From an uncultured Lawsonia sp. (GTDB lineage Bacteria > Desulfobacterota > Desulfovibrionia > Desulfovibrionales > Desulfovibrionaceae): DNA of 42,490 bases. Within the stretch, counting starts at the first letter, position 1. Each line of letters opens with the position of its first letter. Shown here piece after piece: positions 1 through 42,490 of the stretch. The notes beneath the pieces are model-generated. The model saw nothing but the letters and a program-made list of their open reading frames with translations, was not told the origin of the DNA and did not search any database. Location: NCBI GenBank assembly GCA_964425055.1, contig CAYRKU010000003.1, positions 1,894-44,383 of the forward strand. The letters are read 5' to 3'. Position numbers and translations under genes: made by a program.

Positions 1-419
1 GGATACGTTGGAATGTCAAACTTTCAGAGGCAGATTTTGAAGAAGCCCGGCTGAATTTTACGGAAAGTGTCACCACTGCCCTGAATGAAGTGGATACAGC
101 TTATCTGGCCTACCGGAAATCACGCCAGATTTTGGAACAGATGGTCGCCAAACATGATCGTGATCTGCGCATCAGCAGCTATTATCAAATCCGGTACATG
201 CTTGGCGCAGGCGAACTTAAAGACTATCTTGATGCCCTGAATACGGCAGATGCATCCATGCTTGCGGCCCTGGAAGCCAAGTACACAGGCATTCGCTATG
301 AAAACCAGATTTACAAAGCAATGGGCGGCCGTTACGAGCCCCTTCCGGTCAGGCCAGCCCCTCCCACCACCGCGGGTACGGCGGCATCTGATCGGCCAGC
401 GCCACCGGATCGCCAATAA
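1..419 (+). CDS. TolC-family outer membrane efflux protein, C-terminal part (5' end outside window)
   Basis: Frame open from base 3 (IRWNVKLSEADFEEARLNFTESVTTALNEVDTAY...RYMLGAGELKDYLDA...IYKAMGG), matching the OEP/TolC second repeat. Confidence 0.75.
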   Translation, partial: IRWNVKLSEADFEEARLNFTESVTTALNEVDTAYLAYRKSRQILEQMVAKHDRDLRISSYYQIRYMLGAGELKDYLDALNTADASMLAALEAKYTGIRYENQIYKAMGGRYEPLPVRPAPPTTAGTAASDRPAPPDRQ

Positions 420-1476
420 TCGGGGTCAGGAGACGGGGCAACCCCACCCCCTGACAGGCTGCGGCAACGCGGCGGAATGGCTCGTCCCATGGATGATAGG
501 CCAAAGAAAATTTGCCAATATGTGCCGGCAGCAGATGTCTGGCCTGCAGATCCTGCGCGGCCTGAACGGTTTCCTCCGGCATCATATGGATATACGGCCA
601 GCGCTCGTTGTATTGTCCACAATCCAGCAGGGCCAGATCAAAAGCGCCAAAACGTTTTCCCAGTTCTGCGAAGTGCGGCCCATACCCGCTGTCTCCGCTG
701 AAAAATACCCGATGACGCGGTGTTTCCAGCACATATCCAACCCACAGGCTTTTATTGCGGACCAGGGCACGCCCCGAATAATGCCGAGCCGGAATCGCAT
801 GGATTCGCAGCCCGGTATCCAAATCCAGAGCATCGCCCCAGTCCACTTCCTGGACACGATCTTCCGCAAAGCCCCAACGCCGGAAATGAGCCCCCGTTCC
901 CAGCCCGCAAACCACCTTTCGGATACGGTTTTTCAGAGCCATCACTGTGGGGTAATCCAGATGATCCCAGTGATCATGTGAAATCAACAGACAGTCGATA
1001 TCCGGCATATCCAATGCCGTATAGGGTGTCGCCCCCGGAAAGGCCCGTGTGCTGAAAGAAACCGGCGCGGCCCAGCCGCTGAAAACCGGGTCCACAAGAA
1101 CACGGTACCGGCCGGACTGGAACAGAAATGAAGAATGCCCCAGCCAGATTATCCAGTCACGGGCCTGATCCAGAACCGCGATGTCAGCCCGGCGTGCCGG
1201 AAGCGGACCCTGTGGCGCCGGGTTATCCCGTTTTTCCAGCAGGAAGCGAAGCAGGGAGACAACAAAACTTTCGTCTGTATTCAAAATTGGGCTTGGGGTC
1301 AGGTTCTGAAACTCTCCGCCCACATAATGCGGCGAAGCCAAAATACGCTCCAGAGCAGCCCCTTCCGGATACGCGCCAAACTGTTCCTGGCGAAGGAATG
1401 CCCATATCCCGCCCCCGGCACTGCCGGAAAGAACACCTAGGCCCGCCAGCAGCCTGAGAAAAAGCCTTCTGGTCAT
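349..1476 (-). CDS. MBL-fold metallo-hydrolase (RomA/NAPE-PLD-like) with twin-arginine signal peptide
   Basis: WLGHSS, DPVF, SHDHWDHLD (HxHxDH), ARHYSGR, GDSGY and PAH motifs. Start moved to ATG 1476 after GAGGAG. N-terminus MTRRLFLR is followed by a hydrophobic stretch. Confidence 0.85.
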   Translation of the reverse strand: MTRRLFLRLLAGLGVLSGSAGGGIWAFLRQEQFGAYPEGAALERILASPHYVGGEFQNLTPSPILNTDESFVVSLLRFLLEKRDNPAPQGPLPARRADIAVLDQARDWIIWLGHSSFLFQSGRYRVLVDPVFSGWAAPVSFSTRAFPGATPYTALDMPDIDCLLISHDHWDHLDYPTVMALKNRIRKVVCGLGTGAHFRRWGFAEDRVQEVDWGDALDLDTGLRIHAIPARHYSGRALVRNKSLWVGYVLETPRHRVFFSGDSGYGPHFAELGKRFGAFDLALLDCGQYNERWPYIHMMPEETVQAAQDLQARHLLPAHIGKFSLAYHPWDEPFRRVAAACQGVGLPRLLTPIIGDPVALADQMPPYPRWWEGLA

Positions 1477-1549
1477 ACACTCCTCACCCCATATCCGGTG
1501 CACAGCCAAGCCCGGCCGGACCCGGGCAGCTGCCGCGCAACACGCTGTT

Positions 1550-2320
1550 TCAGCGTTTCCACACATTCAGGAAGGATGCGGCGCTTCCGCCGGCATCAAG
1601 ATGTTTCAGCAGTGCGCTGCCAAACACCACGGCATCAGGGCGCTTTTCCGGCGGCAGGCCGGCCAGCTGCCCTGGCTCGCGCAGGCCAAACCCCAGAGCC
1701 ACAGGGATAGAAAAGGCACGCCGGGCCCGCTCCAGCGTGATTTCCACTTCCGGGGGCAGTCCATCCCGTTCACCTGTGGTCCCCAGTACGGAGACCACAT
1801 ACGCATAGCCCCGGCTTACCTTAGCATACATAGACATTCGCTCTTCCGGAGTATTGGGCCCCACAAGGGCAAGGAGATCTATCCCCTGGCGGTTGAGCGC
1901 TTCCCGAAAGGAATAACTTTCATCCAATGGCAAATCCGGCACAATGCAGCCGTGCACCCCGGCCAGGGCCGCATCTGTGGCAAAACGTTCCAGTCCATAC
2001 TGCAAAAAGGGGTTCATATACCCCATCAGCACCAGCCCAGCCCGGATACTCCCGGCCCGGCGGAGCAGATCTTCAATCAAGCCGGAAAGGGTCACCCCCA
2101 GCCGCAACGCCCGCTGGGAGGCGCTTTCCACCACCGGGCCGTCGGCCACAGGGTCAGAAAAAGGTACGCCTATTTCAATAATATCCGCGCCGCACGTATC
2201 CAACTCATGTAAAACAGTCCAAAAACGATCCTTGTCCGGAAAGCCGGCGGTAAGAAAGGGGATAAGCGCTGTCCGGCCTTCCGCCCTGGCTGCCTGTATT
2301 TTCTGTTCCAAAATCGACAT
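1550..2320 (-). CDS. trpA: Tryptophan synthase alpha chain
   Basis: LIPFLTAGFP, IEIGVPFSDPVADGPVV, MGYMNP and VPDLP motifs; last gene of the trp operon. Confidence 0.97.
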   Translation of the reverse strand: MSILEQKIQAARAEGRTALIPFLTAGFPDKDRFWTVLHELDTCGADIIEIGVPFSDPVADGPVVESASQRALRLGVTLSGLIEDLLRRAGSIRAGLVLMGYMNPFLQYGLERFATDAALAGVHGCIVPDLPLDESYSFREALNRQGIDLLALVGPNTPEERMSMYAKVSRGYAYVVSVLGTTGERDGLPPEVEITLERARRAFSIPVALGFGLREPGQLAGLPPEKRPDAVVFGSALLKHLDAGGSAASFLNVWKR

Positions 2321-2333
2321 GCTTTTGCCCTCC

Positions 2334-3524
2334 TTAAAGGCGCAGCGCGCTTACCTGCTCAGGCAACGGATGCCCGGCCACAATATCCATATCCTTATCC
2401 CCACGGCCAGACAGATTGACAACCACGTTTCCGCCTCTGGGGAAACGATCGGGATGTTCCAGAACCCAGGCTAGCGCGTGTGAAGACTCCAGCGCCGGCA
2501 GGATACCCTCCGCGCGGCACAGCTCCGCAAAGGCATTAAGTGCCCCGGCGTCATTCACCAACCCGTAAAAAACGCGGCCCGTAGCGTTGAAATAGGCATG
2601 CTCCGGCCCCACGCCGGGATAATCCAATCCGGCTGAAACAGAGCCTGACGGTAAAATCTGCCCATCGGCATCCTGCAGGAGCATGGTAAGCTCCCCATGC
2701 AGCACTCCTGGAGAACCCAGATTCAGCGGGGCGGAATTCTGGCAGCCAGGCTCGCCGCTACCCGCCGCTTCTACGCCTTCTAGGCGTACTTCAGCGTCAT
2801 CAATAAACGGATGAAACATGCCGATGGCATTTGAACCGCCGCCCACGCAGGCCACAACCACATCAGGCAGTTTACCGGTCAGCTTCAGCATTTGGGCTCG
2901 TGTTTCCCGGCCGATCACACTCTGAAAATCGCGCACCAATGTGGGGAATGGATGCGGCCCGGCCGCCGTGCCAAAGCAATAATGAGTGCTTTCCTGAGCG
3001 GCTATCCAATACCGCAGTGCTTCGTTAATGGCGTCCTTCAAAGTTTGGCTGCCGCTCCGCACCGGCTGTACCACAGCGCCCAGCAGCCTCATCCTTCGGA
3101 CGTTTGACGACTGGCGTTCCACATCTTCCGCACCCATAAAAATGGTGCAGTCCATGCCCAGGCGCGCAGCGGCAGCCGCCGTGGCCACACCGTGCTGGCC
3201 GGCGCCGGTTTCAGCCACCAGGGCTGTTTTGCCCATATGTTTGGCCAATAACGCCTGACCCAGGGTGTTGTTGATTTTGTGCGCGCCTGTGTGCAGCAAA
3301 TCCTCCCGCTTTAACCACAGGGAGAAACCCAACCGCTCTGAAAGCGTGGGGCACAGAGTCAGTGGGGTTTCACGTCCGGCATAGTTGCGCAGCAAATCGT
3401 TCAGCTCCGCCTGAAAAGCGGCAGTTGGCAGAATGTCGCACATGGCCTCTTCCAGTTCATTCAGCGGCGGTATAAGCAGCTCAGGCACGAACTGCCCCCC
3501 GAATTGTCCGAAGTAGCCTTTCAT
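2334..3524 (-). CDS. trpB: Tryptophan synthase beta chain (operon copy, TrpB1 type)
   Basis: [15 protein letters not shown] (PLP lysine), [37 protein letters not shown]. Confidence 0.98.
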
Positions 3525-4234
3525 CAGCGTGCTTCCTTTTCGGCTTTGTTATAAGGGCAAAAGGTACCGGCAGCACACGGTTGCGCAACTGTGGCCCCGG
3601 GTAATTTTCCAATTGCGCGCATGGCTGCTGCCATGCGCTGGTGATCCTTACATCCGGGGGCCGATTCCAGCCCGGAATTGAGGTCAACACCATAAAAGGC
3701 AACGTCATGGCAGGCAGCGACGGCTTCAGCCACTGTGTCCGGGCCAAGGCCTCCGGCCAGCAGCCACGGCCGGGGGGAATGCAATCCGGCCAGGCTCTCC
3801 AGCGCAATACGGCTGCCGCTCCCACCCCAGCTTGTGCCCGCATCCAGCAGAAACATTCCGGCTGTAGGGGCATAATGGCGCATGGCTGCTTCCAGCTGGA
3901 CTTTGTCAGCATAGCGGGCAGGCCACAGCACCCGGATAATTCGCCCGGCTGGAAGGCGCATGGCACGCACGCACGCTTCCGGCTGGTCACCATGCAGCTG
4001 CAGTATATCCAGACGCGCCTTACACATCAGGCCAAGCAGCTTCTCAGGGTCAGCGTCCACAACCACTCCCACACGGGTGCACCCCCGGCTGTTCAGCTTT
4101 GCCGCCTCTTCCGGCAGGATACAGCGCTGGCTGCCCGCCGCAAAAATAAAACCGCACATGTCCGCGCCCAAGCTCACGGCGCAGTCCACATCTTCCTGGC
4201 GGCGCAGGCCGCATATTTTCACGTGGAGCGTCAT
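3524..4234 (-). CDS. trpF: Phosphoribosylanthranilate isomerase
   Basis: VKICGL, QLHG, LAGGL and [16 protein letters not shown] motifs. Confidence 0.95.
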
Positions 4235-5091
4235 GCACTTTCCCTCAACACCCGCGCCTGGAACACCTTTGCCGCGCTATCCTGCTCATTCAGCGCTGAC
4301 TGGGCGTCCCGCCCCAGCAGGGCGGCCAGCGCCTTGCCCGGCCGACCGCCACGCATCAGCGCGGTACCCACCAACACAGCCTGATAGCCGCAATCCGCAG
4401 CCTGCTTTAAGTGGGCGGGCCGATCCATCCCACTGGCCGCAATCCATATTTCCTCTGGCCCCGCGGTGCGGAAGCGTTCCGCCAGGCGCATGCAGGCGGC
4501 CCTGTCCACATGCAGTGTATCCAGATCGCGGGCGTTTACCTGAATAATCCGGGCGCCCGATTCCCTGGCCAGGCGTAAATCTGTTTCATCAAACACTTCC
4601 ACTACGGCATCCATGCCGCCCGCTTCAGCCTGTTCACGCAGGCGGCGCAGAGTTACCGCATCAGGGGTAAGCCGGACAATCAGCAACAGGGCCGAAGCCG
4701 GAGTGGCCAGCGTAGCATTCACCTGCAACGGGTCAAAAATAAAATCTTTGCGCAGCAGGGGGAGGCAGGGGCCGCTCATGCGAGAAAGGTAGCGAATATT
4801 GCCTTTGAAAAAGATTTCTTCAGTCAGTACTGACAGGCAGTCTGCCCCGTTCACAGCGTACTCCCGGGCAGCTGTTTCCGGTGTGATGTTCAGGGCAATA
4901 TCTCCACAGGAAGGAGAGGCCCGCTTGTATTCTGCAATCACGCGTACCGGGGCGCTCCCCGCTGCAGTTAGGGCCGCAGCAAACGAAGGCCGACCCCCGG
5001 GAAAAGGAACGGGGGCCAGGCCTGCATTTTCCAGCTGGCGTAAACGGTGTATTTCCTGTTCTTTAGCGCGAACAAAATGTTCAAGCCGCAT
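4231..5091 (-). CDS. trpC: Indole-3-glycerol phosphate synthase
   Basis: VIAEYKRASPS, LSVLTE, LLRKDFIFDPLQ and VNARDL motifs. Confidence 0.96.
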   Translation of the reverse strand: MRLEHFVRAKEQEIHRLRQLENAGLAPVPFPGGRPSFAAALTAAGSAPVRVIAEYKRASPSCGDIALNITPETAAREYAVNGADCLSVLTEEIFFKGNIRYLSRMSGPCLPLLRKDFIFDPLQVNATLATPASALLLIVRLTPDAVTLRRLREQAEAGGMDAVVEVFDETDLRLARESGARIIQVNARDLDTLHVDRAACMRLAERFRTAGPEEIWIAASGMDRPAHLKQAADCGYQAVLVGTALMRGGRPGKALAALLGRDAQSALNEQDSAAKVFQARVLRESA

Positions 5092-6079
5092 GAATCACTC
5101 TCCCGCCCACGCCGGCAGCGACTGCCTCCCGCGCTTTGGCCATGCACTCCTGCAGCGGGATAGTTTCTTCCAGCAGATGCAGGCACACGCCTATATTAAG
5201 TACCAGCATATCTTGCATGGCTTTTGGGCCGCCGCCTGAAAGCAGGTCTCGCAGAACATGTACAGCTTCTTCCCGGCTGTGCACGCTCAGCTCTTCAGGC
5301 CGGCACGGCGCAATGCCAAAGTCAGCCGGGTTCAGGGTATACTGCTCCAGTTTACCCTCCCGCAGTAAAATCATTTCATTGGGGCCAAGCTGGGTGATTT
5401 CGTCATAGCCGCCGGCACCGCACACCACAGCAGCCCGTTGTACTGAAGTCAGGGCCAGGGTTTCGGCCATCAAGCGCACCTGATTAGGCCGGGCCACGCC
5501 AAGCAGAATATGCGTAGGCTGGGCAGGGTTGACCAGAGGGCCGAGCAGGTTGAACAGGGTCCGGATGCCCAGTTCTTTACGAATGGGGGCAATGTTGCGG
5601 AAAGATGGATGAAAATGCTGCGCAAAAAGAAACACAAAATTGTTCTTCTTCAGCAGCTCGCCGGCTTTGGCCGGGTCAATATGCAAATCCACACCCAACC
5701 CTTCCAGAACATCAGCACTGCCGCTTGTGGAAGAAGCCGCACGGTTGCCGTGCTTGGCAACCGGGTAGCCCATACCGGCCAGGGTCAGAGCCGTTCCGGT
5801 GGAGCAGTTGAAAGACGAGCGGCCGTCCCCACCGGTACCCACCACTTCAATTCGTGTCCCTTCAATGCCTTCGGCCCGTACAGCACGGGCCAGCACAACA
5901 CGTATGGCCTGGGCCATTTCCACAGGGCTTTCGCCCTTCATCCGCAGCCCCATCAAAAAGGCGCCAGCCTGTGACGGGGTCATTGCCCCATCCATCAACG
6001 CAGTAAAGCCGTCAAAGGCCATGTCTTCGCTCAGATTGTTTCCCAAAGCCAATGTTTCAAGAATAGTGCTGATGCTCAT
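5081..6079 (-). CDS. trpD: Anthranilate phosphoribosyltransferase
   Basis: GTGGDG, FNCST, KHGNRAASSTSGSAD and RTLFNLLGPL motifs. Confidence 0.97.
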   Translation of the reverse strand: MSISTILETLALGNNLSEDMAFDGFTALMDGAMTPSQAGAFLMGLRMKGESPVEMAQAIRVVLARAVRAEGIEGTRIEVVGTGGDGRSSFNCSTGTALTLAGMGYPVAKHGNRAASSTSGSADVLEGLGVDLHIDPAKAGELLKKNNFVFLFAQHFHPSFRNIAPIRKELGIRTLFNLLGPLVNPAQPTHILLGVARPNQVRLMAETLALTSVQRAAVVCGAGGYDEITQLGPNEMILLREGKLEQYTLNPADFGIAPCRPEELSVHSREEAVHVLRDLLSGGGPKAMQDMLVLNIGVCLHLLEETIPLQECMAKAREAVAAGVGGRVIHAA

Positions 6080-6669
6080 TGTATCTCCTCATTGATGACA
6101 GCCCGGGGAAAATTGGCAAGCAGCTGCAGTCCGTCCGGTGTAAGGATTGATTCCGGATGAAACTGCACGCCCACCCACGGGCGATCTTTGTAACGTAATG
6201 CCATGATTTCACCTTCCGGAGCGCGGGCGGTTACCGTAAACGGGCACTGGGCAGCATCCATATCCGGATACACCACCAGCGAATGGTAGCGCCCCACACG
6301 CATTGGGTTGGGCAGGCCGGAAAACAACCCCGTACCATCATGCCGGATATCAGACGTTTTGCCGTGCATAACCCGTGGACCGGGAATAACACGTGCCCCG
6401 GCGAACAGGCCCAGGGCCTGATGCCCAAGGCAGACACCCAATATCGGAATTTCTGGAGCGATCCGATGCAAAAATTCCAGGCACAGGCCCGCATTTTGCG
6501 GATGGCCAGGCCCGGGGGAGATGCACACCATGCTCAGCTGTGCGTTCTGCGCCATATCCAGCAGGCGTGGATCGTCGTTTTTCAGTACAACCGGCGGCTG
6601 CCCAAGGCTATAAAAGGCCTGGACCAGATTGTAGGTAAACGAATCGTAATTATCGATCAGCAGAAACAT
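6076..6669 (-). CDS. trpG: Anthranilate synthase component II (glutamine amidotransferase)
   Basis: IDNYDSFTYNL, SPGPG, GVCLGHQ, RYHSL, QFHPES; start moved to ATG 6669. Confidence 0.96.
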   Translation of the reverse strand: MFLLIDNYDSFTYNLVQAFYSLGQPPVVLKNDDPRLLDMAQNAQLSMVCISPGPGHPQNAGLCLEFLHRIAPEIPILGVCLGHQALGLFAGARVIPGPRVMHGKTSDIRHDGTGLFSGLPNPMRVGRYHSLVVYPDMDAAQCPFTVTARAPEGEIMALRYKDRPWVGVQFHPESILTPDGLQLLANFPRAVINEEIQ

Positions 6670-8077
6670 GTTCTTCACTCCCATAATTAAGCACAGCGCG
6701 GATCACAGCAGATTTGTTGCACACTTCCTTCCATTCCAGGGCCGGGTTGGAATCGTGTACAATACCAGCCCCGGCCTGCCAGTTGATTCGGCCGTCTTTC
6801 AGCCACATGCTGCGGATGATGATCCCGGTATCCAAATTTACGCTTCCCGCATCCAGGCCAATCCAACCCATACATCCGGCATAGGGGCCACGGGGCAAAT
6901 TTTCCATTTCAGCAATAATTTCCATGGCCCGCACCTTAGGTGCGCCGCTTACCGTACCGGCAGGGAAGGTTGCCGCCAATACATCCAGGGCATCCAGCCC
7001 GGGCTGCAGCCGGGCCGTGATCCGCGAGGTCAAATGCATCACATGGGAGAAGCGTTCCACTTCCATCAGCCGCTCCACATTCACTGTACCTGGGCTGGCA
7101 ATACTGCCCAGGTCATTTCGGCCAAGGTCCACCAGCATCACATGTTCCGCCTGCTCCTTCGGGTCTTCCCGCAGTTCATCAGCTAGGCGAATGTCTTCCG
7201 CATCGTCCACACCGCGCCGCCGCGTCCCGGCAATGGGCGAAAGCTGTAACAGACCATCAGTACAACGCACCATTACTTCCGGCGAAGCGCTGATCAGTGT
7301 CAAATCCGGCAAATCCATGTAGACCATGTAGGGCGAAGGGTTCAGCTGCCGTATCCGGCGGTACAGAGAAAATGTATCCCCCGTAAAGGATGCGCTGAAG
7401 CGGCAGGAGGGCACTATTTGAATGGCCTCGCCCAGGCGAAGCATTTCCCTGGTTTGCTCTACCACCCGCATGTATCCTTCCTGGCCGGGGTCAGCCTGTA
7501 CGGCGTCTTCATCTATGGGCGGAAAGGCAGCCGCAGGTTGGGAAGCTGCCCCGCATATGTCCCGTTGCGGGCCAAGGCTGGCCTGGAAAAGCCTGTTGTA
7601 CAGATGATCAAACATCAACACCGTACCGGCCAGCACCAGACAGGCATCGGCATCCGCACCGGGTAAACATCCGGCCAGTTTTGGGTTGAACAGCCCGGCC
7701 ATACCGTAGCCAAAATATCCGTATAAAGCCCGTGTGATCGGTGGCAGGCTATTCCCGGCAGAGGCTTCAAGGCGCAGGCAGCGCATCAGCTGCCGCAGCC
7801 CGTCAATAAACGGCAGCCCGTTCAATACAGCCAGGGGGGCAAGGCGATCGTCGGCAATGTCTACGGCCAGAGCGCCATCTTTACACCGAACTGTCAGCAA
7901 ATAGTCCCCACCCAATACACTGTAACGTCCCCATCGCCCGTCCACCTCCGCGCTTTCCAGAAGAATCCCAGGCCTATCCCTGCATAAACCAAGGAAAAGG
8001 CTGATAGGCGTGTCCATATCCGCAGGCAGGCGACGCACTGTCTGACGCAAAATAATGGGAGAAAGGGAAACTGACAT
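6650..8077 (-). CDS. trpE: Anthranilate synthase component I
   Basis: LLES, NPSPYM, PIAGTR, AEHVMLVDLGRNDL, FPAGTVSGAPK and QAGAGIV motifs. Confidence 0.96.
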   Translation of the reverse strand: MSVSLSPIILRQTVRRLPADMDTPISLFLGLCRDRPGILLESAEVDGRWGRYSVLGGDYLLTVRCKDGALAVDIADDRLAPLAVLNGLPFIDGLRQLMRCLRLEASAGNSLPPITRALYGYFGYGMAGLFNPKLAGCLPGADADACLVLAGTVLMFDHLYNRLFQASLGPQRDICGAASQPAAAFPPIDEDAVQADPGQEGYMRVVEQTREMLRLGEAIQIVPSCRFSASFTGDTFSLYRRIRQLNPSPYMVYMDLPDLTLISASPEVMVRCTDGLLQLSPIAGTRRRGVDDAEDIRLADELREDPKEQAEHVMLVDLGRNDLGSIASPGTVNVERLMEVERFSHVMHLTSRITARLQPGLDALDVLAATFPAGTVSGAPKVRAMEIIAEMENLPRGPYAGCMGWIGLDAGSVNLDTGIIIRSMWLKDGRINWQAGAGIVHDSNPALEWKEVCNKSAVIRAVLNYGSEEHVSADR

Positions 8078-8103
8078 TGCGGCAATCCTCAGGTTACAGA
8101 TTC

Positions 8104-8135
8104 AAAAAAGCGCCACCCTAGGGAAAGGATGGCGC
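8104..8135 (-). terminator. trp attenuator terminator hairpin
   Basis: Minus strand GCGCCATCCT-TTCCCT-AGGGTGGCGC-TTTTTT: a 10-bp stem with one G-U pair plus U6, just upstream of trpE. Confidence 0.88.
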
Positions 8136-8167
8136 CTGCGACAACACGGTCAGAACCGGAAAGCGGC

Positions 8168-8251
8168 CTACACAGCCCGCACCCCTCCCTTCGCATCTGT
8201 AATGCGCCACCACCGAAACTGGACAGAACGGGAAAGAAAGAAACAGGACAT
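8168..8251 (-). CDS. trpL: trp operon leader peptide (27 aa, MSCFFLSRSVQFRWWRITDAKGGVRAV)
   Basis: Translated by hand. Tandem TGG TGG codons lie between the promoter and the terminator; too short for the ORF track. Confidence 0.85.
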   Translation of the reverse strand: MSCFFLSRSVQFRWWRITDAKGGVRAV

Positions 8252-8284
8252 GTTGACCCCATACACTGCAAAATAACTGCCTTT

Positions 8285-8313
8285 ATCCTAAAGGGGCATT
8301 CTTGCAAAGTCAA
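8285..8313 (-). promoter_or_regulatory. Sigma70-type promoter of trp operon
   Basis: Minus strand TTGACT-17 nt-TAGGAT, about 35 nt upstream of the trpL ATG. Confidence 0.65.
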
Positions 8314-8467
8314 TGCCCCGGCAGGTATTTTTTACCGGAAAGCATCCATCGCGACACGCTGAATCCTGCCATAAAATGGCTACGGGTGATAGTTTTACCC
8401 GCCAGGTTGCCATAAACACAACCAGGCAGATATGCGGCAGTACAAAATTTTGCTAATAAAACTTTAT

Positions 8468-8496
8468 TTGACTTTTAAAATATTTTTCCCTACTCT
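8468..8496 (+). promoter_or_regulatory. Sigma70-type promoter of MATE-DtxR genes
   Basis: TTGACT-17 nt-TACTCT upstream of the AGGAG RBS and GTG 8529. Confidence 0.55.
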
Positions 8497-8528
8497 CCCC
8501 GTAGCGCCGCCGACAGGAGCTGGTACCC

Positions 8529-9968
8529 GTGGCTTTTAAACAGTTCTGCTTCTCCCTGCTGTGCCGTACCGTATCGGTCACGGCGAACCCGCACAGCCCG
8601 GTATATCCCACGAGATCAGAAACACTGCCCGCATGGCGTGAAGTCCTCCTCCTTACTTTACCCCAGGCAGGGCTGATGCTGTGCCATCTCGCCATTTCCC
8701 TTACGGACATGTGGGTGGCCGGTCAGCTTGACGCCGCAGTACAGGCCTCACTGGGTGTGGTGACGCAGCTCTTTACCCTGCTGATGCTTGTCACGTCCAT
8801 GGCCGGGGCGGGATGCATGTCCACTGTCAGCCAAGCTCTGGGGGCGGGGCTCCCCGTCCGAGCCAGCCGCTACGCCGGGCTGATTGTTCTCCTGGCGTTT
8901 GGCGCCGGCACCGGGGTAGGGTTTATGGGTCTGGCTCTGCGCGCTCCCGCCATACGCCTTTTGGGTATCCCCCCGGATCTGCAGCCGGTAATGAACACAT
9001 TCATTACCGCCTATTGCTGCCAGTTACCTCTGTATTACACGCTAATCATGTTCAATTCCATCTTCCGGGCCTACAAACTGATGCGGCTGCCCCTTTTCGC
9101 CCTAGGCCTAACCGCCGGCAGCAACTGCCTTGGCAGCCTTGGTTTTGGTCTGGGTCTGTGGGGGCTTCCGGATTACGGTTATACGGGTATAGCCTGGGCT
9201 ACTTTCGGATCTACCATACCGGGGCTGGCCTGCAATATCCTGGCTGCCCTGCGGCACGGTATCCTGAGTGCAAAAGCCTTTGCCCCGTGGCGCTGGTGCC
9301 GCCGCGCCCTGCCGTATCTCTTCAGAGTAGGTATTCCGGCTACACTGGGCCAAATTGCCACACAGGCAGGTAGCCTGGTAACCTTGGGTATTCTCAGTAC
9401 GTTGCCTGAAAATGTCGTAACCGTTGTGGCAGGAATGAGCCTTGGCACACGGGTACAGGCGCTTGTGCTGTTCCCCGTTGCCGCGCTGGGCATGAGCATA
9501 ACCGTACTGGCAGGGCATTTGCTGGGCGCCGGAAGACTGGACGACCTGTACCGGTTTGGCAGCAGGGCAGCCCTGGTTACCGGGGGAGTTCTCATCCTCC
9601 CGGCTCTGTTGCTGTATTGGCTCCGCCTGCCTGTAGCCGGTCTGTTTACCTCCGACGTAACCGTGCTGGATCAGGCCACCGTGTATCTGCCCTTTGCCTG
9701 CCTGGGCATCCCCCTGGCCGGAACGGGGATGGTGGTACACAGCACCTTTGCCGGGGCCGGGGCCACACGGCTTACCTGCCTCGTCAGCTGTACCTCTGTT
9801 TGGGCAATTGCCATCCCTCTGGGCTATACCCTCGCCGTACCCTGCCAGGCCCCCGGCGTGTACGCCGCGGGCCTGGTGGCCCAGGTAATCAGTCTTATCT
9901 GGCTGACTGCCGTATTTCGCAGTAAAAAATGGCTTGAATACGGCCAGCGAAAAGGCCACAATACGTAA
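8529..9968 (+). CDS. MATE family efflux transporter
   Basis: About 12 TM segments with DMWVAGQL, VSQALGAG and LAGHLLGAG repeats typical of MatE domains; start uncertain. Confidence 0.88.
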   Translation: MAFKQFCFSLLCRTVSVTANPHSPVYPTRSETLPAWREVLLLTLPQAGLMLCHLAISLTDMWVAGQLDAAVQASLGVVTQLFTLLMLVTSMAGAGCMSTVSQALGAGLPVRASRYAGLIVLLAFGAGTGVGFMGLALRAPAIRLLGIPPDLQPVMNTFITAYCCQLPLYYTLIMFNSIFRAYKLMRLPLFALGLTAGSNCLGSLGFGLGLWGLPDYGYTGIAWATFGSTIPGLACNILAALRHGILSAKAFAPWRWCRRALPYLFRVGIPATLGQIATQAGSLVTLGILSTLPENVVTVVAGMSLGTRVQALVLFPVAALGMSITVLAGHLLGAGRLDDLYRFGSRAALVTGGVLILPALLLYWLRLPVAGLFTSDVTVLDQATVYLPFACLGIPLAGTGMVVHSTFAGAGATRLTCLVSCTSVWAIAIPLGYTLAVPCQAPGVYAAGLVAQVISLIWLTAVFRSKKWLEYGQRKGHNT

Positions 9969-9988
9969 CACCCATTACGGAGGCCTCC

Positions 9989-10453
9989 ATGCCAGAGAAT
10001 ACCCCCCGCCTCTCCCCTGTATTGGAAAATTATCTGGAAATCATTTTTTATGAAGAGGCCAACAATGGCGCGGCCAGGGCCGGGGCCATTGCTTCGGCAG
10101 CGGGTGTTTCCCGCTCCACAGTTACCAGCGCGCTGAAAGTGCTGGCCAGACAGGGCTATATTGAATACGCACCCTACAGCCTTATCCGTCTGACGCCGGA
10201 AGGCCGGGCCATTGGCCGCGATATTGCCCACCGCCATATTATCTTTCAGGAATTTTTCCAATATGTACTTCAACTGGAAAATGATCTGGCCAGTTCCGTA
10301 GCCTGCAAGCTTGAACATGTTGTTCCGGAACGGGTAATCCGCCGCCTGGGCCGCTTTGTGCTGTACCTGCACAGCCGGGAAGAAAGTTGGCAGAACTGGC
10401 AGCAGGAATACGCCAGACTGCACCGGGATCAAAGCAACAAATCCCATAATTGA
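9989..10453 (+). CDS. DtxR/MntR-family metal-dependent transcriptional regulator
   Basis: ENYLEII, GVSRSTVTSALKVL HTH, YAPYSLIRLTPEGR and ACKLEH motifs. Confidence 0.92.
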   Translation: MPENTPRLSPVLENYLEIIFYEEANNGAARAGAIASAAGVSRSTVTSALKVLARQGYIEYAPYSLIRLTPEGRAIGRDIAHRHIIFQEFFQYVLQLENDLASSVACKLEHVVPERVIRRLGRFVLYLHSREESWQNWQQEYARLHRDQSNKSHN

Positions 10454-10629
10454 TGACGTATCAGGGACATTGAGCTCTGATTGAGCCGCCTTCCCTGCAG
10501 ATGCCTTTCCGGAAGGTCTTTCAACTGCTCTCATCTTTCATGCGCCTGCCCCGGAGACGGTTCTTCTTTTCTTGCGTGCGTGGAACAGGTGTGCTATATT
10601 TCATAATCTGTCCGTTCGAGAGTGTCTGT

Positions 10630-10696
10630 GCGCGCGGCGAAATTTATTTCCATAAAACGCCAGCGCCAAGGTCGGAAATTTGAAAAATTTCCGCAC
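10630..10696 (+). repeat. Degenerate copy of dispersed intergenic repeat (family shared with 12047-12264 and 17081-17180)
   Basis: GAAATTTATTTCCATAAAACGCCAGCG followed by the hairpin CGGAAATTT-GAA-AAATTTCCG; same block order as the other copies. Confidence 0.5.
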
Positions 10697-10955
10697 AGGT
10701 GTCTAGGAGAAACCATTTTTGATAAGAATCACAGGTAGGACGGCAATACTCTGTTCTTCGAAATACTATTTTCACGGTAGTACCTGATGCGCCTTTTCAG
10801 CGGAATGGACAACTCCTCTGAACATGACAAGCACTCATTTCCTGTATGAATTCGGAATCTTCCTTACGCGAGGCTGCGCGGGTACACGGTTTTTACCCCA
10901 ACCATAACCGCGTTTGCGGTATGGCAGCAACACACTTTCTCTGAAGGAGTCTTTC

Positions 10956-12044
10956 ATGAATGGCAAGAATCTCTTTGCCAGTACCGGTGGTATTGTCTTT
11001 GTAGGTGCGCTTATCGGCCTTGCTGCCATCCTGCTGCAAAAATTGGGCAATCCAGCTAACATGGGTATATGTGTGGCCTGTTTTGAGCGCGACATTACGG
11101 GCGGTCTCGGCCTGCATCGCGCCGCTGCTGTGCAGTACATCCGCCCGGAAATTATCGGTTTTGTTCTCGGCTCCATGGGCATAGCCCTGGTGGCCGGGGA
11201 GTTTCGCTCCCGCGGAGGATCCGCGCCGCTGGTGCGCTTTATTCTCGGCATGGTTGCGGCTGTGGGTGCCCTTGTTTTCCTTGGCTGCCCCTGGCGTACC
11301 CTTCTTCGCCTTGCAGGTGGAGACGGCAATGCCCTGTTCGGCCTTGCCGGGCTTATCTGCGGCATTGGCGGTGGAACGCTGTTCTTCAGGCGCGGCTATT
11401 CCCTGGGCAGCAGTGTTAAGCAGAATGCGGCCGTCGGCTACTTTTTCCCCCTGCTTATGGTCGGTCTCCTCTGCCTGTATCTGGTTTTTCCGCAGATTCC
11501 CGGAGAAGCGCAGAACGGCCCTCTTTTCTACTCCAAAAGCGGTCCAGGTTCGGCGCATGCCCCCTTCCTTCTCTCTTTTGGGGTAGCTCTGGTTATTGGC
11601 GCATTAGCGCAGCGCAGCCGTTTCTGCACAATGGGAGCTTTTCGCGACCTCATCCTCTTCCGCTATACCCATCTTTTCCTCGGGGTGGTGGCCATGTTTG
11701 CCGCGGCCTTTCTGGCCAATCTGCTTACGGGAGGTTTCCATGCCGGCTTTGAAGGCCAGCCTGTGGCGCACAGCGATGGCCTGTGGAATTTTCTGGGTAT
11801 GGTTACCGCCGGCCTAGCCTTTGCCCTGGCCGGCGGATGCCCCGGCCGGCAGCTTTTTATGGCCGGTGAAGGCGACAGCGATGCCGCTGTTTTTGCCCTC
11901 GGTATGCTTACCGGCGCGGCCATGGCGCACAATCTCGGCACTGCCAGCTCAGCTTCCGGCATAGGAACCTATGGTGCGCAGGGAACACTTATCGGTCTTA
12001 TCGTCTGCCTGGTTATTGGCTTCGCCTTTTCGAGAAAAGCCTGA
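10956..12044 (+). CDS. yedE: YedE-family putative selenium transporter
   Basis: GNPANMGICVACFERD, YIRPEI, FLGCP, QRSRFC and GGCPGRQ motifs; clustered with selD; start moved to ATG 10956 after GAAGGAG. Confidence 0.9.
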   Translation: MNGKNLFASTGGIVFVGALIGLAAILLQKLGNPANMGICVACFERDITGGLGLHRAAAVQYIRPEIIGFVLGSMGIALVAGEFRSRGGSAPLVRFILGMVAAVGALVFLGCPWRTLLRLAGGDGNALFGLAGLICGIGGGTLFFRRGYSLGSSVKQNAAVGYFFPLLMVGLLCLYLVFPQIPGEAQNGPLFYSKSGPGSAHAPFLLSFGVALVIGALAQRSRFCTMGAFRDLILFRYTHLFLGVVAMFAAAFLANLLTGGFHAGFEGQPVAHSDGLWNFLGMVTAGLAFALAGGCPGRQLFMAGEGDSDAAVFALGMLTGAAMAHNLGTASSASGIGTYGAQGTLIGLIVCLVIGFAFSRKA

Positions 12045-12046
12045 TG

Positions 12047-12264
12047 TTAGCGCAGATTGAAAATCAGTTTGAAAACTGCCCGGCGTCCGGAAATGCAAAC
12101 CGGAACAGCACCTGAAGGAGCGTGCCCGTTAGCAGCAAAGCCGCCTGGCGGACATCAGGATCAAATCTGGCGCCCGCTCCAACGTGAGTGAAAATTTACT
12201 TCTTTTTCACGAAACGCCAGCATGGCTGGAAACCTGTAACGTTTCCAACCCCAAAATGTTCTAA
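12047..12264 (+). repeat. MITE/REP-like dispersed intergenic repeat
   Basis: Shares AGTTTGAAAA(A)C(T/C)GCCCGGCG, the TGAG(T/C)GAAAA...TTTTTC(A/G)C(G/A)AAACGCC block and an exact 24-mer GCTGGAAACCTGTAACGTTTCCAA (12225-12248 = 17081-17104) with the 17.1-kb copy. Confidence 0.6.
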
Positions 12265-12276
12265 AGGAGAAAAAAT

Positions 12277-12480
12277 ATGCTTATTGATACACGCGGCCTA
12301 TCGTGCCCGCAGCCTGTTCTCATGGTTTACCCCCACCTTTCCGGAACTGATCCCATAGATGTGCTTGTGGATAATACAACGAGCCGGGAAAACGTCAGCC
12401 GTGCCGCGCTGCATACCGGCTGGAAGGTTGAAGAGCATCAGGAAGAAGATGGTGTTGTCCGCCTGGAGCTTCGTAAGTAA
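12277..12480 (+). CDS. TusA/SirA/YedF-family sulfur/selenium carrier protein
   Basis: IDTRGLSCPQPV (CPxP) motif, 67 aa, strong AAGGAG RBS. Confidence 0.92.
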   Translation: MLIDTRGLSCPQPVLMVYPHLSGTDPIDVLVDNTTSRENVSRAALHTGWKVEEHQEEDGVVRLELRK

Positions 12481-13058
12481 TGTTTAAAAACCTGACGGGC
12501 TGGCTGAAACGGCGCGATGCCGGGGCGCGGGGAAAAAACGCTTCCGCGGACAGAGGCTTTCTTGTCTTTCAACACACCGGTGAAGTAATACGGGCAGAAC
12601 GTTGCCTTCGGGCAGCAGGATTTTCGGTGGAGGTCAAGGGGCCTCCGCCTGAGCTCCGGACTGGTTGCGACATGGTGGTAGTTTTCCCGCTCATCATGGA
12701 ATCAGCCGTGCGCCGTATTCTGAAAGAGGAAAAACTTCTCCCCATGAACGTGGTTCCGGTAAACGATTCCCTTTTGGAGCCTGTGTCTCTTTATTGTGTA
12801 AAGGACTACGGAAACTGGTTCATGGTTCAGGCCGCCAACGTGAAAATCACCGTGGAAACGGCAAGCGGGCGTATTGTCAATGTTTCCGGAGGCGGATGCC
12901 CGGATGTGCCGTATCTGGCATCCCTGCTGACGGGGGTGAACATTGATGCCGCCGAGGAACCCCGTGTGCATGGGCATACTCTGTGTTCCTACGCTCTTCA
13001 GAAGGCTTTTCTCGAAGCCCGCCGCCTTTGGCGGGGAGGTAAAGCATGCGCTGGCTGA
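12480..13058 (+). CDS. DUF3343 domain-containing protein (putative Se/S carrier) with C-terminal Cys-containing extension
   Basis: FQHTGEVIRAE...KGPPPELRTGC matches DUF3343; also GGGCPDVP and TLCSY; TAATG overlap with the upstream gene. Confidence 0.8.
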   Translation: MFKNLTGWLKRRDAGARGKNASADRGFLVFQHTGEVIRAERCLRAAGFSVEVKGPPPELRTGCDMVVVFPLIMESAVRRILKEEKLLPMNVVPVNDSLLEPVSLYCVKDYGNWFMVQAANVKITVETASGRIVNVSGGGCPDVPYLASLLTGVNIDAAEEPRVHGHTLCSYALQKAFLEARRLWRGGKACAG

Positions 13059-13966
13059 TCTGCGGGACAGTGCCGGATGATACCTTTCCCCTGAGCCTTG
13101 GGGTATGGCACGTGGCGGGAGAGCGTCTTCTTCCCGCCGATGTTTCCGCCTGTGAAAGCCATGTTACCGTACCCGCCGTGCCTATTCTCCGTGGAACTCC
13201 CGCGCTGACCGCGGCGGCCATACTGGCATTGGAAAAGCTCCAGGCACCGCCGCCTCTGGTGCTGCTGGCGGGAGACTGCGGCTCCTCCAAAGGCAGTACG
13301 GCGCTGTACGCATTCCTTTCATCATGGCTGTCTTCACCGGACGCTGCCGGCCTTGCGGGACTGACCTTTCATTACCTCTTTCCCAGTGTGGACGGACAGA
13401 ATCGTATTCTTATGGCACTGGAGGAGCGCAGTGCCGCCATGCCTGTGCTCATTGCCGATGCCGGGTTCATGTATGCAGCAAAAATGAGCGGGTATGCCTC
13501 CCGCTATGATGTGTTCACCCCGGACGTTGGGGAATTGGCCTTTCTGGCGGATGAAAAAGCTCCTCATCCTTTCTATACCCGCGGCTTTCTACTGTCGGAG
13601 GGGAATAAAGCAGAAGATCTGGCCGCGCTGGCATGGAAACACGAAGACAGTGCAAAGTTTCTCCTTATCAAGGGCATATCTGACATCATCACGGAAAATG
13701 GGCGGGAAGTCGGACGGGTGACGGAACCTTCGTTGCCTTTTATGGAACCTATAGGCGGCACAGGAGACATGCTTACCGGGCTGCTGACGGCTTTTGCCGC
13801 GGCTGGAAATCCACTTCGCGAGGCCTGCCTTCTGTCCGCACGGTGTGCAAGGCTTATCGGAGAGCTGACCAGCCCGACACCGGCGACCGCTATTGCGGAA
13901 TTCATGCCTTTTGTTGCAGAAGGTGTGGCCAGGATACAACATGAAAAAACCTGTAACCTGCATTAA
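13046..13966 (+). CDS. Ribokinase/YjeF-C (carbohydrate kinase-like) fold protein of unknown substrate
   Basis: LIADAG, FTPDVGEL, LLIKG.SD and GGTGDMLTG motifs of the ribokinase-like/NnrD superfamily. Confidence 0.72.
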   Translation: MRWLICGTVPDDTFPLSLGVWHVAGERLLPADVSACESHVTVPAVPILRGTPALTAAAILALEKLQAPPPLVLLAGDCGSSKGSTALYAFLSSWLSSPDAAGLAGLTFHYLFPSVDGQNRILMALEERSAAMPVLIADAGFMYAAKMSGYASRYDVFTPDVGELAFLADEKAPHPFYTRGFLLSEGNKAEDLAALAWKHEDSAKFLLIKGISDIITENGREVGRVTEPSLPFMEPIGGTGDMLTGLLTAFAAAGNPLREACLLSARCARLIGELTSPTPATAIAEFMPFVAEGVARIQHEKTCNLH

Positions 13967-13979
13967 CTACGGGGAATCT

Positions 13980-15047
13980 ATGACAACATTCTGCCTGATG
14001 GATAAGACCAGAGGCGCCGGCTGAGCGGCGAAGACGGCTCCAGAGTTGCTGGAACAGATTCTTTCCGCAATAACACCGCCTCCCGACTGGGAGGGGCGTA
14101 TTCTGCACGGTTATTCCAACAATGAAGACGCAGTCGTGATCAAGGCGCCTCCATCTGGGCTTGCCCTGGTACAAACGGTTGACATTCTTGGTGTAATAGG
14201 CAATGACGCGCGGCTTTTCGGCCAAACGGCGGCAGCCAATGCGCTGTCTGATGTCTATGCCATGGGCGGCTGGCCGTGGTCCGTTATGAACATTGCCGCT
14301 TTTCCCTCCCCTTCATCGGAATCGGACACCCCGTTTTCCGTATTGACAGACATCCTGTCCGGGGCAATGGAAAAAGTGGCGGAGTCCGGGGCCGTACTTG
14401 CCGGCGGGCATACACTTGATGACGAATGGATAAAGTTTGGCCTGTCTGTTACCGGAGTGGTTGACCCCGCGAATGTCGCGCGGAATGACAAACTCAGCCC
14501 GGGCGATGTTCTTATTCTCACAAAACCCCTGGGCACCGGTGTTCTGGCAACGGCTATCAAGGCGGGATGGTCCGGCAGCAGCGAGGCTGAGCGGGACATG
14601 TATCACTGGACAACGCGGCTAAACGCCCATGCAGCGACGTTGATACGGGAAATGAAACTCAGAGCCGCCACAGACATTACCGGCTTCGGGCTGGGTGGAC
14701 ATGCGCTGGAAATGGCCAGTGGATCCAAGGTTTCTGTGGAACTGGACACAGCGGCGCTGCCCTTTATCGATCAAGTGGAGGAATTTGCGTCCTGTGGCCT
14801 GATTCCCGCAGGGACCTATCGCAACAGAGATTATTGTTCCTGCCGCACAACAGTGGCCGATGGCGCCGACGAACTGCGGGCGACTCTGGCTTTCGATGCG
14901 CAAACTTCAGGGGGCCTTCTGCTGGCTGTGCCTGCCGAGCGGGAGCAGGAGGCCTGTGAACGACTCCGAAACCTTGGAGAACCGGCATTCCGCGTGGGCA
15001 GGGTGCTGCCACAGCGTGAAGAAAAGGAGCAGCTCATTTTAGCGTGA
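13980..15047 (+). CDS. selD: Selenophosphate synthetase (selenide, water dikinase), selenocysteine-containing
   Basis: ATG 13980 gives MTTFCLMDKTRGAG-U(TGA 14022-14024)-AAK, in frame with NEDA, QTVD, ANALSDVYAMGG, GGHT, TDITGFGLGGH and DAQTSGGLL. Confidence 0.93.
14022..14053 (+). promoter_or_regulatory. Bacterial SECIS element of selD
   Basis: Stem TCCAG(14039-43)/CTGGA(14049-53) with loop AGTTG, G at loop position 2; the loop starts 19 nt after the UGA. Confidence 0.7.
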
Positions 15048-15255
15048 AACAAAACATTCCCGGAAGCGTGCTTTGCCAGGTCGTTTAAGCGGAAAACCGG
15101 CATAACAGGGGCGTCTGCTCCCTGCTTTTGAGATCGATGCGACAACGCCTGGCCGCCTTGTCATTTTATCTCAATCATTCCAGTCTGCACTGCGCAAAAA
15201 AAGGAATCAGCCCCACGGGTCAACTATTATTTGTTTACAGAAAGAATAATCAGGG

Positions 15256-15622
15256 CCGCGATGACTCCCTCCGGACCTGAACAGGCAGGTCAGGCGGAAG
15301 CTGCGATCCTCCTTGCGTCCACATAATCGGCCTGAGCTAAACCGACAGGCGGAGAGGCGCGGTTTCTTTCTTCACGTCCGCCAAAACAAACTGACAGAGC
15401 GCGCCTTGGGGGAAGTACAGCTGCCCTCCCCGGCGTCAATCTCCTGCAGACCCTAGCATCCTCAAGCAGGAGAGAGCGGAAAATCTGCGTCTTCAATCAA
15501 CTCCCAACATGAAGCTCCAGGACCTCCCGATCTATAAACAGAGCGTCCTCAGTACCCCTGCGAATGCACCCGGGCAGACCGATAAAGGAAACCTCATAAC
15601 GCCCGGAACCGCCGTCATGCGG
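15256..15622 (-). ncRNA. Putative unclassified structured non-coding RNA (~370 nt)
   Basis: End-to-end closing helix CCGCATGAC / GTCAT(C)GCGG encloses about ten hairpins. Most imperfect pairs are G-U on the minus strand. No convincing ORF. Confidence 0.5.
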
Positions 15623-15704
15623 TATTAAATGTTACAGGATAGTGCATTTCCCCTATCGCACTGCTCCGCCATCCTCCCGGCCGCGGAAGGTTTTTTGGTT
15701 CATA

Positions 15705-15773
15705 CAAAGAAGGCCACGCTCCCGTGACCAAGCGGGACTCAGACATCCAACGCAGAAACGGGAGCGCCAGCCT
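15705..15773 (-). terminator. Terminator-like stem-loop after the second trpB
   Basis: CGCTCCCGT/ACGGGAGCG perfect 9-bp stem (15717-25/15758-66) with a large loop, followed on the minus strand by TGGCCTTCTTTGT. Confidence 0.5.
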
Positions 15774-15809
15774 GACGCAGTATCAGTCAAAAATCTCACT
15801 CGCGCACGT

Positions 15810-17021
15810 CTACGGGTTTACCTCAAGCAGCTTCGCCACCTGATCCACATCCTTATCCCCTCTGCCCGAAAGGTTGACCAAAATGACCTGATCCCCGGGC
15901 ATGGTGGGGGCGATGCGCAGAGCGTGGGCCAGAGCGTGGGCGGATTCCAGGGCCGGAATAATACCTTCGGCGCGCGAAAGCAGAAGGAAGGCGTCCACAG
16001 CTTCTTTGTCGGAAACGGTCACGTAGCTGGCGCGGCCCATGTCTTTGAGCTGGCTATGCTCGGGACTGACGCCCGGGTAGTCCAGTCCGGCGGAAATGGA
16101 ATACACCGGCGCTGGCTCGCCCTTTTCGTCCTGCAGCATATAGCAGCGATAGCCGTGCATGACGCCTGGCTGGCCCAGGCAGAGGCTGGCCGCGTTATCG
16201 CCATAGCTCAGGCCGCGTCCGCCAGGTTCGGCGCCCACGAGCTGCACGGGGGCGTCGTCCAGAAATTCAGCAAAGGCGCCGGCCGCATTGGAGCCGCCGC
16301 CCACGCAGGCAATGACCATGTTGGGCAGTCTCCCCAATTCCTCCAGACACTGGGCGCGCGCCTCACGGCTGATAACCGCCTGAAAATGCCGCACAATCAC
16401 AGGATAAGGGTGCGGGCCAACAGCAGAACCTAACACATAGAACATGTCCGGATCCTGCACAAAGCAGTCCAGAGCTTCGTCCACGGCTTCCTTGAGGGTG
16501 CGCTGCCCGCTCATGGCCGCGCGCACTTCGGCGCCCATCATGCGCATGCGCACCACGTTGAGGGCCTGGCGCTGCATGTCCACTTCACCCATATAGATGA
16601 CACAGGGCAGGCCAAAAAGGGCCGCGGTAGCCGCTGTGGCCACACCGTGCTGCCCGGCGCCGGTTTCAGCCACAACTCTTTTTTTGCCCATACGTTTGGC
16701 CAAGAGCACCTGGCCCAGGGTATTGTTGATTTTATGCGCCCCAAGGTGGTTCAAATCCTCACGCTTCAGGTAAATTTGCGCGCCGCCCAGCTTTTCGCTC
16801 AAATTACGGCAGTGATAGATGGGTGAAGGCCGGCCCACGTAGTGTTTGTAAAGGTCCTGCAACTCGGCGTTGAACTCCGGGTCATCGCGGTATTTATTGA
16901 AGGCCGTGGCCACATCGTCCAGGACTTTCTTAAGGGGTTCGGGCACATACTGGCCGCCATACGCGCCAAAAACGCCCGTACTGTAGGCCTGTCTGGCCAT
17001 TTCTCCGGCGGAAATGCTCAC
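15810..17021 (-). CDS. trpB: Second, stand-alone tryptophan synthase beta chain (TrpB1 type), no adjacent trpA
   Basis: [52 protein letters not shown]. Start moved to GTG 17021, 6 nt after AAGGAG. Confidence 0.95.
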   Translation of the reverse strand: MSISAGEMARQAYSTGVFGAYGGQYVPEPLKKVLDDVATAFNKYRDDPEFNAELQDLYKHYVGRPSPIYHCRNLSEKLGGAQIYLKREDLNHLGAHKINNTLGQVLLAKRMGKKRVVAETGAGQHGVATAATAALFGLPCVIYMGEVDMQRQALNVVRMRMMGAEVRAAMSGQRTLKEAVDEALDCFVQDPDMFYVLGSAVGPHPYPVIVRHFQAVISREARAQCLEELGRLPNMVIACVGGGSNAAGAFAEFLDDAPVQLVGAEPGGRGLSYGDNAASLCLGQPGVMHGYRCYMLQDEKGEPAPVYSISAGLDYPGVSPEHSQLKDMGRASYVTVSDKEAVDAFLLLSRAEGIIPALESAHALAHALRIAPTMPGDQVILVNLSGRGDKDVDQVAKLLEVNP

Positions 17022-17080
17022 TTTTTGCTCCTTTTTGGGCGAAAATGCCGTTGTGTTCTGTTTTGCGCTGCTGGAAATAA

Positions 17081-17180
17081 GCTGGAAACCTGTAACGTTT
17101 CCAAGCATACGCGCCGGCGTTTTGCGAAAAATTACCTTTTCGCTCATTTGAGCGCCGGGCGGTTTTTCAAACTACTCCAG
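17081..17180 (-). repeat. Dispersed intergenic repeat between ubiD and trpB
   Basis: Minus strand AGTTTGAAAAACCGCCCGGCG...TGAGCGAAAAGGTAATTTTTCGCAAAACGCCGGCG...TTGGAAACGTTACAGGTTTCCAGC, homologous to 12047-12264. Confidence 0.6.
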
Positions 17181-17187
17181 GCGCGTT

Positions 17188-18525
17188 TTACTCAATCACA
17201 TAGTCCGCCAAATCCACCTTCTGGTACGAAATCTTGTCGTAGCGGGGCGATCTGGGCAGAGGGCAGGTGCAGTCAAAGCCGATCTTAGAGCCCACGTTGT
17301 CCTTAACAGTGGGGTTGAGCTCATGGCAGAACGCGTTCTTGATAATGATAACATCGTTTGCCGGGTCGCAGCGCGTGACCATGGCGCGCTCCACGTCTTC
17401 GGAGTCGTAAATATCCACGTCGCTGTTCACCGCGCGCACCATCTGCAGAGGCGGAAAGGCGGCAAAAGCGGCCAGGATGGCATTTTTGGCCATGCCGTTT
17501 TTGGGCGGGTCTATCTGTAAAATCATACCGTAATGGCTGCCGCCGTGAGTAAGGAATACTTTCTTCAGCCCGGGCACCTGGCGGGAAATGGTTTGGAACA
17601 CGTTGGCTTCTACACCTAACCCAACTGAATTCCACACTTCGCGACCCGGATGCAGGGTGTGGATAATAGGGTCGCGGTTGAGGGTAATGGCCGAAATTTC
17701 CACCACCCAGCGATTTTCGCGGGTGGCATAGTAGCCGCTCACCTCGCCAAACGGCCCTTCCGGCTCGCGCACATGCGGCAGAATCCGCGCTTCCATAATC
17801 ATCTGCGCGTCGGCAATACCTTCTACATCTACGGTGAGGCTCCTGCACAGGCGCGCCGGCTCCTTAAGTAGATACGAGGCCACCCCCAGCTCATCCATAT
17901 CGATAGGGGCTGCGGCGCTGGGCGTGATGGCCGCCACGTAAAAGGCCGGATGCGGACCGTTATTGATAGTAATTTCCAACGGCTTGTCCATGGCTTCGGC
18001 GCGCTCGTAGTAGTCGCGCAGATGCCGGCCCACGTCCATGAGCAGGCCCAGACGGTTCTTGCCCGTAACCATAAGGCGGTGCACCGAAGTATTGCGCACG
18101 CCGGTTTCCGGGTCTTTGGCAATGACCACACAGTTGGAAAAGTACGGGCCACCGTCTTTGAGGGCATGGGTGGGAACGGGGATTTTTGTGAGATCGGGCT
18201 CGGGCATTACGTAGGACTGCGCCGGAGCGTTCTCCACCACCACGGGTGCCACAGGGTTAGAACGCAGCGAGGCCACAGCGTCAGCAAAGAGGAACGAAAG
18301 TTCTTCCGTACTGCAGCCAAAAATACAGGCCAGGTTGTCACGGTTCCACCACAGGCCGGTAACCAGCGGATAGGCCGATCCCTTTACCCTGTCGAACTGC
18401 ACTACCCTGCCTCCTTCCAGACGGGAAGAAATACCCCCGATCTCGTGCACCGGATCTACCTCTGTGCGCACGTGGCACAGGCGGCCGTTCTCTTCCAAAA
18501 GCCTGAGACAATCTTTTAGATCCAT
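17188..18525 (-). CDS. UbiD-family prFMN-dependent (de)carboxylase, substrate unknown
   Basis: DGGPY, RNTSVHR, GRHL (Arg), EPEGPFGEVSGYY (catalytic Glu pair), DVDIYD and SKIGFDCT motifs; start ATG 18525. Confidence 0.93.
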   Translation of the reverse strand: MDLKDCLRLLEENGRLCHVRTEVDPVHEIGGISSRLEGGRVVQFDRVKGSAYPLVTGLWWNRDNLACIFGCSTEELSFLFADAVASLRSNPVAPVVVENAPAQSYVMPEPDLTKIPVPTHALKDGGPYFSNCVVIAKDPETGVRNTSVHRLMVTGKNRLGLLMDVGRHLRDYYERAEAMDKPLEITINNGPHPAFYVAAITPSAAAPIDMDELGVASYLLKEPARLCRSLTVDVEGIADAQMIMEARILPHVREPEGPFGEVSGYYATRENRWVVEISAITLNRDPIIHTLHPGREVWNSVGLGVEANVFQTISRQVPGLKKVFLTHGGSHYGMILQIDPPKNGMAKNAILAAFAAFPPLQMVRAVNSDVDIYDSEDVERAMVTRCDPANDVIIIKNAFCHELNPTVKDNVGSKIGFDCTCPLPRSPRYDKISYQKVDLADYVIE

Positions 18526-18653
18526 GTAAAACCTTCCTGTTTTGCTGTAAAAAAGCGGGGAAATATCCTGCGTTCCCCAGAAAGAGACAGAACCGGCACC
18601 GAAGAGGCGCGCCCGCCAGCAACGCAGGCGCCCTACGGGCATCAACAGCAGCG

Positions 18654-19142
18654 CTATGCGTTACGGCGTCTCCGCGGCACGTCTGGCCCGCGCCCTGTGC
18701 CCCCGGAACTGCCCTGGGATACTTTTGCCCCGGCTTCAGTTCCCGTGCGCCGGGCTATGGCATCAGCGGCCGCGTGGGCGTTCAGCACCAGCCTTTCAAT
18801 CTCCTCCGGCATCGCGCCATCAACATGTATGCCCACGGCCACACAGACCGTAGCCCGCCAGATTTTGCACAGTTTTCGCGCCAGAGCGTGGGCCACAGTG
18901 TCATCGCGGTGCCCCGGCGCCGTGAGCACCCCGGCGGAAGCGGACACGCCGTTTGTTCCCTCGGGGCAATACACCGCCAGAGCCACGGCCCCCACGTGCG
19001 CTGTTCCACCATAAACCTGAACCAGCCAGTCTTTTCCCTGGGCCACGGCCCGCGCCGTGACGGCCAGCCTGCCCTCGCCCGCAGTATGCAAAAACCCGTC
19101 AGCCGTCCCTGGCTCTTTAGCCTCCCGAACCACTTTGACCAC
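18654..19142 (-). CDS. LpdD-like prenylated-flavin chaperone/accessory protein
   Basis: GKDWLVQVYGGTAHVGAVALA, PGHRDD and VCVAVGIHVD motifs; sits between ubiX and ubiD; start uncertain. Confidence 0.7.
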   Translation of the reverse strand: MVKVVREAKEPGTADGFLHTAGEGRLAVTARAVAQGKDWLVQVYGGTAHVGAVALAVYCPEGTNGVSASAGVLTAPGHRDDTVAHALARKLCKIWRATVCVAVGIHVDGAMPEEIERLVLNAHAAADAIARRTGTEAGAKVSQGSSGGTGRGPDVPRRRRNA

Positions 19143-19145
19143 CCC

Positions 19146-19709
19146 TTATCCGTCTTTCCAGGCGCGAAAGTTGGGCAGGGTTATGCCAAAGGGCAGGAGC
19201 GCCTTAGCCAGAATATGATCTATATGATCCTGTACGGATTGCGGGCGGTTGTAAAAGGTAAGCACAGGCGGAACAATAACGCAGCCTAGGTCCGCGGCTG
19301 TGCAGAGATTGCGCAGATGCACCTTGCCGAGGGGCATTTCCCGCGGGATGAGCACCACCGTACGCCGCTCCTTCAGGCAGACATCGGCCGCACGCTGCAA
19401 AAGATTCTCGGTATAGCCGCACACCAGCGCGGCCAGGGATTTCATGCTGCACGGGGCAATAATCATACCCGCAGCGGTATAGGAACCGCTGGAAATTGGG
19501 GCCTCCATGTCATCCGCACTGTATGAAACATGCGCCAGGCCGCGGGCCTGCGCCGGGGAACATTCACCTTCCAGAATCAGGTTGCGCTCCGCCTGAGGCG
19601 TCATGACTAAATGCGTTTCCACAGCGTCCATGCCTTGAAGGAGCTGCAGAAGCCGTACCCCCAGCGTAACGCCATCGGCGCCGGTCATGCCCACAATGAT
19701 CCGCTTCAC
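19146..19709 (-). CDS. ubiX: UbiX-family flavin prenyltransferase
   Basis: IIVGMTGA, APISSGS, APCSMKSL, RAADVCLKERR, REMP and PPVLTFYNRP motifs; GTG 19709 after AGGAGG. Confidence 0.95.
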   Translation of the reverse strand: MKRIIVGMTGADGVTLGVRLLQLLQGMDAVETHLVMTPQAERNLILEGECSPAQARGLAHVSYSADDMEAPISSGSYTAAGMIIAPCSMKSLAALVCGYTENLLQRAADVCLKERRTVVLIPREMPLGKVHLRNLCTAADLGCVIVPPVLTFYNRPQSVQDHIDHILAKALLPFGITLPNFRAWKDG

Positions 19710-19719
19710 AAAACCTCCT

Positions 19720-19766
19720 AAAACAAAAAAGCGCCGCTTTTGAGGCGTTCCTTTAAAGCGACACTC
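19720..19766 (-). terminator. Intrinsic terminator-like hairpin immediately upstream of the ubiX RBS
   Basis: Minus strand GTGTCGCTTT...AAAGCGGCGC (10 bp, two G-U) followed by TTTTTTGTTTT and then AGGAGG. Confidence 0.6.
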
Positions 19767-19865
19767 AGACAACAAAAAAGCTTTGCCGACAACAGCCCGT
19801 GGAAAATTCCAGCGCAAAGATTTTGACCGCAGAAAAGAGGAAAGATCACCTCAAACTGTGGCAAA

Positions 19866-19895
19866 AGCATAGGTTAGAAGGGACGGAAAAGGCAA
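19866..19895 (-). promoter_or_regulatory. Candidate sigma70 promoter of the ubiX operon
   Basis: Minus strand TTGCCT-18 nt-TATGCT. Confidence 0.4.
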
Positions 19896-20281
19896 GAGCC
19901 TTTTGCATCGCACGGGGCAGTTTTTGGTTTATTACCGCGTCATAGTTTCGTTTTTGCTGCCATACCGGACGGTTAAACCGCGCCTGCGCCCAAAAACCCG
20001 GTCTTTCCTGTCTGAAGCGAAACCTTCTCCCGCAGCTAAACCGCATTTCAAAAATCTTTTTCCCGCCTGCGGCAGCAAAATGCCCGGCAAAACCCAAGGC
20101 GGACAAAGGGCTCCCTTTCCCCTGACTAACGTTAGGAGATTCCTGTCAGCTTTTCGCACAGAAAAGCAGAAAGACAAAAGTTTGCTTTACGGTGCGCCGG
20201 ATATCCTCCACCCGAAGGGAGAGGTTTTACGGCGTGGGAAATAAACCTTAAAAACAGATCGCCGCAAAACAGGAAGAGGGA

Positions 20282-20357
20282 TGGTGGACCCACGAGGACT
20301 TGAACCTCGGGCCAACCGGTTATGAGCCGGTAGCTCTGCCAACTGAGCTATGGGTCC
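20282..20357 (-). tRNA. tRNA with CAT anticodon, most likely tRNA-Ile2 (lysidine-modified)
   Basis: GGACCCATAGCTCAGTTGGCAGAGCTACCGGCTCATAACCGGTTGGCCCGAGGTTCAAGTCCTCGTGGGTCCACCA (76 nt, encoded CCA). The G1-C72 pair excludes an initiator tRNA; acceptor and anticodon stems look like Ile2. Confidence 0.93.
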
Positions 20358-20438
20358 ACAAACGGGGGGAGGTGTACACAACATGAAATTAGCGCACAAC
20401 AGCCCCCAAGTCAAAACAATTTAAGCCCGATACCAGAA

Positions 20439-21314
20439 TCAGCCTTTAAGACCGTGATCTTTCATCAGCTGTTTTGCCCGCGCAGCTTCCAGGCTTTTGG
20501 GGAATTTGCTGATCAGCTCCTTCAGGCGGATGCCGGCGGCATCCTTTTTCCCGGTTTTAATAAAGCACATCCCCTGTTTAAGGTAGGCTGAGGCGACTTT
20601 GCCGCTTTTGGGGAATTTGGAAATCACCTGTTCATAATCCAGGGCCGCAGCCGGGAATTTCCCCTGCTGGTACTCACATTCTCCACACCAGAACCACGCG
20701 TTGGAGATCAGCCTGTGCTTTGGATAGGTCTCAGTAAAATCACTGAACGATTTCAGGGCATTGGAATACTTACGGGCGTTAAAGGCCTCGATGCCCGCGT
20801 CATACAGGGCTGTGGCCAGATCTTTTTGCCCGGAAGAGCTTTGCTGCGCGGGCTGCTGCGGTACAGCGCTCGGAGCGGCTGCGGCAGGAGCAGTGGCTTC
20901 CGGCGCGGCCACCACAGGCGCAGCGGGGTTTACACCCGGCAGCGCCCCCGCCGCAGCAGGCGCAGCCGGATCATCCAACTGCAGATCCATAGCCAGCTGA
21001 GTACTAATGGAGCGCAGGGCAACATCGTGCCGGTTAACGCGCGCGGCAAGGCCAGACAGGCCGCCGGTAGCGGCCGTGGCATTGTTGAAATCATCAATCT
21101 GGCCGCGTATAGCGCTCATCTCCTGGTGAAGCCGCTGTACCTGGGCCCAGGTATCGGCCTGAGCAGGCTGCACGCCGGAAAGCTGACTATTGAGCATGCG
21201 GATCTGCTGCTCCTGCTGGTCAAGGCGCGCCTGCATGGCGCTCATCTTATTGCCGCCGCACCCTGTGAGAAGCAGCCCCAAAAACAATACAGGAAACAGA
21301 AACAGGTTTTTCAT
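20439..21314 (-). CDS. cpoB: Tol-Pal system / cell division coordinator CpoB (YbgF)-like TPR lipoprotein
   Basis: Lipobox LTGC, coiled coil, Ala/Pro linker and C-terminal TPRs (NAWFWCGE, SAYLKQG, LISKFPKS). Confidence 0.8.
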   Translation of the reverse strand: MKNLFLFPVLFLGLLLTGCGGNKMSAMQARLDQQEQQIRMLNSQLSGVQPAQADTWAQVQRLHQEMSAIRGQIDDFNNATAATGGLSGLAARVNRHDVALRSISTQLAMDLQLDDPAAPAAAGALPGVNPAAPVVAAPEATAPAAAAPSAVPQQPAQQSSSGQKDLATALYDAGIEAFNARKYSNALKSFSDFTETYPKHRLISNAWFWCGECEYQQGKFPAAALDYEQVISKFPKSGKVASAYLKQGMCFIKTGKKDAAGIRLKELISKFPKSLEAARAKQLMKDHGLKG

Positions 21315-21356
21315 GGCAATCTACCATTGTGTAAAAATGTAAAAACATCGCCCCGC

Positions 21357-21557
21357 CTAATGCGCCCGGCGCATCCCCACCAGCAGATAGGCCAGCCCAC
21401 CTAGCAGCGGCAGGAAAATACAGGCCGCTATCCATAAAAGGCGTTCAACAGGCGTGGCGAAAGTATGCCGGAAGGCATGGGAAATGCCCCACAGGTTCAA
21501 CAGAGCCGGCGCAAAAAGCAGCGCCTCCTGCCACCAGGGTAGCGTAAACAGCGTCAT
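21357..21557 (-). CDS. Small membrane protein, PLD nuclease N-terminal (PLDc_N) domain
   Basis: Two TM segments with ERLLWI...[13 protein letters not shown]; 4-bp overlap with lspA. Confidence 0.75.
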
Positions 21558-22045
21558 GTGCGCTTCCTATACAGCCACAGACTGAGGCCGGTCAGGCCTG
21601 CTCCACAGCAGATAGCGATATCAGCCACATTAAAGGCCGGCCAATGCCATTGCCCGACAAAAAAATCCAAAAAATCCACCACAGCCCGAAAGCGAATCCG
21701 GTCAATCAAATTGCCGGCCGCCCCGCCCAAAATCAGCCCCAGGCCCACAAACAGCCACGTTTCATAAGGTTTGGCGGCTCGGATCAGCACAAACACCACT
21801 CCTGCGGCCAGCAGGCCAGCGGCCAGAAACAGCCAGAACTGCCACTCTATATCCGCCCGGTTTAAAAAGCCAAAGGCAGCCCCCCGGTTGCGAATATGCA
21901 CTAGGTCAAAACAGCCGGGGATAATCTCTATCCTGCCATACAGAGGGATGACCGCCTGTATACGCAGCTTGGTCAGCCAGTCAAGCGCACAGGCGGCAGC
22001 CGCAACAAACAGGGCTATCCAATAGCGACGGCCGGCAACGCTCAC
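21554..22045 (-). CDS. lspA: Lipoprotein signal peptidase II
   Basis: DWLTK, NRGAAFG, GNLIDR, VVDFLD and PAFNVAD motifs; GTGA overlap with the ileS stop. Confidence 0.95.
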
Positions 22046-24876
22046 TTTGCGGCCCCATGCATGCGCCGCAGAACATCTGTACAGCGCGGGCACAGCCCCG
22101 GGTGAACCGGATCGCGCCCCAGCTCTTCACTGTATATCCAGCAGCGCTGGCACTTGTCGCCTTTGGCCCGCTCTGCCACTACCACAAGCTTACCGCCGCT
22201 GGCCAGCTCCAGCACAGGGGCGCCAGCCGGGGCCGCGGCCAGAGTATCCAGACTAAGCTGTGAAACAATGCACACAGCGCGCATGTCCGCCTCCGCATCG
22301 CGCAGCATTTCCAGTATATCGTCTGAGGCGTACAGGCGCACGCCGGTATCCAGGGCATGGCCCACAGCCCCGGAGCGGCGCAGTGGCTCAATGGCGCGGG
22401 TTACTTCCGCCCGCACGGCCAGCACAGCTTCCCAGCGCAGGAGGCTGTCATCATCCAGCAGCAGATCATCCTCATCCGGGGGCAGGGCAAACACTGTGGC
22501 TGCCTCCGGATGCAGGGCCGCCGGGATATGGCGGTACACCTCTTCAGCAGTAAAGCTCATAATGGGGGCCATATCCCGGACCAGAAGCAGAAGAATACGG
22601 TACAGGGCTGTCTGAGCCGAGCGCCGGGCATGATCGCCCGGAGCCGAGGCATACAGGCGATCTTTCAACACATCCAGATAAAAGGCGGAAAGATCGGCCG
22701 CGCATAAATTGTGCAGGCTGTGGAACACCTTGTGGAACTCGTATTCCTTATAGGCTGTCTGCGCACGCATATGGGCGCGGCAGGCAATGTCCAGCGCATA
22801 ACGATCCAGCGGATCCATCGCTGCCGGCGGAATCAGTTCCGCCGGGGTAAGGTCGCTTATATTTCCCAGCAGATAGCGGCAGGTGTTGCGAATGCGACGG
22901 TACGCATCCACCAGGCGGTTGATTATTTCCGGGGAAATACGCACATCCTCACGGTAATCTACCGACGCAACCCACAACCGGACAATTTCCGCCCCGTGCT
23001 TATCGATAATTTCCTGCAATTCAATGCCGTTGCCCAGTGATTTAGACATCTTCCGGCCTTCACCGTCCACCACATAGCCGTGGGTCAACACCGAGCGGTA
23101 CGGCGGTATACCCCTTGTGCCAACTGCCGCCAGTAAAGAAGAATGGAACCAACCCCGGTGCTGATCCGAGCCTTCCAGGTACATATCTGCCGGAAAGGTC
23201 AGCTCCGGCCGCTTTTCCAGCACAGCCGCAAAGCTCGTGCCCGAATCAAACCACACGTCAAGGATATCTCCTTCCCGCTTCCACTGCCCGCCGCCGCAAT
23301 GCGGGCATTTGAGGCCTTCAGGCACAATTTCGTCCAAGCTGGCTTCATACCAGTAGTCACAGCCGGTGGGATGCGTGGCAAATTTAGCCGCAATGGCTCG
23401 CATCCAGGCAGGATCGTTCCAGGCTTCGCCGCAGCGTTCACACAGCAAGGCAATAATGGGCACGCCCCACAGCCGCTGCCGTGAGATGCACCAGTCCGGC
23501 CGCTGCTCGATCATATTATAGATACGCTCCTCACCCCAGGCCGGAATCCATCTGACCTTGCCGCGTACAGCGGCAAGAGCCTTCTGGCGCAGTTCATTGG
23601 CCTGCATGGAAATAAACCACTGGGTGGTGGCCCGAAAAATCACCGGCTTTTTGCACCGCCAGCAATGCGGGTAAGAGTGGGCAATATTGGCCCGGCCCAT
23701 CAGATGCCCCGCTTCCTGCAATGTGGCAATCACGGCCGCGTCAGCCTGCTGCACCTGCAGCCCTGCGAAAAAGGGCACCGTATCCAAATATTCACCGCGA
23801 TCGTTCAATGGAGAATACACGTCCAGGCCGTAGCGCAGGCCCACTTCATAGTCTTCCCGGCCATGCCCGGGGGCGGTATGCACGCAGCCGGTACCGGCAT
23901 CCAGAGTAACATGTTCCCCCAGGATCAGGGGTGAATCCCTGTCATACAGGGGATGCCTGGCCCTGAGCAATTCAAGGCTGCCGCCCGAGGCGTGCCCCAG
24001 AATACGTATATCCGCAGCGTCCCAGCCGCAGGCGTTGACCACACTCTGTACCAGCTCCGCGGCCAGAAGGTATTGCCCCCCGGCATATTCCAGCAGCACA
24101 TAATCAAAATCCGGATGCAGGGCCACGGCCATATTGCATGGCACGGTCCACGGCGTTGTTGTCCAGATAATCACGTAGGCACGGGCCGGGTCAGCTTCGG
24201 GGAACAGTTCTTTCAGACGTTCATCCTGCAGAGGAAAACGCACGTAAATAGATGGGGAAGTATGGTCGGCATATTCCACCTCAGCCTCGGCAAGGGCTGT
24301 TTGGCAGGAGCAACACCAGTAAATGGGCTTACGGCTGCGCACCACGCTGCCTTTTTCCACAAAGTCGGCCAGCGCGACCGCAGTAGCCGCTTCATATTCC
24401 GGCAGCATGGTACGGTACGGACGCGCCCAGTCACCCATAATCCCAAGGCGTTTAAATTCCTTACGCTGGATATCAATAAACCTGTCGGCATATTGACGGC
24501 ATTGTTTGCGCACGGCATGCGGGGGAAGCTTTTTCTTTTTTTCGCCCAGTTCCTGCTCCACCTTAAGCTCAATGGGCAAACCGTGGCAGTCCCACCCGGG
24601 GACGTATACCGAGCGATAGCCCTGCATATTACGGGATTTGATGATGATATCCTTAAGCACCTTGTTCAGGGCATGGCCCAGGTGCAGATGCCCGTTGGCA
24701 TAGGGAGGGCCGTCATGCAGGCAGAAAGCCCCGGCTGAACCGGAAGCTTCCAACATGGCTTCGTAGGCGTTGTTTGCTTCCCACCAGCGGAGCATTTCCG
24801 GCTCACGCTGAGTCAGGTTGGCCTTCATGGGAAAAGAAGTGGCGGGCAGATTCAGTGTTTTTTTATAATCGCTCAT
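22042..24876 (-). CDS. ileS: Isoleucine--tRNA ligase
   Basis: [45 protein letters not shown] and C-terminal Zn finger; start moved to ATG 24876. Confidence 0.98.
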
Positions 24877-25036
24877 GGATAATGCCCCATACGGCGGCGG
24901 CGCGGCCATATAAACAGCCGCGGCTGAAAATAACTGCTGAATTTTGTTTCCTGGATGAATCCAGGGCAGGCGGGGGCGCCGGCCCGGGCCGTAACCGGGG
25001 TGGACACCGGCCATGCGCCTCTAACGCGGGGCGTTG

Positions 25037-25597
25037 TTACGCCTGGCCGTTAAAAGAGCCGGCAAACAGATCCACAATGGCTTTGCGGCCCTCCGGCGCC
25101 AGAAAACGGGTGCCAGTTGCGGTAAAATGACTGTGCCGGATTTGCGGATCCGTTTCGTTGATCCAAGCATCATCTGTCCAGCGGAACCATTCCCGCTGCT
25201 GCTGATCAAAAACCAACAGCGGTTTATTGCATATTTTGGCAAATTCCGCGCCCCAGCCGGTGCCGCCCTTTACCGTGCCATCGGCCTGAATGCTGCCCAC
25301 CACCACAACTTCCTGACCGCTGTTTACCTGCCAGCAAATGGACTGCAGCACGCTGCGAAACAATGGCGCACGGGTAAACTGCCGCCCCATAAGGCGGGAA
25401 ACATAGCTCAGACTGACGTCTTTCAGGGCCAGCTCTTCCGCGGTGAGTACGCGCACACCGCGGCGGCGCTCAATCTGGTGCCCTTCAAAACTGTAGTTAA
25501 TCTCTTCAATGCCCCAGGCCTCGGCCTGAGCGCCAAAAAACTGTTCCGTCCCGGCAGCGCCACCGCTGAACAGAACACACTGCTTTGGATCAAGCAT
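25037..25597 (-). CDS. Conserved hypothetical protein, probable SLOG/DprA-like Rossmann fold
   Basis: N-terminal SGGAAG and GGTGW...AKICNKPLLVFD motifs resemble the SLOG superfamily. Confidence 0.55.
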   Translation of the reverse strand: MLDPKQCVLFSGGAAGTEQFFGAQAEAWGIEEINYSFEGHQIERRRGVRVLTAEELALKDVSLSYVSRLMGRQFTRAPLFRSVLQSICWQVNSGQEVVVVGSIQADGTVKGGTGWGAEFAKICNKPLLVFDQQQREWFRWTDDAWINETDPQIRHSHFTATGTRFLAPEGRKAIVDLFAGSFNGQA

Positions 25598-25646
25598 CTA
25601 CGCTCCTTTATCCAGCCGCGACCACGGGGCGGCTTTACCGGATAAT

Positions 25647-26114
25647 CTAATAATGGGTAACCCGGCTGCTGCCGTCGCTGCCGCGCAGCACGCGCACCCG
25701 ATCGCCTGTGGCAAAGGGCTGATCGTTACCCTGCACTACAGAGATGATCTGCCCGTTATCCAGCGCCACTTCTATTTCAAGGCCAGTCTGGCGGGTTACA
25801 GCCTTTTCCCCGGCATAGCCCAGGCCAGCGCCGCCCAGGGCACCCAGCACAGCGCCCACGGTATGGCCCGAACCGCCGCCCAGCAGGTTGCCCAACACAC
25901 CGCCGGCCACACCGCCACCTACAGCACCCAAAGCTCCGTTACTGCCCCCTTCCACCTCTACTTCATGTACGGATTTCACCGTACCGTACTGTACAGTCTG
26001 GGCACTGCGCGTCTGCCCGCTGGAATAGGCGTTTCCGCTGATATTGGTGCAGCCGGTGACGGCAAGCAGTGCGATCGAGAGCAGGCACACACATATATAC
26101 GCACAATAACGCAT
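25647..26114 (-). CDS. SlyB-like glycine-zipper outer membrane lipoprotein
   Basis: Lipobox VTGC, glycine zipper GAVGGGVAGGVLG...GGGSG and GDRVRV; ATG 26114 after GGGAGG. Confidence 0.88.
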   Translation of the reverse strand: MRYCAYICVCLLSIALLAVTGCTNISGNAYSSGQTRSAQTVQYGTVKSVHEVEVEGGSNGALGAVGGGVAGGVLGNLLGGGSGHTVGAVLGALGGAGLGYAGEKAVTRQTGLEIEVALDNGQIISVVQGNDQPFATGDRVRVLRGSDGSSRVTHY

Positions 26115-26450
26115 GGCAACCTCCCATAAATTCGCCTGGCCGGAACTGATCTGCCGGCCGGGCTGTGTGTTTGTAACATAAGGCACGGCCGGGGGCAATC
26201 CTGTAACAGGCGGGAAGACTTTGCCAAAATGATAACCTTTTGGCAAAGTTCCTCATATATAGTCGTTGGCGGTGTTGAAAACATAACCTTTTTCTCTGAG
26301 AAAAGCAGCCCGGCGGAGCAGGAGGGCCCGACTAGTTTTTAGCTTTGAGAACCGATTGATATTTCATGGGATTTTATGATTTACACCCCGTTGTTTTTTG
26401 ACTATATTTGTACAAACTTATTGCTACTTTTCACGATAAAAACAGAAAAA

Positions 26451-27359
26451 ATGAACGGAAAAATCCCGCATATTGTTCAATATCAAGGCTCAAAAAGAAA
26501 ACTTGCACCGCAGATATTGCGGTATATGCCTAAAAAATTTAGCAGGCTGATTGAGCCTTTTTCTGGTATGGCTGCAATTTCCATTGCAGCAGCAATGGCG
26601 CATAGATCAGATGCTTATATAATAAATGATTTGAATAAACCGCTTATTAACATTTTACAGGAAGCTATTGAAACTCCCAATCAATTAATTTGTGAATATA
26701 AAAAGTTATGGAATGACCAATTTTCATATGGTAATAATCATGTACAACACTATTATGATGTACGTGACAGATTTAATAACGGAGAACAAACTCCGTCAAA
26801 TCTGCTTTATCTGTTAGCAAGATGTGTAAAAGGGTCTGTAAGATATGGGGCAAGTGGGAAGTTTAATCAATCTCCAGATAAAAGAAGACATGGAACTCAT
26901 CCACAAACACTGGAACAAAATATTTATGCCATTTCAGAGGTTTTAAAAGGAAAAGTAGAATATTATGCTCTTGATTATCATGAAATTTTGCAAATGGCCA
27001 AGCCTGGTGATTTAATTTATATGGATCCACCATACCAAGGTGTTACAGCTACTAGAGACAGCAGGTATTTTTCGGGGGTGCCTTTTGCTGAATTTGTAGA
27101 TGCAATTGGGAGTCTAAATGATAATAATGTAGATTTTATTGTTAGTTATGACGGTATTTGTGGGGAAAGACAATACGGTGAAAAATTACCTGAAAATCTT
27201 GGGTGCAAAAAAATCTTTCTCAATGCCGGTCCATCAAGCCAATCGACACTGTTAGGTAAAAAAGAAAATACCTTTGAATCGTTGTATATAAGTAAGTCCC
27301 TTACTCGTTTATTTTATACTGCGCAAAAACAGCTATCTGTAAATGAGGTAGCTGTATGA
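26451..27359 (+). CDS. Dam/D12-class N6-adenine DNA methyltransferase of a type II R-M system
   Basis: YQGSKRKL, EPFSG, INDLN and YMDPPY motifs; markedly AT-rich compared with the flanks. Confidence 0.92.
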   Translation: MNGKIPHIVQYQGSKRKLAPQILRYMPKKFSRLIEPFSGMAAISIAAAMAHRSDAYIINDLNKPLINILQEAIETPNQLICEYKKLWNDQFSYGNNHVQHYYDVRDRFNNGEQTPSNLLYLLARCVKGSVRYGASGKFNQSPDKRRHGTHPQTLEQNIYAISEVLKGKVEYYALDYHEILQMAKPGDLIYMDPPYQGVTATRDSRYFSGVPFAEFVDAIGSLNDNNVDFIVSYDGICGERQYGEKLPENLGCKKIFLNAGPSSQSTLLGKKENTFESLYISKSLTRLFYTAQKQLSVNEVAV

Positions 27360-28065
27360 GTGATTATCCAAAGGCATTTCTTGATTTATTACATTCAGTA
27401 CAGGCAAAAAGAGCACGTACTATTATTCATCATATCTTAACTCATGGTTTTATTACTACTGAGGAATTAAAAGAATCATACGGGTATGACCATCCTCCAA
27501 GAGCAATACGAGATGTGAGGGAGTATGGAATACCAGTTACTACATACAGAATAAGAACCTCTGAAGGTAAATCTATCGCTGCGTATAAATTTGGGAATCC
27601 AAATGATATAAAAATCAATTGGAGAAATCAGCTGGGCGAACAGTATCATCAAAGGCTCTGAAACAGGCTTTAATAGAAAAATATGGTCCGAGATGCTTCA
27701 TTTATCTTGAAACTATGGACGCTTCCAGATTGCAGGTAGACCATCGTATTCCCTATGAAATAGGCGGTGAACCTAGTGAGAAAGATATCGATTATTATAT
27801 GCTGTTAAGCCCCTCAGCAAATCGGGCAAAATCATGGACGTGCGAACACTGTGAAAATTGGGAAAGAAAAGAACCCGGTTTTTGTCTTCGGTGTTTTTGG
27901 GCATACCCCGAAAATTATGATCATATCGCAGGCAATAAAGAAAAAATTATTGCCCTGATATTTACAGGTGATGAAGTTGAAGACTATAATAAACTAATTG
28001 AATTATCCGGTGGAAAGAGTGCTCAGGAAACGATAAAACAAATTATTCATGACTACCTGAAATAA
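27356..28065 (+). pseudogene. SphI-like HNH type II restriction endonuclease split by a 1-nt frameshift
   Basis: ORF1 has GYDHPPRAIRD; ORF2 has AGR, LQVDHRIPY, NRAKSWTCEHC and CFWAYPENY. These motifs match R.SphI as recalled. One extra A in the A5 run at 27610-27614 fuses them (DIKNQLEKSAGR). Confidence 0.8.
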
Positions 28066-28163
28066 AAATGGGGTCTCACCCGCCAAAAATCCCGCCCCTT
28101 GCGTAATGAAAACGAAGCCAGTACACTTTTTCTGCTTTGCAGCCATAACTTTAGAGGTGCCCC

Positions 28164-29237
28164 GTGCTTATCCGCTGCCCTGAATGCCGGTTTGAACGCA
28201 GGATTGACGATGAGTCCATCCCCCAGAATGCGGTCGTGGCCACATGCCCGCGCTGTAAATGCCGTTTCCACTTCCGCACTGAGGATGGAACGCCAGCTGA
28301 GGCAGGCGAACAATCCCAGACGGCCCAAACGCCCGCCCCCTCCCCGCAAAGCACCGCAGCCGCACGGCCACAACCCGCAGAAAACACATCTGCGGGAGAC
28401 GACCCCCTGCCTCCGGGAGCGATTGTCCCGCATATACCAGACGTCAACACCACAGAGGCCGAGCCGGAAAAGCAGAGCGCGGCGGGCCCCGCCGCGGCAG
28501 AGCGGGAAGATCAGCCCTCTGAACAGCCGGCACAGACGGGGCAGGCCGCCGGAGGGCTGCGGGATATTTTCCGCAAAGCCAGGCACAAATTTGTAGGGGA
28601 AGACGCAGAGGCAGGCGATGCCGGCATACCCTGGGAGCAGCCGGAGAAATATTCCGCCCTGCCGGGTCTGTACCGGACCATTTTGCAGGTGATGTTCAAC
28701 GCGCCCCGGTTCTTTACCGGGCTGGGCGCAGGCAAAGGAAACCTTGCCAGGCCGCTGGCCTTTTATATTTTGATTGGCCTGTTCCAGACACTTGTGGACC
28801 GGATGTGGTACCTCAGCAGCCTGGAAGCCGCGGCCCCTTCCATCACTGACCCGAAACTGCAGGAACTTATCGGCGATATGGCCCAGAACTTCAGCCTCCC
28901 CATGACCATTATCCTCAGCCCGGGGATACTGGCTATCCAGTTATTTTTCCTCAGCGGGGTGTTTTACCTCATGCTGCGTCTGGTGCATCCGAATACGGCC
29001 AGCTTCAAGACGGTATTCAGGGTAATTGCCTACAGCGCCGCGCCGACCGTCATCTGCATTATCCCTATGATCGGGTCCATGACCGGCTCCATATGGTTTG
29101 CCGTCAACTGTTTTATGGGCTGCAAATGCGCCCTGCGCCTGCCCTGGGTCCGCGTGGCGCTGGCACTGGGGCCGCTGTATCTGGTGGCCTTTGGCATTGG
29201 GATGCAGCTTTTACGCCAGATAGCCTCCCTTACCTGA
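28164..29237 (+). CDS. Zinc-ribbon (MJ0042-like) + Yip1 domain membrane protein
   Basis: CPEC...CPRC at the N-terminus, low-complexity linker, IPWE motif and five TM segments with FRVIAYS. Confidence 0.8.
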   Translation: MLIRCPECRFERRIDDESIPQNAVVATCPRCKCRFHFRTEDGTPAEAGEQSQTAQTPAPSPQSTAAARPQPAENTSAGDDPLPPGAIVPHIPDVNTTEAEPEKQSAAGPAAAEREDQPSEQPAQTGQAAGGLRDIFRKARHKFVGEDAEAGDAGIPWEQPEKYSALPGLYRTILQVMFNAPRFFTGLGAGKGNLARPLAFYILIGLFQTLVDRMWYLSSLEAAAPSITDPKLQELIGDMAQNFSLPMTIILSPGILAIQLFFLSGVFYLMLRLVHPNTASFKTVFRVIAYSAAPTVICIIPMIGSMTGSIWFAVNCFMGCKCALRLPWVRVALALGPLYLVAFGIGMQLLRQIASLT

Positions 29238-29431
29238 TCCGCGCTAACGGCAGTTCCGCAGGCCGGATATTTTTCATATCCGGCACCCGGGCCTGGCGGC
29301 ACGGCCTTACACTACACCGCGCCTGACTATAACTCCTTAAAGATACAGATGTTTTTAGAAAAATCTTGCTTTTTTTGTTAATCTGGAGCAAAATCATTCT
29401 TTCTATACTCAATGACAGGGAGCCCGCCATC

Positions 29432-30697
29432 ATGACCCGCAAAGATCGCACCGAAGGGATTTATAACCGCCGCGAAGTGCTGGACACCAGCGAACGCAAC
29501 CAATATTACCTCATTCAGCTGAAAGACCTGCTGTCCTATGCATACCGGTATTCGGAAGATGTAAAAAAACGCTTTGACCGGGCGCAGTTCAATGTGGAGA
29601 AATTTAAAACCCTGTCCGATATCAAACACATTCCCCTGCTGAAAAAGAAAGAGCTTATTTTCCTGCAGTCCATTGGCCCGCGCCTAGGCGGTTTGCTGAC
29701 CAAAGATATTGGAGAGCTGAAGCGTATCTTCCTTTCCCCCGGCCCTATTTTTGACCCCGAAGACAGAGTGGACGACTACTGGGGGTACACGGAGGCCTTC
29801 TACTCCGTAGGGTTCCGGCCCGGCGATGTGGTTCAGATTACCTTTAACTACCACCTGGCCCCGGCCGGGCTGATGTTTGAAGAGCCGCTGCGCAACCTGG
29901 GATGCGCCGCCATACCCGCCGGCCCCACTGACCCGGGCACTCAGCTGGACATTATGCAGAAATTACGTGTTTCCGGATATGTGGGCACGGCAAGCTACCT
30001 GATGCACCTCGCCCAAAAGGCCGAAGAAAAGGGCATTAACCTGCGTAAACATCTCTATCAGGAAGTGGCCTTTGTGACCGGCGAACGCCTGTCCGAGAAA
30101 ATGCGCGGCCAGCTGGAAAAAAAGTTCGACATTATCCTGCGCCAGGGCTACGGCACAGCCGATGTGGGCTGCATAGGCTATGAATGCTACCACAAAACCG
30201 GGCTGCACATTTCCAACCGCTGTTATGTGGAAATATGCCACCCGGATACGGGCATTCCGCTGAAAGATGGCGAAGTGGGGGAAATTGTGGTCACTTCGTT
30301 CAACAAAACCTACCCGCTTATCCGCCTGGCCACTGGGGACCTTTCGTATATCGACAGAAGGCCCTGCCCCTGCGGCCGCACCAGCCCGTGCCTAGGCGGC
30401 ATTGTGGGCCGCGTGGACACAACGGCGCGTATTAAAGGCATGTTTGTATACCCGCATCAAGTAGAGCAGGTCATGGCCCGCTTTGAAGACATCAAACGCT
30501 GGCAGATAGAAGTGAGCAACCCCGGCGGCATTGATGAAATAGTCCTGTATATCGAGGCCAGCAACTTTACGCAGGAAGATGATCTGCTGCACCTTTTCCG
30601 CGAGCGGATCAAACTGCGGCCGGAACTGAAAATACTCCCCCCCGGCACGCTTCCCCCGCAGATCCCGCCCATTAAAGACAAGCGGGAGTGGGACTAA
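29432..30697 (+). CDS. Phenylacetate--CoA ligase family protein
   Basis: SPGPI, GYGTAD, GEVGEIVVT, PLIRLATGD, CPCGRT and GRVD motifs; start moved to ATG 29432. Confidence 0.85.
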   Translation: MTRKDRTEGIYNRREVLDTSERNQYYLIQLKDLLSYAYRYSEDVKKRFDRAQFNVEKFKTLSDIKHIPLLKKKELIFLQSIGPRLGGLLTKDIGELKRIFLSPGPIFDPEDRVDDYWGYTEAFYSVGFRPGDVVQITFNYHLAPAGLMFEEPLRNLGCAAIPAGPTDPGTQLDIMQKLRVSGYVGTASYLMHLAQKAEEKGINLRKHLYQEVAFVTGERLSEKMRGQLEKKFDIILRQGYGTADVGCIGYECYHKTGLHISNRCYVEICHPDTGIPLKDGEVGEIVVTSFNKTYPLIRLATGDLSYIDRRPCPCGRTSPCLGGIVGRVDTTARIKGMFVYPHQVEQVMARFEDIKRWQIEVSNPGGIDEIVLYIEASNFTQEDDLLHLFRERIKLRPELKILPPGTLPPQIPPIKDKREWD

Positions 30698-30764
30698 ACT
30701 CCGCTTCCGCGCCTGCCTTCTCCACCGGTCGCGGCTAGGGCGGTAGAAAGGCAGGCGCACTCTG

Positions 30765-31838
30765 TCACAACCTTTCCACTACCAGATCACCCATGGCCGC
30801 GGTACCGACCAGTGTCATGCCCGGCTCCATAATATCTCCCGTACGGTACCCGTCCCGCAGGACCGCGTGGACCGCGCTCTCCACTGCGGCGGCCTCCGCG
30901 TCCATATCAAAAGCCAGGCGCAGCATCATGGCCGCTGAAAGGATTGTGGCCAGTGGGTTGGCCATGCCCTGGCCGGCAATATCCGGGGCTGAACCGTGGA
31001 TGGGCTCAAACAGACCGGGGTTGCCGCTGCCCAGAGAGGCGGACGGCAGCATGCCTATGGATCCGGTAATGGCTGCGGCTTCATCGGAAAGAATATCCCC
31101 AAACAGATTGGCCGTAACCAATACGTCAAACTGCGACGGGTCGCGTACCAGCTGCATGGCGGCATTGTCCACATACATATGGCTAAGCTCCACATCGGGA
31201 TATTCCCGGGCCACCTCGCAAATCACTTCCCGCCACACACGGGATACAGCCAGCACGTTGGCCTTATCCACCGAGCAGACACGGCGCCTGCGCTTACGGG
31301 CGGCGGCAAAGGCCACGTGGGCAATACGGCGGATTTCTTCTTCATTATAAATCATGGTGTTGTAACCTGTGCGCAGCCCGCCGCGCACCTCGGTACCGGC
31401 TGGCCGGCCAAAATAAATCCCCCCGGTAAGTTCCCGCACAACAATAAGGTCCAGTCCCAAAGCCGCAGTATCCGGCCGCAGCAGGCACGCCCCGGCCAGT
31501 TCCGGGAACAAAGTAGCCGGCCGCAGATTGGCAAACAGCTCCAGGGCAGCGCGGATGCCCAGCAGGCCGCGCTCGGGCCGGATGGCCGGGTCCAGCGTAT
31601 CCCACCTGGGGCCGCCCACGGCCCCCAGGAACACCGCGTCAGCAGCTTTACAAGCGGCCACCGTAGCCTCGGGCAGAGGCACACCCACCGCATCAATGGC
31701 AGCCCCGCCGATCAGGCCTTCAGTAAAACTGAAGCTGTGGCCGTATTTTCCGGCGACCGTCTGGAGCACTTTTACCGCTTCGGCCACAATTTCAGGGCCA
31801 ATCCCGTCCCCAGGCAACAGGCAGACAGTTTTCCGCAT
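30765..31838 (-). CDS. leuB: 3-isopropylmalate dehydrogenase
   Basis: [42 protein letters not shown] and [12 protein letters not shown] motifs. Confidence 0.97.
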
Positions 31839-31879
31839 TATACAGTCCTTATTATAATGTTAAAGGTGAAGCCGGCGCC

Positions 31880-32707
31880 TCAGCCTTGCTGGCAGACCGG
31901 GCAAAAAACCGTTGTACGGCCGGCAATCCGGCACGTTTCCAGCCGGGCGCCGCACACAGCGCAGGGCTGGCCGGAACGGCCGTACACGTCAAACGCGTTT
32001 TGAAACGCGCCCATGTCTCCCCCGGCCGTACGGTAGTCGCGTATAGAGCTGCCGCAGGCGGCAATCGCCTCCCGCAGCACCGCCTGCAGTGCGGAATGCA
32101 GGCGGTAGAGGCGCTCTGGCGGCACATTGCGGCTGTCTGGCCGAATGCCGGCGCGGAACAGGCTTTCATCCGCATAAATATTGCCACAGCCGGCAATAAC
32201 GGTCTGATCCAGCAGCAGGCTTTTGATCCGGCCATGCCGGCCCTGAAAACGGGCCGCAAAATCGGCCCCATTTATCTCCAGCGGCTCCGGGCCAAGGCCG
32301 CGCCAAAACGGCCAGGCAGCCAGCACCGCGGGGGTCAAAACACGCACATAGCCAAATTTACGGGTATCATCAAACAGCAGCCGCCGCCCGTCATCCAGAT
32401 CAAGGATCAGCCGGGTATGCTTCCCGGGCAAGGCGCCCGCCGGGCACAGGAGCACCCGGCCGCTCATTTTCAAGTGAAAGGCAAGCCCGATAACGGCGTC
32501 CGCATCCCGGCCGCCGGCACAGGAGAGCGGAAGCAGCAAGAGCTTGCCCCGCCGGCCAGGTTTTTGCAGCACCCCGCCGCGCACAGCTTCGACAGGCAGA
32601 TCCCCGGCCAGAGAAGAGGGCGTGAGCAGATGCGTATTCAGGATTGCCCTCCCCTGTACCGGGGCAAGCGTGCGGGCAATAGTTTCCACTTCGGGCAATT
32701 CGGGCAT
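31880..32707 (-). CDS. mutM: Formamidopyrimidine-DNA glycosylase
   Basis: MPELPEVET, RRGK, HLKMSG, DTRKFG, LGPEP, GNIYADE and C-terminal CPVCQ zinc finger. Confidence 0.97.
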   Translation of the reverse strand: MPELPEVETIARTLAPVQGRAILNTHLLTPSSLAGDLPVEAVRGGVLQKPGRRGKLLLLPLSCAGGRDADAVIGLAFHLKMSGRVLLCPAGALPGKHTRLILDLDDGRRLLFDDTRKFGYVRVLTPAVLAAWPFWRGLGPEPLEINGADFAARFQGRHGRIKSLLLDQTVIAGCGNIYADESLFRAGIRPDSRNVPPERLYRLHSALQAVLREAIAACGSSIRDYRTAGGDMGAFQNAFDVYGRSGQPCAVCGARLETCRIAGRTTVFCPVCQQG

Positions 32708-32978
32708 GGGGATGTCTCCGGGTATGGCAGGATATCTGCCCTGGCTGCGGCCAGACTACCTTACTTCCCGACAAAAATCCAGATTTGGCCGAATTGCCTT
32801 TTCACGGAAACTCTTTTTGCCCGAACGCGCCGTAAAGCCTCTTCAGGCTGAAAGACCGCGCCGTAATTAACATAGGGTCATGCCGAAAAGAGAGGCCAGA
32901 AAAACCTATAAAGATGTTCGAGTTCCTATAAACTTGATTCTATACCTCTTAGATATTGAAACAGGTTAGTAAGGAAGC

Positions 32979-33017
32979 GCTGAAAAAAGACCACCCAACG
33001 GGTGGTCTTTTTTCAGC
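32979..33017. terminator. Bidirectional intrinsic terminator ending the CitMHS-AtuA cassette
   Basis: Perfect 18-bp inverted repeat GCTGAAAAAAGACCACCC-AAC-GGGTGGTCTTTTTTCAGC. Confidence 0.88.
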
Positions 33018-33043
33018 CTTGCTGGGAACTTATCCAGCTTTAA

Positions 33044-33343
33044 TTAGATTTCCATTTCCAGTAAGTAGGATGAAAATCCTTTCCCGTGCATGTCAACAGA
33101 AAGAGAGCGGGTTACACCGCCGCCAAGAGCCGCATACATAACAAAGTTCAAGGCGTGGATATTAGGCAGTTCGTAACGAACCACTTCGCCTTTGACAATG
33201 CCTTTAAAATGTTCCTTGACACGTTCTGCCGTAACCTTTTCCTGAATCAGGTCATAATCTTCAGGTTTGTATGCGATAAGAGACAGGTTTGAGATGTTGC
33301 CCTTGTCACCTGTGCGTGAATGTGCAATTTCCCAGAGTTTCAT
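33044..33343 (-). CDS. AtuA-related small ferredoxin-fold protein
   Basis: IAHSRTGDKGN, VRYELPNIHALNFV and LGGGVTRSL..DMHGK motifs of the AtuA C-terminal module. Confidence 0.82.
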   Translation of the reverse strand: MKLWEIAHSRTGDKGNISNLSLIAYKPEDYDLIQEKVTAERVKEHFKGIVKGEVVRYELPNIHALNFVMYAALGGGVTRSLSVDMHGKGFSSYLLEMEI

Positions 33344-33362
33344 GGTGTGTGCTTCCTTTGTT

Positions 33363-34712
33363 TTATTCAACCGTGAAAATTTCCACCTGGGGTTTGATGT
33401 CGCTGCGGTTCACCAAAATGGAGGCCACCGAAACGATGTCTCGGGTTCTTTTTACCGCACCGCAACCGCCGGCTGGACCATTTGTGTACAGGGCCTCAAC
33501 CTCATTCCCTATCAGATCGGCAATCGCTTTGGTTTTTGCCCGTCCAGCAACGCGCACACGCACTTCACTGGGTTCTTCATTGTATTTGAAATCAGGGTTC
33601 CAGAACAGGCTGTTGCAGCCGATCAGGTCATACTTCATTTCATCAAAGGCTCCCGGGGCCACCAGCTCCAGGCGTTCCTTGACTATGTCAAGGGCCAGTT
33701 TAGCCCTGGCAACACAACCCTTGCCGCCATAGCTGATTTCACCATCACCAATAAAGCAATCTTTGTAGCCGATGGAGCACTTGAAAGTGTCTGGCCGTTG
33801 CTTGCCTGTCGCACCTTCCACCTGCACCACATCTTTGCCTGCTTGCGTAAATTTGACCATCTTAAAGTTGGCCACGACGTCAGGCGTCATATAATTTTCA
33901 GGGTCGTGAATTTCATAGACGATCTGTTCAGAGCATGTTTCAGGCGTAACCATGCCGCCGGCGCCTTCAACCTTGGTAACAATAAAGGAGCCGTCCTCCG
34001 CCACTTCAATGATGGGGAAGCCTAGATGCCCTATGCCCGGCACATCTTTTTTACCGGGTTCGGCAAAATACCCCCCAGTAACCTGCCCGCCGCATTCCAA
34101 CAAATGGCCAACCATGGTGCCTTTGCCCAGCTTGTCCCAATCATCAACTGCCCAGCCAAATTCATGGATCAGCGGCGCGAGGAAGAGGGCGGGGTCAGTA
34201 ACACGGCCGGTAATAATTACATCCGCGCCCTGTTTAAGCGCATCAAGAATGCCCTCAACGCCCATGTACGCGTTTGCGGAAACAATTTCGCCCGGCAGTT
34301 CTTTCAGAGGGCGATGATTTTCCCAAACTTCAACATCCTGGTACTTGTCAATGACCGGAAGCAGGTCATCGCCGGTAACACAGGCTATTTTCATACCTTT
34401 TAGGCCATGTTTTTTTGCTATTTCCACGCACACCTGCGCAGCGGCCCGAGGGTTGGCCGAACCCATGTTCGTGATTAATTTTACCTTATGTTTCCAAACC
34501 AGGGGGAGGGCTTTTTCCATACGGTGTTCCAGCAGCCCATTGTAGCCCTTGTTTGGATCTTTGAGTTTTGCCTGCTGGCCAATGGCAATGGTACGCTCGG
34601 CAAGGCATTCGTAGCTGATGTAGTCAAGGTTGCCCTTTTCGATCAGTTCCAGTGATGGTTCAAGGCGGTCTCCGGCATACCCGGCCCCACTGCCTATGCG
34701 TATTTTTTTCAT
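33363..34712 (-). CDS. Acyclic terpene utilization AtuA family (DUF1446) protein
   Basis: RIGSGAGYAGDR, ECLAERT, SANAYMG, GADVIITGRVTD, GHLLECGGQVTGGY and YEIHDP..YMTPDV motifs. Confidence 0.9.
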   Translation of the reverse strand: MKKIRIGSGAGYAGDRLEPSLELIEKGNLDYISYECLAERTIAIGQQAKLKDPNKGYNGLLEHRMEKALPLVWKHKVKLITNMGSANPRAAAQVCVEIAKKHGLKGMKIACVTGDDLLPVIDKYQDVEVWENHRPLKELPGEIVSANAYMGVEGILDALKQGADVIITGRVTDPALFLAPLIHEFGWAVDDWDKLGKGTMVGHLLECGGQVTGGYFAEPGKKDVPGIGHLGFPIIEVAEDGSFIVTKVEGAGGMVTPETCSEQIVYEIHDPENYMTPDVVANFKMVKFTQAGKDVVQVEGATGKQRPDTFKCSIGYKDCFIGDGEISYGGKGCVARAKLALDIVKERLELVAPGAFDEMKYDLIGCNSLFWNPDFKYNEEPSEVRVRVAGRAKTKAIADLIGNEVEALYTNGPAGGCGAVKRTRDIVSVASILVNRSDIKPQVEIFTVE

Positions 34713-34786
34713 GGTTTCAGTCCTTTGCAAAACAGGTTTCAATCAAGGTTGTTAGCATGCGGGATGATCACAGCGGCCCGCTTGCT

Positions 34787-36133
34787 TTACACACCGCCAG
34801 TTACCAGGGCCACAATCAGCATAACAATGGAGACAAGCCAGGCCAGGGGGATGGTCTTCTTCTGGTGTTCGCCAAAGTCAACACCCGAAAGCCCGACCAG
34901 CAGGAAGGTAGATGCGGTGAGGGGCGAAACCGGGAAGCCCAAGGTCATCTGGCCAAGAATGGCAGCGCGCCCTACAGATTCCGCAGCCACGCCAAAGCCG
35001 GCAGCTGTTTGCGAAAGCACAGGCAGAACACCAAAGTAGAAGGAATCGGGGTCAAAGAGCAGTGAAGCAGGCACACCGATTACACCAACAATGATTGGGA
35101 ACATCTGGCCTAGCGATTCTGGAATGACAGCCACCAGAGCCTGCGCCATGGCCGAGATCATGCCGGTGCCCTTCATAATGCCGGTAAAGCATCCGGCCGC
35201 AAACAAAACCGAGCACATCATCAAGCATTCCTTGGCATGGGCATCGACCCTAGCCTTGGATTCCGCAACATTGGGATAATTGATGACGGTGGCAAGCACA
35301 TAGAAAGCCATGAACACAACTGCCGGGGCAAAGCCGCTTGCCAGCAGAGAGGCAATGGCACCTATGATCAGCAGAATATTGATCCAGAAGAGCTTTGGCC
35401 TGGCTAGCTTTTGTTCAGCTTCGGTAAGCTCTGGCTCCTTGAATTCCAAAACACCGCCGCTAGCGGCTGCCCCCATGCGCTTCTTTTCGCTACGGCCAAG
35501 CCAGATTGCGATGACAACAACACAAACCAGGCCAGCCAGTGTAGCCGGGAGGACGGGCATGAAAAAATCGGTTACATTTGGGCTGCTCAAGGCTGTAGCG
35601 GCACGGATTGTTGGCCCGCCCCAAGGCAGAATGTTCATGGTACCGGCAGACAGGGCCACTACGCTGGCCAAAGTGGTGCGGCGCATTCCCAGCGCGTCAT
35701 AAAGCGGCAGCAAGGCCGGCACGCAGATCAAGAAGGTAACCGCACCAGACCCGTCAAGGTGTACAATGGCGGCAAGCAAGGCCGTGCCAATGCAAATTTT
35801 AACCGGGTCTGTACCCACCTTTTTTATGATCCTGCTGATGATCGGCCTGAAGGTGCCGGCATCGGTCAAGATGCCAAAGAAAAGGATGGAAAAAATGAAC
35901 ATAACGCCGGTAGCAGCCACAGAGCCTATGCCGCTTGCGCCTGTTATCATTTTCCCCAAGGCTTTGAAGTTGGCAAGAGCATTAACTGTGCCATCCTTGC
36001 CGGGGATAAAACCACAGGAGATGATCCCCGTCAACATTGGCACGGCAACCAACGCGACCAAAGGAGAGAGCTTTTTTGTCATGATTAAGGCAAGCATGGC
36101 AAAAACAGTGATAAAGCCAAGTGCTACAAGCAT
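34787..36133 (-). CDS. CitMHS-family citrate/organic acid:cation symporter
   Basis: FSILFFG, HLDGSGAVTFL, MNILPWGGPT, GIMKGTGMI and DSFYFGVLP motifs; start ATG 36133 (or 36139). Confidence 0.9.
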   Translation of the reverse strand: MLVALGFITVFAMLALIMTKKLSPLVALVAVPMLTGIISCGFIPGKDGTVNALANFKALGKMITGASGIGSVAATGVMFIFSILFFGILTDAGTFRPIISRIIKKVGTDPVKICIGTALLAAIVHLDGSGAVTFLICVPALLPLYDALGMRRTTLASVVALSAGTMNILPWGGPTIRAATALSSPNVTDFFMPVLPATLAGLVCVVVIAIWLGRSEKKRMGAAASGGVLEFKEPELTEAEQKLARPKLFWINILLIIGAIASLLASGFAPAVVFMAFYVLATVINYPNVAESKARVDAHAKECLMMCSVLFAAGCFTGIMKGTGMISAMAQALVAVIPESLGQMFPIIVGVIGVPASLLFDPDSFYFGVLPVLSQTAAGFGVAAESVGRAAILGQMTLGFPVSPLTASTFLLVGLSGVDFGEHQKKTIPLAWLVSIVMLIVALVTGGV

Positions 36134-36192
36134 AGACATTCCTCCTGTAAAAGTTTTTTGGAGCCGCACTGCCCTATCTAAAACTTACTACT

Positions 36193-36221
36193 ATACTAAG
36201 CAAACATTTTGAGCCTTGCAA
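36193..36221 (-). promoter_or_regulatory. Sigma70-type promoter of the CitMHS-AtuA cassette
   Basis: Minus strand TTGCAA-17 nt-TAGTAT in an AT-rich stretch. Confidence 0.55.
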
Positions 36222-36426
36222 GGCAGAATCGAAAAATTATTGCATGACCCTGAACATATTTTTAACATGCTGAGATTTTTCATCCGGCAACCGGGCAGAC
36301 CGGGCCGGGCTATGGCGCGGGAATGGCCCAGGCTCCGGCAATTCCGTTGACGCCGGGCAAATAGCGCGTATTCTATCCATGCCGGGGCGGAAAACCGCCC
36401 GCAGATACCCGAACAAAGGACCGGAA

Positions 36427-37728
36427 ATGAACGAACTTACCCCCCGCCAGATCGTAGCCGAGCTAGACAAATATATTATCGGGCAGGAGCAGGCCAAACG
36501 TATGGTGGCCGTCGCCGTGCGCAACCGCTGGCGCCGGCAGCGGCTGGATAAGGCCCTGCGTAACGAAATTGCCCCCCGCAACATCATCATGATGGGGCCT
36601 ACCGGCGTGGGCAAAACCGAGATTGCCCGCCGCCTGGCCCGGCTGTGCCAGGCCCCCTTTATAAAGGTGGAGGCCACCAAATACACTGAAGTGGGCTACG
36701 TGGGCCGGGATGTGGAATCCATGATCCGCGATTTGATGGAAATCGGCGTCAACCTGGTGCGGGCCGAAGAGGCGGAAAAAGTTCGCGAGCGGGCCGAGGC
36801 CGCAGCTGAAAAGCGCCTGCTGGACCTGCTGCTGCCGGCCTCCGACGGCCGGGAAACCACGCGGGAGAAACTGCGCGGCCTCTTCCGGCAGGGCCATCTA
36901 AACGAGCGGGAAATTGATATTGAAGTAAAAGAGCAGTCCCAGCCCATAGGTATTATGGGCGTGCCGGGTATGGAGCAGATTGGGGAGCAGATGAAGGGCG
37001 CCCTAAGCCGCTTTTTCCCCCAGCGTACCCACCACCGCAAAATGAAGGTTGCCGCGGCCTGGAAGCATCTTGTTGAAGAAGAATCCGACAAACTGATGGA
37101 CGGGGATAAAATTGTGGACCATGCCCGGGAGCGGGTGGAGCAAATGGGCATTGTGTTTATTGATGAAATTGACAAACTTGTGGGCAGCGCGCGCCAGGGG
37201 TCGGCCGATGTTTCCCGCGAGGGGGTGCAGCGGGACCTTTTGCCCATTGTGGAGGGCAGCGCGGTAAACACCAAATACGGTCTTGTCCATACAGATCATA
37301 TTCTGTTTATCGCGGCCGGGGCCTTTCAGCTGACCCGGCCCTCTGATCTCTTTCCTGAGCTGCAGGGCCGTTTCCCCCTGCGGGCCGAGCTGACGCCACT
37401 TGGCCGGGAGGAATTTTACCGTATCCTAACCGAGCCCGACAATGCCCTAACCCGCCAGTACGAAGCCATGCTGGCCACGGAAGGCGTGCGCGTAAGCTTT
37501 ACCGATGACGGCCTGCGGGAGATCGCCGCCTTTGCTGAAGATGTGAACACCCGTACCGAAAATATCGGCGCCCGCCGCCTGCACACGATTATGGAAAAAA
37601 TTCTGGCTGAAATTTCCTTTGATGCATCAGAGTGCGCCGGCGTTACCCTGGTTGTGGACAAAAACTACGTTACATCCCAGCTGGCCGACGTGCGTACCGA
37701 TGCCGAATTGAGCCGTTTTATCCTGTAA
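36427..37728 (+). CDS. hslU: ATP-dependent protease ATPase subunit HslU
   Basis: [48 protein letters not shown] and ENIGARRL motifs. Confidence 0.98.
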
Positions 37729-37744
37729 CAGACGAGGTTGCCTT

Positions 37745-38647
37745 ATGGATTCCACCCAGGACGCCAGGCTGAAATCCCAGGTGCTTGTGGAGAGTCTGCC
37801 CTATCTGCGCAAATTCAGCGGGCAGATTATTGTGATCAAATACGGCGGCCACGCCATGACCGAAGAGGCCCTCAGAGCCTCCTTTGCCCGCAGCGTGGCC
37901 CTGCTCAGGCTGGTGGGCATTCACCCCGTGGTGGTGCACGGGGGCGGCCCTCAGATCAGCACCATGCTGGAAAAGCTGAAAATCCGATCCGAATTTCGGG
38001 AAGGGCTGCGCGTTACAGACGAGGCCACCATGGATGTGGTGGAAATGGTTTTGGTGGGATCGGTAAACAAAGATATTGTCAACCGTATCAACCATGCCGG
38101 GGCCAGCGCCGTGGGCCTTTCCGGCAAAGACGCCATGCTGCTGCAGGCTGAAAAAAAGGCCATGCTGCTCAACCGCGGCAGCCAGCCCCCGGAGACGATC
38201 GACCTGGGCAATGTGGGCCGCGTCACCCGTGTGGAAACATCTCTGCTGCTTTCCCTCATCAAAGACGGTTTTGTGCCGGTGATAGCCCCTGTGGGGGTGG
38301 ACGCTGCCGGGCATACTTACAACATCAATGCCGATGAAGTAGCCGGGGCAGTGGCCGGAGCCCTGCGGGCCAGGCGCCTGCTTATGCTTACCGATGTGCC
38401 CGGCGTATTGGACAAAACGGGCAGACTCATTGAGTCCATTCAGGCGAAAGACGCCCCCCGCCTGTTTGAAGACGGCACCGTTTCCGGCGGAATGATCCCC
38501 AAGCTGAACTGCTGCCTGGACGCTATCCGGCACGGGGTGGAAAACGTGGTCATTGTGGACGGCAGGGTGGAAAACTGCGTTTTGCTGGAACTGTTCACCG
38601 ATCAGGGCGTGGGTACGGAAATCATCAGCAACGGCGGGGCGGGCTAA
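37745..38647 (+). CDS. argB: Acetylglutamate kinase
   Basis: [29 protein letters not shown] and GGMIPK motifs. Confidence 0.97.
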
Positions 38648-39022
38648 ATGCCCGCCGGCCAGGCCCGCGGCGGCAGGGGCAGGCGCCTTCGGCGCATGCT
38701 GCCCGTACACGATCGCCTGGAGGCCGTACTGGCGGCTCTGGGTATTTCCGATCAGGCCCTTCGCCTGGTCCCCCTGTGGCAAAACTGGGATATGGTCATG
38801 GGGCCGGACATTGCCCCCCTGGCCTGGCCCCTGGGGGCGCGGCGGGATGTGCTGCTTGTCGCCGGGGAAGACAATCTGGCCCTGCAGGAGCTGACCCTGC
38901 TGACCGCCGAGATACTGGAGCGGGTGAACGCCTTTATGGCCGAGCCCATGTTCAGCAGGGTGGATGTGCAGCTGCTCCTGGGCCGCAGGCCGCTTAACGT
39001 GCCGGCCGGCTCCGGCTTTTAA
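38648..39022 (+). CDS. DUF721/DciA-like protein
   Basis: LWQNWDMVMGPDIA...LQELTL...ILERVN pattern of DUF721. Confidence 0.7.
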   Translation: MPAGQARGGRGRRLRRMLPVHDRLEAVLAALGISDQALRLVPLWQNWDMVMGPDIAPLAWPLGARRDVLLVAGEDNLALQELTLLTAEILERVNAFMAEPMFSRVDVQLLLGRRPLNVPAGSGF

Positions 39023-39092
39023 CAGAAGGGCTATCACAGGCGTTCATGCCTGCGATGCCTGGAGTTTGGGAGGAGTATAAACCCATCCCGAA

Positions 39093-39150
39093 CCTTCCGC
39101 CGAAGATACCCCGCCTTCAGGCGGGGCGGCGCAGCGTTTGACCTGAAGGC
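39093..39150. repeat. IS200/IS605-end-like palindrome (possible non-autonomous remnant)
   Basis: CCCCGCC-TTCA-GGCGGGG hairpin (39109-39126) with nearby TTGAC (GTCAA on minus); no transposase. Confidence 0.35.
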
Positions 39151-39518
39151 CGAAGTCTCAAACCAATAAGGAAATACGGTACTGCGCAATGCAGGCAGAT
39201 CCCGCGGCGCGGGCTGCCGCGTTGCAGCTGACTCCAGGACGGAAGGCAAAAAACGGCTCAGAGATCCGGCCAATCTGTTGCCGCCTGGTTTCCGTCTGGT
39301 TTTCTGTTGTGTCCGTCTGTTCCGCAGCGGATTTTACAGTTTCAGCATAGTTCGCGGGCCGTCTTTCCGGGCATGGAAGGCCGCCGTGGGATCTGATCGA
39401 GGCAGCCCCGCAATGGACATGCTTTTGCCAATGCAGTTCCTGTGCCAAAGAGGCTAGATCAGACTGTCCGCGCGCCGCGCGGCCGCTACGCTGCGCGAAC
39501 GGGGAACCGAAGGCCGCA

Positions 39519-40310
39519 TTACTGCCCGGCAGAAGTTCTTTGCCGCGACAGCCGGCCGCGCTTCCCGGGGCTGGAAAGGACCTTGATCTCCCCTTCCATG
39601 GACAGAGCCTTTTCAGTCAGGCCAAAGGGGGCCCAGTTTTTAGGTACTCTGGTCATCCGTTCAAAGGCCTGCCCGGTGGCGTAGATCACCGGGATATCTC
39701 CTTCGGCCGATCCGGCCAGAGCCAGGCGGGCGCCGCCGGGGTCCGGCGCCGACGCATCGGCTGATGGATTGGTTTGTGTATCGGCTGATGTATTGCCGGC
39801 CGGCGTGGCTGATTTACCGGCTGATGGATCGGCCGGCGTGCCGGCTTGTGTATTGGCCGGCGTATCAGATGATGTATCGGCTGATGTACCGCTTTGCGTA
39901 CCGGCCGGCGTATCGGATGATGTATCAGCTGATGCGCCGGTTGGTATATTGGATGATACATCGGCCGGTGTATTGGCCGGGGCGGCGGGCCCCCCGTTCA
40001 AAAACAGCTCTTCCTCAAGCCGGCCTTTGGAACGGAGAAAATTCAAAAAATCACTGCCGGTCAGCCCCACCTGGGCGATCATGGGCGATCCGTCCCCGGC
40101 GGTGAGCAGGCTTACCGGCACAGTACCTCCGTGGATGCCGATGTAGGCTGTTCTGGCCCCGGCCGGCATTTCTTCCCACACGGCATTATCCTGGCCGGCA
40201 GCAGCCGCCTCCGGATCGGCCAAGGCAGGCGGGAGCAGAAGCAGGCCGCACAGCCCGGCCCCCGGCAGAATCCGCAAAAAAGCCCAAAACATCTCCGCCG
40301 CGGCGCGCAT
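39519..40310 (-). CDS. Hypothetical exported protein with internal 4-aa tandem repeats
   Basis: Signal peptide ending ALA, conserved-looking AYIGIHGG and NWAPFGL blocks around a repeat tract. Confidence 0.65.
   Translation of the reverse strand: MRAAAEMFWAFLRILPGAGLCGLLLLPPALADPEAAAAGQDNAVWEEMPAGARTAYIGIHGGTVPVSLLTAGDGSPMIAQVGLTGSDFLNFLRSKGRLEEELFLNGGPAAPANTPADVSSNIPTGASADTSSDTPAGTQSGTSADTSSDTPANTQAGTPADPSAGKSATPAGNTSADTQTNPSADASAPDPGGARLALAGSAEGDIPVIYATGQAFERMTRVPKNWAPFGLTEKALSMEGEIKVLSSPGKRGRLSRQRTSAGQ
39755..39985 (-). repeat. Degenerate 12-bp tandem repeat array within CDS
   Basis: Units such as GGCTGATGTATC, GGATGATGTATC and GCCGGTGTATTG on plus, encoding PANT/SADT/SSDT/PAGT. Confidence 0.8.
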
Positions 40311-40314
40311 CCCG

Positions 40315-40974
40315 TCACATCCCCCTGAGGCCGGCGTGCATGGCCGCGCGTACCCGCGCCACCCGGGCCCCTATATCCGGCGCGCTGACCAGGCCGGATA
40401 CCAGCGCGCAGCAGCGGGCCCCATGCCGGGCCACCTCAGCAATATTGTGCTCCTTGATCCCGCCAATGGCCACAAAGGGCAGGCTGATGTGCGCCGTTAC
40501 CCAGTCTAGGTAACTGAGGGTTACCGGGGCGCAGACGTCTTTTTTGGTATTGGTGGGGTAAATGGGGCCCACCCCGATGTAATCGGCCCCGGCGGCCGCC
40601 GCAGCCCGGGCCTGATCCGGTGAATGGGTGGACAGGCCGATGATCATCTCCGGCCCCACCAGACCGCGCACGGCCGGCACGGGCAGATCGTCCTGGCCCA
40701 GATGAACCCCGTCGGCATGGCACAGCAGGGCGATGTCCACATAGTCGTTCACAATAAAGCAGGCTCCGGCCTCGGCGGTCATGGCCCGCAGGACCAGGCA
40801 TTCCGCCAGCATCTGCCCGGATTTTTTCTCCTTTTCCCGGTATTGCAGAATCCTGATGCCCGCAGCCAGCAAGGCGCGGGCCACTTCGGCCACAGACCGG
40901 CCCAGGGAAAGGGTACTGTCAGTCAGGGCATACAAATCCGCCCCGGGGGCGCTTCCGGGCAGCAGGCGCGGCAT
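40315..40974 (-). CDS. thiE: Thiamine phosphate synthase
   Basis: QYREK, IVND, DGVHLGQDD, GLSTHS, GPIYPTNTK and VAIGGI motifs. Confidence 0.96.
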   Translation of the reverse strand: MPRLLPGSAPGADLYALTDSTLSLGRSVAEVARALLAAGIRILQYREKEKKSGQMLAECLVLRAMTAEAGACFIVNDYVDIALLCHADGVHLGQDDLPVPAVRGLVGPEMIIGLSTHSPDQARAAAAAGADYIGVGPIYPTNTKKDVCAPVTLSYLDWVTAHISLPFVAIGGIKEHNIAEVARHGARCCALVSGLVSAPDIGARVARVRAAMHAGLRGM

Positions 40975-40983
40975 ACAGCCCCC

Positions 40984-42297
40984 TCAGCCCAGCAGGGCGC
41001 GGGCGAAATCTGCCCCGTTAAAGGGCCGCAAATCTTCCATCTTTTCCCCCAGGCCGATAAAGGTGATGGGCAGGCCGTAATTCATGGCAACGGCAATGGC
41101 CACCCCGCCTTTGGCCGTACCGTCCAGCTTGGTCAGGATCAGCTCGTCCACGCCGGCGGCCTGTGTAAATATTTTGGTCTGCTGCAGGGCGTTCTGGCCG
41201 GTGGTTGCGTCCAGTACCAGTATGGTGCGGTGCGGGGCACCGGGATGCTTGCGGGCCAGTACCGCCCGGATTTTACCCAGCTCGTCCATCAGATTGCTTT
41301 TGGTGTGCAGGCGGCCGGCCGTGTCGACAAACACGATATCATAGTCTTCCCTAATGGCTGTATCCATGGCCTCCCAGGCCACGGCGGCCGGATCCGCATT
41401 CTGGCCGCGGCTGTGAAAGCCGGCCCCGGTGCGCTGCGCCCAAATGCCCAGCTGCTCCACTGCGGCGGCGCGGAACGTATCGGCGGCGGCCAGAAGCACT
41501 TTTTTGCCCTGCATCCGGCTGCGGTAGGCCAGTTTGGCAATGGTAGTGGTTTTGCCCACGCCGTTCACACCAGTTACCAGCACCACCTCAGGCCGGTTTA
41601 CGGCCACCACACTGCGCCGGGTACGGAAAATCTCCTCCAGTTCAGCCACCAGCAAAGGCTGCAGGTCAGCCGGGGAAGCGGCCCGCGCCGCACCCGCCCT
41701 GGCCTTCAGGCGGGCGCACAAGGCCGCGGCCGCATCCACCCCCATGTCGGAGAGGATGAATACTTCTTCCAGATCTTCCCAGAAATCCCGGTTCAGATCC
41801 CCATGCCCGGCAAAAAGCGCGGCCAGCCCCCGGCCCAGCTGCTGCCGGGTGCGGCTCAGGCCGGCCTGAAGTTTCACAAAAAGGCGGTTACGCTCGTCCT
41901 CTTCATCTTCCAGATCAAGGGCCAGGGCCAGGCGGTACTGCAGTTCAGACCGAAAATCAGCCACATCTGAATAGTCCATCTGTGCGGCCCAGGCCGCGAA
42001 ATCCCGCACAAAGGCATCCGCCTCATCTTCCGGCGCGCCCAGCGCGGTGAGCAGAAAGCGCACCCGATCCCACAGGGCTTCCCCCGCGCGGGTATGGGGG
42101 CCCGGCCCGGCCAGGGTAAGGCTTAACCATACGGAAAGCTTTGGTTCCGCCCCGCGCAGGGCCAGGAGCAACGGCCCGCGCCAGTCTGCCGCTTCCGGCA
42201 CCGCAGCCTCAGCCGGCTGATCCGGCACCTGCCCGGCCGCTGTTTCCCGCCCTTTCCCCGGCTGCCACAGCCGCCTGAGTGATGAAAAAAAGCCCAT
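40984..42297 (-). CDS. ftsY: Signal recognition particle receptor FtsY
   Basis: [44 protein letters not shown] and GLGE motifs. Confidence 0.98.
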
Positions 42298-42372
42298 AGC
42301 ATCTCCGTAACAAATATCCTGTCCGCACTGGTGTAGCCCATGCCCGGCATCCTGGCAACCTGTTCCGGCCGC

Positions 42373-42411
42373 AAAAAAAGCGGCGCCGCAGGGTCCGCCC
42401 CGCGGCGCCGC
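42373..42411 (-). terminator. Intrinsic terminator of the porin gene
   Basis: Minus strand GCGGCGCCGCGGGG-CGGA-CCCTGCGGCGCCGC-TTTTTTT. Confidence 0.88.
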
Positions 42412-42438
42412 CGGCCTAAGCCCGGCCGTCAGGCCCGC

Positions 42439-42490
42439 TTAGAAGGAATACTGCATGGTGATACCGCCGCGGAAGGCGTTATCGTCATAT
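42439..42490 (-). CDS. C-terminus of outer membrane porin (5' part outside window)
   Basis: YDDNAFRGGITMQYSF-stop: amphipathic beta-signal with terminal Phe, followed by a strong terminator. Confidence 0.7.
   Translation of the reverse strand, partial: YDDNAFRGGITMQYSF

What the first reader, a model, noticed from the sequence alone, without database searches (positions are those of the whole stretch)
15810..19709. prFMN decarboxylase module (ubiX-lpdD-like-ubiD) wired to a stand-alone TrpB: candidate indole-carboxylate to tryptophan salvage pathway
Seen: four co-oriented genes with gaps of 3, 128 and 166 nt, namely UbiX, an LpdD-like protein, a UbiD-family enzyme with an intact Arg/Glu/Glu motif, and a second full TrpB1 with no trpA beside it. 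The genome already has a complete trpEGDCFBA operon about 8 kb away. Established: UbiX makes prFMN for UbiD enzymes; UbiD members decarboxylate heteroaromatic acids, including indole-3-carboxylate and pyrrole-2-carboxylate; TrpB without TrpA can only use free indole (or analogues) plus serine. Inference: the UbiD releases indole from indole-3-carboxylate, a gut and dietary indole metabolite, or from a substituted indole acid. The linked TrpB then fixes it into Trp or a Trp analogue, bypassing costly de novo synthesis or detoxifying indoles. I know of no described operon with this logic.
Basis: partly seen in the sequence, partly recalled or inferred. Interest (0 to 1): 0.88.

Follow-up and report, generated by a model that had tools for sequence, protein, structure and literature searches.

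The report
Indole-carboxylate to tryptophan salvage cluster
A gut bacterium carries four adjacent genes that likely strip CO2 from indole-3-carboxylic acid and likely build tryptophan from the freed indole; related genes sit beside tryptophan genes or behind predicted tryptophan-starvation switches in several unrelated anaerobes, which points to a salvage route that our literature searches did not find described.

Summary
Observation confirmed: ubiX, lpdD, ubiD and a trpA-less trpB1 lie on the minus strand with gaps of 3, 128 and 166 nt.

The UbiD's best solved relative is indole-3-carboxylate decarboxylase AnInD. The Asp modelled to bind the indole N is kept in 113 of 113 clade loci and 0 of 74 other UbiDs. 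A trpA/trpB gene lies within 1.5 kb in 8 of 45 clade clusters, against 1 of 66 control clusters. The links are scattered over the tree and use three kinds of TrpB. Five of 29 loci scanned carry a Trp-codon (UGG) T-box ahead of the cassette, one of them without trpB. The extra TrpB belongs to a trpA-less clade that carries the stand-alone-activating N166D change (37 of 37).

Against: most close relatives are unlinked; the window shows no Trp sensor, no transporter and no proof of co-transcription; four positions near the active site differ from AnInD.

The scan earlier noted this UbiD family in another genome's oxoacid operon, without the tryptophan link. Verdict: new variant of indole salvage; interest 0.78.

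The parts
19146..19709 (-). ubiX, flavin prenyltransferase (makes prFMN)
   Evidence: NCBIfam PRK06029/TIGR00421 above cut-off; GTG start with RBS
18654..19142 (-). lpdD-family prFMNH2 chaperone
   Evidence: PF21758; profile hits PDB LpdD 8pzh at E 5e-15, both metal-site His and the Asp align (residues from PMC10865409)
17188..18525 (-). ubiD of the AnInD (indole-3-carboxylate decarboxylase) clade
   Evidence: best PDB hit 7p9q by sequence (E 4e-109) and by fold (E 1e-48, TM 0.86); R150, D164, E256, E261, L403 match AnInD R155, D169, E261, E266, L409
15810..17021 (-). trpA-less TrpB1 with Asp at the Pyrococcus N166 position
   Evidence: TIGR00263; catalytic and PLP residues kept; D181 = Pf N166
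19720..19765 (-). terminator-like hairpin plus U run just before the ubiX RBS (possible attenuator; no Trp leader found)
   Evidence: -18 kcal/mol; 24 of 312 genes of this genome have such a hairpin, so weak
19866..19895 (-). possible sigma-70 promoter, read by eye
   Evidence: sequence; it fails the scan's rule, which found 0 sites; inconclusive
17082..17104 (-). hairpin in the ubiD-trpB spacer with a weak U tail; could reduce read-through
   Evidence: z -2.45 for the 150-nt spacer piece
20282..20357 (-). tRNA-Met(CAU), likely edge of the insertion site
   Evidence: same-genus G012 goes ybgF-tRNA-Met-yedE without the four genes
1550..8077 (-). de novo trpEGDCFBA operon (context)
   Evidence: its TrpB keeps N166 and groups with same-genus operon copies

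Best explanation
The four genes likely form a tryptophan-salvage unit in which UbiX and LpdD are predicted to supply the prFMN cofactor, the UbiD likely decarboxylates indole-3-carboxylate to indole, and the trpA-less TrpB likely joins that indole to serine to give tryptophan. Shown by sequence: gene identities, intact catalytic residues, placement of the UbiD with AnInD-like proteins, repeated linkage to trp genes, and UGG-specifier T-boxes at homologous loci. Established from papers: AnInD turns indole-3-carboxylate into indole; LpdD binds prFMNH2; N166D raises stand-alone TrpB activity. Inferred: the substrate of this particular enzyme, co-transcription in this genome, induction by Trp starvation here, uptake of the acid without a linked transporter, and arrival of the block by horizontal transfer from a Mailhella-like donor next to tRNA-Met.
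For: (1) AnInD is the top hit by sequence (369 bits against 322 for HmfF) and by fold. AnInD is strictly specific for indole-3-carboxylate and D169 variants are severely affected (PMC8988006). The Asp is in 113 of 113 clade loci and 0 of 74 other UbiDs. (2) trpA/trpB within 1.5 kb: 18 of 112 clade loci against 1 of 74 controls; at 90% clusters 8 of 45 against 1 of 66 (Fisher p 0.003); at least 6 label changes are forced on the tree. In a class-wide Negativicutes sample 7 of 11 clade loci are linked. (3) Different layouts and TrpB kinds: trpDCFBA-ubiD-ubiX-lpdD(-trpB2) (L124, L173); cassette between trpA and trpEG (L175); ubiD-trpB2 (L133); ubiD-trpB1 (L140, L147); trpB1-ubiD-ubiX-lpdD (L169); divergent trpB1 (L132, L146); the window's order with TrpB2 in the last slot (L003, UbiD 84% identical). 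(4) T-boxes with a UGG specifier directly before ubiD (L168, L170, L133), before trpB-ubiD (L169), and below threshold before ubiX with no trpB nearby (L014, UbiD 80% identical). (5) Asp at N166 in 37 of 37 trpA-less TrpB1 and 0 of 24 trpA-adjacent ones; N166D gives 2.4-fold kcat/KM (PMC11036396). 28 of 33 orthologues of the extra trpB have a WW leader ORF, against 67 of 953 background genes. (6) G366 has the T-box cluster but no trpA, trpC or trpD hit (1.3 Mb, completeness not given).
Against: Most clade loci are not trp-linked (94 of 112). The commonest context is an oxoacid-oxidoreductase/CoA-transferase operon (CoA-transferase in 43 of 107). The near relatives G331 and G332 hold both genes far apart, and G1136 holds them on different contigs. 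0 of 29 orthologues of the extra trpB have ubiD within 1.5 kb. The window has no T-box and no Trp-codon leader before ubiX or trpB, a hairpin in the ubiD-trpB spacer, and no transporter in the cluster. Structural identity is 41% to both AnInD and HmfF. Four positions near the active site differ from AnInD (L162/N, W298/F, H331/F, E402/G; read from the alignment). One protein outside the clade (P0132) also has the Asp. 24 of 29 loci scanned had no T-box. AnInD's apparent Km is 790 uM, high for a trace metabolite. Kin are not independent, and 28 of the 75 control loci came from one query's best hits.
Confidence: 0.72

Rival explanations
1. Same logic, different acid: the UbiD prefers a substituted indole-3-carboxylate or a related N-heteroaryl acid, and the product feeds TrpB.
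For: Four differences from AnInD near the active site, among them H331 for Phe; only about 41% identity.
Against: Trp-codon T-boxes and placement inside trp operons call for Trp itself. L014 and L003 belong to the window's own subclade and are Trp-regulated or TrpB2-linked. AnInD rejected ten analogues.
Confidence: 0.11
2. In this genome the adjacency is incidental: a mobile ubiX-lpdD-ubiD cassette landed beside an independently expressed indole-salvage trpB, and the decarboxylase serves disposal or catabolism.
For: Nearest relatives are mostly unlinked; the cassette moves between phyla; no Trp sensor found and a hairpin in the spacer.
Against: The extra trpB lacks the WW leader that 28 of 33 orthologues have, and only 166 nt separate it from ubiD. 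Both genes are closest to Mailhella-like genomes while ybgF is closest to the genus, which suggests one block. L003 fills the same slot with TrpB2.
Confidence: 0.11
3. The UbiD is an HmfF-type furan-dicarboxylate or AroY-type phenolic acid decarboxylase, as the automatic labels say, and has nothing to do with indole.
For: JGI labels homologues '2,5-furandicarboxylate decarboxylase 1'; HmfF is the second hit; LpdD is known from the gallate locus.
Against: HmfF-like and AroY-like proteins fall outside the 100%-supported clade or lack the Asp. HmfF R304 and R331 align to V305 and H331 (their role in binding the second carboxylate is recalled, not read). This reading does not explain the Trp T-boxes.
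Confidence: 0.03
4. The unit makes a tryptophan analogue for a natural product.
For: One control locus (L244) has trpB2 beside a different UbiD in a cluster that looks biosynthetic.
Against: No tailoring, assembly or export genes at the window or at the linked clade loci; TrpB active-site residues are canonical.
Confidence: 0.03

Closest known systems
AnInD, indole-3-carboxylate decarboxylase of Arthrobacter nicotianae (PDB 7P9Q; PMC8988006)
   Same: Top sequence and fold hit; R155, D169, E266 and L409 equivalents kept; same clade as proteins that share its motifs.
   Different: About 41% identical; from an anaerobe; comes with ubiX, lpdD and trpB. The parts of the paper read (1-4 of 6) give no physiological role or gene context.
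Indole salvage by TrpB: TrpB2 of Thermococcus kodakarensis and TrpB of Bifidobacterium (PMC11085991, passages)
   Same: Free indole plus serine to Trp without TrpA channelling.
   Different: Here the partner is a TrpB1 paralogue and an upstream decarboxylase would supply the indole from a carboxylate.
Engineered stand-alone TrpB (N166D/N167D; PMC11036396, passages)
   Same: Asp at the same COMM-domain position.
   Different: Natural and clade-wide (37 of 37 sampled), together with other fixed changes (L93, M161, E178, mostly P266); activity untested.
lpdB/lpdC/lpdD gallate decarboxylase system of Lactobacillus plantarum (PMC10865409, passages)
   Same: UbiX + LpdD + UbiD parts list.
   Different: Different UbiD clade and predicted substrate.
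HmfF (6H6V), AroY, HudA, Fdc1
   Same: prFMN fold and Arg/Glu/Glu motif.
   Different: Lower scores; HmfF lacks the indole-binding Asp.

Membership tests
UbiD prFMN decarboxylases | three UbiD domains and the Arg-Glu-Glu/Asp triad | tested here: met
   Pfam UbiD_N, UbiD, UbiD_C; R150/E256/E261
AnInD-type indole-3-carboxylate decarboxylase | closest characterised relative and shared clade | tested here: met
   the tree used motif-sharing proxies P0122-P0125, not AnInD itself
AnInD-type indole-3-carboxylate decarboxylase | Asp169 for the indole N-H | tested here: met
   D164; 113 of 113 clade loci, 0 of 74 controls
AnInD-type indole-3-carboxylate decarboxylase | identical substrate pocket | tested here: inconclusive
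   four nearby differences read from the alignment; no coordinates or docking available
AnInD-type indole-3-carboxylate decarboxylase | activity on indole-3-carboxylate | not testable with these tools
   needs an assay
HmfF furandicarboxylate decarboxylase | clade placement and the two Arg residues (role recalled) | tested here: not met
LpdD chaperone | homology plus His35/His61/Asp63 metal site | tested here: met
   the single sequence alone gave only E 0.63
TrpB1 | TIGR00263 cut-off; PLP Lys, catalytic Glu, Asp305, Ser377 | tested here: met
TrpB2 indole-salvage family | TIGR01415 cut-off | tested here: not met
   187 bits against cut-off 519
Stand-alone (TrpA-independent) TrpB | no adjacent trpA and an activating COMM-domain change | tested here: met
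   activity and lack of TrpA binding not tested
Trp-starvation-controlled operon | T-box or Trp-codon leader ahead of the first gene in this genome | tested here: not met
   met at homologous loci
Trp-starvation-controlled operon | one transcript across ubiD-trpB | not testable with these tools
   needs RNA data

The most novel reading that the evidence does not exclude
AnInD-clade decarboxylases define an unrecognised indole-acid loop in gut, rumen and termite anaerobes. Oscillospiraceae-type operons (2-oxoacid:ferredoxin oxidoreductase + CoA transferase or Ptb/Buk + UbiX + UbiD) burn indole-3-glyoxylate through indole-3-carboxylate to indole with energy gain. Other lineages have repeatedly wired the same enzyme to Trp-starvation switches and to three kinds of TrpB to win back tryptophan, among them a natural TrpB1 clade that reached the laboratory's N166D solution on its own.
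Probability: 0.3. Interest if true: 0.9.

Novelty: new variant of a known kind. Interest (0 to 1): 0.78.

Why it matters
It would give the first physiological role for the indole-3-carboxylate decarboxylase clade, and would correct its automatic 'furandicarboxylate decarboxylase' label. It names a microbial sink for indole-3-carboxylate, a circulating metabolite whose route of formation is called an open question (PMC13400307, passages). It also offers a tryptophanase-independent source of indole, whereas a review calls tryptophanase the sole bacterial indole-producing pathway (PMC6221969, passage). The natural trpA-less TrpB1 clade with N166D is a ready pool of stand-alone TrpB enzymes. Every step can be tested in E. 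coli.

Tried and rejected
First neighbourhood pass: 0 of 23 loci linked. This was wrong by one, because the TrpB1 query missed a partial TrpB2 at the end of L003.

UbiD-TrpB fusion: none among the 14 long or partial representatives scanned. 'Longer' proteins were not searched, so a fusion is not excluded.

Plasmids: 3 weak hits, not followed.

Clostridia sample: only the centre genome of 399 scored had a clade member; two genomes were not scored.

Trp-leader scan before cassettes: 4 of 113 clade loci (two distinct, L010 and L011) against 3 of 72 controls, so the count alone does not discriminate. The L010/L011 leader rests on its conserved promoter-leader-terminator layout. The window's upstream region does not align convincingly with it. 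A local T-box profile also gave one partial control hit (L245) and a weak hit before trpD in L174. Rfam found no T-box.

GC and GC3 give no clear transfer signal (GC3 0.67-0.69, inside the window's range).

In G000: no Mtr/TnaB transporter, no molybdopterin aldehyde oxidoreductase, only weak beta-eliminating-lyase hits (93% complete).

Sequencing runs: no RNA holder listed. Four DNA runs of one study; their contigs cover the genes piecewise, and none of the 32 pieces shown bridges ubiD-trpB (77 not shown).

Literature: 0 papers for UbiD + trpB + indole-3-carboxyl, for T-box + tryptophan + UbiD + regulon, and for indole-3-glyoxyl + ferredoxin oxidoreductase. The 7 papers naming the decarboxylase look biocatalysis- or structure-centred (listing). 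Subscription journals are not covered, and the HmfF structure paper could not be read. No supplements were read; Fig. S2 of PMC8988006 may bear on the pocket comparison. No complex prediction was run.
Full report
Observation. NCBIfam and Pfam call them UbiX, a PF21758 protein, a UbiD and a TrpB1. A profile of 10 homologues of the small protein hits solved LpdD at E 5e-15; LpdD is a prFMNH2 chaperone with a His/His/Asp metal site (PMC10865409, passages). A full trpEGDCFBA set lies 7.7 kb away. The host is a 1.53-Mb, 93% complete genome whose family sample holds the Mailhella loci, so most likely Desulfovibrionaceae; matching runs are labelled feces metagenome.

The decarboxylase. Its best solved relative is AnInD (7P9Q): 369 bits against 322 for HmfF and 194 for AroY. 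A model of mean pLDDT 85 also ranks 7P9Q first, though identity is 41% to both AnInD and HmfF. AnInD is strictly specific for indole-3-carboxylate; docking puts the indole N on D169, and D169 variants are severely affected (PMC8988006, parts 1-4 of 6 read). Counting along the alignment, R155, D169, E261, E266 and L409 match R150, D164, E256, E261 and L403. The Asp is in 113 of 113 clade loci and 0 of 74 other UbiDs; one out-of-clade representative (P0132) has it too. Proteins that share AnInD's motifs nest with the window's enzyme in a 100% SH-aLRT clade that excludes HmfF-like representatives (quick tree). AnInD itself was not in that tree. Four nearby positions differ from AnInD, so the pocket is not identical.

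Linkage. My first pass found 0 of 23 linked loci. The best 80 of 482 metagenome relatives changed the picture: 10 of 107 loci had trpB. A class-wide sample of 401 Negativicutes genomes held 11 clade loci, 7 of them trp-adjacent; three of these are the same sequences as metagenome loci. One rule was then applied to all (trpA or trpB within 1.5 kb; window left out; loci with short or broken UbiD matches and two duplicates dropped). It gave 18 of 112 against 1 of 74 other-clade UbiDs. After clustering: 8 of 45 against 1 of 66 at 90% (p 0.003), 6 of 24 against 1 of 44 at 80% (p 0.006), 5 of 16 against 1 of 23 at 70% (p 0.03). These p values overstate, since kin are not independent and the controls are uneven. 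Short contigs undercount the links. On the tree the 9 linked rows of 46 need 8 changes, at least 6 forced by well-supported branches. The layouts differ. Succiniclasticum-like genomes have trpDCFBA-ubiD-ubiX-lpdD, some with trpB2 after it, and in G723 the cassette sits between trpA and trpEG. L133 has ubiD-trpB2. Two Negativicutes have ubiD-trpB1, one flanked by transporters. G366 has trpB1-ubiD-ubiX-lpdD. L132 and L146 have a divergent trpB1. A Mailhella contig (L003, UbiD 84% identical) has the window's order with TrpB2 in the last slot, cut by the contig end. Three kinds of TrpB in one role is hard to get by chance.

Regulation. Rfam T-boxes lie directly before ubiD in L168, L170 and L133 and before trpB-ubiD in L169; the specifier, read by eye from the alignments, is UGG in all four. 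L014 (UbiD 80% identical, no trpB nearby) has a T-box below the gathering score (71.9 bits, E 1e-15), also with UGG, before ubiX. That is 5 of 29 clade loci scanned, chosen by me and not at random. Two Mailhella loci have a short ORF with tandem Trp codons followed by a terminator before lpdD-ubiD. A Trp-starvation switch in front of the decarboxylase points to its direction and purpose at those loci: it would be there to supply Trp. The window itself has no T-box and no Trp leader, only a terminator-like hairpin before ubiX and a hairpin in the ubiD-trpB spacer.

The extra TrpB. It keeps all checked catalytic residues. It belongs to a trpA-less clade found in about half of 60 relatives (29 full-length hits at 62-72%), none with this UbiD within 1.5 kb. 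All 37 trpA-less TrpB1 sampled have Asp at Pyrococcus position 166, against 0 of 24 trpA-adjacent ones; they form one clade, so this is one event. N166D was found repeatedly in directed evolution and is said to mimic TrpA activation (PMC11036396, passages). 28 of 33 orthologues carry a WW leader ORF, against 67 of 953 background genes. The window's copy lacks one, which fits dependence on the upstream transcript but does not prove it. The deepest branches of this clade (L169, L140/L147, L132/L146) are all ubiD-linked, so the partnership may be old.

History. In same-genus G012, ybgF-tRNA-Met is followed directly by yedE; in the window the four genes lie between them and the yedE block is inverted. 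ybgF is closest to the genus (61-68% against 44-48%). The extra TrpB (77-79% against 67-72%) and the UbiD are closest to Mailhella-like genomes, and the UbiD was found in 0 of 13 same-genus and 4 of 300 family genomes. Transfer as a block is the simplest reading; it is inferred.

Other context. In Oscillospiraceae and other Clostridia the same clade ends an operon of Lrp regulator, four-subunit 2-oxoacid oxidoreductase, CoA transferase (or Ptb/Buk, or an acetate-CoA-ligase-like gene) and ubiX. An earlier scan note (e1-4104072) described such an operon without a substrate. With an indole-specific UbiD the inferred input is indole-3-glyoxylate; this is untested, and pocket residues vary in that branch.

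Verdict. Each enzyme type is known, and indole salvage by TrpB is known (PMC11085991, passages). The decarboxylase-fed route, and its Trp regulation, were not found in print (open-access library only). Confidence 0.72 that this cluster salvages Trp from indole-3-carboxylate; new variant of a known kind; interest 0.78.

Noticed in passing
window 8168-8251 (-), upstream of trpE: 27-codon leader ORF with tandem Trp codons followed by a -23.5 kcal/mol terminator: a classic-looking trp attenuator in a Desulfovibrionaceae-type genome.
   Followed up: partly
L025-L053, L132, L146, L180 (upstream of the extra trpB): 28 of 33 trpA-less trpB genes of the window's order have WW or WWW leader ORFs: an order-wide Trp attenuator on a stand-alone TrpB1.
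   Followed up: partly
L005-L007, L009, L016, L079-L121: Lrp-porCDAB-CoA transferase (or buk/ptb)-ubiX-ubiD operon, often with a DASS transporter; candidate indole-3-glyoxylate to indole route.
   Followed up: partly
L244 (G913:C1:123000-138000): Cluster in a Clostridia genome with a DHQ-synthase-II/AHBA-like gene, AMP ligase, acyl-CoA dehydrogenase, TrpB2, a different UbiD, DgcN, an epimerase, UbiX and an ABC exporter: possible natural-product cluster.
   Followed up: partly
L127 4801-10462: Succiniclasticum-like locus with aminotransferase-ubiD-ubiX-lpdD-iorA-iorB (indolepyruvate oxidoreductase), a further aromatic-amino-acid context.
   Followed up: no
L265 (G007:C1:15529-16717): The extra trpB of a small same-genus genome is split into two overlapping frames, and no second trpB was found in that genome.
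   Followed up: no
window 26376-28065: Dam-family methyltransferase and two ORFs with GC3 0.24-0.31, far below the window's 0.57-0.8: a foreign low-GC islet.
   Followed up: no
window 10914-15047 (+): Selenium cluster yedE, Se/S carrier, kinase-like gene, selD; inverted relative to same-genus G012.
   Followed up: partly
L181 and L274, upstream of the extra trpB: A conserved stretch of about 100 nt shared by two Mailhella-like genomes, with no Rfam match.
   Followed up: partly
L170 5324-5579 and L168 6249-6478: Further T-boxes with non-Trp specifiers in front of transporter-like genes next to the cassette.
   Followed up: partly
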